Source of the DNA: Candidatus Latescibacterota bacterium
GTDB taxonomy: Bacteria; Latescibacterota; UBA2968; UBA8231
Direction of reading: 5' to 3'
Assembly (NCBI GenBank): GCA_964291625.2
Contig: OZ220090.1
Coordinates: 512,001-576,000, forward strand
DNA length: 64,000 bases
In this document: positions 1 through 64,000 of the stretch, in pieces
How the letters are laid out: each line of letters opens with the position of its first letter
Numbering within the stretch: the stretch's first letter is position 1
Program-made: the position numbers and the translations under genes
Notes under the pieces: generated by a model
What the model saw: the letters and a program-made list of their open reading frames with translations, nothing else
Database searches by the model: none
What the model was told of the DNA's origin: nothing

Positions 1-423
1 GGCCTGGGTGGTCTGATGGGGGCCGTCTCCTCCGCCGTCATGGGCCGGTTCTCCGATCGTCTCGGCCCGCGCCGCGTGCTCGTGGGCGGCCTGTGGGCAG
101 CGGCCGTCCTCTACCTGGCCCAGGGATTCTCCACCACGGTGTGGGCCCTCGGAACGCTGATCATCCTCAACGGTGTGGCCACCGGGTCGGTGCGGCCCGT
201 GGCCAACTCGGTGCTCACGCGGATCATCGCTGAAGAGGACCGGGGCAAGGCCTTCGGGGTCATGTCGAGCATGGCCGCCCTGGGCTGGGCCCTCGGCCCC
301 CTGGCCGGCAGCTACCTGGGGGCGGAGCTGGGATTCCGGTCGGTGTTCTACGCGACCTCGGTGCTCTTTCTCGCAGTCGGCGGCTGGGCGTGGCTGGCCA
401 TGGGCCGCGATCGGAAAGGATGA
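1..423 (+). CDS. MFS transporter, C-terminal part (truncated by window start)
   Basis: GRFSDRLGPRRVL (MFS motif A), EDRGKAFG, GPLAGSYL; hydrophobic helices. Confidence 0.85.
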   Translation, partial: GLGGLMGAVSSAVMGRFSDRLGPRRVLVGGLWAAAVLYLAQGFSTTVWALGTLIILNGVATGSVRPVANSVLTRIIAEEDRGKAFGVMSSMAALGWALGPLAGSYLGAELGFRSVFYATSVLFLAVGGWAWLAMGRDRKG

Positions 424-1439
424 GAGCGATGGATCGTCCCGCGGTGCTCGTCGATGCCGGACCTCACGCGGCCGACGCGGACTGGAAGCGGCTGGAGGAA
501 GTCGCCGAGGTCGTTCGGATCACCGGCGAGCGCGACGAGGCCGGCCTGATCGCGGACCTGGCAGGATGTACGGGGCTGATCACCCAGGGCGGGCGCCTGC
601 CGCCACTCACCGAGACCCTCTTCCGCGCCTGTCCGGAGTTGCGCATCGTCGGAGTGCGGGGCGACCGTTTCGGCACCGGCGTCGACCTGCCGGCCGCTCA
701 CCGACACGGCGTGCTCGTCGTCGACACGGACAACATTTCCTCGGCACCGCCCGTGGCCGAGTGGGACCTGGCCATGATGCTGATCTGCCTGCGCAACGCG
801 GGGGCCGTGTACCGCCAGATGATCGCCGGCACCGAGACCTGGGCGGTGGCCGGCAACGAGGACTTCGTCCACGGCGAGCTGACGGGGAAGCGGGTGGGGC
901 TGGTCGGGTGCGGGCACGTCGGCCAGCGGCTGATCGATCTGCTGGCGCCCTTCCGCGTCGATCTGCTGGTGAGCGACCCCTACCTGGAGGAGGAGGTCGC
1001 CGAGGGACTGGGCATCCGCCGCGGCAGCCTGGAGGAGGTTCTCGACCACGCCGAGATCCTCGTGGTGCAGGTGCCGCACACACCGAGGACGGAAGGCCTC
1101 ATCGGCGCCGCCGAGCTGGAGCGGCTGGGCGACGGCAGGATCCTGGTCAACTGCAGCCGCGGCAAGGTGATCGACCACCAGGCCCTGGTGGCGCGACTGC
1201 GGGCCGGGCGGCTGATCGCGGGCCTCGACGTCTTCGACCCGGAGCCCCTGCCCGCCGACAGTCTCCTGCGCCGCCTGCCGAACGTGTTCTGCACCCCCCA
1301 CATCGCCTGGTACGCGCCCCACGTCTTCCACCGCTACTTCGGCAGCCTCGTGGACGAGTTCATCCGCTTCTTCAACGGCGATGAGCTGCGCTACGAGCTG
1401 ACCCAGCGGATGGTCGACATCCGCCACGGCCGGATGTAG
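420..1439 (+). CDS. D-isomer-specific 2-hydroxyacid dehydrogenase (phosphoglycerate dehydrogenase-like)
   Basis: GLVGCGHVG Rossmann motif, LVNCSRG, GLDVFDPEP, TPHIA; ATGA overlap with MFS stop. Confidence 0.9.
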   Translation: MRAMDRPAVLVDAGPHAADADWKRLEEVAEVVRITGERDEAGLIADLAGCTGLITQGGRLPPLTETLFRACPELRIVGVRGDRFGTGVDLPAAHRHGVLVVDTDNISSAPPVAEWDLAMMLICLRNAGAVYRQMIAGTETWAVAGNEDFVHGELTGKRVGLVGCGHVGQRLIDLLAPFRVDLLVSDPYLEEEVAEGLGIRRGSLEEVLDHAEILVVQVPHTPRTEGLIGAAELERLGDGRILVNCSRGKVIDHQALVARLRAGRLIAGLDVFDPEPLPADSLLRRLPNVFCTPHIAWYAPHVFHRYFGSLVDEFIRFFNGDELRYELTQRMVDIRHGRM

Positions 1440-1457
1440 CACCCGGGTACACGAAGA

Positions 1458-1492
1458 AGGGGAGGTGCGCCCCGGTCGGAGGCACCTCCCCT
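1458..1492 (-). terminator. Hairpin between convergent genes, probable intrinsic terminator
   Basis: AGGGGAGGTGC...GCACCTCCCCT 11-bp stem, followed by TCTTCGTGT on the minus strand. Confidence 0.6.
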
Positions 1493-1519
1493 GATGACTG
1501 TCGGGCTGCTATCCCCGAA

Positions 1520-2479
1520 TCAGCTCTTCTTCGCCTTGGCCTTGCCCGCCTTGCGCTTCTTCGCGGCCTTGGACCTGGCCAGGGCGCGGCCGGGGAAGGT
1601 CAGCTCGGCGATGCCGGACTTGTCGAGCTCGCCCTTGCCAAGGTCGATCATCCGTGCAAACTGGGCCTTCGTCCGTCGGGCCAACGGCAGATCCAGGCCC
1701 TTCTGCCGGGCCAGGGCCAAGGCGATGCCGGAGTCCTTGGCCGCGTGAGCGGCGGAGAAGTAGCACTCGTGGTCGCGGGCGACCATGTCCTCGCCGTCCG
1801 TCTCCAGAACCCGCGAGTTGGCGCCGGTCTGGGAGAACACCTCCATCAGGACCTCCAGGTCGAGGCCCAGGGCCTTGCCGAGGCCCAGCCCCTCGGCGAG
1901 TCCGGCGGTGTTGATGTTCATCACCATGTTGACCAGGGCCTTCACCTGGGCCGCCTTGCCCGTGGAGCCGATGTAGCGCAGGTCGACGCTCATGCTGTCG
2001 AGGAGCGGCCTGCAGCGGTCGAAGACCGCCTTCCGGCCGCCGCACATCAGGTACAGGGTCCCCTCGCGCGCCTGGGTGATGGAGCTGGCCATGCAGCCTT
2101 CGAGGCTGCGGGCGCCGGCCTTGGAGGCCCGCTTCTCCACCAGCACGTGGGTGTCGGGGGTGATGGTGGCGCAGTTGATGAAGGTCTTGTCCTCTGCGCC
2201 CTGGAGGAGACTGTCGCCGCGCTCGGCGAAGATCGACTTCATGGAGCGGTCGTCGGTGACCACGGTGATGATGTAGTCGGCCCCTGCCGTGACCTCCGCC
2301 AGCTTCGCGGCGGCCTTGGCCTCCAGCTCCTTCGCCACGGAGGCCGCCAGCTTCGCATTGACGTCGTACACGGTGGTGACGGGGAAGCCGTCATCCTTCA
2401 GGTGGCGGGCGATGTTGGCGCCCATGCGGCCCACTCCGACGACTCCCACGGAGTAGTCGGCTTTCCTGATACGTGGCAT
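1520..2479 (-). CDS. NAD(P)-dependent beta-hydroxyacid dehydrogenase (3-hydroxyisobutyrate DH / tartronate semialdehyde reductase family)
   Basis: VGVVGVGRMGANIARHL, MCGGRKAVF, VKALVN catalytic Lys, AAKD; start MPRIRK with CAGGAG RBS. Confidence 0.88.
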   Translation of the reverse strand: MPRIRKADYSVGVVGVGRMGANIARHLKDDGFPVTTVYDVNAKLAASVAKELEAKAAAKLAEVTAGADYIITVVTDDRSMKSIFAERGDSLLQGAEDKTFINCATITPDTHVLVEKRASKAGARSLEGCMASSITQAREGTLYLMCGGRKAVFDRCRPLLDSMSVDLRYIGSTGKAAQVKALVNMVMNINTAGLAEGLGLGKALGLDLEVLMEVFSQTGANSRVLETDGEDMVARDHECYFSAAHAAKDSGIALALARQKGLDLPLARRTKAQFARMIDLGKGELDKSGIAELTFPGRALARSKAAKKRKAGKAKAKKS

Positions 2480-2645
2480 CTCGCGGCTCCTGTCTGCAAC
2501 AGGTGCGGTTGAGGGTCGAAGGGCCGGGAAGATAGCCCGCAGTCCCAGGGGGCACAACGAGAGTTCCGACCCTCCGGAGCGCCGCAATCTGGACACCCTC
2601 ACACGTCCCCGCTTACCTTTGCCCTCCCTTTCACAGGAGCCTCGC

Positions 2646-3440
2646 GTGAAGATCGGACCCACCCAGATCATCCTGCCCGGCATGAGCCTCGAGGACACCC
2701 TTGCCCTCTGCATCGAGGCCGGGTACGACGCCGTGGAGCTCACCTTCACCGCCTCCGGCAAGGACCTCAACGTCGAGATGAGCGACGACGAGCTCCAGGC
2801 CGTGTCGAGACGCTGCGGCGAGGCGGGGGTGACCATCGCCGCCTCCATCGCGCACTACGCCGAGCGCGGCAACCTGATGAGCCGTGACCCGGTCGAGCGC
2901 CGGGCCTGCAGCCGCTGCCTGGCCCGCTCGCTGGAGATCGCCGGCCGGATCGGCACCGACGCCGTCCTCCTGCACCCGGGCCAGCTCGAGGCGGAAGGGA
3001 CCTACGCCCAGGCCTGGGACGATCTCGTGGGCGCCCTGTGGGAGCTGGCACCTCTGGCGGAACGGCACCGGGCGGCGATCGCCGTGGAGAACGTGTGGAA
3101 CAAGTTCATGCTGAGCCCGCGCGAGGCGGTGCAGCTCACCGACGAGGTCGGCAGCGAGTGGGTGGGGATCTACCTCGATACGGCCAACATGATGGCCTAC
3201 GGCCACCCCGAGCACTGGATCCGCGATCTCGGGAGCCGCATCCGGAAGGTGCATCTCAAGGACTTCGACCGCGGAGCGGGGCGCTTCGTCGACCTCATGG
3301 ACGGCGACACCGACTGGCCGGCGGTGATCGCCGAGCTGCGCGCCGCCGGCTACGACGGCACCCTGATCCACGAGGTCGGCGGCGACCGGGCCAGGCAGAT
3401 CGAGATGGCCGCGCGCATGCGCAGCATCGTCGCCGGCTGA
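2646..3440 (+). CDS. Sugar phosphate isomerase/epimerase (xylose isomerase-like TIM barrel)
   Basis: GYDAVEL, AVENVWNKF, YLDTAN, KVHLKDF, GYDGTLIHE; GTG start after CAGGAG. Confidence 0.85.
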   Translation: MKIGPTQIILPGMSLEDTLALCIEAGYDAVELTFTASGKDLNVEMSDDELQAVSRRCGEAGVTIAASIAHYAERGNLMSRDPVERRACSRCLARSLEIAGRIGTDAVLLHPGQLEAEGTYAQAWDDLVGALWELAPLAERHRAAIAVENVWNKFMLSPREAVQLTDEVGSEWVGIYLDTANMMAYGHPEHWIRDLGSRIRKVHLKDFDRGAGRFVDLMDGDTDWPAVIAELRAAGYDGTLIHEVGGDRARQIEMAARMRSIVAG

Positions 3441-3448
3441 GGACGGCC

Positions 3449-4177
3449 ATGAGCGGCATCTACCTGAGAAACTGGCGCGACTTCCAGCCGAAGATCGCCC
3501 ACCTCAGCGCCGTCCACTGGGGCGGGCTGAGGGCCGTGGAGAGGGACTCCGGGGACGAGCGCGACCGGCTCACCCGGCTGGGCGGGTTCGCCCGGCACGC
3601 CCTGCAGGGCCGCAAGACCTCCGATCACCACAAGCACGAGAGCCTGGAGCAGGTCTACTACGTGCTGTCGGGCGCGGGGGAGGTCCTCTACGACGGCAGC
3701 CGCTACGCCGTGGAGGCCGGGGACGCCATCTACCTGCCCTCCGGCGTCCACCACCAGATGTTCAACGACGCCAGCGACGACTGGCTCGAGCACCACGTGA
3801 TCTCCCAGCCGGTGGACGGCAACGGCGGCCGCTTCTGCGTGCGCCACTGGCGCCAGGCCTCCCCAGACGGGGACGGCGGCGGCGCGGTGCGCTGGCGTCA
3901 GCTCGCTCCCGAAGAAGGCTGCGGCCGGGGGGCCTGTCTGCGCGGCATGGCTTCCATCGACCGCTGGGCCGTGCAGCCCCACAGCGCCAGCGCCGAGCAC
4001 GCGGAGGACGAGCTGGAGCAGGTGTGCTACGTGCTCGGAGGCCGGGGAGTCCTGCATGCCGCGAGCTCGGAGCACGAGATCAGCGAGGGCGACATGGCCC
4101 ACCTGCCTCCGGGCACCCGCCACGCCGTGCACAATCCGCACGACGATTGGCTCACCCTCCTCGTGATGGCGGCCTGA
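3449..4177 (+). CDS. Bicupin (two cupin domains) protein
   Basis: HKHESLEQVYYVLSG...GDAIYLPSGVHH and EHAEDELEQVCYVLGG...GDMAHLPPGTRH. Confidence 0.8.
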   Translation: MSGIYLRNWRDFQPKIAHLSAVHWGGLRAVERDSGDERDRLTRLGGFARHALQGRKTSDHHKHESLEQVYYVLSGAGEVLYDGSRYAVEAGDAIYLPSGVHHQMFNDASDDWLEHHVISQPVDGNGGRFCVRHWRQASPDGDGGGAVRWRQLAPEEGCGRGACLRGMASIDRWAVQPHSASAEHAEDELEQVCYVLGGRGVLHAASSEHEISEGDMAHLPPGTRHAVHNPHDDWLTLLVMAA

Positions 4178-4179
4178 GC

Positions 4180-4410
4180 ATGTCCGCCGAGACGGCCGGG
4201 CTGCATCGGACCCTCACAAGCCTGATGGCCGCCATCCGCAGCGGCGACGGAGAGGCCCTGCGCCGAGACTTGGCCGCCGTCGACCGTCAGCGCGAGGCCC
4301 TGGGCGAGGAAGCCCCGCCGATGCTCCGGCACTACCTCGAGAGGCGCAGCTACGAGAAGGCCCTCGCCTTTCTCGAAGGGGGTGACGAGAGCCTCGAGGC
4401 AGGGGGCTGA
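4180..4410 (+). CDS. Small hypothetical helical protein
   Basis: ATG 2 nt after the cupin stop; PPMLRHYLERRSYEKALAFL. Confidence 0.6.
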   Translation: MSAETAGLHRTLTSLMAAIRSGDGEALRRDLAAVDRQREALGEEAPPMLRHYLERRSYEKALAFLEGGDESLEAGG

Positions 4411-4759
4411 GCAGCTTCGAGGGGCAGCCGCCCTGGCCCCCCGCCGCACCTCCCCATCCCGCTGGCAGGACTTCTACGCCGTCATCGCCCTCATCCCCAG
4501 GGGGCGAGTGGCCACCTACGGGCAGATCGCCAGCCTGGCGGGCTACCGCGGCCATGCCCGCCAGGTGGGGTATGCCCTGGCCGCCGCACCGGATACGCCC
4601 GACCTGCCCTGGCACCGGGTCATCAACGCCAGGGGGGAGGTCTCGCCGAGGGCCCGCTCCCAGGCTCACGGCTATCAGCAGTCGCTGCTCCAGGAGGAAG
4701 GGGTCGAGTTCGTGAACGGCCGGGTCGACCTGGGGCGCTACGGCTGGGAGGGCAGGTGA
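4382..4759 (+). CDS. Alkyltransferase-like protein (MGMT family, Atl/YbaZ type)
   Basis: IPRGRVATYGQIA, ARQVGYAL and PWHRV (Trp in place of the catalytic Cys); start uncertain. Confidence 0.85.
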   Translation: MTRASRQGAEQLRGAAALAPRRTSPSRWQDFYAVIALIPRGRVATYGQIASLAGYRGHARQVGYALAAAPDTPDLPWHRVINARGEVSPRARSQAHGYQQSLLQEEGVEFVNGRVDLGRYGWEGR

Positions 4760-6123
4760 GGCCGGGGATCCCCGCCGGCAGCCTGGACCGCCCGATTCTG
4801 CGGCTGGCGGTCCCCGGCCTGCTGGCGTCGGTCTCCGTACCCCTCATCGGTATCGCCGATACCGCCATGATCGGTCATCTTCCCGAGGTGGCCCTCCTCG
4901 GGGCGGTTGCCACGGCCAGCGTGCTCTTCGACTTCCTCTTCTGGGGCGCCGGCTTCCTGCGCATGGGGACGACTTCGATCGTCTCCCAGCACCACGGCGC
5001 CGGCGACCGCTCCGGAAGCGCCGCCGCCCTCCTCCGGGCCCTGGTGCTCGCCGCCGTCCTCGGCCTGCTCATCCTGATGATCCGGGGACCGGTCGCCGAA
5101 ATCGGTTTCACCCTCGTCGGTGGTTCCGAGCAGGTCCAACTGTGGGGCCGGCAGTACTTCGACATCCGTGTTCTCGGCGTGCCCCTGGTGCTGGCCACTC
5201 TGGTCCTCAACGGCTTCTTCCTCGGATCGGCCAATGCCTGGGCCCCCCTGGTGGTGACGGTGGTGACCAATCTGGTCAACATCGTGGCCGACTATGCCCT
5301 GATCTTCGGCCACTGGGGAGCGCCGGAGCTGGGGGTGATCGGTGCGGCCTGGGCGTCGGTGGTAGCCGCCGCCACCGGATTCGCCCTGGGGGTATGCGTC
5401 CTCCTGGCCTTCTATCGAGGGACGGTCTTCGGCTCCCGGCCCCAAACCCTTCTCGACCCGGGCAGGCTCCGGCACATGCTCTCCACCAACCTCAACCTCT
5501 GCGGCCGCACCCTGTGCCTGCTGGCCGCGCAGCTCTTCCTGGTGGCCCTCGTGGCCCGCATGGGCGAGGTGCCGCTGGCGGCGCACGCCGTGGTCTGGCA
5601 GCTGTGGTCCCTGGTGAGCTACGGAGTCGACGGCTTCGCCCACGCCGCCGAAGCCCTCGTGGGCAACCGTCTCGGAGCCGGGGATCGGTTGGCGGCGCGG
5701 CAATACGCCCGCCGGATCCTCGTCTGGGGGGCTGGGATCGGACTGCTCTTCAGCGGCATCTACGCCGTCGGCCTGGAGCGGATCGCCGGCTGGTTCACCC
5801 CCCATGCGGAGGTCGTGGCAGCCGTCGCCTCGCTGACGGTGCTGGTCGCCGTCGTGCAGCCCCTGAATGCGCTGGTCTTCGTTCTCGACGGGATCTTCAT
5901 CGGGGCCAACGATGCGACCTACCTCTTCCGGGCCATGGCCCTGGCCGCCTTCGCCGGCTTCGCACCCGCTGCGGTCCTCCTCGTGATCGCCCTCGAAGGC
6001 GGGCTGGTCTCGGCTTGGAGCGCCTACATCGTCCTCATGCTCGGACGCTTCCTGCCCCTCGCCCGGCGCTACCGCGGCGGGGCCTGGCAGCGAACCTTCC
6101 TGACCACTTCCACGGGAGTATGA
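4756..6123 (+). CDS. MATE family efflux transporter (DinF-like)
   Basis: ILRLAVP, PLIGIADTAMIGHL, FLRMGTT, LAAHAV, DGFAHAAEALVG. Confidence 0.9.
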   Translation: MRPGIPAGSLDRPILRLAVPGLLASVSVPLIGIADTAMIGHLPEVALLGAVATASVLFDFLFWGAGFLRMGTTSIVSQHHGAGDRSGSAAALLRALVLAAVLGLLILMIRGPVAEIGFTLVGGSEQVQLWGRQYFDIRVLGVPLVLATLVLNGFFLGSANAWAPLVVTVVTNLVNIVADYALIFGHWGAPELGVIGAAWASVVAAATGFALGVCVLLAFYRGTVFGSRPQTLLDPGRLRHMLSTNLNLCGRTLCLLAAQLFLVALVARMGEVPLAAHAVVWQLWSLVSYGVDGFAHAAEALVGNRLGAGDRLAARQYARRILVWGAGIGLLFSGIYAVGLERIAGWFTPHAEVVAAVASLTVLVAVVQPLNALVFVLDGIFIGANDATYLFRAMALAAFAGFAPAAVLLVIALEGGLVSAWSAYIVLMLGRFLPLARRYRGGAWQRTFLTTSTGV

Positions 6124-6124
6124 A

Positions 6125-6499
6125 ATGTCCTTCTTCCAGGTAGACGACCTGCCCCGGCTGGAGCTGTTCCCGAAGGCCCTGAGCGGCATCGTGCAGGGAG
6201 AGCACCTGATGCTGTCCTTCCTCGAGCTGGCCCCGGGCTGCCGGATCCCGGAGCACAGCCACCCCCACGAGCAGGCCGGACTCGTGCTGTCGGGGAGGCT
6301 CCGGTTCCGCATCGGCGAGGAGGAGCGTGTCTCCGGCCCGGGGGATGCCTTCCTGGTTCCGCCGAACGTGGTCCACGAGGGCGAGGTGGTCGGGGACGAG
6401 GCCTGCCGGGTCCTCGATGTCTTCAGCCCTCCCCGCGAGGACTACGCCGACCGCTACAACCGCTACACGGAGACCTCGCAGGAGACCCGCTGGCGCTGA
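6125..6499 (+). CDS. Cupin domain protein
   Basis: PEHSHPHEQAG, GDAFLVPPNVVH, DVFSPPREDY. Confidence 0.85.
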   Translation: MSFFQVDDLPRLELFPKALSGIVQGEHLMLSFLELAPGCRIPEHSHPHEQAGLVLSGRLRFRIGEEERVSGPGDAFLVPPNVVHEGEVVGDEACRVLDVFSPPREDYADRYNRYTETSQETRWR

Positions 6500-6577
6500 G
6501 GGGGACTTGCAGCGCGCGTATTGTGCCGCCACCGCTGATTGCAGAGGATTCACCGACCGCCAACAAGGAGATCCCTC

Positions 6578-7525
6578 TTGAGCACCCGAGAGCTGACCGC
6601 AGCCGACTGCCGCGACGTCCTCGTCGTGGCCATCACACCCCGAGGGCCCGAGGGCTCCGTCGACCTGGCCGGCGTAGGCCGCAACGTGCAGCATCTCATC
6701 GACAACGGGGCCCGCTTCCTGATGCCCATGTGCGGCACGGGCCTGGTCTACGACGCCACCCTGGAGGAGTTCGAGAGCGTCACCGGGGCTTTCCTCGACG
6801 CCGCCGACGGCCGGGCCCTGGTGGTTCCAGGCATCGGCCCGGGCTACGGCCGCGCCCTGGAGATGGCGGGCATCGCCCGTGGTCTGGGGGTGGCGGGAGC
6901 CATGATCATGCCCATCGTCGGCCCGGCCTCGGCGGGGGGGGTGTCCGAGGGCCTGGCCCGCATCGCGGGGGCCGCGGGCTTCCCGGTAGTCCTGTACCAG
7001 CGCCGGCTCGACATCATGCCCGTGGACGGCGTCGTCGACCTGTGCCACCGCGACGACGTGGTGGCGCTGAAGTACGCCGTTGATGACGTGCAGGCCTTCC
7101 GCCGCATCGCCGACGGCGCCGGTGCGGCGTGCGCCATGGTCTGCGGCATGGCCGAGGATCCCAGCGTGGAGTACCTCCGGGCCGGGGCCGTTGGCTTCAG
7201 CTCGGGGATGGCCAACTTCGTCCCCCGCATGAGCCTGAACCTGCTCTCCGCCTTCCAGCGGGGGGACGTGGAGGAGGCGGAGCGCTTGCGGAGGCTCATG
7301 GTGCCCTTCGAGGACCTCCGCGGGGAGAACGGGGCCCGCTACTCCGGTTCCGCCCTGCACGCGGCCATGGACTACGCAGGCCTCGCAGGCGGCCCCGTGA
7401 TCCCCTTCGCCGAGGACGTGGAGGCCGGCGACCTACCGCGGGTCCAGGAGTTGATGGACCTTCTCCTGGCCGAGGAGACCCGTCTGCAGGGAGACTCGAT
7501 CGCCGCCGGGGGCGGGGCTTCGTGA
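6578..7525 (+). CDS. Dihydrodipicolinate synthase-family aldolase/dehydratase (KdgD-like)
   Basis: AITP, VVLYQR, VVALKYA Schiff-base Lys, GAVGFSSGMANFVP; TTG start after AAGGAG. Confidence 0.8.
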   Translation: MSTRELTAADCRDVLVVAITPRGPEGSVDLAGVGRNVQHLIDNGARFLMPMCGTGLVYDATLEEFESVTGAFLDAADGRALVVPGIGPGYGRALEMAGIARGLGVAGAMIMPIVGPASAGGVSEGLARIAGAAGFPVVLYQRRLDIMPVDGVVDLCHRDDVVALKYAVDDVQAFRRIADGAGAACAMVCGMAEDPSVEYLRAGAVGFSSGMANFVPRMSLNLLSAFQRGDVEEAERLRRLMVPFEDLRGENGARYSGSALHAAMDYAGLAGGPVIPFAEDVEAGDLPRVQELMDLLLAEETRLQGDSIAAGGGAS

Positions 7526-8640
7526 GCGGAGACGCCCCCCCGGTACGGGTCGCCCTGATCGGCCTCGGCGGCGTCTGCTCGAGCGTCCACTACCCCGGCC
7601 TGTCCCGCATCCCCGGGGTGGAGATCACCGCCCTCTGCGACGTGGACCGGGAGCAACTCGCACTCCGCGCCGCGGAGTGGGGCGTCGAGAGCTGCTACTC
7701 CGGCCTGGACGACCTCGCGAGCGCTGCCGATGTGGACGCGGTGGTCATCGCCACTCCCAATCACCAGCACCGACCGTTGATCGAGGGCGCTCTCGGAGCC
7801 GGCTTCCATGTCTTGTGCGAGAAGCCCCTTGGGATGAACCTGGCCGAGGCCATGGCGATCTACCGCCTCGCCGCCGCCTCGGGCCGGCGGCACATGACCG
7901 CCTTCACCTACCGCTTCGTACCGGCCATGGCCTACCTGAAGTCGCTGGTGGAGGCGGGAGAGCTCGGCCGGGTCCGCCACGCACGGATCCAGAGGCTGCA
8001 GGACTGGGGGGAGAGGGCCATCGGTTGGCGCCAGTACCGCCGGCTGGCGGGACTGGGGGAGCTGGGGGACATGGGCATCCACCGCATCGACTACGCCGAG
8101 GACCTGATGGGGCCCATGCGCTCGGTGTGCGCGTCGATGAAGCGGCTCCTGCCCCGGGACCGGACGGTGGACGGCCAGCCCTGCCCACCCCAGGACGTCG
8201 AGGACTGGGTCGCCTGGATCGCCGAGTTCGAGTGCGGCGCTACCGGCGTCTTCGAGATGGGGAAGCTCTCCAAGGGGCGCGGGCCCCGGGGCGACCACGA
8301 CCTGGCGGAGATCAACGGCACGGAGGCCTCTGCCGTCTACCACTTGCACCGGCCCCACGAGATCCTCTTCGCCAGGAGGGGAGAGCCTTACCGGGTACGC
8401 CCGGTGCCACCGGCTTACCTCACGAGTCCGGGCTCGCCCCGGGATCCTGCGCAGGGGGATCCGACGGCCACCTTCCGCTACGACCAAGCCTGGGAGTTCA
8501 TCAGCGCCATCCGCGGCGAGAGGGAGTGCATGCCTTCCTTCTACCACGGCATGCGGGCCCAGGCCGTGGCCGAAGCGGTGGAGGCGGCCTCCCGTGAGCG
8601 CCGGTGGGTCGATGTCCCGGAGGTCGCCGCTGCGGCGTGA
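7522..8640 (+). CDS. Gfo/Idh/MocA family oxidoreductase
   Basis: VALIGLG, DAVVIATPNHQH, HVLCEKP, DMGIHRID; GTGA overlap. Confidence 0.9.
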   Translation: MSGDAPPVRVALIGLGGVCSSVHYPGLSRIPGVEITALCDVDREQLALRAAEWGVESCYSGLDDLASAADVDAVVIATPNHQHRPLIEGALGAGFHVLCEKPLGMNLAEAMAIYRLAAASGRRHMTAFTYRFVPAMAYLKSLVEAGELGRVRHARIQRLQDWGERAIGWRQYRRLAGLGELGDMGIHRIDYAEDLMGPMRSVCASMKRLLPRDRTVDGQPCPPQDVEDWVAWIAEFECGATGVFEMGKLSKGRGPRGDHDLAEINGTEASAVYHLHRPHEILFARRGEPYRVRPVPPAYLTSPGSPRDPAQGDPTATFRYDQAWEFISAIRGERECMPSFYHGMRAQAVAEAVEAASRERRWVDVPEVAAAA

Positions 8641-8664
8641 GACCCGCCCGCCGAGACCCGCTCG

Positions 8665-10209
8665 CTACGGCCGTCGAGGAAAGCGTCCGCGGCACAAGGC
8701 CCAGGCACCGAGGACGGCGGCGCTGAGCAGGAACACCCAGTCCCCCCAGCGGGTATGGATTGTCGATTCACTCCGAGGCTGCACCCTCGCCGCAATCGTC
8801 TCCGTCTCCAGGAGGCGGGTCCGCTCCCGGATCCGCCCGCTCGGTTCGATGATGCAGGAGATCCCCGTGTTGGCGGCCCGCAGGACGGGGCGGCCGGTCT
8901 CCACGGCGCGCATCACACACATGGCCAGGTGCTGCATCGGAGCCGCGGAGGTTCCGAACCAGGCATCGTTTGTGGTGTTCACCAGCAGGGTGGCTCCCCT
9001 TGCCGCGAGAGTCCGCGGAATCGACGGGAAGATCGACTCATAGCAGATGAAGACGCCCAGCTCCGCCTCCACTCCCGGCAGTGGCAGCACCTTGTGGTCC
9101 TTCCCGGGATCGAACCGCCCGCTGTGCACCGTCAGCTCCCGGAGGTAGCCGAAGACCCGGGGCAGGGGGAGAAACTCCCCGAAAGGCACCAGGTGGACCT
9201 TGTCCACCGAGCCGATGACGGTCCCCTCCCGGCCGATGAGGAATGACCGGTTGTAGAGCCCTGGCTGCCCCGAGGGGGAGAGGGACCCGAGGCTGCCCAC
9301 CAGCAGGGGGGTGCCCGTGTCGCGGGCGAGTTCCTCGACCTGCCGCCGATGGTGGCGGTTCGCCCCCGCGTCGAGGCGGAAGGGAAGGGCGGTCTCCGGC
9401 CACAGGATGAGGTCCAGGGGGCCTTTCTCCCGCACCAGCGCGCGGGTCAGCCCGCTGTAGTGATCCGTCGCCGAGCGGACCCCAGACCCCAGCCACTTCT
9501 CGCCCTGGGGGACGTTGCCCTGGACGATGCCGACCCGCAGGGTCCCGGGGGACGTCTCCTCCATGCCGCCGAGGCGGACGAAACCAGCCGCCACGCAAAG
9601 CGATACCAGGAGTCCCGGCGGCAGCAGCCAGCGCAATCGGACGAATGGTTGGACGATGGCCTGCGCCGCCGCGGCGTTGACAAGGACGATGAGGAAAGTG
9701 ATCCCGTGAACCCCGGTCACCGCGGCCATCTGAGCCACGGCCGGGTATCGGTACTGGGTATAGCCGAGCAGCTCCCAGGGAAACCCGCTGAGCATCCAGG
9801 TCTGCACCCAGTCCAGCAGCGTCCACTGGCAGGCCGCCAGCCACGGAAAGGCGCCGGAGGTGCGCGGCAGGCGCCGACAGAGCAGCAGGAACAGCGCCGG
9901 GTACGCCGACAGGTACAGGATGAGGAGGGCCGTGGTCAGGCAGGCGAGAGGGAAGCCGAGCCCGCCGTAGAGCTGCAGGGTCCCGGCGACCCAGTAGACG
10001 CGCCCCAAGCCGGAGGTCAGACCGAAGGAGAGGCCGGCCAAGGCCGCCTGCCCGCGGGAGAGGGGCAGGCCGCATCGGCCGCCGAGAACGAGAATGAGGC
10101 AGGGGACCAGGCAGCCCCAGGCGATCCACCCCTGGTCGGCCTTGGGCAGGGCCAGCCAGTAGAGCACGCCGCCTCCGGCGCCAACGAGGGCGCTGACGCC
10201 GGAGGGCAC
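8665..10209 (-). CDS. lnt: Apolipoprotein N-acyltransferase
   Basis: GFPW, VQGNVPQ, WPETA, KVHLVPFGE, ICYESIF, TNDAWFG, RAANTGIS. Confidence 0.95.
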   Translation of the reverse strand: MPSGVSALVGAGGGVLYWLALPKADQGWIAWGCLVPCLILVLGGRCGLPLSRGQAALAGLSFGLTSGLGRVYWVAGTLQLYGGLGFPLACLTTALLILYLSAYPALFLLLCRRLPRTSGAFPWLAACQWTLLDWVQTWMLSGFPWELLGYTQYRYPAVAQMAAVTGVHGITFLIVLVNAAAAQAIVQPFVRLRWLLPPGLLVSLCVAAGFVRLGGMEETSPGTLRVGIVQGNVPQGEKWLGSGVRSATDHYSGLTRALVREKGPLDLILWPETALPFRLDAGANRHHRRQVEELARDTGTPLLVGSLGSLSPSGQPGLYNRSFLIGREGTVIGSVDKVHLVPFGEFLPLPRVFGYLRELTVHSGRFDPGKDHKVLPLPGVEAELGVFICYESIFPSIPRTLAARGATLLVNTTNDAWFGTSAAPMQHLAMCVMRAVETGRPVLRAANTGISCIIEPSGRIRERTRLLETETIAARVQPRSESTIHTRWGDWVFLLSAAVLGAWALCRGRFPRRP

Positions 10210-10538
10210 TACAACTCCAGATACTCGACCAGAGGCTCGCGCAGTTTTTCCAGGGCGCCCCCTTCGAGATCCCTGACCTCCTGGCGGGACAGGCGCAGGC
10301 GGGCCGCCACGGCGCCGGGGGAGCGTTTCTCCTGGTAGCGCAGCTTCACCACTTCGAGCTCCCGGGAGTTCAGTCTCTCCAGGGCTCCGGTAACGACCTG
10401 GCGCAATTCCTGGCTCTCCACCAGATCGAGGGGGGAGTCGGGCAGGAGCAGGGAGATGAACCGTTCGTCCAGGGGCACCCGGCCGGTGGGTCCGGGGCCC
10501 GTGGGGGGATCCTGGCAGATGCGGTCAAATCTCGACAT
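10209..10538 (-). CDS. Stand-alone sigma-70 region 4 (HTH) domain protein
   Basis: ALERLNSRELEVVKLRY...VAARLRLSRQEVRDLEGGALEKLR; CAGGAGG RBS. Confidence 0.7.
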   Translation of the reverse strand: MSRFDRICQDPPTGPGPTGRVPLDERFISLLLPDSPLDLVESQELRQVVTGALERLNSRELEVVKLRYQEKRSPGAVAARLRLSRQEVRDLEGGALEKLREPLVEYLEL

Positions 10539-10553
10539 GTCCCTCCTGGAGCC

Positions 10554-10587
10554 AATAAAAAAACAGGGAGCCGTTTCCGACTCCCTG
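10554..10587 (-). terminator. Intrinsic terminator downstream of tRNA-fMet
   Basis: CAGGGAG/CTCCCTG stem followed by TTTTTTTATT on the minus strand. Confidence 0.75.
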
Positions 10588-10595
10588 ATCGGTTA

Positions 10596-10672
<77 letters not shown>

Positions 10673-10682
10673 ACACCCTTGG

Positions 10683-10710
10683 AATATACGTATTGGGGGC
10701 GTGGATGCAA
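10683..10710 (-). promoter_or_regulatory. Putative sigma-70 promoter of tRNA-fMet
   Basis: TTGCAT-16 nt-TATATT on the minus strand, ~10 nt upstream of the tRNA. Confidence 0.55.
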
Positions 10711-10718
10711 CCCTGTCG

Positions 10719-12053
10719 TCACTCCCGCGAATCCGGCGGGGACCCGTCAGGGGCGGAGTCCCCGTTCGGACGCCGCTGCATCTGCACCTCCGAGATCCGC
10801 TGCCCATCGACGGCCAGAATGGTGATCTCGAAGCCAGGGACGAGGATCGACTGGCCGGCGCCCGGCACGTGTCCCAGGTGGTCATAGATGAAGCCTCCCA
10901 AGGTGTCGAAGCCATCGCTCGGAAGGTCGGAGTCCAGCAACTCGTTCAGTTCCTCGATATTGATGCGCGGATTGACGATCAGCACCTCGTCGGGCTGCCA
11001 GTGATACAGGGTCTCCTCGGCGTCGTACTCGTCTTGCAGCTCGCCGACGATCTCCTCCACGAGGTCCTCGGTGGTCACCAGGCCGGCGGTGCCTCCGTAC
11101 TCGTCGACGACGATGGCCAGCCGTGTCCGGGCCTGGCGCAGGTCGCGCAGCAACTGGTCGATCTTCCGGGTCTCGGGCACGTAGAAGGGCTCGTGCAACA
11201 GCCGGAGACCCTCGCCGTCCCCGGTGGGGACCTCGTCCAGAAGCCGGCGCATGGGAGACTCGCCGTCGACGGCGTTCGGCCCATCGAGGAGCCGCAGTAG
11301 ATCCTTGGCGTAGAGGATGCCGAGGATCGAGTCGAGAGACTCCTCGTACACGGGGACTCGGGAATGCCCCTGGCCCCGGATCGTGCTCAACAGGTCGGCC
11401 ACGCTTCCGCCGATCTCCACGGCGGTGATGTCCACTCGCGGCACCATCACCTCTCGAGCCACCCGGTCGTGGAAGCCGAAGACCCCCTGGATCATGTCGC
11501 GCTCGCCCTCGTCCAGCACGCCGGTCTCGCCTTCCGAGTCGACCAGGCTGCGAAGCTCCTCCTCCTTCTGCGCCTTGAACTCCTCGTCGGAGTAGTCGAC
11601 GGCGGCGATGCGTTGCACCACGGCCGCCAGGGGGCCGAGAAGGAGGTGAAGTGGTATGTACAGCAGGGCCAGCGGCGGGATCCGGGGTTCCTCGCCTTCG
11701 GGCTCGAAACGGACGCGGCGCGCCGTGGACGCCAGGAGCAGGCAGAGGGAGGCGGCGGCCGTCACCGCCAGCGCCGACCACTTCGCGTCGAGGTGGAAGC
11801 GAAGCAGGTAGTAGAGCGAGAGGGTCAGGGCAACGGTGCAGAATCCCTGGCCGAGGCGGGAGATCAGCAGGAGGCGATAGCGCGGCTCGTGGACACGCAG
11901 CATCTGGTTGGCGCGAGGCACGCCGGTGTCGACCATCTTCTCCAAAGACGAACGGGGAAGGACACCCAGAGTCGCCTCATAGCTGGCGAGAACGAAGAGC
12001 GCAGCAGAGGAGAGGATGGTCAGGGTGAGTGCGGCTATTTGGGGAGGTTCCAA
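10719..12053 (-). CDS. Hemolysin/CorC-family CBS-domain protein
   Basis: N-terminal TM helices, AREVMVPRVDI, HSRVPVY, IVVDEYGGTAGLVTTEDLVEEIVGE, DTLGGFI. Confidence 0.9.
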   Translation of the reverse strand: MEPPQIAALTLTILSSAALFVLASYEATLGVLPRSSLEKMVDTGVPRANQMLRVHEPRYRLLLISRLGQGFCTVALTLSLYYLLRFHLDAKWSALAVTAAASLCLLLASTARRVRFEPEGEEPRIPPLALLYIPLHLLLGPLAAVVQRIAAVDYSDEEFKAQKEEELRSLVDSEGETGVLDEGERDMIQGVFGFHDRVAREVMVPRVDITAVEIGGSVADLLSTIRGQGHSRVPVYEESLDSILGILYAKDLLRLLDGPNAVDGESPMRRLLDEVPTGDGEGLRLLHEPFYVPETRKIDQLLRDLRQARTRLAIVVDEYGGTAGLVTTEDLVEEIVGELQDEYDAEETLYHWQPDEVLIVNPRINIEELNELLDSDLPSDGFDTLGGFIYDHLGHVPGAGQSILVPGFEITILAVDGQRISEVQMQRRPNGDSAPDGSPPDSRE

Positions 12054-12120
12054 GAAACGGCTCTCCCACTCCTTTCTGAAAGACAGCCCGCCAGGGCTGT
12101 AGGCTGGAACGGCACCGAGG

Positions 12121-12606
12121 TCACCGCTGCCCGGCCGGACAGGGTGAGGGGTAGACGAAACGCTCCGTCTCCCGCTCCATGACCTCGAGTTGAGCGGAGG
12201 TCTGGTGGTCGAACCCCGCCAGGTGGAGAAGCCCGTGGACGAGGAGTCGGGTGAGTTCAGCTTCCACCGTCACCCCCCGCTCCGTAGCCTGCGCCGTGGC
12301 GCGAGGCAGGGAGATGTAGATCTCTCCCGCGGGTGCCTCGAACTCCGCCGGGGAAAGCACGCTGCCGCCTCCATTCCGGCTGTCCGGGTCTTCCCTCAGG
12401 GAAAAAGAGAGCACGTCCGTACTCCGGTCCCGCCCGCGGAAGGATGCGTTGATGCGGCGAACCTCGGCGTCGTTGGTCAGGACCGCCTCCACCGGGCCTC
12501 CGGCCGCGTGCACGGTCAGGACCCTCCGGGCCACAGCGGCCAGGTAGTGGCGGGTCGTGGCCGGTACGGCCTCAGGCAGGTCCGGGCTGCAGTGCAGTAG
12601 AAACAT
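12121..12606 (-). CDS. ybeY: rRNA maturation endoribonuclease YbeY
   Basis: FRGRDRSTDVLSF, GEIYIS, HGLLHLAGFDH. Confidence 0.92.
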   Translation of the reverse strand: MFLLHCSPDLPEAVPATTRHYLAAVARRVLTVHAAGGPVEAVLTNDAEVRRINASFRGRDRSTDVLSFSLREDPDSRNGGGSVLSPAEFEAPAGEIYISLPRATAQATERGVTVEAELTRLLVHGLLHLAGFDHQTSAQLEVMERETERFVYPSPCPAGQR

Positions 12607-14848
12607 GGGCCTGACTCCCCTTGGTCTGCCAGGGGTATTCGAGCCGCCCGTGCAGGGTTCCCATGAGCACGGGGAGGAAGGACTCTTCGACGCCATGCAG
12701 GTCACGCAACGTCAACGGACACTCGTCGAGCTCCCCGGCCGTAAACTTCTGCTGAATGATGCGCCGCACCAACTGACGCACCCGATTCGGGGTGTGATCG
12801 GAGAGGGTTCGGGCCGCCGACTCGACCGAGTCGGCCAGCATCAGAATACCGGCCTCCTTCGTCTGGGGCTTGGGGCCATCGTACCGGAAGTCGTCGCGGC
12901 GCACGTTCTCCAGGCCCTGCTCGATGGCCCGGTTGTAGAAGTACTCGATCACCGTCGTTCCGTGATGCTGGGGAATCAGGTCGATCAAGGCCTTGGGCAG
13001 CCCGTTCTCTTCCGCCAGCTCCACGCCGTCCTTGACGTGGGAGTCGAGGATGAGGGCGCTCATGTTGGGCGTCAGCTGATCGTGCGGATTGCGGCCGCCG
13101 CGCAAGCCCTGGTTTTCGGTGAAGTACTCGGGCTTGAGCATCTTGCCGATATCGTGGTAGTAGCACCCGACCCGGGCCAGCAGGGGATTGGCGTCGATCC
13201 GCTGCGCCGCCGCCTCTGACAGGTTGGCCATGATCAGGGAGTGGGTGTACGTGCCGGGGGCCTGGATCGCCAGCTCCCTCAGCAGCGGGCGGTTCAGGTC
13301 GGACAACTCCAGAAGGGTGATATCGGTGGTCACCCTGAAGAGGCTCTCGAAGATCGGCAGCAGTCCCTGGATCACGATGGGCGCGGCCACTCCGATGAAG
13401 ACCCCAGGCAGTACATGCTCGGGTATGTCGTCGATGTTGACGAACCGGAGCAGGTCCGTGGCGGCGATCAGCAAGGCATAGGAGGCGGTGAGCAGGACCA
13501 TGGGCCTGTAGAACTGATTCCGGTGACGCACGTGCCGCAAGGAGAACACGGCGACGGCGGAGGTGAGTGCGCAGATCATGGCCACGTAGAAGTCGCCGAA
13601 GAGGGTGCCGATGAAGAGGGCGAGGAGGAAGGAGACGACCAGGGCGAGTTGGGGGCTCAGGAGAATCGTCAGCAGCATGGCCGCCAGGGGAGTGGGCACG
13701 AAGTAGGTGGGGATGTCGTTGACCCGGATGTAGGAAGCGATCCCCGCCGTCGACAGGGTGATGATGGCCAGGAGCAGCAGCAGATTGGGGCTGTCGAAGA
13801 CGGCCCGTTCGCGGGCGGACAGGTAGAAACCGAGGACGAGTAGAATGAAAGCCGCGATCACGCCCGAGCTCAGGACTTGATAGAGGCTCGTGGCGAAGTC
13901 CTTCTCGGCCACCTCCGTCAAATGCTCCGCGAGGGCGTCGAGAGCCTCCACATGGTGGGGCTCCACCTTCGCGTTCTTGTCGACGATCATCTCGTCCTGG
14001 AGGTAGCGGCGCTTGATCCGGGCTACGCTGCGCCGGGCCTCCTCGCGCTGCTGCCGCGTGAGCGCTGCGTCCACCACCACGTTTGCCGAGACGAACAGCC
14101 CGAGGAGTTCATGCACGGCCTCGGCCGCCCCGCTGGAGGCCAGGGAAGAGTAGCTTCCGATGAGAGACAGGAGCTCGCCCCGCCTCAAGGACCCGGCCTC
14201 GTAGAGGTCGTCGATGGGGACCTCCCGACCCTCGAGGCGGGCTTGGCGGGTCAGGGCGGTGAGGGTGTCGTCACGGGAGGCCAGGATGCCCGTGGAAAAG
14301 GCATTGGCAAGCACCTGCCGGGCGGCTTGTCGAAAGGCCGCGATCGTGTCGGGCGGCGCCGCGGACAAGGCCGCGATGAGCTTCCTCAGCGCATCCTCGG
14401 AGAGGGAACCGATGACGTCGGGCAACTCTCTCTGCAGCCGCCTTTGCTTCACGGACTCGGGCATCTCCATCCGTATGTTGGGCAGCAGCACGTCAAACAC
14501 CGAGTCGAGGCGCGAGAGCTGCCGGTCCCCGATCTGGGCGTGCAGCGACAACTGCGTGGGCACTCGCCGTTCGGCCTCGAGACGCTCCCGTTCCAGTTCT
14601 TCCGCTCCCTTGCGCACGAAGAAGGTCTGGGAGGCGTTGATTCGCTCGGGGGCGATGCTGCCGACGCGCAGCTTGGTGACGTGGTGGGGGCGCTGGAAGG
14701 GTGAAAAGTAGGTCAGCAGGCCGGTGGCCCCGAGGGCGAGGGCGAGCCGGTACAGCCGCATGCCGGCTGCTCCCGGGGGGCCCTTCTTCTGACGGCTCGG
14801 CGGCGATGCCGGGGAGGCCCACGGCCGTCTCAGGGAAGGGGTGTTCAC
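12572..14848 (-). CDS. 7TM-HD phosphohydrolase (PgpH/YqfF-like)
   Basis: Extracytoplasmic domain, ~7 TM, APGTYTHS, YYHDIGK, QHHGT, LADSVESAAR; GTG start overlapping phoH stop. Confidence 0.88.
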   Translation of the reverse strand: MNTPSLRRPWASPASPPSRQKKGPPGAAGMRLYRLALALGATGLLTYFSPFQRPHHVTKLRVGSIAPERINASQTFFVRKGAEELERERLEAERRVPTQLSLHAQIGDRQLSRLDSVFDVLLPNIRMEMPESVKQRRLQRELPDVIGSLSEDALRKLIAALSAAPPDTIAAFRQAARQVLANAFSTGILASRDDTLTALTRQARLEGREVPIDDLYEAGSLRRGELLSLIGSYSSLASSGAAEAVHELLGLFVSANVVVDAALTRQQREEARRSVARIKRRYLQDEMIVDKNAKVEPHHVEALDALAEHLTEVAEKDFATSLYQVLSSGVIAAFILLVLGFYLSARERAVFDSPNLLLLLAIITLSTAGIASYIRVNDIPTYFVPTPLAAMLLTILLSPQLALVVSFLLALFIGTLFGDFYVAMICALTSAVAVFSLRHVRHRNQFYRPMVLLTASYALLIAATDLLRFVNIDDIPEHVLPGVFIGVAAPIVIQGLLPIFESLFRVTTDITLLELSDLNRPLLRELAIQAPGTYTHSLIMANLSEAAAQRIDANPLLARVGCYYHDIGKMLKPEYFTENQGLRGGRNPHDQLTPNMSALILDSHVKDGVELAEENGLPKALIDLIPQHHGTTVIEYFYNRAIEQGLENVRRDDFRYDGPKPQTKEAGILMLADSVESAARTLSDHTPNRVRQLVRRIIQQKFTAGELDECPLTLRDLHGVEESFLPVLMGTLHGRLEYPWQTKGSQAHVSTALQPGPA

Positions 14849-15828
14849 GCCGGGGACACCGTTTGCATCCCGCGCCCGTCTCCTGCCTCCGCCGGGTCCC
14901 GTCCCTCGCCGTGGCGCTCGTAGGCCTGCACGATGCGCTGCACGAGGGGATTGCGCACGACATCGCGCTCGGTCAGATGGATGAAGTGGCAACCCTCGAT
15001 GTCCCGCAGGACGCTGCGTACATCGACCAGGCCCGACACCTGTCCGTCGGGGAGATCCGTCTGGGTGATGTCTCCGGTGACCACCGCCCTGGACCCCGCA
15101 CCCAGACGGGTGAGGAACATCTTCATCTGCGCCGGCGTCGTGTTCTGCGCCTCGTCGAGAATGACGAAGGAGTCGTTCAGCGTACGTCCGCGCATGAAGG
15201 CCAGGGGGGCGACCTCGACGACTTTCATGCTCTGAAGGCGCGCCAGCCGCTCGGACTCGAGAAGCTCCTGAAGCGCGTCGTAGAGGGGGCGCAAATAGGG
15301 ATCAACCTTTTCCTCCAAGGCACCGGGCAGGAACCCCAGGTTCTCACCGGCTTCCACCGCTGGTCTCGCCAGGACGATCCGGGAGACTCTCTTCTGCTTG
15401 AGGGAGGAGACCGCGGCGGCGACGGCGAGATAGGTCTTCCCCGTGCCTGCCGGGCCGATGGCGAAGACCATGTCGCTGCGTCGAAGGGCTTCGAAGTATG
15501 CGAGCTGGCCGCCGCTGCGGGCGCGCACGGTGGTCCGGTAGGTCCGGAAGCCTCGTCCGCCGAGGGACTCAGCCGAGGTCGCCCGGGCATGGGGAGAGAG
15601 GGTTTGCAGGTCCCGTTGAAGGAGAGCCTGGACATCCTCCTCCCCGAGGTCGGGGTCATTGCGCAAGCTCTCGATGACCGTCTCCAGCAGACCGCTGGCG
15701 ATTTCTATCGACTCCTCCGGGCCGTCGACCAGGAGCCGCTCGCCGCGGGCCACCAAGGACACTCCGCAACTGTTTTCGAGGGACTGCAGGTTCCGGTCGT
15801 TGTGGCCAAACAGCGCGACCGGATCCAC
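14845..15828 (-). CDS. phoH: PhoH family protein
   Basis: GPAGTGKTYLAV, RPAVEAGENLGFLPG, PLAFMRGRTL, ILDEAQN; true start may be ~27 nt further upstream. Confidence 0.93.
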   Translation of the reverse strand: MDPVALFGHNDRNLQSLENSCGVSLVARGERLLVDGPEESIEIASGLLETVIESLRNDPDLGEEDVQALLQRDLQTLSPHARATSAESLGGRGFRTYRTTVRARSGGQLAYFEALRRSDMVFAIGPAGTGKTYLAVAAAVSSLKQKRVSRIVLARPAVEAGENLGFLPGALEEKVDPYLRPLYDALQELLESERLARLQSMKVVEVAPLAFMRGRTLNDSFVILDEAQNTTPAQMKMFLTRLGAGSRAVVTGDITQTDLPDGQVSGLVDVRSVLRDIEGCHFIHLTERDVVRNPLVQRIVQAYERHGEGRDPAEAGDGRGMQTVSPA

Positions 15829-15907
15829 CTCGGCGATGGAGATGGTCTTCTTCAGATCTCTCGTGGGGGCGTGATCAGGAGTTGATCAGGTGAGGATGCT
15901 CAAGAGA

Positions 15908-15952
15908 CGAAAAGGGATTCGGATTCCGGTAAAGGCCCGGTCCGAATCCCTT
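15908..15952 (-). terminator. Intrinsic terminator after the LysM gene
   Basis: AAGGGATTCGGA...TCCGAATCCCTT 12-bp stem running into TTTT on the minus strand. Confidence 0.65.
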
Positions 15953-16034
15953 CACGCTGCTACTCCGAAATGAGTTGATGCAACGAACCTCAGATTCCCT
16001 TCAGGAAACTCGAATCCTCCGACGGGAGTACTCT

Positions 16035-16865
16035 CTACTTTTCCGGGAGATCGAGTACCTGGGCAGGGAATACAAGACTCGGATCCATGATCTGCTGTCT
16101 GTTCGCCTTGTAGATCTTGTGCCACATCGTCGGGTCATTGTAGACCTCCTGAGCGATCTTCGTCAGGAAGTCCCCCGAGGTCACCAAGTACTGGTTCTCG
16201 CCGATGGCAATGGGAATGTTGAACATCTGCTTCGGGAAGATCAGATCGGGATCATCGATCTGGTCCTTGTTCGCTCGGTAGATGCGAGGCCACATGTACG
16301 GATCGTCGTAGACCTCCGGCCTGGAGGCGATTCCCCAGAGATGGTCACCCTTCATGACCTCATAAGTAAGCTCTCTCGGTGCCCGGACCATCAGTTCGGC
16401 GATCAACTGGCCGGCGCGCTCGATCTTGGCCTTCATCTCAGGGAGTGCGGAGATGGGCGACATCTTCATCTCCGCCAAGTCCTCGGCGGCCATCTCCAAC
16501 TCGCCCCGGCGCCACATCAACTCCTCCGGTGCCAGCGCGGCCAGACCCTCAAGCTGTTGCAACAGAGCATCGAGACGGCGACCGAACTCAGCCACCTCGG
16601 CTTCCGTGGCGCCCACGAGGGCCAGGATCTCCGCATTCCGCTCTGCGATCCTCGCCTGCATCTCATCGACTCGGGCCTGGAGTGCAGCGATCTCCTCGTC
16701 GAGCTGGGCGATCTCGGCCTTGGCCTTGGCCTCTCCCGAGCGATGCGAAGCCAGCTGTACCAGGAACTCCTCGCAAGTCATCTTCATCTGCGCGGAGGCG
16801 CCGCCCACCAGACCGAAGGCAAGGGCAAGGAAGACCACACCACCTAAAGCGCGATGCCTTGGCAT
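16035..16865 (-). CDS. Secreted coiled-coil protein with two LysM peptidoglycan-binding domains
   Basis: Signal peptide (ASA/Q), heptad coiled coil, YEVMKGDHLWGIA...IYRAN...PDLIFPKQ and YLVTSGDFLTKIA...IYKAN. Confidence 0.85.
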   Translation of the reverse strand: MPRHRALGGVVFLALAFGLVGGASAQMKMTCEEFLVQLASHRSGEAKAKAEIAQLDEEIAALQARVDEMQARIAERNAEILALVGATEAEVAEFGRRLDALLQQLEGLAALAPEELMWRRGELEMAAEDLAEMKMSPISALPEMKAKIERAGQLIAELMVRAPRELTYEVMKGDHLWGIASRPEVYDDPYMWPRIYRANKDQIDDPDLIFPKQMFNIPIAIGENQYLVTSGDFLTKIAQEVYNDPTMWHKIYKANRQQIMDPSLVFPAQVLDLPEK

Positions 16866-16894
16866 TTCAGTGCCTTTCTCGTGTTGAAGAATTG

Positions 16895-17188
16895 TCACTC
16901 GGACATCCGGTTGGACAGATTCGCCTCCGTTGCCGCCTTCTTCTCGTCCAGCGCCTTCAACTCGGCCTTGGCTCCGGCGAGCTCACTCTCGAGTCGGGCC
17001 TTCTCGGCCTTTTTCTCGGCTACCTTGTCTTCTGCGGCCTCCATCGCCTGCCGTTGTTCCTCGAGAAGGGAGAGTTCCTTCTGGTTGGGAACGGCGGAAC
17101 AGCCAGCGATCAGCCCGGCGGCGAGGACAGCGGCCACGATCTGGACGTGGTCCTTGGCAGCACGAGCGCTGCTAGGAGAAATACCCAT
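16895..17188 (-). CDS. Small coiled-coil lipoprotein
   Basis: Lipobox LIAG/C followed by an E/K/A-rich heptad pattern. Confidence 0.75.
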   Translation of the reverse strand: MGISPSSARAAKDHVQIVAAVLAAGLIAGCSAVPNQKELSLLEEQRQAMEAAEDKVAEKKAEKARLESELAGAKAELKALDEKKAATEANLSNRMSE

Positions 17189-17265
17189 CGAGCTACTCCC
17201 CTGTGTCTGCTTGTCGGTTTGGATGTGCGGATTCCGCGAAATGGCGAAATGGCTAGTCATGGATC

Positions 17266-17294
17266 AAGGTAATCGCGTCCAAAGGGGATGTCAA
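17266..17294 (-). promoter_or_regulatory. Putative sigma-70 promoter for the lipoprotein-LysM operon
   Basis: TTGACA-17 nt-TACCTT on the minus strand. Confidence 0.6.
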
Positions 17295-17330
17295 GTTAAA
17301 TCCCCTGTCCTTACAATGGCTTACAGCGGC

Positions 17331-19112
17331 CTACCGGAGCCGGATGCCCAGTTCCCGTAGCTGGGGGGCATCCACCGGTCCGGGCGCATCTTCCATGAGG
17401 CCAACCGCCTTGTTCGTCTTGGGGAAGGCGATCACATCGCGGATCGAGTCCTCCCCTGCCAGCATGGCCACCAGCCGGTCGAAACCGAAGGCGATCCCGC
17501 CATGGGGCGGAGCCCCGTGTTCCAGGGCCTCGAGCAGAAAGCCGAACTTCTCCCGGGCCTCCTGGTCAGAGATGCTCAACAGTTGGAACAGGCGATTCTG
17601 CAACCCCGACTCGTGGATCCGGATCGAGCCCCCGGCGATTTCGTCGCCGTTGATAACGAGATCATAGGCTCGAGCACGCACCAGGGCCGGATCCTCGTCC
17701 AGCGCCCCGACATCTTCCGGGAGGGGGGCCGTAAAGGGGTGGTGCACGGCCTGGTATCCATCCGCATCTGGATCTGGTTCCAGGAGGGGAAAGCGATCGA
17801 CCCACAGGGGGTGCCAGCTGTCGGCAGCGAGCCCGAAGCGCTCCGCCAGCTCGAGACGGAGGGCGCCCAGCACCCTCGCCGCCGCACTGGGCGCGTCCGC
17901 CACCAGCAGGAGCAGATCACCAGGCTCCGAGGCCAGAGCCTCGATCAGGAGGTCCTGCGAAGCCTTCGGGAAATACTTGACAATGGAGGACTCGAGACCT
18001 CGGTCCGTGTGCCGGATCCAGCTGAGCCCCTTGGCTCCCTGCTCCTGGGCAAATGCGATCAGCCCATCTATTTGACTTCTAGGTAACTGACTGTGCCCCT
18101 TTGCGTTTAGTCCCTTTACCTGTCCTCCCGAGTCAACTACCGAGCGGAAAATACCAAACTCGGATGCACGGGCTGCTTCCATCAGGTCGACCAACTCCAG
18201 GCCAAACCGCAGGTCGGGGCGGTCGCAGCCGAAGCGGTCCATCGCTTCGTGATAGGAGATCCGGGGAAAGGGATCGGGCAGGGATATGCCGGAGACCTCG
18301 GAGAAGAGAGACCGGGTCAGACGCTCCGCCAGGTCCATCACCCGCTTTTCGTCGACGAAGGACATTTCGATGTCGATCTGGGTGAACTCCGGCTGCCGGT
18401 CGGCCCGCAGATCCTCGTCCCGGAAACACCGGACGATCTGGTAGTAGCGGTCGAAGCCGGAGACCATCAGCAGCTGCTTGTAGGTCTGGGGAGATTGAGG
18501 AAGGGCGAAAAACCGGCCCTGGTGAACCCGGCTGGGAACCAGGAAATCCCGGGCTCCCTCGGGGGTACTGCGGATCAGAAAGGGGGTCTCCACCTCGAGG
18601 AAGCCCTCGCCATCGAGAAACCCCCGGGTCGTCCGGTAGCATTGATGTCGCAAGGCCAGATTGCCCTGCATCCGCGGCCGGCGCAGGTCGAGGTACCGGT
18701 ATCTGAGGCGTGTCTCCTCGCCCAACTCCACGGTGTCGTCGAGTTGGAACGGCACGGGCCTGGACTCGTTCAGGAGTCTTACCCGATCGCAGTTGACCTC
18801 GACCTCGCCGGTTGGCAGGCGCGGGTTGACCATCCCCAGAGGACGACGCTCGACGATGCCATGGACGGCGACGACGAATTCGTTGCGCAGGGCCTCCGCC
18901 CGGGTATGGGCCTCGGAGCTGTGCTGGGGATTGAAGACGACCTGGGTGACGCCGCCGCGGTCCCGCAGATCGATGAAGATGACGCCGCCGTGATCCCGCC
19001 GGGTCGATACCCACCCCATCAGGATCACGCGCTCGCCGAGATGCTCGGCCGTCAGGGTGCCGCAGTCGTGGGTGCGCTGCCAGTCACCGAGAGAATCGAG
19101 TCTGGTGGACAT
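17331..19112 (-). CDS. aspS: Aspartate--tRNA ligase
   Basis: RTHDCG, RDHGGVIFIDLRDR, STPEGARDFLVPSR, CFRDEDLRADRQPEFTQ, GAPPHGGIAFGFDR. Confidence 0.98.
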   Translation of the reverse strand: MSTRLDSLGDWQRTHDCGTLTAEHLGERVILMGWVSTRRDHGGVIFIDLRDRGGVTQVVFNPQHSSEAHTRAEALRNEFVVAVHGIVERRPLGMVNPRLPTGEVEVNCDRVRLLNESRPVPFQLDDTVELGEETRLRYRYLDLRRPRMQGNLALRHQCYRTTRGFLDGEGFLEVETPFLIRSTPEGARDFLVPSRVHQGRFFALPQSPQTYKQLLMVSGFDRYYQIVRCFRDEDLRADRQPEFTQIDIEMSFVDEKRVMDLAERLTRSLFSEVSGISLPDPFPRISYHEAMDRFGCDRPDLRFGLELVDLMEAARASEFGIFRSVVDSGGQVKGLNAKGHSQLPRSQIDGLIAFAQEQGAKGLSWIRHTDRGLESSIVKYFPKASQDLLIEALASEPGDLLLLVADAPSAAARVLGALRLELAERFGLAADSWHPLWVDRFPLLEPDPDADGYQAVHHPFTAPLPEDVGALDEDPALVRARAYDLVINGDEIAGGSIRIHESGLQNRLFQLLSISDQEAREKFGFLLEALEHGAPPHGGIAFGFDRLVAMLAGEDSIRDVIAFPKTNKAVGLMEDAPGPVDAPQLRELGIRLR

Positions 19113-19149
19113 CTCTGCCGTTGTTCAAGGATCCGGGTTGAAGCGAGTA

Positions 19150-19178
19150 ACATTATGTATTTCCTGGAATTGTGTCAA
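19150..19178 (-). promoter_or_regulatory. Putative aspS promoter
   Basis: TTGACA followed by AT-rich CATAATGT on the minus strand (15-17 nt spacing). Confidence 0.45.
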
Positions 19179-19213
19179 AGCCGGACTCTCCCCGATCACT
19201 CCCGGGCCCTCCG

Positions 19214-19241
19214 TTGACGACACGGTCTCGGCCGCTATATT
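19214..19241 (+). promoter_or_regulatory. Putative promoter of the cysteine synthase operon
   Basis: TTGACG-16 nt-TATATT. Confidence 0.5.
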
Positions 19242-19370
19242 CGCCCGCCCTCACGGACCCGGGTCCAGGCCCCAGGGCTCGACTCGGCGTCAAGGCGGCG
19301 GTCCAGGCCCCCCCGAACCGGGCACTCCCCGCCATCGAGCCATGCAGGACCCTGGAAGGAGGTGGATCCG

Positions 19371-20324
19371 GTGACCGCCCTCCCCGGCGAACTCGGCATC
19401 GTCGACCAGATCGGCAACACCCCTCTGCTGCGGCTGCCCGGCGTCGATGTCCCATCTCATGTCTCCGTGTACGCCAAGCTGGAGTTCTTCAACCCGGGCG
19501 GGTCGGTCAAGGATCGGCCGGCGCGGCGGATGATTCTCGAGGGGATCGCCTCGGGCGCTCTCGGTCCGGGCAAGGTGATCCTCGACTCGACGTCGGGAAA
19601 CACCGGTATCGCCTATGCGATGATCGGCGCCGCCCTCGGGTACCCGGTGAAGCTGGCCATGCCCGCCAATGTGACGCGCGAGCGCAGCTCCATCCTCGCC
19701 GCCTACGGAGCCCAGGTGGTCCTCACCGATCCGGCGGAAGGCTCCGACGGGGCGATTCTGGAGGCTCGCCGGATCCAGGCGGAGGATGCGGAGCGCTACT
19801 TCAAACCCGATCAGTACAACAATCCGGCCAACTGGTGGGCTCACCGCGATTCGACGGCCCTGGAGATCTGGAGACAGACCGGGGGGAACGTGACTCACCT
19901 GGTAGCTACCATGGGGACCAGCGGGACGGTGATGGGGACCGGGCGCGGGCTGAAGGCGCGCAACCCGGAGATCACGGTCGTCGGAGTGGAGCCCTCCGAC
20001 GCCTTTCATGGGATCGAGGGGCTGAAACACATGGACAGCTCGATCGTCCCGGGGATCTACGACGAGTCCTTCCTCGACTCGAAGATCGGTGTCGACACGG
20101 ATGACGCCTACGAGGCTGCGCTGCGCCTTTCCCGCGAGCTCGGAGTCCTCGTCGGCCAGTCCTCGGGCGCCGCTTACGGGGCTGCCCTCGGAGTGGCCAG
20201 AGAGCTGTCCCGTGGTACGGTGGTGACCATCTTCTGTGATGGAGGAGACAAGTACATGACGACCCCCATGTGGCGTGAGCTTCTCGAGGAACGGGGGATC
20301 TCGGGGAGCGCGAGCAGATGCTGA
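19371..20324 (+). CDS. cysM: PLP-dependent cysteine synthase (CysM/CysK family)
   Basis: IGNTPL, KLEFFNPGGSVKDR, TSGNTG, MGTSGT, GQSSGA; adjacent to mec and sulfur-carrier genes. Confidence 0.85.
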   Translation: MTALPGELGIVDQIGNTPLLRLPGVDVPSHVSVYAKLEFFNPGGSVKDRPARRMILEGIASGALGPGKVILDSTSGNTGIAYAMIGAALGYPVKLAMPANVTRERSSILAAYGAQVVLTDPAEGSDGAILEARRIQAEDAERYFKPDQYNNPANWWAHRDSTALEIWRQTGGNVTHLVATMGTSGTVMGTGRGLKARNPEITVVGVEPSDAFHGIEGLKHMDSSIVPGIYDESFLDSKIGVDTDDAYEAALRLSRELGVLVGQSSGAAYGAALGVARELSRGTVVTIFCDGGDKYMTTPMWRELLEERGISGSASRC

Positions 20325-20785
20325 GGGTTTCGCGGGACCAGGTGCGGAGGATTTGCGAGCAGGCGATGGTGGAGTACCCCGCGGAATGCTGCGGGATCCT
20401 CATCTCCGAGCCGGGGGGCGAAGCCATCGAGGTCCACCCCTGCCGTAATATCCAGGACGAGCTCCACGAGCGGGACCCATCGGAGTATCCCCGAGACTCG
20501 GGGACCGCCTATTTCATCGACCCTGGAGAGCTATTCCGCATCGTCCGCGCCGCGGAGAGGGCGGGAGGACGGGTCGCCGGCTTCTACCACTCCCACATCG
20601 ACTGCGATGCCTACTTCTCCGAAGAGGACAAGGCGAGGGCCATGGCTTGGGACGAGCCCGCCTATCCCGAGGCCGTGTACCTGGTGATCTCCGTCCATGC
20701 CGACGGCGTGCGCGGAAGCAGAGCCTTCGCCTGGGATCCGCGGCGATCCGACTTCGCCGAGGTAGAGGTGCAGTTCCCGATGTGA
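20318..20785 (+). CDS. JAMM/MPN metallopeptidase (Mec-like)
   Basis: YPAECCG, FYHSHIDCDAYFSEED (HxH...S..D). Confidence 0.88.
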   Translation: MLRVSRDQVRRICEQAMVEYPAECCGILISEPGGEAIEVHPCRNIQDELHERDPSEYPRDSGTAYFIDPGELFRIVRAAERAGGRVAGFYHSHIDCDAYFSEEDKARAMAWDEPAYPEAVYLVISVHADGVRGSRAFAWDPRRSDFAEVEVQFPM

Positions 20786-20945
20786 GTGCTTGCAGCTCCG
20801 GCCCGTCGGGCTCCGGTTTAGCGATTGGATCTTCCGGCGGCTATACTTGCTGCGATCCAAGGCTCGGGTCGGACGAACTCGCCGGCTCCGCCCGTGCCTT
20901 TCCGTGGAATCCCCGAAGCGCAGTTCCCTCTGGAGGAGTCTGGAG

Positions 20946-21236
20946 ATGCCCGTAACCGTTCACGTGCCAACCCCTCTCCGCAAGCTCACGGCAAACCAGG
21001 CCGATGTTCAGATCGAGGCCGGTTCGGTGTCGGAGCTGGTCGACAGCCTTGAGGCTTCCCACGCGGGAATCAAGGAGAAGCTGGTCGACGAGGAGGGGGA
21101 GATTCGCCGCTACGTCAACATCTATGTCAACGAGGAGGACGTCCGCTTTCTGGACGGCAAGGAAACGACTCTGGCGGACGGGGACAGCGTATCGATCGTG
21201 CCCGCCATCGCCGGCGGTCGACGAGCTGGGGTGTGA
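20946..21236 (+). CDS. MoaD/ThiS/CysO ubiquitin-like sulfur carrier
   Basis: MPVTVHVPTPLRK, YVNIYVNEEDVRFLDG, VSIVPAIAGG plus RRAGV tail. Confidence 0.9.
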   Translation: MPVTVHVPTPLRKLTANQADVQIEAGSVSELVDSLEASHAGIKEKLVDEEGEIRRYVNIYVNEEDVRFLDGKETTLADGDSVSIVPAIAGGRRAGV

Positions 21237-21303
21237 TCGGGGGCGTGCTTCGGGTCCGAGGCCGCGGCTGGTCTCGGACCCGGCCGAGCGCAGAACCGCC
21301 GCG

Positions 21304-21558
21304 TCAGCCGAGGTTCTTGACGTGCCGGGTGAGGCGCGACTTGTGCCGGGCCCCCGTGTTGGCCTGCAGCACCCCCTTGCGGACGGTGCGGTCGATCACC
21401 GAAATGGCGGCGGACAGAGCCTCCTGCCCTGCCTGAGCATCCGATGCCTGACGTACACGCTTGACGGCGGTGCGCATCGTCGACAGGACGCTCCGGTTCC
21501 GAAGCCGCCGCTGACGGGACTTTCGCAGGCTCTTCTTCGCTGACTTGAGGGCCGGCAA
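21304..21558 (-). CDS. rpsT: 30S ribosomal protein S20
   Basis: KSAKKSLRKSRQRRLRNRS, IDRTVRKGVLQANTGARHKSRL; TTG start after GAGGAG. Confidence 0.93.
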   Translation of the reverse strand: MPALKSAKKSLRKSRQRRLRNRSVLSTMRTAVKRVRQASDAQAGQEALSAAISVIDRTVRKGVLQANTGARHKSRLTRHVKNLG

Positions 21559-21833
21559 GGGGCTCTCCTCTCTGTTGTCGGCAAGGCCCGACTTGGCAGT
21601 CGGTGGCCCGGCCACCTACGTCCTGAGCCGCGGAAGGCGCGTGAACACACCTTTCGCCGGGAACTTGCGCTGAATCTCCCGAAAGGTCCAATCTGCCAAA
21701 GATATCTGGCGGCCAGGCTGCCGGCAACTCTGCTCCCCCGGGACTGGTCGAAGTGCAGGCGCCTGGCTATCATAGGGCTGGTGCCGCCGTGGTCGCCGGC
21801 GGCTCCCCTCTGCAGGAGCCAAGTGAATACCTC

Positions 21834-22478
21834 GTGTCTGCTCCGACCCCCCTGACTGTGCCCTCCTCCGGGGGGTCCCTCGGGCCTGGACAGGTGGCCG
21901 GTGTCCTCCTCGCCGCCGGTCGTTCCCGCCGCATGGGGCGCCCCAAGCAGTTGCTGCCCATCGACGGCACCACCATGATCGAGGCCGTCATCACCCGTGT
22001 CCGCCCCCACGTCGATCATCTGGTCGTGGTCATCGGTCACGCCGCCGAGGAAATCGCACCCCTTCTCCGCCCCCACGGAGTGAGGGTGGCGGTCAACGAG
22101 GAGGTCGACCGGGGCATGCTAGGTTCGGTGAAGTGCGGACTGAGAGCCGCCGGAACCCGTTGGCAGGGCTACCTGTTCTGTCTCGGAGATCAACCGGGCC
22201 TGACCGACTCCGTTGTGCAGGCCGTGTTCACCGGCGCTGCCTCTTCGGAGAAAGGGATCGTCATCCCCACCTACTCCGGCCGGCGCGGACACCCGGTATA
22301 CCTCTCCCGGCGCTACTACGACGAGATCCTGGGACTGGATGAACGCTCGGGCCTCAACGCCCTGACCGGTTCCCGGCCGGACGACACGCTCGAAGTGCCC
22401 GTAGCCGAGCCGGCCGCGGTGGAAGACGTGGATACCCCCGCCGACTACGCCCGCATGCTGGGCGGCGGGGCCTCCTGA
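21834..22478 (+). CDS. Molybdenum cofactor cytidylyltransferase-like nucleotidyltransferase (MocA/MobA family)
   Basis: LAAGRSRRMGRPKQLL, LGDQP, GRRGHPV, DVDTPADY; start uncertain. Confidence 0.85.
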   Translation: MSAPTPLTVPSSGGSLGPGQVAGVLLAAGRSRRMGRPKQLLPIDGTTMIEAVITRVRPHVDHLVVVIGHAAEEIAPLLRPHGVRVAVNEEVDRGMLGSVKCGLRAAGTRWQGYLFCLGDQPGLTDSVVQAVFTGAASSEKGIVIPTYSGRRGHPVYLSRRYYDEILGLDERSGLNALTGSRPDDTLEVPVAEPAAVEDVDTPADYARMLGGGAS

Positions 22479-22481
22479 TCG

Positions 22482-23540
22482 ATGGAAGACCCGATCCACA
22501 CCCTGAACGGCCTGCTCTCGGCAGGAAAGCCAGTGGCGCTCTCGTCGCTGATCGAGAGCAGCGGCTCCATCCCGATGAGCGAGCGCGCCAAGATGATCGT
22601 CGACGCCGGGGGACGAGCCCATGGGACGATCGGCGGCGGCTGCCTGGAGGCCGAGATCCTCACCGTGGCGCAGGACGTCCTCGCCTCCGGCAGGCCGCAG
22701 GCGACGGGCTACACCATGACGGAGAAGCAGGCCGGCGAGCACGGCCTCAATTGCGGCGGCACGGTCCGCATCTACACCGAGCGGATCGACCCGGATTCCA
22801 GAGAGCTCTTCGGCGAGGTCGCCGCCGCCAGGGGTGACCGGTCCCCATGCGTCCTCGTGACCGGTCTCGGTGAGCAGGGCCGGGCGCTCCTGCACCAAGA
22901 CGGCCGCCGGCGAGGAGACCTGGCCACCGTGGGGGAGGAACGACTTTCCTCCTGGGCGCAGATGGCCCTGGAGCGGGAGCGTTCCAGTCTGCAGAACGCG
23001 GGAGCAGGGGAGTTCTTCGTGGAGCCCTTCACCCCGCCGCCGATGCTCTTCGTCTTCGGGGGGGGACACGTGGGCGGCCAAATCGGACGCCTGGCGAAGA
23101 ACGCCGGCTTCCATGTCGTCATCGCCGACGACCGTCCGTACTTCGCCAACCACGAGCGCCATCCCGAGGTGGACGAATGCGTGGCCGACGAGGTCGAGGC
23201 GGTGTTCTCACGGCTGCCGGTGGATGACCAGATCTACATCGTCGCCGCCACGCGCGGGCACCAACACGACGAGATCGTGGTGGAGAATGCCATCTCCCGA
23301 AGGGCGCGCTACATCGGCATGCTCGGCAGCGAGCGCAAGAAGATGATTCTCTGGCAGCGGATCGAGGCCCGGGGCGGCAGCCGTGAGCGGCTGGAGGAGG
23401 TCTACTCTCCCGTGGGCCTGGACATCGGCGCCGACACGCCCGAGGAGATCGCCGTCAGCGTGGTGGCCGAGTTGATCCAGGTCCGCAGGAGCAACCGCCG
23501 CAAGCGGTGGAAGACCAAGCGGACCGAGGCCGCGGCCTGA
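22482..23540 (+). CDS. XdhC/CoxI family molybdoenzyme maturation factor
   Basis: GTIGGGCLE, GLNCGG, VFGGGHVG, YIGMLGS, PVGLDIGADTPEEIAVS. Confidence 0.9.
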   Translation: MEDPIHTLNGLLSAGKPVALSSLIESSGSIPMSERAKMIVDAGGRAHGTIGGGCLEAEILTVAQDVLASGRPQATGYTMTEKQAGEHGLNCGGTVRIYTERIDPDSRELFGEVAAARGDRSPCVLVTGLGEQGRALLHQDGRRRGDLATVGEERLSSWAQMALERERSSLQNAGAGEFFVEPFTPPPMLFVFGGGHVGGQIGRLAKNAGFHVVIADDRPYFANHERHPEVDECVADEVEAVFSRLPVDDQIYIVAATRGHQHDEIVVENAISRRARYIGMLGSERKKMILWQRIEARGGSRERLEEVYSPVGLDIGADTPEEIAVSVVAELIQVRRSNRRKRWKTKRTEAAA

Positions 23541-23542
23541 CC

Positions 23543-24607
23543 GTGTCCGATCCGACCCGCCTTGATGGGGGAGGGGCGGAGCTTCGCTACGCCGCCGCCG
23601 CCTGCCAGGTCGATCAGCCCAACCCGGTGGACCGCGCCGGCATCGCGGCCAACACGGCCCGTATGCTCGAGATGATCGACATGGCCGTCGAGGCCTACAG
23701 CCCCTTCTGGGACATTCGCCTCCTCGCCTTTCCCGAGTTCGCCCACGCCGCGCCCATCTATCCCACGGCCCGCGCGCTGCACCGGCAACTCGCCCTGCCG
23801 ATCCCCAACGAGCATACCGAGCGTTACCTGGCCAAGGCTCAGGAGCTCGGGGTCTACATCCAGACCGGGTCTTTTCTCGAGCAGGACGACCGTTGGCCCG
23901 GCAAGGTCTTCAACACGACCTGCCTCGTCGGGCCCGAGGGCCTGCTGCTGAGATACCGCAAGGTGAACCCCTGGCTCCCCTGGGAGGTGCACACGAGCCC
24001 ACACGACCTGGAGGGATACGAGGAGGAACTCTTTCCGGTGGCGCGGACCCCGATCGGCAACATCGGGGTCGCCATCTGCTACGACTGGCTCTTCCCCGAG
24101 CCTCTCCGGCAGCTCGCCGCGAACGGGGCCGAGGTTCTGATCCGGGTTTCCGCCTACATGGATCCATGGGGGGCCACCGTGCCCATGGACTGGTGGACCA
24201 CGGTCAACCGCTGCCGGGCCCTGGAGAACACCGCCTGCGTGGTCGCTGCCAACCAGGGGGCTTCGCTCTCCCACTATCCTCCCTTCTCCTGGCCGGGGGG
24301 CAGCATGGTGGTCGACTACGATGGCCGGATTCTCGCGCAGGCCGACCCGGGCCCGGGGGAGAAGATCGTCGTCGCTCCCATCGACATCGGCACCCTCCGC
24401 CACGAGCGGAACCGGCGGCGGGGACACGACATGCTCGCCCACCTGCGCACCGAGGCCTACCCGCTCTATCGGGAGTCGGTCTATCCGCCCGGACGGCGGA
24501 ACGCTTCCGCGAACCACACCACGGCGGCCAACGAAGAGGGCATCGAGCAGGCGCGGCGGCGGCTCACGGATCTCGGCGCCCGGGCACACGGGGAACCGGC
24601 GGAGTAG
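23543..24607 (+). CDS. Nitrilase/carbon-nitrogen hydrolase family protein
   Basis: Catalytic triad FPEF, YRK, ICYDWLFPE; ALEN. Confidence 0.87.
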   Translation: MSDPTRLDGGGAELRYAAAACQVDQPNPVDRAGIAANTARMLEMIDMAVEAYSPFWDIRLLAFPEFAHAAPIYPTARALHRQLALPIPNEHTERYLAKAQELGVYIQTGSFLEQDDRWPGKVFNTTCLVGPEGLLLRYRKVNPWLPWEVHTSPHDLEGYEEELFPVARTPIGNIGVAICYDWLFPEPLRQLAANGAEVLIRVSAYMDPWGATVPMDWWTTVNRCRALENTACVVAANQGASLSHYPPFSWPGGSMVVDYDGRILAQADPGPGEKIVVAPIDIGTLRHERNRRRGHDMLAHLRTEAYPLYRESVYPPGRRNASANHTTAANEEGIEQARRRLTDLGARAHGEPAE

Positions 24608-24722
24608 GGGGCGCCATCCCCAGGCATGGCCGCGGGTCCGTATGCCAAGCCGGTTCCCCTCCGGGGCCGAAGGCGGCAGCGAGTCCGCCAGTCTCGGGAT
24701 TCTCGAAGGGACCGGCGGAGTG

Positions 24723-25442
24723 GTGAAGCGGTACTCCCGGAAGCAGGTCGCCCGTACCTTGGCCAAGTACGATCTCGACGAGGTGGAGATCGTGCTTCGC
24801 CCGGACCTCCGCCTGCGGATGATGCAGACCGCCGACGCCTATGCTCTCCTCGACGACCTGATCGACCGTGACGCCGGGGACCGGGGCTCGACGCGGTTCC
24901 CTTACTGGGCCGAGACCTGGCCCTCGGCGGTGGGGCTCGCGCGCTGGTTCGCCGGGCCGGATGCACCGGCCGCCGACCTGGCCTGCGAGCTGGGTTGCGG
25001 AACCGGCCTTGTAGGCGTGGCCCTGGCGCGGATGGGCTGGCGGATTCGAGCCACCGACTACGTGGAGGACGCCCTCCTCTTCGCCACTCACAACGCGAGC
25101 CGGAACGGCGCAGGCGCCCGGCACAGCGTCTCCTACCTGGACTGGCGCCACCCCGTGGGGGCTCCCTGCCGATGGCTGGTGGGCTCGGATCTCGCCTACG
25201 AGAAGAGCGTCCACCCCCAGCTCGAACGGACGGTCCGCGCCCTGCTCGAGCCCGGTGGACGACTGGTCCTCAGCGATCCCGGGCGTCCGGCGGCGCGACC
25301 CCTGTTGAATGCCCTGGAGGGCGCCGGGTTCCGGCACCGGGTCGAGTCGATGGAGGTGGAATGGAAAGGGGTGGCGCAGACCATCGACATCCACCTCTTC
25401 ATCCGGCCGCCGGAAGCGGGATCTCAGCCGCACAGGACCTGA
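24723..25442 (+). CDS. Class I SAM methyltransferase (METTL21/lysine methyltransferase-like)
   Basis: FPYWAETWPSA, ELGCGTGLVG, ATDY, LDWR, GSDLAYE. Confidence 0.8.
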   Translation: MKRYSRKQVARTLAKYDLDEVEIVLRPDLRLRMMQTADAYALLDDLIDRDAGDRGSTRFPYWAETWPSAVGLARWFAGPDAPAADLACELGCGTGLVGVALARMGWRIRATDYVEDALLFATHNASRNGAGARHSVSYLDWRHPVGAPCRWLVGSDLAYEKSVHPQLERTVRALLEPGGRLVLSDPGRPAARPLLNALEGAGFRHRVESMEVEWKGVAQTIDIHLFIRPPEAGSQPHRT

Positions 25443-26359
25443 AGGTGGGCGACCACCGAAGTGGCGGTCGCTTCCAGGTCATACCCCCCCTCGAGCAGAC
25501 TGACGAGGCGGCCTTGGCACAGGTCCCGGGCCAGGGAGACGCACTCCTCGGTGAGCCCCGCGAAGCCCTCCCGGGTCATCAGCATCCCCCCAAGGGGGTC
25601 GGAGGCATGGGCATCGAATCCCGCCGACAGGAGCAGGAAGCCCGGCTCGAAGCGCTCGAGGGCCGGGCGCAGCCGCTCCCGGAAGATGCGCCCGTACTCA
25701 CGGTCTCCGGCGCCGGCCGGCAGGGGCACGTTCAGCGTGGTTCCCTCGCCTTCACCGGCCCCGGTCTCCCCGACATGGCCGGTGAAGGGGTAGTGATTCT
25801 GCTGATGGACGCTGAAGTAGAGCACGGATCCGTCTTCGTAGAAGCTGCTCTGGGTGCCGTTGCCGTGATGCACGTCCCAGTCGACGATGCCGACGCGGTC
25901 GACGCCGTGCCTGGCCCGGAGGTGGCGGGCGGCCACGGCGACGTGGTTGAAGAAGCAGAAGCCCATGGCCTGGTCCCGCTCCGCGTGGTGTCCGGGAGGC
26001 CGGTGCAGGCAGAAGGCGTTGGCGGCGGCGCCGGAAAGGACTGCATCGACGGCGGCGAGGCTCGCGCCACTGGCCAGCAGGGCCGCGTCGAAGGTCGAGG
26101 GACCGATGACGGTGTCGGGGGTGGTGGCGAGAAGGCGTCCGGACCCCGAGGCCCGGCGGATGAACTCCACGTGCTCCGGGGAGTGGTTGGCCTCCACGGC
26201 CTCGATGGGAGCCCGGGCCGGCCGGGAGCGGGCAAGCCCCGGCAGCTGGACGGTCTCCAACTCCTCCAGAACCGCCTCCAGCCTCTGGGGACGCTCCGGA
26301 TGGCCGGACCCCATCTCGTGCTCGAGGCAGCCCTCGTGGGTCAGCAGGAGGGTTGCCAC
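25424..26359 (-). CDS. Histone deacetylase family amidohydrolase
   Basis: HPERPQRL, RPPGHHA, GFCFFNH, DWDVHHGNGTQ, SAGFDAH, LEGGY. Confidence 0.93.
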   Translation of the reverse strand: MATLLLTHEGCLEHEMGSGHPERPQRLEAVLEELETVQLPGLARSRPARAPIEAVEANHSPEHVEFIRRASGSGRLLATTPDTVIGPSTFDAALLASGASLAAVDAVLSGAAANAFCLHRPPGHHAERDQAMGFCFFNHVAVAARHLRARHGVDRVGIVDWDVHHGNGTQSSFYEDGSVLYFSVHQQNHYPFTGHVGETGAGEGEGTTLNVPLPAGAGDREYGRIFRERLRPALERFEPGFLLLSAGFDAHASDPLGGMLMTREGFAGLTEECVSLARDLCQGRLVSLLEGGYDLEATATSVVAHLQVLCG

Positions 26360-26360
26360 T

Positions 26361-26834
26361 TCAGACGGCCCCGGCCAGGCGGATCGCCTCGGCGCCGAGG
26401 ACGCGGATGTCCTCGGCGATCTCCGCTCCCTCCAGATCGGCGACGGTACACCAGCGGAAGCGACCCGCCTCGCGCCGGTCGATGCGCGGCTCGGTGTCAT
26501 CCGAGCTCCGGGCGACGTAGATCAGGTCGATGTGCTGGTGACCCGGCTCGATGTCCTCCAGGAGGATGCACCAGGGCGAGTGCAGGACCCGCACCGACCC
26601 CAGCACTCCGGCCGAGCGACCCGTGTCCACCAGTTCGACGGTCAGCCCGCACTCCTCGAGGACTTCACGGAGGGCCGCCGCCTCGGGCAACTCCCCGGAA
26701 TCGATATGGCCTCCGGGCGGAAGCCAGGCTCCCATCTTGTTGTGCCACAGCAGAAGGGTCCGCTGCCCCCGGACCACGAAGGTGGTGGCCGTGAAGTCTC
26801 TCGTGGGTTCGTCCGGAACGGAAGAGGGCGGCAA
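26361..26834 (-). CDS. NUDIX hydrolase
   Basis: WLPPGGHIDSGELPEAAALREVLEECG Nudix box, HQHIDL; TTG start after GGAGA. Confidence 0.85.
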   Translation of the reverse strand: MPPSSVPDEPTRDFTATTFVVRGQRTLLLWHNKMGAWLPPGGHIDSGELPEAAALREVLEECGLTVELVDTGRSAGVLGSVRVLHSPWCILLEDIEPGHQHIDLIYVARSSDDTEPRIDRREAGRFRWCTVADLEGAEIAEDIRVLGAEAIRLAGAV

Positions 26835-27051
26835 GGCATCTCCGTTGGCAAGGGGTGCGGTGCCGGAATCTATTTGAGGCGGTTGCCGCGGCAACCTCGG
26901 CGTCGGCGATCGGCGCCCCCCGCGCCCCCCGGGAACTCGGCCGGCTTCCGAAGGTTGGGCGCCTCGCCTATTTTCCGTGGCCGGGCATCCCGCCCGCAAT
27001 GTCACTGGCCCGCAGGATTCGAGACGACAGGGAAGACGGAGACGGCAGCCC

Positions 27052-28289
27052 ATGGCAACGGAAGTGGTCATGCCCAAGCTGGGCCTGACGATGGAGCGGG
27101 GCACCATCGGCAGTTGGCTCAAAGGCGTCGGCGATCCAGTAGATCGCGGGGAGCCGCTGCTGGAGGTGGTCACCGACAAGGTGACGATGGAGGTCGAGGC
27201 GCAGGCCTCCGGCGTGCTGCGGCGGATCCTCGTGCCCGAGGGCGAGGAGGTGGAGGTAGCGACGCCGATCGCCTTGATCGCGGCCCCTGAGGAGGATCTC
27301 TCCGCTTTCGAGGCCGCCCCGGAGCCCGCGGCGGCCCCACCCCGCCCGGATCCGCCCCCGGCGCCGCTACCGGAGGTTGCCCCCCAAAGCCCCGCCGCCC
27401 GACCGGAGCGGGTGGCCGCCTCCGAGGGGGGGGCCGTGCCACCCGCCCCCGAGGTCGGCGGGCGTCCGCACCGCGCTTCGCCCAAGGCCCGCAGACTGGC
27501 TGCCGAGAGGGGGATCGACCTGACGGCGGTCACCGGCAGCGGCCCGGGCGGGCGCGTCGTGAGCGCCGACGTGGAGGCCCATCGTCCGGCCACTCCGGCG
27601 CCCTCTCCGGCCCCGCCGGGGGGGAGTTGGTGGAGCTGACCCCGGCCCAGAGAGTCGCCGCCGAGCGACTCACCGCCAGTTACCAGCAGGCCCCTCACAT
27701 CTACCTGGAGATGCAGGTCTCCGCCAACTGGCTCGACCGGCTGAGGCGCGGCTATCAGGCCGAGGGCCGAAGGATCTCCTACAACGACCTGATCCTCAAG
27801 GCCGTCGCCGCCGCCCTCGTCGAGCATCCCCGCCTCAACGCCCACTTCGTCGATGGACGCCTGCAGCAGCACGCCAGCGTCGATCTCGGAATCGCCACCG
27901 ACACCGGGTCCGGCCTGCTGGTACCGGTGCTGCGCGGGGCCCAGGACCTCGACATCGGCCAGATCGCCGCCGAAACCCGGCGCCTCACCGAGGCCGCCCG
28001 CCAGGGGACGATCGGCCTGGACGACCTGCAGGGCGGCGGTTTCACCGTCTCCAATCTGGGCATGTTCGGTCTCTCCCGGTTCACGGCCATCATCAACCCC
28101 CCGCAGGTGGCCATCCTGGCGGTGGGCGCCATCGAACCGCGGGTCGTGGCGGTGGAAGGGGAGGCCATGGCCGTTCGGCCGGCCATGAGCCTCACCCTCT
28201 CGGCCGATCACCGGGCCGTGGACGGGGCCGCCGCCGCCCGCTTCCTGCAGCGTCTCCGCGAGCTCCTCGAGTCCCCCGGCTCGCCTTGA
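27052..28289 (+). pseudogene. Dihydrolipoamide acyltransferase (E2), split by a frameshift at a G7 run (27618-27624)
   Basis: 27052-27639 encodes lipoyl domain (VTDKV) and E3-binding domain (ASPKARRLA); 27627-28289 encodes catalytic domain (SADHRAVDG); one extra G fuses them. Confidence 0.75.
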
Positions 28290-28314
28290 CCTGGACAGGG
28301 GGGCCCGTTATCTT
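28286..28314 (+). promoter_or_regulatory. Putative ftsH promoter
   Basis: TTGACC-17 nt-TATCTT. Confidence 0.55.
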
Positions 28315-28384
28315 CGCCCGACAGGCCATAACTCATTTTTTTCCAATACGTTAGGAGCCGCCTGCGCCTGGGGCGTCAGGACCG

Positions 28385-30346
28385 ATGCGACTCGATCGAA
28401 AGACCCAGCTGACCATCGCCTACGCGATTCTCGCCGTCCTCCTCCTCCTGGTCATGCAGTCCTACTTGGAGGGCCAGGTCGACACGGTGAAATACAGCGA
28501 GTTCCGCCAGTGGCTGGTGGATGGCCGCATCGTGGAGTGTTCGGTCGGAAGGGACGAGATCAGCGGCAAGTACCTCTCCGGCGGTGGGGATCAGACCCGG
28601 GGCTTCACCGTGACCAAGGTCGAGGACCCCGAGCTGGTCAAACTCCTGCAGGAGCATGTGCCCAACTATTCCGGCAAGCGCGAGTCGGCGCTGATCAGCT
28701 CGCTGCTCGGATGGGTCCTGCCGCTCATGTTCTTCGTCGCCATCTGGATGTTCATGGCCCGGCGTCTCGGGGGCGGCTCCGGCGGCCTCATGTCGATCGG
28801 GAAGAGCAAGGCCAAGGTCTACATGGAGAAGGGCACGGGGATCACCTTCGCCGATGTGGCCGGTATCGACGAGGCCAAGGAGGAGCTCCAGGAGGTCGTC
28901 GAGTTCCTCCGGACACCCGAGCGCTTCCAGGCCCTGGGGGGGAAGATCCCCCGGGGGGTGCTGCTCGTGGGATCGCCGGGGACCGGCAAGACCCTGCTGG
29001 CCAAGGCGGTGGCCGGCGAGGCCGGTGTGCCCTTCTTCTCAATCAGCGGCTCCGACTTCGTGGAGATGTTCGTCGGTGTCGGGGCCGCCCGGGTCCGGGA
29101 CCTCTTCGAGCAGGCCACGAAGCACGCTCCCGCCATCATCTTCATCGACGAGCTCGACGCCCTCGGCAAGGCCCGCGGCGTCGGCTCCATGGGCGGGCAC
29201 GACGAGCGCGAGCAGACCCTCAACCAGCTGCTCACCGAGCTCGACGGGTTCGACACCAATGCCGGCATCATCCTGATGGCGGCGACCAATCGACCCGAGA
29301 TCCTCGATCCGGCCCTGCTGCGCCCCGGCCGCTTCGACCGCACCGTCACCGTCGACCGCCCCGACGTGGGTGGCCGGGAGGCGATTCTGCGTATCCACGC
29401 CCGGGAGGTGAAGCTGGCCGCGGACGTCGATCTCCATCGGCTGGCGGTGCGCACGCCCGGGTTCGCGGGCGCCGATCTGGCCAACGTGGTCAACGAGGCC
29501 GCCCTGCTGGCGGCGCGGCGCAACAAGGAAGCGATCACGATGGAGGAGCTGTCCGAGGCCGTGGAGCGGGCCGTGGCCGGGCTGGAGAGGAAGAGCCGCG
29601 TCCTCAACGAGAAGGAACGCCGCATCGTCGCCTACCACGAGGCCGGCCACGCCATCGTCGGCGAGCTCGTCGACGAGGCGAACCCGGTGCAGAAGATCTC
29701 CATCATCCCGCGGGGGGTGGCAGCCCTCGGATACACCCTCAACTCGCCGGCGGAGGACCGCTACCTGGCGACGAAGGACGAGCTGAAGGCCCAGATCTGC
29801 GGACTCCTGGGAGGGCGGGCGGCGGAGGAGATCGTCTTCGGCGAGATCTCCACGGGGGCCTCCGGGGACCTGGCCCGGGCTACCCAGGTGGCCGAGAGCA
29901 TGGTCAAGGAGTACGGCATGAGCCCGGCCCTCGGCCTGGCGGCGCACCGGGAGGAACGCAGTCCGAACCAGGTCCTCGGCATGCCCGTCAACGACCGCAG
30001 CTACAGCGAGGAGACGGCGCGCCGGATCGACGAGGAGGTCACGGCCATCCTCGACGACGGCTATGGGAGGGCCAAGGGCATCCTGGAGGAGCACCGGGAA
30101 ACACTCGAGGGCGTCGTGCAGGTGCTCTTTGAACGGGAGACCATGGAGGGGACCGATCTTCGGAAGATGCTCGGAAAGCCCGAGGCCCCGGAGGGGAAGG
30201 CGGACAACTACCCCACCCCGGCCGCAGAGAAGGACGCCGGCGACACGCCGTCCATCAGCGGGGCGCCGGTGCCCGCGCCCTCACGGGCCCCGGCCACCGG
30301 AGGCCCTCCGCCAGGCCCGGTCTCGCCGGAAAGCGGAGCCACCTGA
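28385..30346 (+). CDS. ftsH: ATP-dependent zinc metalloprotease FtsH
   Basis: 2 [32 protein letters not shown]. Confidence 0.97.
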
Positions 30347-30391
30347 GCCAGGTGTCGTCGGCCGTCTCCGCCGCAGCGATGGCCGCATCCC

Positions 30392-30856
30392 TCACCTCTG
30401 CCCGGTAGCGATCACCTCCAGCTCCACCGGGGCCCCAAGAGGCAGCGACCCGACACCCACGGCGACCCGGGCGTGGACCCCCGACTCACCCAGCACATCG
30501 GCCATCAGCTCGGAGGCGCCGTCGACGACCTGCGCCTGTCCCTCGAAGCCGTCGGCGCTGGCCACGTACCCGGTCATGCGCACGATTCGTGTCCGGTCGA
30601 GATCGTATCCCTCGGCTGCGAGCACCCCCAGGGCGTTCAGTGCGCACTGCCGGGCCGCCTCGCGCCCGGCCTCCACCGGCAGGCCACCGTCGCCGACCAC
30701 CCCCTGGACGATCATGCGCCCGTCGGCCAGGGGCAGCTGGCCGGCGACGAAGACCAGGCCCGCGGCTTCCACGGCCCGCCTGTAGGCCCCCGCGGGCGCG
30801 GGGGGAGAGGGCAGGGTGAGGTCCATCTCTTGCAGTCGATGGCGGGCGCGGGACAT
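30392..30856 (-). CDS. RidA/YjgF family protein
   Basis: PAPAGAY, VFVAGQLP, GASEL, HARVAVGVGSLPLGAPVELE. Confidence 0.88.
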   Translation of the reverse strand: MSRARHRLQEMDLTLPSPPAPAGAYRRAVEAAGLVFVAGQLPLADGRMIVQGVVGDGGLPVEAGREAARQCALNALGVLAAEGYDLDRTRIVRMTGYVASADGFEGQAQVVDGASELMADVLGESGVHARVAVGVGSLPLGAPVELEVIATGQR

Positions 30857-30935
30857 CCTCGGCCTCCTGTGCGGGGTGAGCTGAGGCAGGCAATATAGCG
30901 CTCCATGGCAGTCCGGCACGGTCCGTCTGGACGCG

Positions 30936-30965
30936 TTGACCGACGGGGAGGACCTGGCTTAGGCT
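30936..30965 (+). promoter_or_regulatory. Putative promoter of the epimerase-LarA-SDR operon
   Basis: TTGACC-18 nt-TAGGCT. Confidence 0.4.
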
Positions 30966-30994
30966 ATGCCGCCCCGAAAGGAGAGGCAGGACCT

Positions 30995-31759
30995 ATGTGC
31001 GCATCCGTCATCGGAGCTCAGCTCTACACCGTGAGGGACTTCCTCAAGACCCCGGCCGAGATCCGCGACAGCTTCCGGCGAGTGGCCGACATCGGCTACG
31101 AGGCCGTGCAGTGCTCGGGTCTCGGGCCGATCGATGCGGCGGAGCTGAGAGCCGTCGCCGACGAAGCGGGCCTCGAGATCGCGGCGACCCACACCGACTT
31201 CGACCGCATCCGCCGCGAGCCTGGGCAGGTGATCGAGGAGCACCGGGCCTGGGGGTGCCGGCACGTGGCCATCGGCGGCATGCCGGGGGAGTATCGGAGC
31301 GCGGAGGGATTCAGCCGCTTTGCCCGGGAGGCCTCGGTAGCGGTGCGGCCGCTGATCGACGCCGGACTCACCTTCAGCTACCACAACCACAGCTTCGAAC
31401 TCGAGCGTTTCGGCGACCGCACGGGCCTGCAGATCCTCGTCGAAGAGAGCGACCCGGATACGTTCTCCTTCGAGGTCGACACCTACTGGATCCAGCACGG
31501 GGGCGGCAATCCGGTCACCTGGCTCGAGCGCCTGAAGGACCGAATGCACATCGTACACCTGAAGGACCTGGCCATGAAGGGCACGGAGCAGCGCTTCGCC
31601 GAGGTGGGGGAGGGCAACCTGGAATGGCCCGCCATCCTCGCCGCCTGCCAGTCCGCCGACGTCGAGTGGTACCTGATCGAGCAGGACCGCTGCGACGGCG
31701 ACCCCTTCGACAGTCTCGCCACCAGCCTCGGCAACCTGCGGGCCATGGGGCTGCACTAG
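30995..31759 (+). CDS. Sugar phosphate isomerase/epimerase (TIM barrel)
   Basis: GAQLYTVRD, SYHNHSFE, EVDTYWIQHGG, VHLKD, EVGEG, IEQD. Confidence 0.88.
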   Translation: MCASVIGAQLYTVRDFLKTPAEIRDSFRRVADIGYEAVQCSGLGPIDAAELRAVADEAGLEIAATHTDFDRIRREPGQVIEEHRAWGCRHVAIGGMPGEYRSAEGFSRFAREASVAVRPLIDAGLTFSYHNHSFELERFGDRTGLQILVEESDPDTFSFEVDTYWIQHGGGNPVTWLERLKDRMHIVHLKDLAMKGTEQRFAEVGEGNLEWPAILAACQSADVEWYLIEQDRCDGDPFDSLATSLGNLRAMGLH

Positions 31760-31762
31760 CCG

Positions 31763-32962
31763 ATGAGCACCCCCGACAGGTGCACCGAGCTGCAGATCCC
31801 CTGGGCGGCTTGGTACGGCAAGGAGCCGCTGAGTCTCCGCCTTCCCGAGAGCTGGGAGGTCACGGTCCGGCGGATGCGCGGGGGGCCGGACATCGGCGAC
31901 GCCGGGATCCGCCGGGCCCTGGCCGGGCCGATCGGGGCGCTCCCTCTGCGGGAGCACGCCAGGGGCCGGTCCAGCGCCGCGATTCTGGTGGACGATCTGT
32001 CCCGGCCGACGCCAGCCTTCCGCGTGGTCCCCTACATCCTCGAAGAGCTGCACGCGGCGGGCATCGACGACGACGGCATCACCATCATCTGCGCCCTGGC
32101 CGCTCACCGGCCCATGACCCGGGACGACTTCCTCAAGAAGCTCGGCGCCGAGATCGTCGAGCGCTATCGCGTCGTCAACCACAACGCCTACGAGAACCTC
32201 GAGTTCCTCGGGAACACGAGCCTCGGAGTGCCGGTCTTCGTCAACCGCGACCTGATGGCCTGCCAGGTGCGCATCGCGGCGGGCATGATCACGCCTCGCG
32301 GCGGGATGTTCGGCGGCGGCGCCAAGCTGCTGATTCCCGGGGCCTGCGGCCAGCAGACGATTCTGCTCAACCACCGCTACGTCCAGGGAGAGGCCTTCCG
32401 TCCCCATCTCGACGAGGTGGCGGGGATGGCCGGCGTCGATTACATCGTCAACCCGCTGCTGAACGAGGGTCTGGAGATCATGGGCCTCGTGGCCGGCGAC
32501 CTGACCGCCGCCTTCGAGCAAGGCTGCCGATTGGGGGCCGAGCTCTACGCTACTCCCATGCCGGCGGCCGGCACGGTGGACGTGGGCATCTTCAGCGCCT
32601 TCCCGAAGGACACCGAGCTGTGCCAGGCGGGGCTGGCCCTCGTGCCCCTCGGCAGCTGCCCCCACGACCCGATCGCCGAGGGCGGCACCGTCGTCATCGC
32701 CAGCGCCTGCCCGGAGGGGCTCGGCTGGCACTCGGTCCTCGGCCCGGGGACCGCCCTGCGCGCCCCTCCGCAGCCGCCGGCCCACCGCACGCTGCTGTTC
32801 TCGACGGGAGTGAACCCGTACGACTGCCAGGCCCTGTACGGCGAGCACGTCCGCCTGTTCCGGGAATGGGAGGACCTCATCGGCCAGTTGCAGGCCATCC
32901 ACGGCGAAAGCCCCCGGGTGTCGGTCTTCCCCGCCGGGGCCCTGCAGATGGCCGCCACCTGA
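31763..32962 (+). CDS. Lactate racemase (LarA) domain protein, divergent
   Basis: ALAGPIG, ILVDDLSRPTP, ALAAHRPMT, GNTSLGVPVFVN, GGGAKLLIPG, NH. Confidence 0.8.
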   Translation: MSTPDRCTELQIPWAAWYGKEPLSLRLPESWEVTVRRMRGGPDIGDAGIRRALAGPIGALPLREHARGRSSAAILVDDLSRPTPAFRVVPYILEELHAAGIDDDGITIICALAAHRPMTRDDFLKKLGAEIVERYRVVNHNAYENLEFLGNTSLGVPVFVNRDLMACQVRIAAGMITPRGGMFGGGAKLLIPGACGQQTILLNHRYVQGEAFRPHLDEVAGMAGVDYIVNPLLNEGLEIMGLVAGDLTAAFEQGCRLGAELYATPMPAAGTVDVGIFSAFPKDTELCQAGLALVPLGSCPHDPIAEGGTVVIASACPEGLGWHSVLGPGTALRAPPQPPAHRTLLFSTGVNPYDCQALYGEHVRLFREWEDLIGQLQAIHGESPRVSVFPAGALQMAAT

Positions 32963-32986
32963 GCACATGACAATGAGGCGGGAAGC

Positions 32987-33763
32987 GTGGCCCCACTGAA
33001 GTCCTTCGATCTCGATGGCCGGGTCGTGGCCGTCACCGGCGCCGGCCGCGGGATCGGCCGCACCATCGCTCTCGACGCGGTCCGCTCGGGCGCACGCGTG
33101 GCCATCGGCAGCCGGACGGTCAGCGAACTGGAGAGTCTCCAGGAGAGCATCGAGGCCATGGGGGGGGAGTGCTTCGCCCACTTCCTCGACGTGACCGACG
33201 TCGCCTCCATCGAGGCCTTCTTCGAGGGGGCGGACGCCCACTACGAGGGACTCCACGTCCTGGTGAACAACGCCGGCTACAACAAGCTCGGGAAGATCCT
33301 CGACTACGACGAGGATCTCTACGATCAGATCGTCGCTGCCAACCTCAAGAGCGTGTTCTTCTGCAGCCAGGCGGCGGCGAAGCGCATGATCGCCCGGGGG
33401 GTCCGCGGCAGCATCGTGAACATCTCCTCCCAGGCGGGGGTGGTGGGAGCGCCGGAGCGGGGACCCTATTCGGCGGCCAAGGGAGGGGTGAACAACCTGA
33501 CGCGCACGGCGGCCGCCGAATGGGCGGAGCACGGGATCCGGGTCAATGCCGTGGCCCCCACGGTGACCCGGTCGCCCCTGGCCCAGAGAGCCATGGAGGA
33601 CAGCCAGGCCTTCGCCGACGCGGTGAAGACCAAGAACCTCCTTCGCGGCGACCTGGCCGAGCCGGAGGAGATCTCCGCACCGGTGATCTTCCTGGCCTCC
33701 GATGCCGCCAGCATGGTCACCGGCCACGTTCTGGTGGTCGACGGGGGGTGGACCATCGTCTGA
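32987..33763 (+). CDS. SDR family oxidoreductase
   Basis: TGAGRGIG, NNAG, YSAAK, IRVNAVAP, VDGG. Confidence 0.93.
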   Translation: MAPLKSFDLDGRVVAVTGAGRGIGRTIALDAVRSGARVAIGSRTVSELESLQESIEAMGGECFAHFLDVTDVASIEAFFEGADAHYEGLHVLVNNAGYNKLGKILDYDEDLYDQIVAANLKSVFFCSQAAAKRMIARGVRGSIVNISSQAGVVGAPERGPYSAAKGGVNNLTRTAAAEWAEHGIRVNAVAPTVTRSPLAQRAMEDSQAFADAVKTKNLLRGDLAEPEEISAPVIFLASDAASMVTGHVLVVDGGWTIV

Positions 33764-33806
33764 CGGCGGGTTCCACATGTCGCCGTCAAGCCGCGGTACC
33801 AGGCCT

Positions 33807-34946
33807 TCAGGGCCGCTCCGAGGCGCCTGGAGCGGTCTCCCGCAGTCTCTCCCCCTGCCAGCCTCGGCGCGCCTCCAGCAGCCCGTCCAGCTCCCCGACG
33901 GCGGAGGCCGTGGCGGACTGCGGATCCCTTGCCAGATGGGCGAGCAGCTCCACGAGGGAGGCGGCATCTTCCACGGCGACGGCTTCGGCCCTCAGCTTCT
34001 TCCCGCCGCGGTTGTGGTAGTTCTCCAGGGGCAGGGCCACCGCACCGGCCCTCAGGCCCGCCCGGCAAAGGGCCGTCGCTTCGCACGTTCCTCCATCCAT
34101 CAGCCGGCGCTGATACCGGAAGGCGGGCCGCTGCCTGCCAAGATCCTCGGCCGCCCCAGCCAGGGCGGCGGTGACCGCAGCGTCGAAGAGCCAGCGGCGG
34201 TCACCGACCCGGATCACGGGGCCGTCGCCGAGGGGGGCACCCGCCAAGCTGGAGGAGCATTCGATATTCACGTACAGGGGATTCCGGTCGAGGTGCCCGC
34301 CGTCGAGGGCGGCGAGCATCCCCCCGAAGCCGGTCTCCTCGGCCCGGGTCAGCAGAACGCCGATGCCTGGGGCCGGGTCGGCGCGCAGGGCCTCGAGGAC
34401 CGACAGGGCCACGGCCACGCCGGCCAGGTCGTCGCAGGCGCGGCCGGAGAGCCTTCCGCCGGACAGCTCGAAGCCGGGCAGATCCCAAGTTGCGAAGATT
34501 CCTCCCGCCTTGGCATCTGCAACCGGATCGTCCAGGCGCACTCGAAAGGCGGGCCGGCCGCCGGGGTCGCCCGGAGCACCCTCCTCCAAGTAGGCCAGCA
34601 CCCTCCCACGGGCGATGGGCTCGGTGGACTGGTGGTCGTGCACCAGCACGCCGGCCCCCCTGGTCAGCTCGGTGGGAATGCCGCCCAGGGAGTGGAAGAA
34701 CCAATCGCCGCCGTCGCCAGCGGCCAGTGCCAGCCCGGGGTGGTCGAGGTGAGCGGTGAGGACGATTCCCGGTGCTGCCGCGCCCAGACGCAGGTGGAGG
34801 TTTCCGAAGGGGTCGGACAGGCAGTGCAGATCGGGCCGCTCCGCCAAATACCGCTCCACCTCCGCCAGGACGAGGTGCTCGTGGAAGGGTGCGGTGGGAA
34901 TGGGGACGAATCGCCGGGCCACGTCCAGATAGAGATCGGCAAGCAT
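33807..34946 (-). CDS. M20/M28/M42-type dinuclear metallopeptidase
   Basis: TAHLDHPG, RACDDLAG, RAEETG, NIE, NYHN; no signal peptide. Confidence 0.8.
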   Translation of the reverse strand: MLADLYLDVARRFVPIPTAPFHEHLVLAEVERYLAERPDLHCLSDPFGNLHLRLGAAAPGIVLTAHLDHPGLALAAGDGGDWFFHSLGGIPTELTRGAGVLVHDHQSTEPIARGRVLAYLEEGAPGDPGGRPAFRVRLDDPVADAKAGGIFATWDLPGFELSGGRLSGRACDDLAGVAVALSVLEALRADPAPGIGVLLTRAEETGFGGMLAALDGGHLDRNPLYVNIECSSSLAGAPLGDGPVIRVGDRRWLFDAAVTAALAGAAEDLGRQRPAFRYQRRLMDGGTCEATALCRAGLRAGAVALPLENYHNRGGKKLRAEAVAVEDAASLVELLAHLARDPQSATASAVGELDGLLEARRGWQGERLRETAPGASERP

Positions 34947-35076
34947 TGGATACCGCCTGTTCCAGGGGGTCGTGGGGATAGGGTATCCGGAGGACGTCCG
35001 GGGTCAAGCGGATTGGTTCGGTGGAGACGGGGCGCCTACCTTGGTGCCGTTCCACCCGGTCGGGAGGCCCGGTTTC

Positions 35077-37233
35077 GTGAGACGGGACATACCACAGGAG
35101 TACAGCGACCACCTGGCCACGCGCCGGGAGCACGTGCTGGGCGGCGGCGGCGAGCGACTCTCCTTCCGCGCCTTCTGGGTCGGCGGCTTCCTCTCCTTCT
35201 TCCTCGCCGTGGGCGCGCCCTACGGCAACATGATCATCCGCGGCTCCTACATGGCCCTCGACTTCAGCACCCCGGGGGCGATTTTCCTCTTTCTGTTCCT
35301 CATCGGCCTCCTCAACTGCGCCTTCAAGCTCGCCCGCCACCCTGCGGTTGCCATCGGCCTCGCCGGCTCGGCCACGGCGGGATGGCTGATCGTCTACAGG
35401 ACGGCCATCACCGATCTCGACTTCTACTCCCCGGGTCTGATGCTGGCCACCTTCCTGGTCCTGACCACCTGGCTCAACCTGCCGGTGGTGCTCCGCGGCG
35501 GGAGCCTGGCCCTGAACCGATCCGAGCTGGTCCTGGTCTACGCCATGCTGCTCATCGTCTCCGCCCTGTGCACCATGGGGCTGGGCGAGCAGATCCTGCC
35601 CGTCATCACGGCGATCTTCTACTTCGCCTCGCCGGAGAACCAGTGGGCGGAGAAGCTCTTTCCCCACCTGCCCCAGCGGGCGATGGTGAACGACGGCACG
35701 GACAGCCGACTGTTCTACGAGGGACTCTCCGGTCCGGAGGAGGCGATTCCCTACGAGTCCTGGGTGGAGCCCCTCCTGTGGTGGGGGATCTTCCTGCTGG
35801 CCCTGTACGTGATGATGGTCTCGGTGGCCGTGATCCTCCGCCGCCAGTGGATGGAGCGGGAACGCCTGGCCTACCCGATCGCGCAGGTGGGCCTCTCGAT
35901 GATCCGCTCCGAGCACGCCGACCGGGCGGTGAACGGCTTCTTCAGGCGACCCCTCATGTGGTTGGGGGCGTCCCTGCCCCTGATCGTCGGCAGCCTGAAG
36001 GCCCTGAACCGCTACTACCCGGAAGTTCCGGTGGCGCCGACGCATTGGTTCCTGCCCTTCGTGGGATACGAGAGCCTGCAGATCACGATCAGCTTCGCCA
36101 TGCTGGGGTTCTCCTACTTCATCAACGCCAACATCGCCGCCGGCATCTGGTTCTTCCACCTGTTCTCGAAGGTGGAGAAGCAGGCCCTGCTTCTCACCGG
36201 CCTCCAGTCCACGCAGAAGATCAGCTTCGGAGTCTCCGACTATCCCTTCCTCGGCTACCAGGGAGTGGGGGCATTGCTGGCCATGGTGGTCGTCGGTCTG
36301 TGGGTCGGCCGCGAGCACTACCGCCGGGTGCTGCTCAAGGCCGCCGGCCTCGCTCCCGAGGTGCAGGACGAGGACGAGATCCTGTCCTACCGGGGCGCCG
36401 TGGCGGGGGCCGTGGGCGGCACCGCCCTCATGGCTGGATGGCTGTGGATCATGGGGACCCCCCTGTGGGTGGCCCTGCTCTTCATCGTCCTGGCCATCCT
36501 GATCTTCATCGGCATTACCCGGATCGTGACCGAAGCGGGACTGGCCGCCATCCGCTCGCCGATGATCGCCAGCGAGCTGGTGGTGCAGGGGATGGGCTCC
36601 TCCCTGGTCGGCCCCGCGGGAGTGATGAACCTCTCCCTGACCTACATCTGGGCCGCCGATATCCGCGTCTTCGTCATGGCCACGGCCTCCAACGCGTTGA
36701 AGATGATCGAGGAGATGGAGCCCCGGAACCGGCGCATCGTGTTCTGGGCCATGGTGGCGGCCATGTTCATCGGCGCCGCCGGATCCTTGTGGATGATCTT
36801 CCACATGGCCTACCGGCACGGGGGCATCAACCTGGCGAGCTGGTTCTTCCAGGGCCTGCCCCGGACCGCGTACGACGCAGCCCTGCGCAACATGGAGCCC
36901 GAGGGAACCTACTGGCCGGGTCTCGGCTTCTTCGGGGGCGGCGCCGCCGCCATGGTTGCCATGATGTGGCTTCGCCAGCGGCTGCCGTGGTGGCCCGTCC
37001 ATCCCATCGGCTTTCCCATCGGCGCCAACAGCATGATGAACCACGTCTGGTTCAACGTCTTCGTGGCCTGGCTGGTGAAGCGGACCGTGCTGCGCTACGG
37101 CGGCGCCAACGCCTACCACGGCAGCCAGCACTTCTTCCTGGGGCTGATCGCCGGCCAGGTCCTGTGCAACGGCCTGTGGCTGGTGATCGACTACTTCACC
37201 GGCAAGGTGGGCAACTCCATCTTCTGGGTGTGA
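35077..37233 (+). CDS. Polytopic membrane protein, DUF6785/DUF6784-like (putative peptide transporter), copy 1
   Basis: Many TM helices; ELVLVYAM, PENQW, FYEG, RRQWMERERLAYPI, WWPVHPIG; GTG start after GGGAGG; family name recalled, needs HMM check. Confidence 0.75.
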   Translation: MRRDIPQEYSDHLATRREHVLGGGGERLSFRAFWVGGFLSFFLAVGAPYGNMIIRGSYMALDFSTPGAIFLFLFLIGLLNCAFKLARHPAVAIGLAGSATAGWLIVYRTAITDLDFYSPGLMLATFLVLTTWLNLPVVLRGGSLALNRSELVLVYAMLLIVSALCTMGLGEQILPVITAIFYFASPENQWAEKLFPHLPQRAMVNDGTDSRLFYEGLSGPEEAIPYESWVEPLLWWGIFLLALYVMMVSVAVILRRQWMERERLAYPIAQVGLSMIRSEHADRAVNGFFRRPLMWLGASLPLIVGSLKALNRYYPEVPVAPTHWFLPFVGYESLQITISFAMLGFSYFINANIAAGIWFFHLFSKVEKQALLLTGLQSTQKISFGVSDYPFLGYQGVGALLAMVVVGLWVGREHYRRVLLKAAGLAPEVQDEDEILSYRGAVAGAVGGTALMAGWLWIMGTPLWVALLFIVLAILIFIGITRIVTEAGLAAIRSPMIASELVVQGMGSSLVGPAGVMNLSLTYIWAADIRVFVMATASNALKMIEEMEPRNRRIVFWAMVAAMFIGAAGSLWMIFHMAYRHGGINLASWFFQGLPRTAYDAALRNMEPEGTYWPGLGFFGGGAAAMVAMMWLRQRLPWWPVHPIGFPIGANSMMNHVWFNVFVAWLVKRTVLRYGGANAYHGSQHFFLGLIAGQVLCNGLWLVIDYFTGKVGNSIFWV

Positions 37234-37297
37234 GGGGCGGGATGCAGAAGAGCGTGAGGCGCCTTCGAAGCGCACCTGGGGGTTCCGGGACTCGGCC

Positions 37298-39478
37298 ATG
37301 TCCGGCCGGCAGCAGGCGGACCCGGTGAACAGGACGATCCCGCAGGAGTACGGCGAGCGCCTGGCCGAGCGCCGGGAGCGCGTCCTGGGCGGCGGCGAGC
37401 GCCTCTCCTTCCGCGCCTTCTGGGTCGGCGGCTTCCTCTCCCTCTTCCTGGCCGTGGGCGCCCCCTACGGCAACATGATCCTCCGCGGGTCCTTCATGGC
37501 CATGGACTTCAGCACCCCGGGGGCGATCTTCCTCTTCCTCTTCCTCATCGGCCTTCTCAACTGCGCCTTCAAGCTCGCCCGGCAGCCCGCCGTGGCCCTC
37601 GGCCTGACGGCTTCGTCCACGGCGGCGTGGCTGGTGGTCTACAGGCCGGCCCTCGGCGACCTCGACTTCTACTCCCCGGGCCTGATGATGGCCACCTTCC
37701 TGGTCCTGACCACCTGGCTCAACCTGCCCGTGGTGCTCCGCGGCGGCAGCCTGGCCCTGAATCGCTCCGAGCTGGTCCTGGTCTACGCCATGCTGCTCAT
37801 CGTCTCGGCCTTGTGCACCATGGGCCTGGCCGAGCAGATCCTCCCCATCATCACGGCGATGTTCTATTTCGCCACCCCGGAGAACCAGTGGGCGGAGAAG
37901 CTCTTTCCCCACCTGCCGGAGGGGGTGATGGTGAACGACGGCACGGACAGCCGCCTGTTCTACGAGGGCCTCTCCGGTCCCGAGGAGGCGATTCCATACG
38001 CCTCCTGGGTGGAGCCCCTCCTGTGGTGGGGGGTCTTCCTGCTGGCCCTGTACGTGATGATGGTCTCGGTGGCGGTGATCCTGCGCCGCCAGTGGATGGA
38101 GCGCGAGCGCCTGGCCTACCCGATCGCCCAGGTGGGCCTCGCCATGATCCGCTCCGAGCACGCCGACCGGGCCGTGAACGACTTCTTCAAGCGACCCGTC
38201 ATGTGGCTGGGGGCGGCCCTGCCCCTGGCCCAGGGCAGCTTGCGGGGGCTGAAGTTCTACGAAGTGCCGGTGCCCACGACGCGCCTGGAGTGGAATCTCC
38301 CCTTCATCGGCCTCCAGAGCCTGCATCTGAGCGTCAACTTCGCCGTCCTCGGGTTCTCGTATTTCATCAACGCCAACATCGCCGCCGGCATCTGGTTCTT
38401 CCATCTCCTCTCGACTGCGGAAAAGCAGTTGCTCATCCTCACCGGGCTGCAGTCGTCCCGGAAGATCGGTCTCGGCGTCTCCGACTACCCCTTTCTCGGG
38501 TACCAGGGGGTGGGGGCGCTGCTGGCCATGGTGGTGGTCGGCCTGTGGGTGGGCCGCGAGCACTACTGGCGAGTCCTGCGCAGGGCCGTCGGACTGGCCC
38601 CCGAAGTCCGCGACGACGACGAGATCCTGTCCTACCGGGGCGCCGTGGCCGGGGCCCTGGGAGGCACCGCCGTCATGACGGCCTGGCTGTGGTACATGGG
38701 GACCCCCATGTGGGTAACCCTGCTCTTTCTGCTCGTGGCGGTGCTGATCTTCATCGGAATCACGAGGATCGTGACCGAGGCCGGCCTGGCGGTCGTCCGC
38801 GGGCCCATGATCGCCGGCGACCTCGTGGTGCAGGGAGTCGGTTCCTCCCTGATCGGCCCCGCGGGGGTGGTGAACCTCTCCCTGGCCCACGTCTGGGCCG
38901 CCGACATCCGTGTCTTCGTCATGGGCACCGCCTCCAACGCCCTGAAGATGATCGAGGAGATGGAGCCCCGGAACCGCCGCACCGTGTTCTGGGCCATGAT
39001 CGCCGCCCTCTTCATCGGCGCCGCCGGCTCCCTGTGGATGATCTTCCACATGGCCTATCTCCACGGGGCCCTCAACCTGAACGGCTGGTTCTTCCGGGGG
39101 CTGCCCCGCTACGCCTACGATGCGGCCCTGCGCAACATGGAACCCCATGGGGTTCACTGGCCCGGGCTCGGCTTCTTCGGCGCCGGGGCCGCCGCCATGG
39201 TCACCCTCATGTGGCTGCGCCAGCGGCTGCCCTGGTGGCCCGTCCACCCCATCGGTCTACCCATCGGCGCCACGCCCATGATGAACCGCCTCTGGTTCAA
39301 CGTCTTCGTGGCCTGGGTCGTCAAGCGAGGCGTTCTGCGGTACGGCGGCGCCACCGGCTACCAGAAGAGTCAGCCCTTCTTTCTCGGGTTGATCAGCGGC
39401 CAGGTCCTGTGCAGTGGAGGCTGGCTGGTGATCGACTACTTCACAGGCGCAGTGGGGAACTACCTTTACGAGATATGA
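37298..39478 (+). CDS. Polytopic membrane protein, DUF6785/DUF6784-like, copy 2
   Basis: Colinear paralog of 35077-37233 with long identical stretches. Confidence 0.75.
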   Translation: MSGRQQADPVNRTIPQEYGERLAERRERVLGGGERLSFRAFWVGGFLSLFLAVGAPYGNMILRGSFMAMDFSTPGAIFLFLFLIGLLNCAFKLARQPAVALGLTASSTAAWLVVYRPALGDLDFYSPGLMMATFLVLTTWLNLPVVLRGGSLALNRSELVLVYAMLLIVSALCTMGLAEQILPIITAMFYFATPENQWAEKLFPHLPEGVMVNDGTDSRLFYEGLSGPEEAIPYASWVEPLLWWGVFLLALYVMMVSVAVILRRQWMERERLAYPIAQVGLAMIRSEHADRAVNDFFKRPVMWLGAALPLAQGSLRGLKFYEVPVPTTRLEWNLPFIGLQSLHLSVNFAVLGFSYFINANIAAGIWFFHLLSTAEKQLLILTGLQSSRKIGLGVSDYPFLGYQGVGALLAMVVVGLWVGREHYWRVLRRAVGLAPEVRDDDEILSYRGAVAGALGGTAVMTAWLWYMGTPMWVTLLFLLVAVLIFIGITRIVTEAGLAVVRGPMIAGDLVVQGVGSSLIGPAGVVNLSLAHVWAADIRVFVMGTASNALKMIEEMEPRNRRTVFWAMIAALFIGAAGSLWMIFHMAYLHGALNLNGWFFRGLPRYAYDAALRNMEPHGVHWPGLGFFGAGAAAMVTLMWLRQRLPWWPVHPIGLPIGATPMMNRLWFNVFVAWVVKRGVLRYGGATGYQKSQPFFLGLISGQVLCSGGWLVIDYFTGAVGNYLYEI

Positions 39479-42400
39479 GCGGACCACACTCCCGACCCGC
39501 CCTGGCGCTCATGGCCTGGCTGCAGCTCTCTGCCGCGGCCCTTGCGGACGGCCCCGACCTGTGGGCCATCCCCGACGAGGGGCAGCGTCTGCGGGCGAGC
39601 GTGGAGTACCTCTCCGGCCTCGGCTCCCGCATCAGCGGACACGAGGGCGGGAGGCGCGCCGGGGACTGGATCGAGGGCCAGCTGTCGGCCCTTGACCTGG
39701 GGTCCGTGCATCGGGAGACCTTCCCCATCACCGTGCCGGTCGAGCTGGGCGGGCGCAGCCGCCTGGAGGTCGTCGACACCGGTGAGGAGTTCGACATGCA
39801 CGGGCTGTGGCCCAACGGCCCGCGCACTACCACGACCCCGCCCGAAGGCCTGGAGGGCCAGCTCACCTGGGCCGGCAACGGCGAGTACACCGACTTCGAG
39901 GGCCGGCAGCTGCACGGCCGCGTGGTGCTGATGGAGTTCAACACCTGGGATCGCTGGGTGCGGCTGGCGGCGCTCGGCGCCAGGGCGGTGATCTTCATCG
40001 AGCCCGCGGAGACTTCCTATCCCCAGACGGAGGACAAGAGCCTCATCGTTCCCGTCGATGTGCCGCGGTTCTGGATCGGCTCGGAGGCGGGACGGCAGCT
40101 CCAGCGGAGACTGGAGGGAGGAGCCGAGATCGGCGTCCGTCTGCACAGCCGGATGGACTGGGTCGAGCGGCCTTGCGCGAACCTCTGGGTGGAAGTCACC
40201 GGCGCCGACACGGCCCGGGCGCCGCAGCGGATCGTCGTGCAGAGCTACTACGACGGGACCTCGATCGTGCCCTCCCTGGCGCCCTCGGCCGAGGCTTCCA
40301 GCGGCGCCGCGGCGATGCTGGAGCTGGCCCGCCACCTGCGGGACCATCCGCCCGCACGGACGGTGGTCCTCCTGCTCACGGGCTCCCACTTCCAGGACCG
40401 GGCTGGAATCGTCGACTTCATCGAGCGCCACACCCGCAAGTCGGACTACTTCGCTCCCTTCACGGACTCCATGGCCGTCGATCTCTACGTCGGCCTCGAC
40501 CTGTCCACCAAGACCGACCAAGTGGCCATCTGGAACAACACCACCAGTTTCGACCTCAAGCGGTTCTTCGTCCCCTTCGGGCGGCGCTACACCCGGTACG
40601 CCGAGGAGACGGCAGCCGAGCTCGGAAGGGCGGGAGAGCCGCTGCTGCTCAACGGCATCAGCCCCATCCGGGGAATGGACTGGTCGACCTTCGTCCCCGA
40701 CGGCGCCTTCGTCGACACCCGCCTGGCCATGCTCGCCGGCCAGGTGGCCCTCTCCTTCGTCACCGCCCACGACGCCCGCTTTCCGCTGGCCACCCCACTC
40801 GACACTCCCGGCCGGATGAATCAGGACAACCTCCTGAGCCAGTCGCGGTTCCTCAAGGGCGTGCTGTCCCGGTCCTTCGACGACCCGGACCTGTTCACGG
40901 GTCTGGAGGACTTCGGCCCCGTGCTCAAGGACCAGCTGCGCACCCACACCGTTCGCGTACGGGCCTTCCCGCGCCGCAGCCAGATCCCCGACCGGACCGT
41001 GGCCGACGCCCTGGTGATGGTGGGGGCGGGAACTCACAAGGGCCTGAACATGAGCCGGTCCTACCTCACCGACGAGCTGGGCGACGTCACCGTGTCGGGG
41101 CTGGTGGTGGGAGCCACCTCGGTGGTGGCCTATGTCCTCGATCCCGAGACGGGGAGGGTCGTCTACGCTCCGGACCTGAGCGAGCGCGGCCAGAAGCACC
41201 ACGGCAAGCCCCTGGCCAGCGGCCGCATGAACTGGAGCATCCGCTGGAACAAGGACAGCAAGCCCCTCGTCGTCTTCCCGAGCAGGCAGAGGACCCTCTT
41301 CGGGCTGACCCATCCCAACCAGCTCGTGGGGCTGGCCTCCCTGAAGATGATCGGCAGCGGCGGCATCCCGCCCCGGCAGTTCGGGTACGCCTTCGGACGC
41401 ACCCTCAGCAGCAACCTCTGCGTCGTCTTCGCGCCCCAGGAGTCGGCCGTCGAGGACCCCCGCCTGAAGATGCTCTTCGGCGACATGCTGCTGCTCAACA
41501 GCCCGGGGGGGGTATCGGAAAAGGAGGCCAAGGGCACGGGGTACGACCTGGCGGTGGACGACCTGTTGCCCTCGGAGCTGTTCGCCCTGCGCGACACCTG
41601 GAGGCTCAACGACGCTCGCCTGGCCACGATGCGCTCCCACGCCATCGAGAACCAGCGCATCACCCGCCTGCACGAGGCCGGCCGCCGGTTCCTCGCCAGG
41701 GCCGAGGACTCGTTGCGGGAGGGCCGCTGGCGGGACTACGTCGCCGAGGTCCGGTCCGGGCTGGGGGTGACCCTGAAGGCCTATCCCCAGGTGAAGGCCA
41801 CCCTCAACGACGTGATCAAGGGGATCGTGTTCTTCCTGGCCCTGGTAGTGCCCACCGCCTTCTTCGGGGAGCGCCTGCTCTTCGCCGCCTCCGACATCCG
41901 CTGGCAGATCGGGGGGTTCTTCGTCCTCCTGCTGGTCGTCTGGATCCTGATCTCCCAGGTCCATCCGGCCTTCGACATCGCCCACCCCCTGATCATCCTG
42001 CTGGCCTTCTTCATCATGGCCATGGCCGTCTTCGTCCTGGGAATGGTATCGAGCCGGTTCAACCGGTTCATCAAGGAGTATCAGGCCGAGAGGGCCAAGG
42101 TCCACGAGACCGACATCAGCCGCGCCAGCGCCGCCTACGCCGCCTTCATGCTCGGCATCTCCAACATGCGCCGACGCCGGCTGCGCACCGGGTTGACCCT
42201 GCTCACCCTGACCTTGCTCACCTTCACGGTCCTCTCCTTCACCTCCGTCCGGCCCGAAGTGTGGTACTTCGTCTTTCCCCTCCGCCACGAGGGTTCCTAC
42301 ACGGGAGCCCTGATCCGCGACCGCGGCTGGAACTCCCTGCCGGAGACCACCCTGGAGTACGCCCGTTCCCACTTCGAGGAGCACGGCCTCGTGGTCCCGC

Positions 42401-43920
42401 GGAACTGGTACATCACCTACGACGGCGAGGAGAAGAAGTACACCGAGATCCGGCACGACGGCCTGATGGTGCGCGCCACGGGCCTCCTCGGCCTCGCCTC
42501 CCAGGAGCAGCGGGTGACCGAACTGGCCTCGACCCTCTCGGCGGGGAGCTGGTTCGCGGATGGCGACGAGTCGACCTGCCTGATCTCGGAGGGAATGGCG
42601 GAAGGTCTGGGAATCGGCTCCGGCGAAGTGGGGGAGGCCGAGGTGCAGGTCTTCGGCAAGAGGCTGACCGTGGCCGGGATCTTCTCCGCCGATGCCTTCA
42701 ACGAGGTGCGCGATCTCGACGACGAGCCCCTCAGTCCGGCGGACTTCCAGCTGTCGAGCATGCAGGCCCTGGGTCCCGCGGAAGGGCCGCAGATGACCGT
42801 GCAGGAGGAGGAGGAGACGTCAGAGGTGCGGCCCTTCGTCCACCTCGACCCCGCCAACGTGCTCATCCTGCCCTACGAGGCGCTGAAGGTCGCCTTCGGT
42901 GACCTGCGCTCCGTGGCCATCCGCTTCGACGAGGGCGCTCCGGCTCAGGAACTGATCGAGGAGTTCCTGCAGCGCATTTCCGGAACCGTCTTCGCCGGCC
43001 TTCCGGACGAGGAAGGCCGCATCGATGTCGTCTCATACACCTCTCTGGGGGGCACCTCCGTCGAGGGGCTGGCGGCCCTGATCGTGCCGATGCTGATCGC
43101 CGCCCTCATCGTCCTCAACACGATGATGGGCGCCGTGTACGAACGCTTCCGGGAGATCGGCATCTACTCCTCCGTGGGGCTGGCGCCGATGCACATCGCC
43201 CTGCTCTTCATCGCCGAGGCCTGCGTGTACGCGGTCATGGGGGTGACCCTGGGCTACCTCATCGGCCAGATCCTCGGCCGCGGGCTGGTGCACTTCGACC
43301 TGCTGGGGGGCATGAACCTCAACTACTCCTCCTTCGCCGCCATCCTCGCCGCCTGCATGGTCATGGGGGTCGTGCTGCTGTCCACCATCTACCCGGCCCG
43401 CGTCGCCTCCCGCTCGGCCGTTCCCGACACGGTCCGGCGCTGGCGGCCGCCGCCGCCCGACGGCGACCGCTGGGAATTCGACTTCCCCTTCATGGTGGGC
43501 CGGAGCGAGGTGGTGGGGATCTGCGGGTTCCTGGCCAACTTCTTCAGCGCCTACAGCGAGGAGTCGATCGGCGACTTCTACGCCGACAAGGTGCGGATCA
43601 CCACCGGGGAGACGCCGGCGGGACCTGAGTACGCCGTGCAGCTGCTGTTGTGGCTGGCCCCCTTCGACATGGGCGTGAGCCAGTTCGTGCAGATCGAGCT
43701 GGCGCCCACGTCCACGCCCGGGGTCTGCGACGTGCAGATCTACATCCACCGGGTCAGCGGCCAGGACACCTACTGGCAGCGGGTCAACCGCCGCTTCGTC
43801 AACCACCTGCGCAAGGAGTTCCTGATCTGGCACACCCTCGACGCGGAGTCCAAGGCCTTCCACGATCAGAGCGCCCGAGAGCGGATGGCGGCTGAGGAGG
43901 CAGGGGAGGTCACAGCGTAG
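39475..43920 (+). CDS. ~1480 aa fusion: signal peptide + PA/M28 peptidase-like domain + TM bundle + MacB/FtsX-like permease
   Basis: ATGA overlap; SAAALA/DG; SSGAAAMLELARHL; ISNMRRRRLRTGLT; NTMMGAVYERFREIGIYSSVGL. Confidence 0.8.
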   Translation: MSGPHSRPALALMAWLQLSAAALADGPDLWAIPDEGQRLRASVEYLSGLGSRISGHEGGRRAGDWIEGQLSALDLGSVHRETFPITVPVELGGRSRLEVVDTGEEFDMHGLWPNGPRTTTTPPEGLEGQLTWAGNGEYTDFEGRQLHGRVVLMEFNTWDRWVRLAALGARAVIFIEPAETSYPQTEDKSLIVPVDVPRFWIGSEAGRQLQRRLEGGAEIGVRLHSRMDWVERPCANLWVEVTGADTARAPQRIVVQSYYDGTSIVPSLAPSAEASSGAAAMLELARHLRDHPPARTVVLLLTGSHFQDRAGIVDFIERHTRKSDYFAPFTDSMAVDLYVGLDLSTKTDQVAIWNNTTSFDLKRFFVPFGRRYTRYAEETAAELGRAGEPLLLNGISPIRGMDWSTFVPDGAFVDTRLAMLAGQVALSFVTAHDARFPLATPLDTPGRMNQDNLLSQSRFLKGVLSRSFDDPDLFTGLEDFGPVLKDQLRTHTVRVRAFPRRSQIPDRTVADALVMVGAGTHKGLNMSRSYLTDELGDVTVSGLVVGATSVVAYVLDPETGRVVYAPDLSERGQKHHGKPLASGRMNWSIRWNKDSKPLVVFPSRQRTLFGLTHPNQLVGLASLKMIGSGGIPPRQFGYAFGRTLSSNLCVVFAPQESAVEDPRLKMLFGDMLLLNSPGGVSEKEAKGTGYDLAVDDLLPSELFALRDTWRLNDARLATMRSHAIENQRITRLHEAGRRFLARAEDSLREGRWRDYVAEVRSGLGVTLKAYPQVKATLNDVIKGIVFFLALVVPTAFFGERLLFAASDIRWQIGGFFVLLLVVWILISQVHPAFDIAHPLIILLAFFIMAMAVFVLGMVSSRFNRFIKEYQAERAKVHETDISRASAAYAAFMLGISNMRRRRLRTGLTLLTLTLLTFTVLSFTSVRPEVWYFVFPLRHEGSYTGALIRDRGWNSLPETTLEYARSHFEEHGLVVPRNWYITYDGEEKKYTEIRHDGLMVRATGLLGLASQEQRVTELASTLSAGSWFADGDESTCLISEGMAEGLGIGSGEVGEAEVQVFGKRLTVAGIFSADAFNEVRDLDDEPLSPADFQLSSMQALGPAEGPQMTVQEEEETSEVRPFVHLDPANVLILPYEALKVAFGDLRSVAIRFDEGAPAQELIEEFLQRISGTVFAGLPDEEGRIDVVSYTSLGGTSVEGLAALIVPMLIAALIVLNTMMGAVYERFREIGIYSSVGLAPMHIALLFIAEACVYAVMGVTLGYLIGQILGRGLVHFDLLGGMNLNYSSFAAILAACMVMGVVLLSTIYPARVASRSAVPDTVRRWRPPPPDGDRWEFDFPFMVGRSEVVGICGFLANFFSAYSEESIGDFYADKVRITTGETPAGPEYAVQLLLWLAPFDMGVSQFVQIELAPTSTPGVCDVQIYIHRVSGQDTYWQRVNRRFVNHLRKEFLIWHTLDAESKAFHDQSARERMAAEEAGEVTA

Positions 43921-43923
43921 ACC

Positions 43924-46617
43924 ATGGCCGAAAACGGAAAGCAGAGCCTGCGCCAGCGGCTGCGGAGGTCGCAGTGGCAGGAGGTGGAGGAGTACCGCGC
44001 CCTGCTGGAGCCGGCCGAGCAGTTCGAGAGCGGCTTCACGATGCGCACCATCATCGGCGTCCTCTTCATCTCCCTGGTCATGACCCCGGGGGAGATGTAC
44101 CTGGGCCTGGTCACGGGCGGGGGCATCGGCGCTGCGGCCCAGTGGGTGACGGTGATCCTCTTCCTCGAGGTGGCCAAGCGGTCCTTCACCTCCCTGCGCC
44201 GGCAGGAGATCTACCTGCTGGTCTACGTGGCCTCGGCCCTGGTGGCCCGGGAGGAGGGGGCCTTCCTCGACCTGCTCTTCCGGCAGTACTTCGTGCGCTC
44301 CGCCGAGGCCGAGATGTTCGGCATATCCAAGCTGCTGCCGTTCTGGTACGTGCCCCATCCCGAGTCGCCGGCCCTGGCGGCGCGCACCTTCCTGCACCGC
44401 GACTGGCTGTGGCCCATCGCCCTGCTGATCATGGGCACCATCGTCGGCCGCGTCAGTTGGTTCACCTCGGGGTACCTGCTCTTCCGCCTGACCTCCGACC
44501 GCGAGCGCCTGCCCTTTCCCACGGCGCCCATGTCGGCTCTTTCAGCCATGGCCCTGGCCGAGGAGAGCGGCGGCGAGAAGGAGACCTGGAAGTGGCCCGT
44601 GTTCTCCCTGGGAGGGGTCATGGGCGCCGTCTTCGGCGTCATCTACGTGGGCATCCCTACCCTGACCGAGGTCCTGCAGGGGACGAAGGTCACCCTTATC
44701 CCGATCCCCTGGTGGGACCTGACGCCGTACCTGGGCAACCTCCTGCCGGCCGCGCCCGTGGGGATCACCCTCCACCTCGGGATCATCTTCGGTGGCCTCC
44801 TGGCCCCGTTCTGGGGGATCATCGGGTCGAGCCTGGGCGTGATTGTGCACACGGCGGTAAGCCCGTGGCTGCACGCCCATGGCATGCTTCCGGGCTGGTC
44901 CCTGGGGATGGGCCTCATCGAGACGCAGATCGTCACCGGCATCGACTTCTGGAGGGCCTTCTCCATCGGCATCACCATCGCCGTGACGGTCATCAGCTTC
45001 TACCAGCTCTTCGCCACCGCCCGTCAGCGCCGCATGGCGACCCGCGACGAGTTCCTCGGGGAGAAACGCGAGTACCCGAGGACCTGCGTCCACGACGGCT
45101 GCAACGCCCCCTCGCAGGTCCGCGGCTACTGCATCAAGCACCTGGGCCGGGGCGACTTCAACCTCTGGGTCTGCGTCGTCCTGTTCGCCATGGCCGCCCT
45201 CTACCCCATCGTGCTCGCCAAGACCCTCTTCCCGTCCCTGGTGACCACGGGTCTGCTCATCGTGTTCTTCGGCATCGCCTTCGTGTACGCGCCGATCATG
45301 TCCTTCGTCTCGGCTCGGCTCGACGGGCTCATCGGCCGCGAGGTGTCGATCCCGTACATCAACGAGGCGATCATCTTCCTCACCGGGTACCGCGGCGTCG
45401 ACATCTGGTTCGTGCCCTTCCCGACCCGCAACTACGGGGGCCACGCCGAGGGCTTCCGCGTCGTCGAACTCACGGGCATGCGCTTCACCAGCCTGTTGCA
45501 CGCCGAGCTCTTCATGCTGCCCATCGTCTTCGGCGTGAGCCTCATGTACTGGAGCTTCCTGTGGCGCCTGGGGCCCATCCCCTCGGAGAGCTATCCCTAC
45601 GCCCAGCTCATGTGGCCCCTGCAGGCCTTCAACCAGGCCCTGTTCTACTCCAGCACCATGTACAACAAGATGTGGCGGGCGGGAGAGGAGGTGGACGGGC
45701 GCCGCGTCGATGGCGGGGAGGTGGTCTGGAGCCCGTCCAACCTGCAGGACAGGGAGTGGTGGTACTGGCGGGTGCGGGTCACGGACGACGTGGACGTGCC
45801 CGACGCGGAGAGGCGGGAGTACGGCCCTTGGTCGAAGACGGGGTTCTTCTACACCAACTTCGGAGACGGAACCCCGCCGTCCGACGTGCCGGAGCGCGTC
45901 TTCGACCTGCTCGCCGACGCCGAGCGCAGGGCGGCGATGAAGAGTCAGCAGTCCCGCGCTCCCCCTGAGCCGGGCACAGGGCACACGGCGGAGCTGCTGT
46001 GGCCCGCCCCCGGCGAGGTCGTGGACACGGCGAACCCGAACTTCCACGCCCGGGTGACGGGGGTGCCCGACTCGCTCGAGCTCTACTTCGAGGTGGACAG
46101 ACTGCCCACCTTCGACGGGGAGTTCCTGCAGCGCTCCACGGACTGGCCGCTCATGTTCCAGGCCTTGTGGCGGGATCTTCGCTACACAGGCGACCGGCGG
46201 GACAACGACGGCGACGGCCAGATCGACGAGGAGCTCTACAACCTCAAGGACGACGACGGCGACGGACGGACCGACGAGGACTACCACCATCCCCTCGACG
46301 GCTGGAAGTGGCCGATCATGCTCTTCGGCGCCGGCTTCGGGCTGGTCATGTACTTCGGCCTCTCCTTCCTCGGCCTGCCCGTCTTCCTCATCTGGGGTTA
46401 CGTGCAGAGCGTTCTGGGGGTGCCCACCAGTCTGCTGCCCCAGCTCGCCGGGGCCCTGCTCGCCCGGTTCTACTTCTGGAAGCGCTACGGCCGGCAGGAG
46501 TGGCGCCGGTACGCCATGGTGCTCACCGTCGGCTTCGGCGTGGGCATGTCCCTCATCGGCATGTTCTGCGCCGCCCTCGCCATGATCAGCAAGGCGGTCT
46601 CGGCCCTGCAGTACTGA
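43924..46617 (+). CDS. OPT-like (oligopeptide transporter) membrane protein with soluble inserts
   Basis: GFTMRTIIG, RQEIYLL, DRERLPFPTAP, many TM helices; starts 3 nt after the previous stop. Confidence 0.7.
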   Translation: MAENGKQSLRQRLRRSQWQEVEEYRALLEPAEQFESGFTMRTIIGVLFISLVMTPGEMYLGLVTGGGIGAAAQWVTVILFLEVAKRSFTSLRRQEIYLLVYVASALVAREEGAFLDLLFRQYFVRSAEAEMFGISKLLPFWYVPHPESPALAARTFLHRDWLWPIALLIMGTIVGRVSWFTSGYLLFRLTSDRERLPFPTAPMSALSAMALAEESGGEKETWKWPVFSLGGVMGAVFGVIYVGIPTLTEVLQGTKVTLIPIPWWDLTPYLGNLLPAAPVGITLHLGIIFGGLLAPFWGIIGSSLGVIVHTAVSPWLHAHGMLPGWSLGMGLIETQIVTGIDFWRAFSIGITIAVTVISFYQLFATARQRRMATRDEFLGEKREYPRTCVHDGCNAPSQVRGYCIKHLGRGDFNLWVCVVLFAMAALYPIVLAKTLFPSLVTTGLLIVFFGIAFVYAPIMSFVSARLDGLIGREVSIPYINEAIIFLTGYRGVDIWFVPFPTRNYGGHAEGFRVVELTGMRFTSLLHAELFMLPIVFGVSLMYWSFLWRLGPIPSESYPYAQLMWPLQAFNQALFYSSTMYNKMWRAGEEVDGRRVDGGEVVWSPSNLQDREWWYWRVRVTDDVDVPDAERREYGPWSKTGFFYTNFGDGTPPSDVPERVFDLLADAERRAAMKSQQSRAPPEPGTGHTAELLWPAPGEVVDTANPNFHARVTGVPDSLELYFEVDRLPTFDGEFLQRSTDWPLMFQALWRDLRYTGDRRDNDGDGQIDEELYNLKDDDGDGRTDEDYHHPLDGWKWPIMLFGAGFGLVMYFGLSFLGLPVFLIWGYVQSVLGVPTSLLPQLAGALLARFYFWKRYGRQEWRRYAMVLTVGFGVGMSLIGMFCAALAMISKAVSALQY

Positions 46618-46624
46618 CGGTCCT

Positions 46625-47695
46625 TCACGGCCGCGGACGGTCCCCGGGACCTGCCGGGGCCCGGGGTCCCTCCTCCCGGCGCGAGCGGCGCCGCTGCAGG
46701 AAGGCCGGCAGTCCGACGGCCAGGTAGGTGAGGTTGGCCAGGGCGTGGACGACGGTGGCGCAGGCCATGGCCGCCGCCAGGGGAACGGCGAAGAGGACGT
46801 GGAGGGAGTAGCCGTAGAAGTAGTGGTACGGTCCGGTGCCCGCAGGCGCCGGGATCACCACCCCGATCGATGACACGGCCATGATGACGAGGGCCTCCGC
46901 CGTCCCGAGGGACCAGGGGGGGCCATCGAAACCGAAGGCCACGTAGGACTGGTAGATGATGAGGATGTAGGCCAGGTTCAGCAGGATGGAGCTGACCACG
47001 ACCTCGGCCACTGCGGAGGCAGACCGGAGAGCCACCAGCCCCTGGACGAAACTCCGGAGCATGTCTCCCAGACGGGAAGCCAGACCTTCCGACAGCCGAC
47101 CCGTCATGGTTTCCACGACTCGGATGCCGCGGTCTCCAAAGGCGTATGCGCCTGCCATCGCGGCGGCGACGGCAACGCAGGCGGCCAGGACACAGAGCTT
47201 GGCTTCCGCCAGGGACAGGGTGAAGGTGGTTCCCCGGACCTCGGTCTCCCATGGGAAGAGAGCGGCCACCCGTTCCGGAACCACCGCCAGGGAGAGGGCG
47301 AGGAGCGAAGCCAGGCACAGCAGGTCCACGGCCCGCTCCACCACCACCGTGCCGAGGACGGCGCTGAGGCTTGCGCCTCGTCGCCACTTGAGGCTCAGGG
47401 CGCGCGCTGCTTCGCCGGCCCGCGGCAGGGCGATGTTGGCGCTGTAGCAGACGCCCAGGGACAGGGTGGCGTCGAGGACGGTCACCGTGGGGGCCACCGG
47501 GCGCAGCAGCACGATCCAGCGCCAGCCGCGCAACACCAGGGTGAGCACTGTCGTGGCCGCCATGGCCGCCATCCAGCCCGGCGAGACCGCCCGCGCCGCC
47601 GCCCACAAGGCGCCGGCGTCGATGCCCCGGAAGGCCCAGTAGAGGAACAGGGCCATCAGACCGGGACCGACGACGTATCTGGAGAGGAACTTCAC
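46625..47695 (-). CDS. Lysylphosphatidylglycerol synthase TM-domain / UPF0104 flippase-like protein
   Basis: LRGWRWIVLL, NIALPRAGEAAR, TVVVERAVDL, PAPAGTGPYH. Confidence 0.85.
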   Translation of the reverse strand: MKFLSRYVVGPGLMALFLYWAFRGIDAGALWAAARAVSPGWMAAMAATTVLTLVLRGWRWIVLLRPVAPTVTVLDATLSLGVCYSANIALPRAGEAARALSLKWRRGASLSAVLGTVVVERAVDLLCLASLLALSLAVVPERVAALFPWETEVRGTTFTLSLAEAKLCVLAACVAVAAAMAGAYAFGDRGIRVVETMTGRLSEGLASRLGDMLRSFVQGLVALRSASAVAEVVVSSILLNLAYILIIYQSYVAFGFDGPPWSLGTAEALVIMAVSSIGVVIPAPAGTGPYHYFYGYSLHVLFAVPLAAAMACATVVHALANLTYLAVGLPAFLQRRRSRREEGPRAPAGPGDRPRP

Positions 47696-47732
47696 AGGCG
47701 GGCGCCGCGGAGGGGGAGCCCCGCGTGGCCGG

Positions 47733-48128
47733 TCAGGTGTAGACCTGGTGGGGATCGAAGATGCGTTCGTCGACGATTTCCCACCGCTGCTCATCGCGGT
47801 TCCATCGCCGGTAGTAGCAGGAGTGGTACCCCCGGGCACAGGCCGCCACCTCCTGGTCGACCCGGACCTCGAGGGAGTTGCCGTCGCAGTTGAGGCGGAT
47901 CTCCCGCACTCTCTGCACATGTCCCGACTCGACGCCCTTCTTCTGCACCCTTCCCTGCGAGCGCCGGTACAGGTGGACCAGGCCGCTTTCGAGGGTCAGG
48001 TGGAGGGCCTCCTCGTTCAGGTAGCAGAGCACCAGGAGCCGGCCCGTCGACCAATCGGTGACCGCCGCCGGCACCAGGCCGTCGGGCCCGAAGTCGATCT
48101 CCGCGGCGATGCTGCTCTTCACGCCCAT
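47733..48128 (-). CDS. hisI: Phosphoribosyl-AMP cyclohydrolase-like protein (HisI fold, atypical active site)
   Basis: DGLVPA, YLNEEAL, KGVESGH, NCDGNSL, ACARGYHSCY. Confidence 0.7.
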   Translation of the reverse strand: MGVKSSIAAEIDFGPDGLVPAAVTDWSTGRLLVLCYLNEEALHLTLESGLVHLYRRSQGRVQKKGVESGHVQRVREIRLNCDGNSLEVRVDQEVAACARGYHSCYYRRWNRDEQRWEIVDERIFDPHQVYT

Positions 48129-48130
48129 GG

Positions 48131-48871
48131 TCACTCCAGGAGATCCTCGGCCACGTCGGCCACGAGGGTGCCGGCATCCTCTCCCTCACAGATCCTCTGC
48201 ACGGTGCCGGTCTCGGTGACGTCGAAGAGGTGCAGGGGAAGGCCGTTGTCCCTCGCCAGGATGACGGCGGTCTGGTCGATGACCCGCAGGTCGCGGCTCA
48301 GGATCGTGTTGTAGTGCATGCGCCGGTACATCCGCGCCCGGGGATCGATCTTCGGATCGGCGGTGAACACCCCCCGGGCGCCGTTCTTGGCGTAGAGGAT
48401 GGCGTTGGAGCGCGTCTCCAGGGCGCGTTGCACGGCCGGGTAGTCCGTGGTCAGGTACGGCTGGCCCAGCCCCCCTGCGAAGATGACCACGTATCCCTTC
48501 TTCAGGTGCTGGATCGCCCGCAGACGGATGTAGGGTTCGGCCACCATGTTGATCTCGATCGCCGTCATGACGCGCACCTCGACGTCGCCCCCGGACTTGG
48601 ACGACAGCACGCCGCGCAGCATGAGGCTGTTCACCACCGTGCCCATCATGCCGATGTTGTCGGCCTCGGCCCGTTCGATGCCCCATTGGGAGGAGAGGTC
48701 GCCGCGGAAGATGTTGCCGCCGCCGATGACGACCGAGACCTGCACCCCCCCGGCATGAAGGCGAAGCACCTCGTTGGCGATGTGATCGAGAGCGGCGTGA
48801 TCGAAGCCGTACTCCTTGCCGCCGGAGACCGCCTCGCCGCTGAGCTTGAGGGTTACGCGCCGGTAGCGCAT
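48131..48871 (-). CDS. pyrH: UMP kinase
   Basis: RVTLKLSGEA, VIGGGNIFRG, ADNIGMMGTVVN, TTDYPAVQRA, FTADP. Confidence 0.9.
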   Translation of the reverse strand: MRYRRVTLKLSGEAVSGGKEYGFDHAALDHIANEVLRLHAGGVQVSVVIGGGNIFRGDLSSQWGIERAEADNIGMMGTVVNSLMLRGVLSSKSGGDVEVRVMTAIEINMVAEPYIRLRAIQHLKKGYVVIFAGGLGQPYLTTDYPAVQRALETRSNAILYAKNGARGVFTADPKIDPRARMYRRMHYNTILSRDLRVIDQTAVILARDNGLPLHLFDVTETGTVQRICEGEDAGTLVADVAEDLLE

Positions 48872-48882
48872 GGTGTCCTTGC

Positions 48883-50322
48883 TCAAAGGAGGCGACCCTT
48901 CTCGACCTCGGCCGCCGCGGGCCACCTGGCCACGACATCGTCCACGCGGCGGGAGAACCGGTCGACCTGCTCGGCGGCGAGGCCGACGAAGTCGGCGCCG
49001 CGGGACAGCAGGTCCTCGATCTCGGCGGTGCTCAGCGGCACCCGGCCGTCGCCGCCCAGACGCTGGACGAGGTCGTTCTCGGTGGCGCCTTGCTCCCGCA
49101 GGGCCAGGGCCGCCGCAACGGCGTGCTCCCGGATCGCCTCGTGGACCTCCTCGCGGCCCCCGCCGCGGCGGAGGGACTCCATCAGCAGGGTGGTGGTGGC
49201 GAGGAAGGGCAGGTAGCGCTCGAGCTCACGGGCCAGCGCGGCTTCGTAGACCCCCATGTCGTCGACGACGTGGAGGGCCGTCTCCAGCAGGCCGTCGAAG
49301 GCGAAGCAGCTGTCGGGCAGGGCGACGCGCCGCACCACCGAGCAGGAGATGTCGCCCTCGAACCACTGGTCTCCCACGAGCCCTCCGAGCATGTGGACGT
49401 AGCCGCCGAGGACGACCTGCAGGCCGTTGATCCGCTCGGCGCTGCGCGTGTTCATCTTGTGAGGCATGGCCGATGAGCCCACCTGGCCGCGGGCGAAGCC
49501 CTCGGTAGCGGCCTCGGCCCCGGCCATGAGGCGCAGGGTGCGGGCCAGGTTGGCGATGCCGCCGCCCATCTGGTAGAGGCAGCTGACGACCTCGAAGTCG
49601 AGGCCCCGGGGATAGACCTGGCCCACGGCGTCGAGCCGCGCTTCGAACCCGAGGTGGGCCCGGACCCGGTCCTGCAGCTCTTCCACTCTTTCCGCCTCGC
49701 CGCCGAACAGGGTGAGCTGGTCGAGGGCGGTGCCGACGGCCCCCTGCAGACCCCGCAGGGGGTACGATGCGGCGAGGGACTCGAGCCGCCGGAAGGCGAT
49801 CAGCATCTCCTCGCCGTAGGCGGCGAGACGCTTGCCCATGGTCGTCGGCTGGGCCGCGGCGTGGTGAGTGCGGGCCACCACGGGCAGATCGCGCCACTCC
49901 AGGGCGCGGGCCCGAAGCCGGTCGAGGAGGTGGACGTACTTGGCGGCCAGCAGGCCGATGCTGGTCAGGACCTGGAACTGCTCGACATTGTCGGTCAGGT
50001 CCCGGCTCGTCATGCCCTTGTGGATCTGCTCGTGGCCGGCGAGGGCGCAGAACTCCTCGATGCGGGCCTTGACGTCGTGGCGGGTGCGGAGCTCGCGCCG
50101 GTGGATCGAGGCGAGATCGACCCGGTCCGCGACGGCCTCGCAGGCCTCGACGGCCCCTGCCGGCACCTCGATCCCGAGGTCGGCCTGAGCCTTCAGCACA
50201 GCGATCCAGAGGCGCCGCTCGAGCCGTACCTTGCCCTCATCCGACCACACCGACCGGACCGCGGGGCTGGCGTAGCGGTTGGCGAGGACGTTCGGGTTCG
50301 AGTCCCGGGTCGGGTCAGTCAA
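48883..50322 (-). CDS. purB: Adenylosuccinate lyase
   Basis: LANRYAS, TRHDVKA, HKGMTSRD, AQPTTMGKR, GSSAMPHKMN; start uncertain. Confidence 0.95.
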   Translation of the reverse strand: MTDPTRDSNPNVLANRYASPAVRSVWSDEGKVRLERRLWIAVLKAQADLGIEVPAGAVEACEAVADRVDLASIHRRELRTRHDVKARIEEFCALAGHEQIHKGMTSRDLTDNVEQFQVLTSIGLLAAKYVHLLDRLRARALEWRDLPVVARTHHAAAQPTTMGKRLAAYGEEMLIAFRRLESLAASYPLRGLQGAVGTALDQLTLFGGEAERVEELQDRVRAHLGFEARLDAVGQVYPRGLDFEVVSCLYQMGGGIANLARTLRLMAGAEAATEGFARGQVGSSAMPHKMNTRSAERINGLQVVLGGYVHMLGGLVGDQWFEGDISCSVVRRVALPDSCFAFDGLLETALHVVDDMGVYEAALARELERYLPFLATTTLLMESLRRGGGREEVHEAIREHAVAAALALREQGATENDLVQRLGGDGRVPLSTAEIEDLLSRGADFVGLAAEQVDRFSRRVDDVVARWPAAAEVEKGRLL

Positions 50323-50425
50323 AGTCTCGTGATCTGAAGTCGAAGAAGGGGCCGGGCACCGGAGCGAAATCATAACGATTCCCCTCCACAATCGCTACCG
50401 GGCCCCTCTCGGAGCCGGGCCGTGG

Positions 50426-51832
50426 TTACATCGGTCCCGCCCAGCGCCAGTAGAGCACGTTGAGCGGTGCCAGCAGGAGCAGGGACAGGGAGGAGACCAG
50501 GAACATGGCCGCCGCCAGTTGCCTCGGAGTCAGGGCGCCATACGCGAGGACGACCATGAACGGCGCCGACTGGTAGGGGAGGAAGGCAACCGTCGTCGCC
50601 ATGGCCACGCTCAGGGCGCTGGCCAGCGGGTCGAGGCCGGCCGCCGCCCCCGCCTCGAGGAGGCTCGGAGTGGCCACGGCGCCCACGGCGGCGATATCCA
50701 TCAGGAAATCGAGGGGCACGGCCGCCGCGGTCAGCATCAGGTGCGGATCGAGCCATCCTTCACCCACCTTCCCGAGGTGGACGGCTGCGCCGGCCAGGGC
50801 GCGCTGGCTGAAGCCCGTCCCGTCGAGGACGGCGCCGATCCCGAAGAGCGCCGCCAGGTAGAAGAAGAAGGGGTAGTCCACCTGACGCAGGCGCTCCGGC
50901 GCGAGGGCGCCCACGCCGGGGGTGACGGCCAGCAGGACGATGGCGAGGCCGACGAGGACCGGCGGGAAACCGTGGACCACGTCGCTGGCCCACAGGCCGA
51001 CGCCAAGGAGCATCAGGAAGGCCGTGCGGCGCTGATTTGCCCCGGCGCCGGGGTGCGGGACCGGGCGTCGCTCGCCGAAGGGCCGCAGCCGGCGCCCCCA
51101 GATCACCCAGATCACCGCCGCGCACAGGAGCGTGCGCAGGGCGCCCATGACGGGGAACATCCACAGCAGCCACTCGCCCCAGTAGACGACCCGTCCGGTG
51201 ACCGCCTCGAGCTGGCCTGCCACGACGAGGTTCGGCACGGTGCCGGTGAGAATGCCAGCGCCGCCGTAGTAGGTACCGAACACAATCGACAGGATCACCA
51301 CGGGAGGCAGGGCGGGATCCTCGCCGTCGGGATCGAGGGCGAGGATCAGGGCCGTCCCCACTGGCATCAGCAGCAGCACGCGTACCACGCCGGAGGGGAC
51401 CAGGAAGGCCGCCAACAGACCCAGGCCATGGAGACCGAGGAGCAGGCGCGCCCGGCCTCCGGCGAGCAGCGGAAGGGCGGCCCGGGCCAGGCGATCCCCC
51501 AGGCCGCTCTCGGAGACCATCAGACTGAGGACCATCCCGGAGAACACCAGCCAGATGGTGGAACCGGCGAAGGGCGCGAAGGTCCGGCCGAAGTCGACCA
51601 GTCCGCTCACCGGCAGCAGTACCAGCACGACGAGGGAGGTCCAGGAGATGGGGACGGGCTGGGCAGTCCACAGGAGCAGAGCGAAGAGGCTGATCCCGAG
51701 GGCCCGCTGCTGCTCTGCCGGCAGCCACGGCAGGGGCGCGAGGAATCCCGCCGCCAGGAGGACCGCGGCGGCGGCGCCGACCCGGCGGGCGGTCGTTGTC
51801 CGAGGCGCGCCAGCCGCCGGGGTGGATCCCAT
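50426..51832 (-). CDS. SLC13/DASS family permease
   Basis: ESGLGDRLA, VPSGVVR, LTGTVPNLV, FLPYQSAP. Confidence 0.82.
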   Translation of the reverse strand: MGSTPAAGAPRTTTARRVGAAAAVLLAAGFLAPLPWLPAEQQRALGISLFALLLWTAQPVPISWTSLVVLVLLPVSGLVDFGRTFAPFAGSTIWLVFSGMVLSLMVSESGLGDRLARAALPLLAGGRARLLLGLHGLGLLAAFLVPSGVVRVLLLMPVGTALILALDPDGEDPALPPVVILSIVFGTYYGGAGILTGTVPNLVVAGQLEAVTGRVVYWGEWLLWMFPVMGALRTLLCAAVIWVIWGRRLRPFGERRPVPHPGAGANQRRTAFLMLLGVGLWASDVVHGFPPVLVGLAIVLLAVTPGVGALAPERLRQVDYPFFFYLAALFGIGAVLDGTGFSQRALAGAAVHLGKVGEGWLDPHLMLTAAAVPLDFLMDIAAVGAVATPSLLEAGAAAGLDPLASALSVAMATTVAFLPYQSAPFMVVLAYGALTPRQLAAAMFLVSSLSLLLLAPLNVLYWRWAGPM

Positions 51833-51836
51833 CGGG

Positions 51837-53132
51837 TCAGTCCAGGGCGAACAGACTGAGGGCCGGGACGTAGGTGATGACCAGCAGGCAGGCCAGCAGG
51901 ATCAGGAGGAAGGGCAGGGAGGCCCGGTAGAGCTGGAGGATGGGCCGCTCCAGGCGGGCGCTGGCGATGAACAGGTTCAGCCCCACAGGCGGGGTCGAGT
52001 AGCCGATCTCCAGGTTGGCGAGGAAGATGATCCCGAGGTGCACGGGATGGATGTCGTAGGCCGCCGCCACCGGCAGGATCAGGGGGACGACGACGACGAG
52101 GGCGGAGAACATGTCGATCATGCAGCCCACGGCGAGGAGGAACAGGTTCAACAGAACGAGGAAGAGCAACCGGCTCTCGATCCCCCCCTGGAGCGTCGCC
52201 AGCAGACGGGTGGGGATCTCGGCGTCGATCAGGAAGGAGGTGTAGGCCATGGACGAGGCCAGGATCAGGTAGATCCCTCCCACGAGGACCATGGTCTCGC
52301 GGATGATGCCCGGCAGCTGGGAGAGCCGGATCTCCCTGCGCAGGACCATCTCCACGACCAGCACGTACATGGCGCTCAAGGCGGCGGCCTCGCTGACGGC
52401 GATGAACCCCGAGTAGATGCCGGTGATCACGGCGACGGGCAGGAGAAGCTCCCAGACCGCCTCTACGCAGGCGGAAACAACCCTTCCACCGGACCTCTCC
52501 GGAGGATCCCCCGGGGTCCCGGCCGGGCGCTCCGGGAAGGAGGTGCGGTTGACGCGGCGCCCGACGAAGAAGCCATACCCGGCCAGAGCCAGGACCAGGA
52601 GCATGCCGGGGGCGATGCCGGCGACGAACAACTCGTCGATCGGCGTCTCCGAGACGATTCCGTAGAGGATCAGGGGGATGCTCGGAGGAAAGAGCAGGCC
52701 CAGGCTCCCGGAGGTGGTGAGCAACCCGAGGGAGAAGGACTCGGGGTAGCGGGCCTGTTGCAGGGCGGGGAAGAGCAGTCCGCCCACGGCGACGATGGTC
52801 ATTCCCGAGGCGCCGGTGAAGGCGGTGAGGAGGGCGCACACCGACAGGGCCATGATCGCCAGCCCCCCGGGCAGCCACCACAGAAGCGCCTCCGACAGCC
52901 GCACGAGGCGGCGGGCGGCTCCGCTCTCGGCGAGCAGGAACCCGCTGAAGGCGAAGAGGGGGATCGCCGTCAGGGCCGGCTCGTCGGCCAGCCGGTACAT
53001 CTCGATGAACAGCACGGTGAGGTCGACGCCGTCGGAGGCGAACACCACGAGAGCGAGGACGGCGATGATCACGAAGAGGGGCGTCCCGACCGTGGCCAGC
53101 AGGAGTCCCGTCAGAGTGGTGAGGAGGGACAC
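51837..53132 (-). CDS. TRAP transporter large permease (DctM/TatM)
   Basis: LTAIPLF, GSLGLLFPPSIPLILY, IHPVHLGI, GYSTPPVGLNLF. Confidence 0.93.
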   Translation of the reverse strand: MSLLTTLTGLLLATVGTPLFVIIAVLALVVFASDGVDLTVLFIEMYRLADEPALTAIPLFAFSGFLLAESGAARRLVRLSEALLWWLPGGLAIMALSVCALLTAFTGASGMTIVAVGGLLFPALQQARYPESFSLGLLTTSGSLGLLFPPSIPLILYGIVSETPIDELFVAGIAPGMLLVLALAGYGFFVGRRVNRTSFPERPAGTPGDPPERSGGRVVSACVEAVWELLLPVAVITGIYSGFIAVSEAAALSAMYVLVVEMVLRREIRLSQLPGIIRETMVLVGGIYLILASSMAYTSFLIDAEIPTRLLATLQGGIESRLLFLVLLNLFLLAVGCMIDMFSALVVVVPLILPVAAAYDIHPVHLGIIFLANLEIGYSTPPVGLNLFIASARLERPILQLYRASLPFLLILLACLLVITYVPALSLFALD

Positions 53133-53133
53133 G

Positions 53134-53616
53134 TCAGGCCCCGCTCCGCACCCGGCGCCAGCCGTTGATCAGGAAGCGCAGGGCCATGCCGGCGAAGACG
53201 GCGGGGAAGACGAGCTGGGCGACCCAGGCCGGCACGCCGGGGAAGGCCTCGGCCCCGTAGGCGCGTTCATCGAGGACGAATCGCAGGGCGACAGGGGCCA
53301 GGATCCCGCAGAGGGCGGCAGCCACCAGGTCACCGCAGGCCGCCACCCGGGGCCGCCAGCGCGGGGGCACCAGACGCAGGACCGCGTCGATGCGGATGTG
53401 CCGGTCCTGTCGGGTGGCGACCAAGGCCCCCAGGAAGCTCGACCACAGAACGAGATGGCGCAGCAGCGGGTCTGCCCAGAACCAGGTGACCTGGAACAGG
53501 TTGCGCATGAGGATCTGGGCGAAAGCGAGACACAGTAGACAGCCCACGAGGGCGACGAGAGCGACCTCCTCGGGGCGCCGGTAGAGGGGGGGGCGAGTTG
53601 GTTCGGCGGTCTTCAT
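53134..53616 (-). CDS. TRAP transporter small permease (DctQ/TatQ)
   Basis: 4 TM; QILMRN, WADPLLRHLVLW, HIRID. Confidence 0.9.
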   Translation of the reverse strand: MKTAEPTRPPLYRRPEEVALVALVGCLLCLAFAQILMRNLFQVTWFWADPLLRHLVLWSSFLGALVATRQDRHIRIDAVLRLVPPRWRPRVAACGDLVAAALCGILAPVALRFVLDERAYGAEAFPGVPAWVAQLVFPAVFAGMALRFLINGWRRVRSGA

Positions 53617-54662
53617 CCTCCGTCCCGGCGCCCGCGGAAGTCACCGAGATGCCGCAGGATCCGCTCGTACACCGGGGCCGAGAAGGCGCGTCCGACGAGC
53701 TCGGGGCGCGACTCCTCCACCAGGGACCGGAAGGAAGCGACATCCGCCTCCGTCGGGACGACGGGCTGAAGCCCTTCGGCCCGCATGATCCGCAGGGCCT
53801 CCTCGTTGTCGCCGCGGCCTCTCAGATTGTGCTCGCCGATCCGGGTGGCCGCGACCCGGGTGAGGAGCTCCTGGTGTTCGGCGGATAGACGATCGTAGTA
53901 CTTCCGGTGGACCACGAAGGCGCCGAGGGTGTAGTTGATCGGCAACTCGGTGTAGTAGCCGACCCTGGTGAACCACTGCAGGATGATCGCCGCCGCCGGC
54001 GAGGCATAGACCACGTCCACGAGGTTGGTCTGCAAGCCGAGGAGCACGTCCGGAATCGCCAGGGGAACCGAGGTGACCCCCGCCTTCTCGAAGAGGACCT
54101 CGGTGATCGGCTCGCCCTGCAGCCTCCAGATCTTGAGACCTTGGAGGTCGCCCGTTCCGCGCACCGGATCCTTCGACAGCAAGTGGACGAAGCCGATGTC
54201 GGCCCACCCGAGGAGCACGAATCCCTGGTCGAGGAAGAGAGCCTTGAACTCCTGCTCCGTCTGTGCGAGCACGTAGTCGATCTCGTCGTATCCGCCGAAG
54301 AGGAAGGGCATCTCCAGGGCCAGCACCTCCCGGCACACGCGGCTGACGCCGGTGCCTCCGAGGGCGGCCCCCTGAAGCTGGCCGATCCGAATCTTGCGCA
54401 GCATCACATCCTCGTCGCCCTGCACTCCCCCCGGGTAGATCCGCAGCTTGAGGGCACCGTCGGTGGCGGCCCTCAGGTCCGCGTCCATCTCCCGCAGCGC
54501 CCGGGCCCAGCCGCTGCCCTCGGGTGCGAGGGTGGAGATCTTCAGGACCGTGTCCGCCGACGCCGGGTCGGGGGCCCAGATGGCCAGTGCCACTCCGGCG
54601 CCGAGAACGGTCAGAAACCCTCGCAGAGGCGGAATCCGGGCGGCGGCTTCAGAAGTATTCAT
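53613..54662 (-). CDS. TRAP substrate-binding protein (DctP/TatP)
   Basis: Signal peptide, KISTLAPEGSGW, YPGGVQGDE, KIRIGQL, DLQGLKIW. Confidence 0.9.
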   Translation of the reverse strand: MNTSEAAARIPPLRGFLTVLGAGVALAIWAPDPASADTVLKISTLAPEGSGWARALREMDADLRAATDGALKLRIYPGGVQGDEDVMLRKIRIGQLQGAALGGTGVSRVCREVLALEMPFLFGGYDEIDYVLAQTEQEFKALFLDQGFVLLGWADIGFVHLLSKDPVRGTGDLQGLKIWRLQGEPITEVLFEKAGVTSVPLAIPDVLLGLQTNLVDVVYASPAAAIILQWFTRVGYYTELPINYTLGAFVVHRKYYDRLSAEHQELLTRVAATRIGEHNLRGRGDNEEALRIMRAEGLQPVVPTEADVASFRSLVEESRPELVGRAFSAPVYERILRHLGDFRGRRDGG

Positions 54663-55521
54663 CGATCTCATCCAGAAGGAGTCGGGCCTGCCGCTGGGCA
54701 GCGGCGTTCTGCAGGGTGAGCTCCGGTACCGCATCTACGGGGCGCGCGAGTACCTCGCGCAGCAACTCTTCGTAGAGCTGGCGGTCGAAGACCTGGCGCG
54801 CGTAGTAACGGGCCTTCTGCACCAGCACGGACAGGTCCTTCCCCCCGCTGAGGTCGAGGGCCCGGTCGAAGTGCCGGAGCGAGCGGTCCGGATCCCCGCC
54901 GAGCATCCGGGGCAACGCCCCGAAGTAGACGCCGAGGAAGACGTGGGGACCTCCCCCCTGGAAGCCTTCGTCGTGCTCGAGGACCCACTCCATCATGTAG
55001 ATGACGCGTGGAAGCTGGGCGAGTGCCGGCATCGACTGCAGATTGGTGCTCACCCACCCGCCCCAGGCACTCGCCGTCCAGAAAACCCATGGCAGGTCGT
55101 CCTCCTTCAGGTGCCGCTCCACCTGGGCGAACTCGCCGAAGGAAGCCTCCCGGAGTCCTTTCAGCGCCGGTCTGCGGGCGACGAGACCATCCCATCCATA
55201 GTCCCTGGCGCGGCGGTACAGGCGCCGCGCCCGAGACGCGTCCTCATGCTCGATCAGAACGGCATAGGCGGTGTATCCCTCGGCCGCCGCCAGCAGAAGG
55301 TCGTCGTCCTGCGGGTCGGACTCGAGGAGACCTTCGAGGAGCACCAGAAAGGTGGGTACCGCCTGCGCCACCAGTTCGATGTCGTCATGGCGGGCCGAGG
55401 CCGAGGCCACGTCTTCCGTCAGGTTGCCGATGGCGGCGGACCGGAGGTATCCGCACGAGGAGGCGATACCCCAGATGCAGAGGAAGAGGGCGCGGAGCGG
55501 GAGTCGCGCCGCCAGGCGCAT
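54649..55521 (-). CDS. TPAT transporter TatT component (lipoprotein)
   Basis: Lipobox-like ASS/C, DDIELVAQAVP, YRRARDYG, PRMLGGDP, LTLQNA; directly upstream of dctP. Confidence 0.82.
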   Translation of the reverse strand: MRLAARLPLRALFLCIWGIASSCGYLRSAAIGNLTEDVASASARHDDIELVAQAVPTFLVLLEGLLESDPQDDDLLLAAAEGYTAYAVLIEHEDASRARRLYRRARDYGWDGLVARRPALKGLREASFGEFAQVERHLKEDDLPWVFWTASAWGGWVSTNLQSMPALAQLPRVIYMMEWVLEHDEGFQGGGPHVFLGVYFGALPRMLGGDPDRSLRHFDRALDLSGGKDLSVLVQKARYYARQVFDRQLYEELLREVLARPVDAVPELTLQNAAAQRQARLLLDEIDEYF

Positions 55522-55630
55522 GATCCGATCTCTGCGGAAGGGGGAGCGGGAGGAAGGGGGGAGGGGCCCGCGGGTACTCGGCCCTCCATGCCTGGTGAGG
55601 ACAACTAATATCACTCGTGCCGAATGATCG

Positions 55631-56857
55631 TCAAGGAGCCGGCGCCTCCGCCTGAGCCGGTTGGTGGCGCTGCTGCACACAGCTCCACGGATCATCCGTA
55701 TGGGCGCACGCGGCCAGGGCGGCCACCGCCGCCGGCAGCTCCCCCCGGAAGCGCGCGAGGACCGCCTCGAAGTCCGCCGACCGGCTGTGATAGCGCCGGT
55801 ACGACAGCAGGAGCGCGTTGTTCGGCTCCCAGTCGAGGAATCCATCGTATCCCCTGCCGAAGTCGGCTCGGGCCTTGCGGAAGTCTCGCCGGGCCTGCCG
55901 GAAGATCACCCGTCGCTTCCGGAGGACCTCGTCCTTGCCGGAACCGCTGGTGTACAGGCTGTCCAGGCGCGACGCCACGCCTCGGACGAACCCGGTGAAC
56001 CGGTCCGCCTGCCGCCGCCGCAGCAGCGCCCGACGGACCTGGGCGGAGGTGGATCCGTGCCGCTCCGCGAGATACTGCAAGGCGCCGGCACGTCCGACGA
56101 AGGTGGCTGCGCTCTCGTTGTAGTCGGCGTGGCCCTCGGCGTAGATGTCGGAGTGGGTCAGCTCGTGGAGGATCAGCTCCGCAAGGCGGTCCTCGGAATA
56201 CCCCGCCATGGTGCTCAGCACCGGATCCTCGAGATAGCCGAGGGTGCTGTAGGCCGACACGGGCCGCAGGATGGCGTCAAACCCCTCGGCGCGCAGCCGG
56301 TCTCGTTCGGCGGCGGCGAGGCCCCCGTCGAAGTAACCCTTGTACGGCAGCTCGCCCACGATCGGAAACCACCACAGGAACGGCTCGAACCGGTGGGCCG
56401 GAGAGGCGGAGACGTTCCAGGCCACGGGGCCGCCCCCCGTGTCGAAGTAGCGGGTGTACCCCCTGGAGGCGGTCAGTCCGACGCGCTCGCGGCCGAAGCG
56501 GCGCACCTCCTCGACGCGTTCGAGGACCTTCCGGACCTCGACGGGAGTCGATGGCTCGGCCAGGAGCTCGTCCACCGCCTGGCCATGCAGCAGAATCCGC
56601 CCCTGGCCGTGGGCGAGATGCAGGTAGTACTCGAGCTCGCCGCAGGCCGCCAGCAGCGGCAGCAGGGCCATGAGGGCGATCCTTGAGCAGACGGAGAGGG
56701 AAGAAGGGGGACGCAACCCGAGGCCCGGCTTTTCCGATCGGCCCGGCCCGGCGGGGAAGCGGTGCGCCCTCCCCGAGCCGTGGGTCGGCGCGAGGGAAGG
56801 GGAGGTGGCCTCCTTGCGTGGATGGGCTCCGCGCAAGGCTGTGCCGCCCGGCAGCAC
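55631..56857 (-). CDS. Zinc aminopeptidase lipoprotein (DUF2265-like)
   Basis: LLAA/C lipobox, WWFPIVGELPYKGYF, AYSTLG, HELTH, NESAATFVG; real start may be ~56671. Confidence 0.8.
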   Translation of the reverse strand: MLPGGTALRGAHPRKEATSPSLAPTHGSGRAHRFPAGPGRSEKPGLGLRPPSSLSVCSRIALMALLPLLAACGELEYYLHLAHGQGRILLHGQAVDELLAEPSTPVEVRKVLERVEEVRRFGRERVGLTASRGYTRYFDTGGGPVAWNVSASPAHRFEPFLWWFPIVGELPYKGYFDGGLAAAERDRLRAEGFDAILRPVSAYSTLGYLEDPVLSTMAGYSEDRLAELILHELTHSDIYAEGHADYNESAATFVGRAGALQYLAERHGSTSAQVRRALLRRRQADRFTGFVRGVASRLDSLYTSGSGKDEVLRKRRVIFRQARRDFRKARADFGRGYDGFLDWEPNNALLLSYRRYHSRSADFEAVLARFRGELPAAVAALAACAHTDDPWSCVQQRHQPAQAEAPAP

Positions 56858-57609
56858 TACAGCCGCGTCCGAGCCTGCTCGAGCCCCTGCTGGGCGGCTA
56901 CTGACCGAGGATTGACGCGGAGAGCCTTTTCGTACTGGGCCGCCGCCTCCGGCCAGCTCGACTCCTCCGCGAACAGGGCGCCGAGCCCGAGGTAGGCGTC
57001 GAGGGCGTTGATGTTGCTTTCGATGGCGCGCTCGAAGGCCTGACGCGCGCCATCGGCGTCACCGGCCTTGGCCAGGGCCTTGCCGAGAAGGATGGAACTC
57101 TCCGAGTAGCCGGGGTTGGCCGCGACGGCGCGCTCGAAGCAGGCGATGGCACTGTCCGGACGGCCTTCCGCCTGGGCCAGCTCTCCAAGGCGGAGGAGGG
57201 CCAGGGGATGATCCGGCAGGGCACCGAGGGCCAGATCGAAGGCGGTCCGGGCGCGGCCCGGCCGACCCTGGGCAAGCCACTCGAGGCCGCTGTTGTAGTG
57301 GATGAAGAACAACTGGCCCCGGTACTGGCGGGCGAGTTGGGACAGCCCCTTCGCCTCGTAGACGGCGGCCAGCCCGTCGAGGGCCTCGACGCTCGAGCTG
57401 TCCTGGCCCAGGGCTCGTCGGAAGCCCTCGGTGGCCCGTTGGAGCCTGCCTTCGGACTGCTGGTGCCGTGCCCAGGCGAGCAACTCGGAAGTGCCGGCCT
57501 CCGCCGGCACTTCCTCCGGTGGACTGCAGGAGGCTGAAAGGCAACTGAAGACGAGGAAAGGGATGGCGCCCAGTGGCAGAACCCGGGAGTTCCTTCGGAG
57601 GGAGGTCAC
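56857..57609 (-). CDS. Tetratricopeptide repeat protein (probable lipoprotein)
   Basis: N-terminal signal with Cys; repeated TPR units (LG..L...G....A...FERA). Confidence 0.85.
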   Translation of the reverse strand: MTSLRRNSRVLPLGAIPFLVFSCLSASCSPPEEVPAEAGTSELLAWARHQQSEGRLQRATEGFRRALGQDSSSVEALDGLAAVYEAKGLSQLARQYRGQLFFIHYNSGLEWLAQGRPGRARTAFDLALGALPDHPLALLRLGELAQAEGRPDSAIACFERAVAANPGYSESSILLGKALAKAGDADGARQAFERAIESNINALDAYLGLGALFAEESSWPEAAAQYEKALRVNPRSVAAQQGLEQARTRL

Positions 57610-58094
57610 CGCTGCGGGGGGGGCACGACCTGGCCGTCGTAGATCACCTCGCCATTCCGGTCCAGGATCCGGCCGTCCTCGGTGAACTCGTACTTCATCG
57701 CCTGGCCAAGGGTGAGGTGCCGCCTCACCTCGTCCAGATCCCCGTACTTCTCTATGAGTTTCTCGATGGGCCCCTCGAACTCGGTGGCGTGGTACTTCGG
57801 CCGGTCTCTGTCACGCGCCTTCCGTTCCTCTGCGGTCATGATCGGCAGGCGCTCCGCAGCCGGCGTGGTGCGGCCACCCATGGCCTGCCGGCGGCGGTAC
57901 TGCTCGTGCCGCTTCTCGGACTCGGAGAGCATCTCCTCCGGCACCGCGCCAAGTCCCGCCCCGCGCTCGGCGGAGGCGCTCTCCTGGCGCTGCTGCGCCT
58001 CCTCGGCCTCACGGGCGAATCTCTCCTCGCGCTCCTGGTCCAGATCGATGTCCGTGCCGAGCTTGCGCAGCACGTTCTTCGCCGCTCTGTTCAT
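57606..58094 (-). CDS. Hypothetical charged protein
   Basis: ATG after GGAGA-type RBS; GTGA overlap with the TPR gene. Confidence 0.65.
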   Translation of the reverse strand: MNRAAKNVLRKLGTDIDLDQEREERFAREAEEAQQRQESASAERGAGLGAVPEEMLSESEKRHEQYRRRQAMGGRTTPAAERLPIMTAEERKARDRDRPKYHATEFEGPIEKLIEKYGDLDEVRRHLTLGQAMKYEFTEDGRILDRNGEVIYDGQVVPPPQR

Positions 58095-58262
58095 CGCTCT
58101 CTGTTCTCCGTGGACGGGTGATCATTCACCCGCCCGGAAATATAGGCTCAGGTCTGTACCTCAGAAAGACGAGAAAGTGGACATGGCCCCATGGCCACCG
58201 CTAATTTACGCCGACAAGACGCCCGGATTCGGGCAGCCAGGCTTCGACACGGCGGGGTTTGA

Positions 58263-59282
58263 ATGGCGTTCTTTTCCAGGTTCTTCTCAAACGACATCGG
58301 CATCGATCTGGGCACGGCCAACACCCTGATCTACGTGAAGGGAGAGGGGATCGTGCTCAACGAGCCTTCCATCGTGGCTCGTCAGGTGATGACCAAGAAG
58401 GTCATCGCCGTGGGCCACGAAGCGAAGGAGATGATGGGCCGCGAGAACTCGGAAATCGAGACGATCCGGCCTCTCAAGGACGGCGTCATCGCCGATTTCG
58501 AGGTCACCGAGGAGATGATCCGCGCCTTCATCCGGATGGGAATGAGGAACCGGCTGTTCGTGCGGCCCCGGATCGTCGTCTCCGTGCCTTCCGGCAGCAC
58601 CGAGGTCGAGAGACGCGCCGTCCGCAATTCCTGTGAACGCGTCGGAGCCCGCGAGGTTCATCTGGTGAGCGAGCCCATGGCGGCTGCCATCGGCATCGGA
58701 CTGCCCGTGGAGCAGGCCGTTGGATCGATGGTCATCGATGTCGGCGGCGGGACGACCGAAATCGCGGTCATCGCCCTTTCGGGAGTCGTCGCCGCCGAGT
58801 CGATCCGGGTCGCCGGCGACGAGATGGACCGGTCCATCGTCGAATGGGTCCGAAAGAAGTACAACCTGCTCATCGGCCCCCGGTACGCCGAGCAACTGAA
58901 GTTCGAGATCGGCTGCGCCATGCCGCTCGATCCCGAGGAGGAGGCGCCCGTCCGGGGCCGGGATCTCGTGGAGGCGATCCCGAAGATCCAGATCGTCGAC
59001 TCGCGGGAGATCCGCGAAGCCCTCGCCGATCCCGTATCCCAGATCGTCGCCGGGGTCCGCCGAGGGCTGGAACGCACGCCCCCCGAACTGGCGGCCGACA
59101 TTCTCGATCGGGGCATGGTCCTGTCGGGCGGCGGCAGCAAGCTGCGCGGCCTGCGGGAGCGCCTGATCGAGGCCACCAGCCTGCCCACCTACCTCGACGA
59201 CGAGGATCCGCTGTCGGCCGTGGTGCGCGGAAACGCCCGAGTCCTCGACGAATTCGAGCGGTATCAGAAGGTCCTCTACTGA
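58263..59282 (+). CDS. mreB: Rod shape-determining protein MreB
   Basis: DIGIDLGTANT, RPLKDGVIADF, EPMAAAIG, DVGGGTTE, RTPPELAAD. Confidence 0.97.
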   Translation: MAFFSRFFSNDIGIDLGTANTLIYVKGEGIVLNEPSIVARQVMTKKVIAVGHEAKEMMGRENSEIETIRPLKDGVIADFEVTEEMIRAFIRMGMRNRLFVRPRIVVSVPSGSTEVERRAVRNSCERVGAREVHLVSEPMAAAIGIGLPVEQAVGSMVIDVGGGTTEIAVIALSGVVAAESIRVAGDEMDRSIVEWVRKKYNLLIGPRYAEQLKFEIGCAMPLDPEEEAPVRGRDLVEAIPKIQIVDSREIREALADPVSQIVAGVRRGLERTPPELAADILDRGMVLSGGGSKLRGLRERLIEATSLPTYLDDEDPLSAVVRGNARVLDEFERYQKVLY

Positions 59283-59291
59283 GCGTCGTTC

Positions 59292-60074
59292 GTGCTCCAG
59301 CGCCGTCGTGAGTACGTCTGTCTCGGCCTGGTGGTGCTGGCGGCCCTGATGTTGCTGGCTGCGCCTTCCGCCCAACAGGAAAGTCTCGCCCGCAGGCTGC
59401 GCGCGGTATCTTGGGAAACGGGGCAGTGGATCTTCTCCCGCGTGATCAGCTTCGCCCGGAACCAGCAGCACTCGAGGCACCTCCTCACGCAGAACGTGCA
59501 GCTCGCCCTGGAGAACATGCGACTGCGCGAATCGGCCGAGGAAACCCTCCGCCTGCGGACGGCCCTGGAGTTCCGGGAGCGCAGCCGGATGGGGGACCTG
59601 ACGCCCGCCGAGGTGATCGGCCGGGATCCGGACCAGGGGTTCGGGATCCTGATGGTCAACGGCGGGAGGGACCTGGGCTTGCGGGAGAACTGGCCGGTGG
59701 TCACCACGGAGGGTCTTGTCGGCCACCTCCAGCAGGTCGACGCCCACAGTTCGGTCGTGCGCCTGATCCTCGATGCGAGAGTCGCTGCCCTGGTACACGG
59801 CAGCCGGGCCCAGGGCATCGTCTCCCCTCTCCAGGACAACCTCTTCGAGCTCAGCTACGTGGAAGCGAGCAAGGAGGTGTCGACAGGTGACCGGGTCGTG
59901 TCATCCGGCATGGGCGGGCGGTATCCGAAGGGGATCACCATCGGTCGCGTCACCCAGGTCAGCAGGCGGGAGGACAACCCCCTCTTCAAGCAGATCGTCC
60001 TGCAGTCGGATGTCGATTTCCGGGGTCTGGAGGAGGTCTTCATTCTCCGCCCCCCTGACGAGGAGGACCGTTGA
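59292..60074 (+). CDS. mreC: Rod shape-determining protein MreC
   Basis: TM + coiled coil, AEVIGRD, EGLVG, GDRVVSSGMGGRYPKG. Confidence 0.92.
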   Translation: MLQRRREYVCLGLVVLAALMLLAAPSAQQESLARRLRAVSWETGQWIFSRVISFARNQQHSRHLLTQNVQLALENMRLRESAEETLRLRTALEFRERSRMGDLTPAEVIGRDPDQGFGILMVNGGRDLGLRENWPVVTTEGLVGHLQQVDAHSSVVRLILDARVAALVHGSRAQGIVSPLQDNLFELSYVEASKEVSTGDRVVSSGMGGRYPKGITIGRVTQVSRREDNPLFKQIVLQSDVDFRGLEEVFILRPPDEEDR

Positions 60075-60099
60075 CAACCCCCGGGGTGGTGGTTATTAT
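60071..60099 (+). promoter_or_regulatory. Strong sigma-70 promoter for HU-bS22-tRNA cluster
   Basis: TTGACA-17 nt-TATTAT. Confidence 0.75.
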
Positions 60100-60233
60100 G
60101 GCAGGGCTGTCAAGTGCGCGTAAGCGTCTGGCGCACAAGCGGAAGCGCCGAGCCGAGCCGGCCCCGGCAGGGCGCTCGAAGGCGGGGCTGCAGCCGGCCG
60201 GGGCAATCGACCGTGAACGAGAGGGGGGCGGCC

Positions 60234-60566
60234 TTGACCAAGGCAGATATCGTCCGCCGGATCGCCCAAGGCACGGGGCTGACGAAGACCGACACGGGCG
60301 CAGTCGTGGACGGCTTCATCGAAGCCGTGGTGGAGGCTCTCCAAAAGGGCGAGCACATCGAGATCCGGGGATTCGGTACCTTCAAATCGGTCAGCCGGGC
60401 CCCCCGGACGGGGCGCAATCCACGCACCGGCGCCGAGGTCCGGATCTCTCGCCGCAAGGCCCCCGTATTCAAACCATCCAAGGAACTGCGCGCTCGAGTC
60501 GGAGCCGACGGAAATCCAGAAGGAGCGGAAAAGGATGCCGTGTGGAAGGAAGAGAAAGCGGCATAA
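60234..60566 (+). CDS. HU/IHF family DNA-binding protein
   Basis: TKADIV, IEIRGFGTF, GRNPRTG, PVFKPSKELR; TTG start. Confidence 0.92.
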   Translation: MTKADIVRRIAQGTGLTKTDTGAVVDGFIEAVVEALQKGEHIEIRGFGTFKSVSRAPRTGRNPRTGAEVRISRRKAPVFKPSKELRARVGADGNPEGAEKDAVWKEEKAA

Positions 60567-60630
60567 GATCAACACCCACAAGCGCAAGAAGCGCCTGCGC
60601 AAGAACCGTCACAAGAAGCGCGACCTCTAG
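60535..60630 (+). CDS. 31-aa AURKAIP1/COX24-type small ribosomal protein (bS22/mS38 family)
   Basis: MPCGRKRKRHKINTHKRKKRLRKNRHKKRDL; AAGGAG upstream; absent from the ORF track. Confidence 0.85.
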   Translation: MPCGRKRKRHKINTHKRKKRLRKNRHKKRDL

Positions 60631-60684
60631 GTCCCGGTTCGCCGGCGGGCAGGCTGTAACTGACCGCCGTGCGCAGGAGAGCGT

Positions 60685-60761
60685 GAGCTATTAGCTCAGC
60701 TGGATAGAGCGCTTGCCTCCGGAGCAAGAGGTCACAGGTTCGAATCCTGTATAGCTCACCA
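60685..60761 (+). tRNA. tRNA-Arg(CCG)
   Basis: GAGCTAT/ATAGCTC acceptor, CTTGC-CTCCGGA-GCAAG, TTCGAAT, CCA. Confidence 0.95.
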
Positions 60762-60769
60762 TCGCCGGT

Positions 60770-60846
<77 letters not shown>

Positions 60847-60958
60847 TTATTCGCATGTCCGGCGGACCTCCGGACTCTCACGAGTCTCCAGAGGCCCGCA
60901 CGAAGCCGCAGTGGGCGCCCGGGTCTCTCCGACCCGATGTCGACCCATGCCCTCGCGT

Positions 60959-61036
60959 CGGGGTGTAGCGCAGTCCGGTTAGCGCACCTGCTTCGGGAGC
61001 AGGGGGTCGGCGGTTCGAATCCGCCCACCCCGACCA
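60959..61036 (+). tRNA. tRNA-Pro(CGG)
   Basis: CGGGGTG/CACCCCG acceptor, CCTGC-TTCGGGA-GCAGG, CCA. Confidence 0.95.
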
Positions 61037-61054
61037 TCCTTCCACGGATCGACT

Positions 61055-61090
61055 GATCGGCCCCCGGAAGCGGACCTCCGGGGGCCGATC
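61055..61090 (+). other. 14-bp-stem hairpin between tRNA-Pro and miaA (processing/stability element or weak terminator)
   Basis: GATCGGCCCCCGGA...TCCGGGGGCCGATC, no U tract. Confidence 0.45.
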
Positions 61091-61105
61091 GCCTGCCCCA
61101 CACCC

Positions 61106-62053
61106 ATGTCCCTCCGTACCCGAAGTGTCGTCATCGTCGGCCCCACCGCCGTGGGCAAGACCGAGTTGGCCCTTGACCTGGCGGAGTCCATGGGGGGGGA
61201 GATCGTCTCCATCGATTCTCGCCAGGTCTACCGGGAGCTGGACATCGGAACCGCCAAGCCGAGTACCCGGCAGCGACGGCGGGTCCGCCATCACATGGTA
61301 GACCTCATCGGGCCCGGCCAGACCTTCAGTGCGGGACGCTTCGGGGCAGCTGCGAGGGCCACGGTCGAGAGTCTCGAGGCCAGGGGCCGCACGGCGCTTC
61401 TGGTGGGTGGGTCCGGGCTCTACCTGACCGCCGCCATCGACGGTCTGTTCGTTGCGCCACAGCCGGACTCCGCCCTTCGGGAGAGGCTTGCCGTCCGCCT
61501 GCGGGAGCACGGAACCACCGCCTTGTACGACGACTTGCGGCGGCGGGATCCGGCGGCCGCCAGTGAGATCGAGCCCGGCGATGGAGTCCGCATACTCCGG
61601 GCGCTCGAGCTGACCCTGGCCGACGGCCGCCAGCGGGCGGAGAGGTGGGATACGGATGGCGGCCACGGCTTGAGGGCCATGCCGATGATGCTCTGTCTCA
61701 CCCGGACCCGGGACAGCCTGTACCGGCGGATCGACAGGAGGACCGTGGAGATGTTCGAAGCGGGGTGGCCCCAGGAGGTGCAGAGGTTGCTGGAAAGAGG
61801 CCTGGCCCCCGGCGCCGCGGGACTGCAGAGCCTGGGCTATGCCGAGATCCTGGAGTACCTGGCCGGCGGCCTTCCGCAGGACCGGGCGATCGAAGCCATT
61901 CAGCGGCGGACCCGGCGGTTCGCCAAGCGACAGATGACCTGGTTCCGGCGTGACCGCCGCTTTCGCTGGCTCGATCTGGACCGGGTGGGCCCCAGCGGGG
62001 CAAGGGATCGGATTCTGCGCCAATGGAGGACCGCCGGGGTACTTCCTGTATGA
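61106..62053 (+). CDS. miaA: tRNA dimethylallyltransferase
   Basis: GPTAVGKT, DSRQVYRELDIGTAKP, VGGSGLY, FAKRQMTWF. Confidence 0.96.
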   Translation: MSLRTRSVVIVGPTAVGKTELALDLAESMGGEIVSIDSRQVYRELDIGTAKPSTRQRRRVRHHMVDLIGPGQTFSAGRFGAAARATVESLEARGRTALLVGGSGLYLTAAIDGLFVAPQPDSALRERLAVRLREHGTTALYDDLRRRDPAAASEIEPGDGVRILRALELTLADGRQRAERWDTDGGHGLRAMPMMLCLTRTRDSLYRRIDRRTVEMFEAGWPQEVQRLLERGLAPGAAGLQSLGYAEILEYLAGGLPQDRAIEAIQRRTRRFAKRQMTWFRRDRRFRWLDLDRVGPSGARDRILRQWRTAGVLPV

Positions 62054-62056
62054 CAA

Positions 62057-62085
62057 TTGACACTGGCACTTAGCCCGTTTATCTT
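62057..62085 (+). promoter_or_regulatory. Putative promoter of tRNA-Gly
   Basis: TTGACA-17 nt-TATCTT. Confidence 0.7.
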
Positions 62086-62117
62086 ACTGATCACCTCAAG
62101 TGCGGCAGAGGACCGGA

Positions 62118-62192
62118 GCGGGAGTAGTTCAGGGGTAGAACGCAAGCTTCCCAAGCTTGATGTCGCGGGTTCGACTCCCGTCTCCCGCTCCA
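62118..62192 (+). tRNA. tRNA-Gly(CCC)
   Basis: GCGGGAG/CTCCCGC acceptor, CAAGC-TTCCCAA-GCTTG, TCCA end. Confidence 0.95.
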
Positions 62193-62324
62193 AATCCTCT
62201 CCATCCTTCCGGCAGATCCCGTGAACGGCCCACAGCGGCCTCCCGGCTACACGACCCTGCTCACAAACATTCTCCTGCCTCGACGGGAACGTCGAGAGTC
62301 TCTCCGTGGACATGGGAGGGTTGG

Positions 62325-63674
62325 ATGATCCCGGTAAGCGGAGTCGCCCCCGGTTCCCTGGCCGAGCGGGCGGGGTTCGCGGGGGGAGACCGGATCGCCC
62401 GTGTCAACGGCGAGCCGGTGGGGGACCTGATCGACTTTCAGGTGGCCAGCTCGGAGCCACGGCTGCTGTTCGAGGTCGAGCGGGAGGGAGAGTTGTACGA
62501 GGTGGAGGTGGAGCGCCGGGACGGAGAGTCCCTGGGCTTCGACTTCGAAGAGATGCGCCTCCGGCGATGCAACAACAAGTGCGTGTTCTGCTTCCTCCAC
62601 CAGATGCCGGGCGGCATGCGGCGGTCGCTCTACTTCGAGGACGACGACTACCGGCTCTCCTTCCTCCACGGATCCTACGTGACCCTGACCAACGTCAAGG
62701 AGCACGACCTCCAGCGGATCGTGGATCAGGGCCTGACTCCCCAGTACATCTCGGTTCACGCCACCGACCCGGCCCTGAGGCAGCGGCTGCTCGGCCGCAA
62801 AGCGGGCACCGTGCCCATCCTGGAGCGAATCGAGTTCCTGGCTCGCTCGGGGATCGAGATGCACACCCAGATCGTCCTCTGCCCCGGCTGGAACGACGGC
62901 GACCATCTGGAGCGCACCCTGCGGGACCTGGAGGGCTTCTACCCTTCGGTCCGCTCCGCGGCGCTTGTACCCGTCGGACTGACGCGATTCCGGCAGCACC
63001 TCCCGGAGTTGCAGGCCGTGACGCCGGCCACGGCCGAGAGCTACCTGGCAGATGCCGACCGTTGGGGGGAGCGCTGTGCCCGGGACCTGGGTGAGCGGTT
63101 CGTCTATCCCGGAGACGAGCTGTTCCTGATGGTCGGGCGGCTGCCGCCGCCGGCCGACTACTACGATGCCTTTCCCCAGATCGAGAACGGAATCGGCATG
63201 GTGCGGACCTTCCTCGACCGCTGGGAGCGGGGACGGACGGACCTGCCGAATGATCTCGACAGGCCGCTGCACCTCGCCCTGGTCACGGGCCGGCTGGCAA
63301 GCCGGTTCCTGACCCCCATGGTGGATGGCATCGACACCGGCGGCCTCCGGGCCGATGTGGTAGTCGTGGACAACGATTTCTTCGGAGCCGGCATCACCGT
63401 CTCCGGGCTCCTCACGGGGGGGGACATCCTCCGCGCCGTGCGCGGAGGGCCGTGGGACCTCGTCGTACTGCCCCCCAACACAGTCAACGGCGAGGGTGTG
63501 ACCCTCGACGACATGACCGTACCCCGGATCGAGGCGGATGCGGGCATTCCCGTGACGGTGGGGGAGTACGATCTGGCGGAGACCTTGCTGCGGTGCATCG
63601 ACCGGGAGAGCGTGGCCCACGGACGGGGCCGCCAACTGTCGGAGCTCGGGTTCTACGTCGGGCGGAACCGGTGA
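62325..63674 (+). CDS. PDZ + radical-SAM-like DUF512 Fe-S protein
   Basis: N-terminal [38 protein letters not shown]. Confidence 0.88.
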
Positions 63675-64000
63675 CGACCTCGGGATCCACGCCGACCGGC
63701 ATCCTCTCCGTGGCGCCGGAAGGTCCCGTCGTTGCCATCGTGGGCCGGCCGAATGTCGGCAAGTCCACCCTCTTCAACCGCCTCACCGGCACCCGGCAGG
63801 CCATCACCGACGATCGTCCCGGCGTCACCCGCGACCGGGTCCGCGGCGCCGCGGAGTGGGGCGGGCACCGATTCACTCTCGTGGACACCGGCGGCTATGT
63901 CCCCCGGGGGGACGGCATCGAAGACCAGGTGCGGCAACAGGCGGAGAAGGCCCTGGAGGAGTCCGACCTCGTCCTGCTTGTCTGCGACGCCATGGAGGGA
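63671..64000 (+). CDS. der: Ribosome biogenesis GTPase Der (N-terminal part, truncated by window end)
   Basis: [29 protein letters not shown]; GTGA overlap. Confidence 0.92.

Follow-up and report, generated by a model that had tools for sequence, protein, structure and literature searches.

Which machine, if any, four adjacent membrane-protein genes of a sponge-associated Latescibacterota bacterium encode, and how that machine would be powered, are the questions raised by the locus at 35077-46617 of the window (the whole stretch of DNA analyzed, 64,000 nucleotides). The four products had been read in an earlier note, made from the sequence alone, as one complex that captures a periplasmic ligand on a dead peptidase domain and translocates it through OPT-fold subunits, with no ATPase. 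In the explanation favored here, at a probability of about 0.5, the products of genes 3 and 4 (P3 and P4) would form the core of a conserved envelope module, with DUF6785 proteins as partners, an ATPase supplied in trans, and hand-over of a ligand from P3 to the permeases. Coordinates are given in Table 1.

Table 1. Coordinates, strand and description of the genes, domains and motifs at the locus.
Feature	Coordinates	Strand	Description
Gene 1 (P0001)	35077..37233	+	718 aa; DUF6785 + DUF6784 polytopic membrane protein, remote OPT-superfamily relative
RERLAYPI motif, gene 1	35857..35880	+	residues 261-268; aligns with ERLPFP of the P4 family
Gene 2 (P0002)	37298..39478	+	726 aa; DUF6785 + DUF6784, tandem paralog of gene 1
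RERLAYPI motif, gene 2	38102..38125	+	residues 269-276
Gene 3 (P0003, P3)	39475..43920	+	1481 aa; PA/M28-like pseudo-peptidase + MacB/FtsX-type protein
P3 periplasmic ectodomain	39547..41784	+	residues ~25-770; M28 fold with PA-domain insertion, then ~330 residues of no recognized fold
P3 three extra hydrophobic helices	41791..42063	+	residues ~773-863, from hydropathy; between ectodomain and FtsX module
P3 MacB/FtsX-type permease module	42142..43434	+	residues ~890-1320; NMRRRRLRT helix, TM1, putative periplasmic core domain, TM2-TM4, ERFREIG loop
P3 cytoplasmic C-terminal domain	43432..43917	+	residues 1320-1481; conserved in every P3 paralog and locus
Gene 4 (P0004, P4)	43924..46617	+	897 aa; putative divergent OPT-family permease with inserted ~220-residue hydrophilic domain
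RERLPFPT motif, P4	44500..44523	+	residues 193-200
P4 insertion	45661..46323	+	residues ~580-800; acidic DNDGDG / DDDGDG repeats; hot spot for domain insertion
M42/M20-type peptidase gene	33807..34946	-	divergent from gene 1; Pfam M42 E 8e-14

ORF coordinates agreed with the earlier description of four co-oriented genes encoding ~3,800 aa (~3,822 aa as counted here), with a 64-nt gap between genes 1 and 2, an ATGA overlap between gene 2 and P3, and a 3-nt gap between P3 and P4. The GC3-rich pattern typical of real genes was seen in all 4 ORFs (the DNA is 69% GC), and the GTG start at 35077 was supported by a Shine-Dalgarno-like GGGAGG 10 nt upstream. Many membrane segments were predicted by hydropathy in each protein, in keeping with their description as membrane proteins. 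A promoter/terminator scan returned no promoter-like site, and all terminator-like matches were intragenic. About half of the sampled words were present in metatranscriptome run X2, and its contigs covered the operon and flanks evenly, one of them (39394-40351) spanning the gene 2/P3 junction; these were assembled contigs with possible DNA carry-over, and expression or co-transcription was not demonstrated by them.

Family membership was assigned by profile searches. P0001 matched DUF6785 (PF20581; E 8.9e-113, 377.9 bits, positions 4-498 of 498) and DUF6784 (PF20580; E 2.6e-29, positions 3-95 of 101), and P0002 matched the same profiles (E 7.3e-111, positions 16-498 of 498; E 1.2e-28, positions 2-95 of 101), each match being full-length. 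Genes 1 and 2 were 81% identical (582/716). P0001 had no match among PDB sequences and no similarity to P0004 by BLASTP. A profile of the genome's 27 DUF6785 paralogs was nevertheless aligned to the P4 family with a probability of 97.9% (E 3.3e-13, 448 columns); by this comparison DUF6785 and the P4 family are remotely homologous, a relationship seen at the profile level only. The ERLx[YF]P loop that had been noticed in three of the proteins (RERLAYPI twice, RERLPFPT once) lies in homologous columns of the profile-profile alignment, so the motifs are not chance matches; among 61 P4-family members, E194, L196 and F198 were at least 90% conserved and P199 was invariant.

P0004 itself had no Pfam or NCBIfam match, and none to OPT (PF03169) at E<=0.1. 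Its family (898 clusters at E<=1e-3) was matched by Pfam OPT in 22 of 61 aligned members; 6 of a sample of 14 matched OPT, 5 of them scoring over the cut-off of 25.8 bits, with coverage that reached positions 99-620 of 623, and the sampled OPT-matching members matched P0004 at E<=1e-39. P4 is accordingly placed, on sequence grounds, in a large family that includes Pfam OPT proteins among its distant members, and it is through them that the OPT-like identity proposed for gene 4 is supported. The insertion site in P4 carried 150-410 residues in 12 of the 61 members and an 11-29 residue loop in the others, the inserts in P4 relatives including PDZ, beta-propeller and FGE-sulfatase domains. The family profile gave no meaningful match among PDB sequences and thus no solved structure.

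From its N-terminus, P3 consists of a signal peptide (…AALA/DG, read by eye), the PA/M28-like ectodomain, three extra helices, one MacB/FtsX-type module and the cytoplasmic C-terminal domain. FtsX was matched by P3 in Pfam (PF02687; E 1.7e-10, 41.4 bits with a cut-off of 25.5, residues 1201-1313), M28 was matched weakly by P3 alone (E 0.013, below cut-off), and NCBIfam yielded only far sub-threshold FtsX-type matches. Homologues numbered 245 at E<=1e-5. The family profile matched the PDB aminopeptidases 2ek8 (E 6.8e-14) and YwaD (6hc6; E 8e-12) and, more weakly, an Aeromonas-type leucyl aminopeptidase (1.5e-3), transferrin receptor (1.8e-3) and nicalin (3e-3). The profile comparisons bore out the family assignments made earlier (DUF6785, pseudo-M28/FtsX fusion, OPT-like).

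The M28 site was compared at the ligand positions that we take to define it in the reference enzymes (His, Asp, Glu, Asp/Glu and His, plus the catalytic Glu). In alignments to 2ek8 and 6hc6, the His ligand was replaced by Y258, the bridging Asp by E273 and the Glu-Glu pair by H305-F306; by eye, the fourth ligand was kept as D342 and the last His was W403. P3 therefore has neither the two-zinc site nor the catalytic Glu, and its peptidase domain is inactive-looking, as had been supposed. Across 40 family members, Y258, Y259, D260, E273 and H305 were at least 90% conserved and D342 and W403 were invariant. Since Y258, E273, H305 and W403 are themselves conserved, a new putative binding site is suggested rather than decay.

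PDB sequence matches in the membrane module of P3 were to MacB, YtrF, LolC, LolF and FtsX structures. TM1 and TM2 are separated by ~265 residues, with MacB alignments starting at residue ~1121; P0003 had no match to PF12704 (MacB_PCD) at E<=0.1, a match that is precomputed for many close homologues. The columns N897-M898-R900-R901-R904-T905 and E1223-R1224-I1228-G1235 were invariant in 40 sequences, and NMRRRxLRT and ERxREIG were also invariant in a 37-sequence set that included members of ATPase-linked operons. These are presumably the ATPase-coupling elements of MacB and LolCDE structures. The three-helix segment was highly conserved (40 members) and was covered by a match to the PADLOC model 'CARF_m8--CARF_LolE_TM'. 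The C-terminal domain had no relative in PDB, Atlas or PADLOC.

Comparative searches were confined to the Latescibacterota phylum. Exactly 5 P3-like and 5 P4-like genes were found in this genome by tblastn, always at the same locus: adjacent in 3, with one DUF6785 gene between them in L012, and ~11.6 kb apart in L009/L010. At 26 P3 loci with enough flank, P4 directly followed P3 in 21; in the remainder, P4 followed after one DUF6785 gene (1 locus) or 11.6 kb downstream (1), DUF6785 was the only neighbor (2), or no partner was found (1). P3 was present in 155 of 168 genomes and 13 of 14 families. In the P3-less family, P3 was found in 0 of 13 genomes and the P4 profile and DUF6785 each in 0 of 5 (90-97% complete), a co-absence that counts as a single evolutionary event. 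At least 20 P3-DUF6785 fusions of ~2,100 aa were present among the 120 P3 homologues listed, and in 20 of 20 the order was ectodomain, FtsX, C-terminal domain and DUF6785, with a linker of <=25 residues. Functional linkage of the genes, as proposed from the single locus, was upheld by the near-universal P3-P4 adjacency and by these natural fusions, and the conserved core is shown by comparative genomics to be the P3+P4 pair.

A fixed unit of four proteins, by comparison, did not survive. Genes 1 and 2 and the divergent M42 peptidase gene were missing from the available flanks of L005-L007, where P3 is 55% identical, and L006 shares with this locus the AP_endonuc_2 and SDR genes that lie upstream; the DUF6785 pair here looks like a later insertion. 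The M42/M20-type peptidase gene appears to have arrived with the pair and may be functionally associated with it, a weak link. An M20 peptidase gene also occurs in the vicinity of another paralogous locus (L008), at a distance of 3 kb. Of the genome's 27 DUF6785 copies, about 22 are not near P3, so that DUF6785 proteins are clearly able to work alone, and P3-associated DUF6785 genes were scattered over several separate clades of the DUF6785 tree. DUF6785 is a frequent but variable partner of P3.

Such a pattern would be expected if P3 and P4 alone were the machine, and the DUF6785 pair and M42 peptidase an independent proton-driven unit for peptide uptake and degradation that was inserted upstream, with no four-protein complex. 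Besides the P3+P4 loci without DUF6785 and the mostly unlinked DUF6785 copies, the 64-nt gap and the divergent peptidase gene suggest a separable unit. The covalent fusions argue against so complete a separation, as do the adjacency of DUF6785 to P3 in the operons of another family (f3) and at 3 of 5 loci of this genome, the full support in the DUF6785 tree for a 5-row clade that unites genes 1 and 2 with the DUF6785 genes from the genome's paralogous P3/P4 locus, and the ATGA overlap of gene 2 with P3, which suggests translational coupling. An independent upstream unit is considered a credible minority view, and DUF6785 proteins are retained as partners in the favored module.

The energy source was addressed through the ABC ATPases. 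None was found in the flanks of the four genes, the nearest ABC_tran matches on the contig lying ~174 kb and ~271 kb away, so the absence of an ATPase that had been reported holds in cis (in the window and within ~174 kb). Four of the genome's five P3/P4 loci, this one among them, had no ATPase nearby, and the fifth contains a small FtsX+ABC pair; as a motor, this pair inside the paralog-3 locus was rejected, being absent from three orthologous loci. Relatives with a cognate ATPase encoded beside the permease were found when gene neighborhoods were compared for partners. In f3, of the same class, four loci read ABC ATPase, small ORF, DUF6785, P3 and P4 on one strand, and a fifth has the same order broken by a transposase; in another lineage (G008) the order is P3, P4, a 323-aa ORF, mini-FtsX and ABC. 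The ATPases in both sets of operons are MacB-type. A 352-aa ORF upstream of the f3 ATPase, apparently conserved, was discarded as an antisense artefact of an AP_endonuc_2 gene.

A search for unlinked ABC ATPases yielded two candidates in this genome, an orphan (stand-alone) MacB-type protein (G000:C2:809663-810412) and one paired with a 234-aa mini-FtsX (~G000:C1:1882586-1884104). In trees, both were placed in one clade with the P3-linked ATPases (support 100/100, 100/98 and 99); this clade was not found in 4 genomes of the P3-less family, whose best ATPase matches fell outside it. As read from its sequence, the orphan ATPase retains all of the Walker A, signature, Walker B and H-loop motifs intact, and it is 83-100% conserved within its own family. 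It sits on a long branch, and only one tree (88/84) joined it to the P3-linked ATPases, two others placing it as basal; reciprocal best matches between them failed, and the f3-linked ATPases scored 306-313 bits with the mini-FtsX-paired ATPase and 266-288 bits with the orphan. A 12-row 'unpaired ATPase' group was not rejected by the AU test (p 0.32), a non-rejection that proves nothing. The orphan ATPase could instead serve the genome's many orphan duplicated FtsX permeases. The ATP motor that this locus lacks probably has its gene at another place in the genome.

Alternatively, P3 may have lost its motor and become a membrane-anchored receptor or scaffold, with the pseudo-peptidase presenting ligand to proton-driven OPT-fold permeases and the C-terminal domain replacing the ATPase. 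The missing cis ATPases here fit this idea, as do the related ATPases of families f1, f4, f9, f13 and f14, which do not adjoin P3, and the conserved ~150-residue cytoplasmic domain that follows TM4 in every P3. Among named models, the P3 membrane module comes closest to a PADLOC LolE-like model whose name refers to a CARF sensor domain, and OPT/YSL transporters are proton-coupled by themselves (PMC9691689). The ATPase-docking motifs, on the other hand, are invariant in both unlinked and ATPase-linked P3, dedicated-ATPase operons occur in two lineages, and among the genomes examined the ATPase clade followed P3 in both presence and absence. Loss of the motor is therefore regarded as unlikely, and ATP independence is the second part of the earlier overall reading that found no support as it was put; its families, dead peptidase site and gene linkage stand.

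In the favored reading, P3 would be a MacB/LolC-type (type VII ABC) permease subunit with a large periplasmic 'receptor-like' domain of catalytically remodelled M28/PA type, P4 its dedicated, divergent OPT-family permease, and P0001 and P0002 extra or alternative permease partners recruited later to this copy of the module. The retention in P3 of the cytoplasmic ATPase-docking elements makes it most likely that the module is driven by ATP through an ATPase encoded in trans, with the orphan and the mini-FtsX-paired ATPases as the two candidates. ATP-driven mechanotransmission would then move the periplasmic assembly of P3, which would capture a ligand, peptide-like or otherwise organic, on the pseudo-peptidase domain and hand it to the OPT-fold permease or permeases for import. 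No consistent clue to the substrate comes from the neighboring enzymes, which vary between loci and include M42 and M20 peptidases, creatininase, a PqqD-like protein and sugar-type enzymes.

The direction of transport could also be reversed. In the manner of LolCDE, MacAB, FtsEX-EnvC or YbbAP-TesA, P3 would then extract, expel or activate something in the periplasm, with the OPT-like proteins delivering the substrate or flipping it outward, be it a peptide, a lipid-linked or a cell-wall precursor. To our knowledge, no characterized type VII ABC system is an importer; the substrates described for them are periplasmic or lie in the outer leaflet (PMC5985334, PMC7668044, PMC12646458). The inserts of P4 relatives are protein-binding domains (e.g., PDZ, beta-propellers) and a PqqD-like peptide-binding protein is encoded beside one paralogous locus, both in line with outward action. 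Against it, characterized OPT/YSL proteins are importers (PMC9691689), no conserved outer-membrane factor, adaptor or hydrolase gene was found beside the module at the loci compared, and nutrient scavenging would better explain why a genome has several paralogous copies and a much enlarged DUF6785 family. Outward action is judged improbable, and import through P4 is kept as the working direction.

The role usually ascribed to type VII ABC systems is mechanical work in the periplasm, and OPT proteins are regarded as proton symporters that need no partner. No paper was found that describes the P3/P4/DUF6785 system, treats DUF6785 or DUF6784, or joins FtsX, M28 and OPT; a search for 'OPT family' with FtsX returned nothing relevant, and for the near-universal, sometimes covalent partnership of type VII ABC and OPT-like proteins no earlier description was found. 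The module, nearly universal and multi-copy across the phylum, is probably central to feeding or envelope building. Concrete partners are offered (P3-P4, P3-DUF6785 and the two named candidate ATPases), along with a conserved, remodelled putative binding site. As a more tentative extension, somewhat doubtful at present, a hybrid transporter class may be represented, in which an ATP-driven MacB-type subunit with a receptor-like pseudo-peptidase gates or feeds OPT-fold elevator-type permeases, one or two trans ATPases being common to five modules of different specificity. If so, an ABC-assisted secondary importer would be a major nutrient-scavenging device of Latescibacterota and other uncultivated lineages.

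Among known systems, the named model that the P3 membrane module matched best was PADLOC PDLC01991 ('CARF_m8--CARF_LolE_TM'; E 3.7e-62, residues 738-1101 and a second stretch), a model of candidate defense-associated membrane proteins; the P3 ectodomain and C-terminal domain are unmatched by it, and no CRISPR or defense genes were found near the four-gene locus. Transferrin receptor and nicalin are catalytically inactive proteins of M28 fold. P3, which resembles these proteins and the PA-domain aminopeptidases (2ek8, YwaD 6hc6), has a PA-domain insertion and has lost the zinc ligands; it differs in that the substituted residues are conserved and the domain is fused to a transporter module. With OPT/YSL transporters (PF03169; barley YS1), the distant P4-family members share a nearly end-to-end profile match, and DUF6785, as a remote homologue of the P4 family, shares aligned ERLxFP loops; P0004, P0001 and P0002, however, fall below the OPT profile, and P4 is set apart by its insert of 220 residues and by its genetic link to an FtsX-type protein. 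Barley YS1 is a homodimeric, proton-coupled, elevator-type importer (PMC9691689), and by analogy the products of tandem genes 1 and 2 are a possible heterodimer.

Like the type VII ABC systems (MacB, LolCDE, FtsEX, YtrEF, YbbAP-TesA), P3 has one four-helix FtsX module in which a putative periplasmic domain separates TM1 from TM2, an N-terminal RRRxLRT helix and an ERxREIG loop, and its relatives occur in operons with a MacB-type ATPase. Features not shared with those systems are the pseudo-M28/PA ectodomain of ~750 residues, the three extra helices, the C-terminal cytoplasmic domain of ~160 residues, the lack of a cis ATPase at this locus, and a near-universal OPT-like partner, a partnership not known from the type VII systems described so far. 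The TRAP and TTT systems offer a functional analogy only, in that a periplasmic receptor feeds a secondary-type permease; there is no homology, and in the module described here the receptor would be part of an ABC-type permease subunit, with ATP probably involved.

Four plus-strand open reading frames occupy positions 35077-46617 of the window (65-72% GC), and their codon-position GC pattern is that of real genes. The 64-nt gap, ATGA overlap and 3-nt gap recorded in the earlier note were reproduced exactly in the frame coordinates, as were the motifs RERLAYPI (twice) and RERLPFPT in the proteins. The GTG start of P0001 (35077) is preceded by GGGAGG at a distance of 10 nt, and P0001 and P0002 are 81% identical. 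Each protein was searched against Pfam, as had been recommended, giving DUF6785 for both of these genes, FtsX with a weak M28 match for P0003 (hereafter P3) and no significant match for P0004 (hereafter P4). The stretch is present in sponge metagenome runs of 12 studies; contigs of one metatranscriptome span the operon, including the junction between gene 2 and P3, as contigs that cannot demonstrate transcription.

Features of the four-gene locus, its flanks, the P3 protein and related loci (L006, L014, L021 and L028 are fetched loci; G000:C1 is a contig of this genome)
Feature	Position	Strand	Description
P0001	35077-37233	+	718 aa; Pfam DUF6785 (E 9e-113) and DUF6784
P0002	37298-39478	+	726 aa; Pfam DUF6785 (E 7e-111) and DUF6784
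P0003 (P3)	39475-43920	+	1481 aa; Pfam FtsX E 1.7e-10; M28 E 0.013, sub-threshold
P0004 (P4)	43924-46617	+	897 aa; no significant Pfam match
M42/M20-type peptidase	33807-34946	-	divergent; flank of four-gene locus
AP_endonuc_2 TIM barrel, LarA-like protein, SDR	upstream	+	flank genes
LPG_synthase_TM gene	downstream		convergent to locus; flank
AP_endonuc_2 copy	30905-33763	+	near module
AP_endonuc_2 copy	L006:8144-9706		near module
AP_endonuc_2 copy	L014:1361-2218	-	near module
mini-FtsX and MacB-type ATPase pair	L021:8586-10104 (G000:C1:~1882586-1884104)		mini-FtsX 229-234 aa
mini-FtsX and MacB-type ATPase pair	L028:4896-6461		mini-FtsX 229-234 aa
P3, N-terminus			AxA-type signal peptide
P3, periplasmic part	to ~residue 770		M28-like domain with PA-domain insertion, then ~330 residues without assigned fold
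P3, middle			three extra hydrophobic helices after periplasmic part
P3, MacB/LolC-type module			canonical: NMRRRRLRT helix, TM1, ~265-residue periplasmic segment, TM2-TM4 with ERFREIG loop
P3, C-terminus			~160-residue cytoplasmic domain

Genes for AP_endonuc_2, a xylose-isomerase-like TIM barrel, recur beside the module, frequently together with an SDR gene; they are upstream of P3 in the window and in L006 (a relative with 55%-identical P3) and divergent from a clade-B ATPase in families f3 and f4 of the phylum. The copies are not close orthologues, and their recurrence may be coincidence. Elsewhere in the window, a separate uptake locus at 51837-57609 (minus strand) encodes a TRAP transporter (DctP, DctQ, DctM) with a TAtT component, neighboured by a TPR protein and a PF10023 aminopeptidase. 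A 2-oxoacid dehydrogenase E2 is apparently split into overlapping plus-strand frames (26977-27639 and 27627-28289), of which one encodes the lipoyl and E3-binding domains and its neighbour the catalytic domain. The gene may truly be split, or a frameshift or sequencing error may account for the two frames.

The layout of P3 was derived from hydropathy, Pfam, PDB alignments and family conservation, and no relative of its C-terminal cytoplasmic domain was detected. The P3 family profile matched PA-domain aminopeptidases (2ek8, E 6.8e-14; YwaD, E 8e-12) and, more weakly, leucyl aminopeptidase, transferrin receptor and nicalin. In alignments to M28 structures, the zinc-ligand His is replaced by Tyr258, the bridging Asp by Glu273 and the Glu-Glu pair by His305-Phe306, where the M28 reference residues facing positions 258, 273 and 305-306 are those we take to be the zinc ligands and Glu-Glu pair. 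Across 40 family members the substitutes are conserved at 90% or more, and Asp342 and Trp403 do not vary. By these alignments the canonical peptidase site is missing, in agreement with the dead peptidase domain proposed earlier, yet the pocket is under selection, as the replacing residues are themselves conserved, a pattern compatible with a putative binding site. The best named match of the membrane module was the PADLOC model CARF_m8--CARF_LolE_TM (E values 3.7e-62 and 9e-54), which covers only P3 residues 738-1319 (window 41686-43431); in other proteins, modules of this FtsX subfamily may be coupled to cytoplasmic sensor domains. P3 has its C-terminal domain where the sensor domain would be, with no similarity to it. 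These comparisons identify P3 as a permease of the type VII ABC type whose ectodomain is peptidase-like and remodelled.

P4 itself fell below the Pfam OPT profile. Of the candidates scored, 591 proteins joined its family at E<=1e-5, and at E<=1e-3 the family numbered 898 clusters of 50% identity; the usual length is ~640 aa. OPT was matched by 22 of 61 aligned members (best E 1.3e-17) and, in a sample of 14, by six, five of them above cut-off over almost the whole profile. P4 is accordingly best read as a divergent OPT-family member on transitive evidence, from the matches of its relatives and not from one of its own. A profile of the 27 DUF6785 paralogs of this genome aligned with the P4 family over 448 columns (probability 97.9%, E 3.3e-13). 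The ERLxFP motifs were in register, which argues that the ERLx[YF]P loop common to both, already pointed out from the sequence, is inherited rather than coincidental. The P4 family profile found no solved structure by sequence. Profile comparison places P4 and DUF6785 in the OPT superfamily.

P4 carries an insertion of ~220 residues at a site that holds 150-410 residues in 12 of the 61 aligned members and an 11-29-residue loop in the others. Among relatives, ~43 of the 120 matches listed carry a PDZ domain as insert (our own count), and beta-propeller and FGE-sulfatase domains also occur at the site. Residues 760-781 of the P4 insert (window 46201-46266) contain acidic DNDGDG and DDDGDG repeats, and the calcium-binding-like character of these repeats suggests a periplasmic orientation of the insert. 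A loop of P4 (residues 388-407, window 45085-45144) bears a zinc-knuckle-like CxHxxC...CxKH motif with a weak Zf_WRKY19 Pfam match; it was seen in 4 of 61 family members, all of the closest subfamily.

P3 and P4 are genetically inseparable. In this genome (5.9 Mb, 2 contigs), each of the five P3-like genes shares its locus with one of the five P4-like genes. Whole-genome searches, together with local profile searches of fetched loci, covered 26 P3 loci with enough flank, many of them orthologues, so that the counts are not independent. P4 lies directly after P3 in 21, after one DUF6785 gene in one (L012, in this genome) and 11.6 kb downstream in one (L009/L010, also in this genome). Two orthologous loci, one decaying, have DUF6785 as sole neighbour (2.6-3.6 kb upstream), and in one locus no partner was found. 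P3 occurs in 155 of 168 genomes and 13 of 14 families of the phylum. P3 is missing from all 13 genomes of the remaining family, five of which (90-97% complete) were tested and had no match to the P4 profile and no DUF6785. At G010:C1:924563-933025, in another Latescibacterota genome, in-frame stop codons interrupt both a P3 paralog and its upstream DUF6785, and G009 has intact orthologues of the two: a case of joint decay of P3 and DUF6785.

DUF6785 is a looser partner of P3 than P4 is. The family is greatly expanded in this genome (28 matches, 27 over cut-off, e.g. C2:547344, C2:549619 and C1:4222874), and five other genomes of the phylum have 10-21 matches each, a span of 10-28 among P3-bearing genomes. 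A tandem DUF6785 pair upstream of P3 was found only in the window and its 88-96% identical orthologues (L001-L004); the relatives with 55%-identical P3 (L005-L007) are without it. In L006 the AP_endonuc_2 and SDR genes seen upstream in the window stand immediately before P3, so the M42 peptidase and the DUF6785 pair look like an insertion at the window locus. In the DUF6785 tree, P0001 and P0002 share a fully supported clade with the DUF6785 genes of the other P3/P4 locus of this genome, but P3-associated DUF6785 genes are spread over several separate clades. Full independence of DUF6785 from P3 is countered by fusions: 20 of the 120 P3 homologues listed are P3-DUF6785 proteins of ~2,100 aa. 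In all 20, DUF6785 comes last, after ectodomain, FtsX and C-terminal domain, and is joined by a linker of <=25 residues, so that P3 and DUF6785 are sometimes one polypeptide. The four genes do not make up one fixed unit; the conserved core is P3 with P4.

No ABC ATPase was found in the flanks of the window, and the nearest ABC_tran matches on the contig are ~174 kb and ~271 kb away. A MacB-type profile was used to rank the 68 full ABC domains of this genome; of the top ten, all but one lay <=9 kb from an FtsX gene. The orphan, a 250-aa stand-alone MacB-type ATPase (G000:C2:809663-810412), adjoins uvrB, and most genomes of its own family have an orthologue at 83-100% identity. Its best relatives elsewhere in the phylum are 51-59% identical, several of them 3-5.5 kb upstream of a P3 gene. 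At four loci of family f3, ABC ATPase, small ORF, DUF6785, P3 and P4 follow on one strand; at a fifth this order is interrupted by a transposase, and in L016 a DDE transposase (5895-7100, minus strand) lies between ATPase and P3 and the DUF6785 gene is missing. Transposase insertion is a route by which the ATPase can become unlinked. A DDE transposase also lies inside or beside the module in L006 (2438-5719, minus strand). The only P3 copy of G008 (family f8) is followed by P4, a 323-aa ORF, a 229-aa mini-FtsX (a small FtsX-domain protein) and an ABC ATPase. The statement that the operon has no ATPase therefore holds in cis here but not in f3 and G008.

Mini-FtsX has no sizeable periplasmic domain, and its pairing with an ATPase is conserved in all P3-bearing families examined; the pair might provide both the motor and a second FtsX half. 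Three tree analyses united P3-linked ATPases, mini-FtsX-paired ATPases and the orphan in one clade (support 100/100, 100/98 and 99), and the best ATPase matches from four genomes of the P3-less family fell outside this clade, among LolCDE-like systems. Placement of the orphan within the clade was unstable (one tree, 88/84, joins it to the P3-linked group; two place it basal), and linked ATPases scored slightly better against the mini-FtsX-paired ATPase of this genome than against the orphan. Two cytoplasmic motifs of P3, which in MacB-type transporters dock the ATPase, show no variation among family members, whether linked to an ATPase or not. The search for unlinked ATPases advised earlier thus yielded two candidates in this genome, the orphan and the mini-FtsX-paired ATPase, and P3 is probably still ATP-driven, with either as its motor in trans. 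A small FtsX and ABC pair in the third locus of this genome has no counterpart in three orthologous loci; it is probably unrelated. Separately, G000:C1:2197000-2226000, outside the window, encodes a tandem array of about a dozen large proteins with two FtsX domains each (open frames ~790-1040 aa), resembling the 'duplicated orphan permease' (ADOP) type, with only a partial ABC match inside and one ATPase 9 kb away; the orphan ATPase might serve these as well.

In the mechanism we envisage, P3, P4 and DUF6785 proteins would form a membrane complex in which ATP hydrolysis would move the periplasmic part of P3, and a ligand bound by the pseudo-peptidase pocket would pass through the OPT-fold permease(s). 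Since characterised OPT/YSL proteins, as summarised in PMC9691689, are homodimeric, proton-coupled, elevator-type importers, import would be the likelier direction, and the products of genes 1 and 2 might pair as a heterodimer. Two of the five loci of this genome have peptidases nearby, and other loci have a creatininase, a PqqD-like protein or sugar-type enzymes. The PqqD-like (peptide-binding RRE-type) gene, just downstream of P4 of one paralogous locus (L011:4874-5311, minus strand; C1:263877-264311), was not seen at the other four.

Full-text searches returned no paper on DUF6785, on DUF6784 or on FtsX with M28 and OPT, and none of relevance for 'OPT family' with FtsX. New here are the finding of five paralogous modules in a single genome, the counts across the phylum, the joint absence from one family, the history of the DUF6785 pair as an insertion and two named candidate ATPases backed by a clade-level phyletic argument. 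The system combines two known kinds, type VII ABC and OPT.
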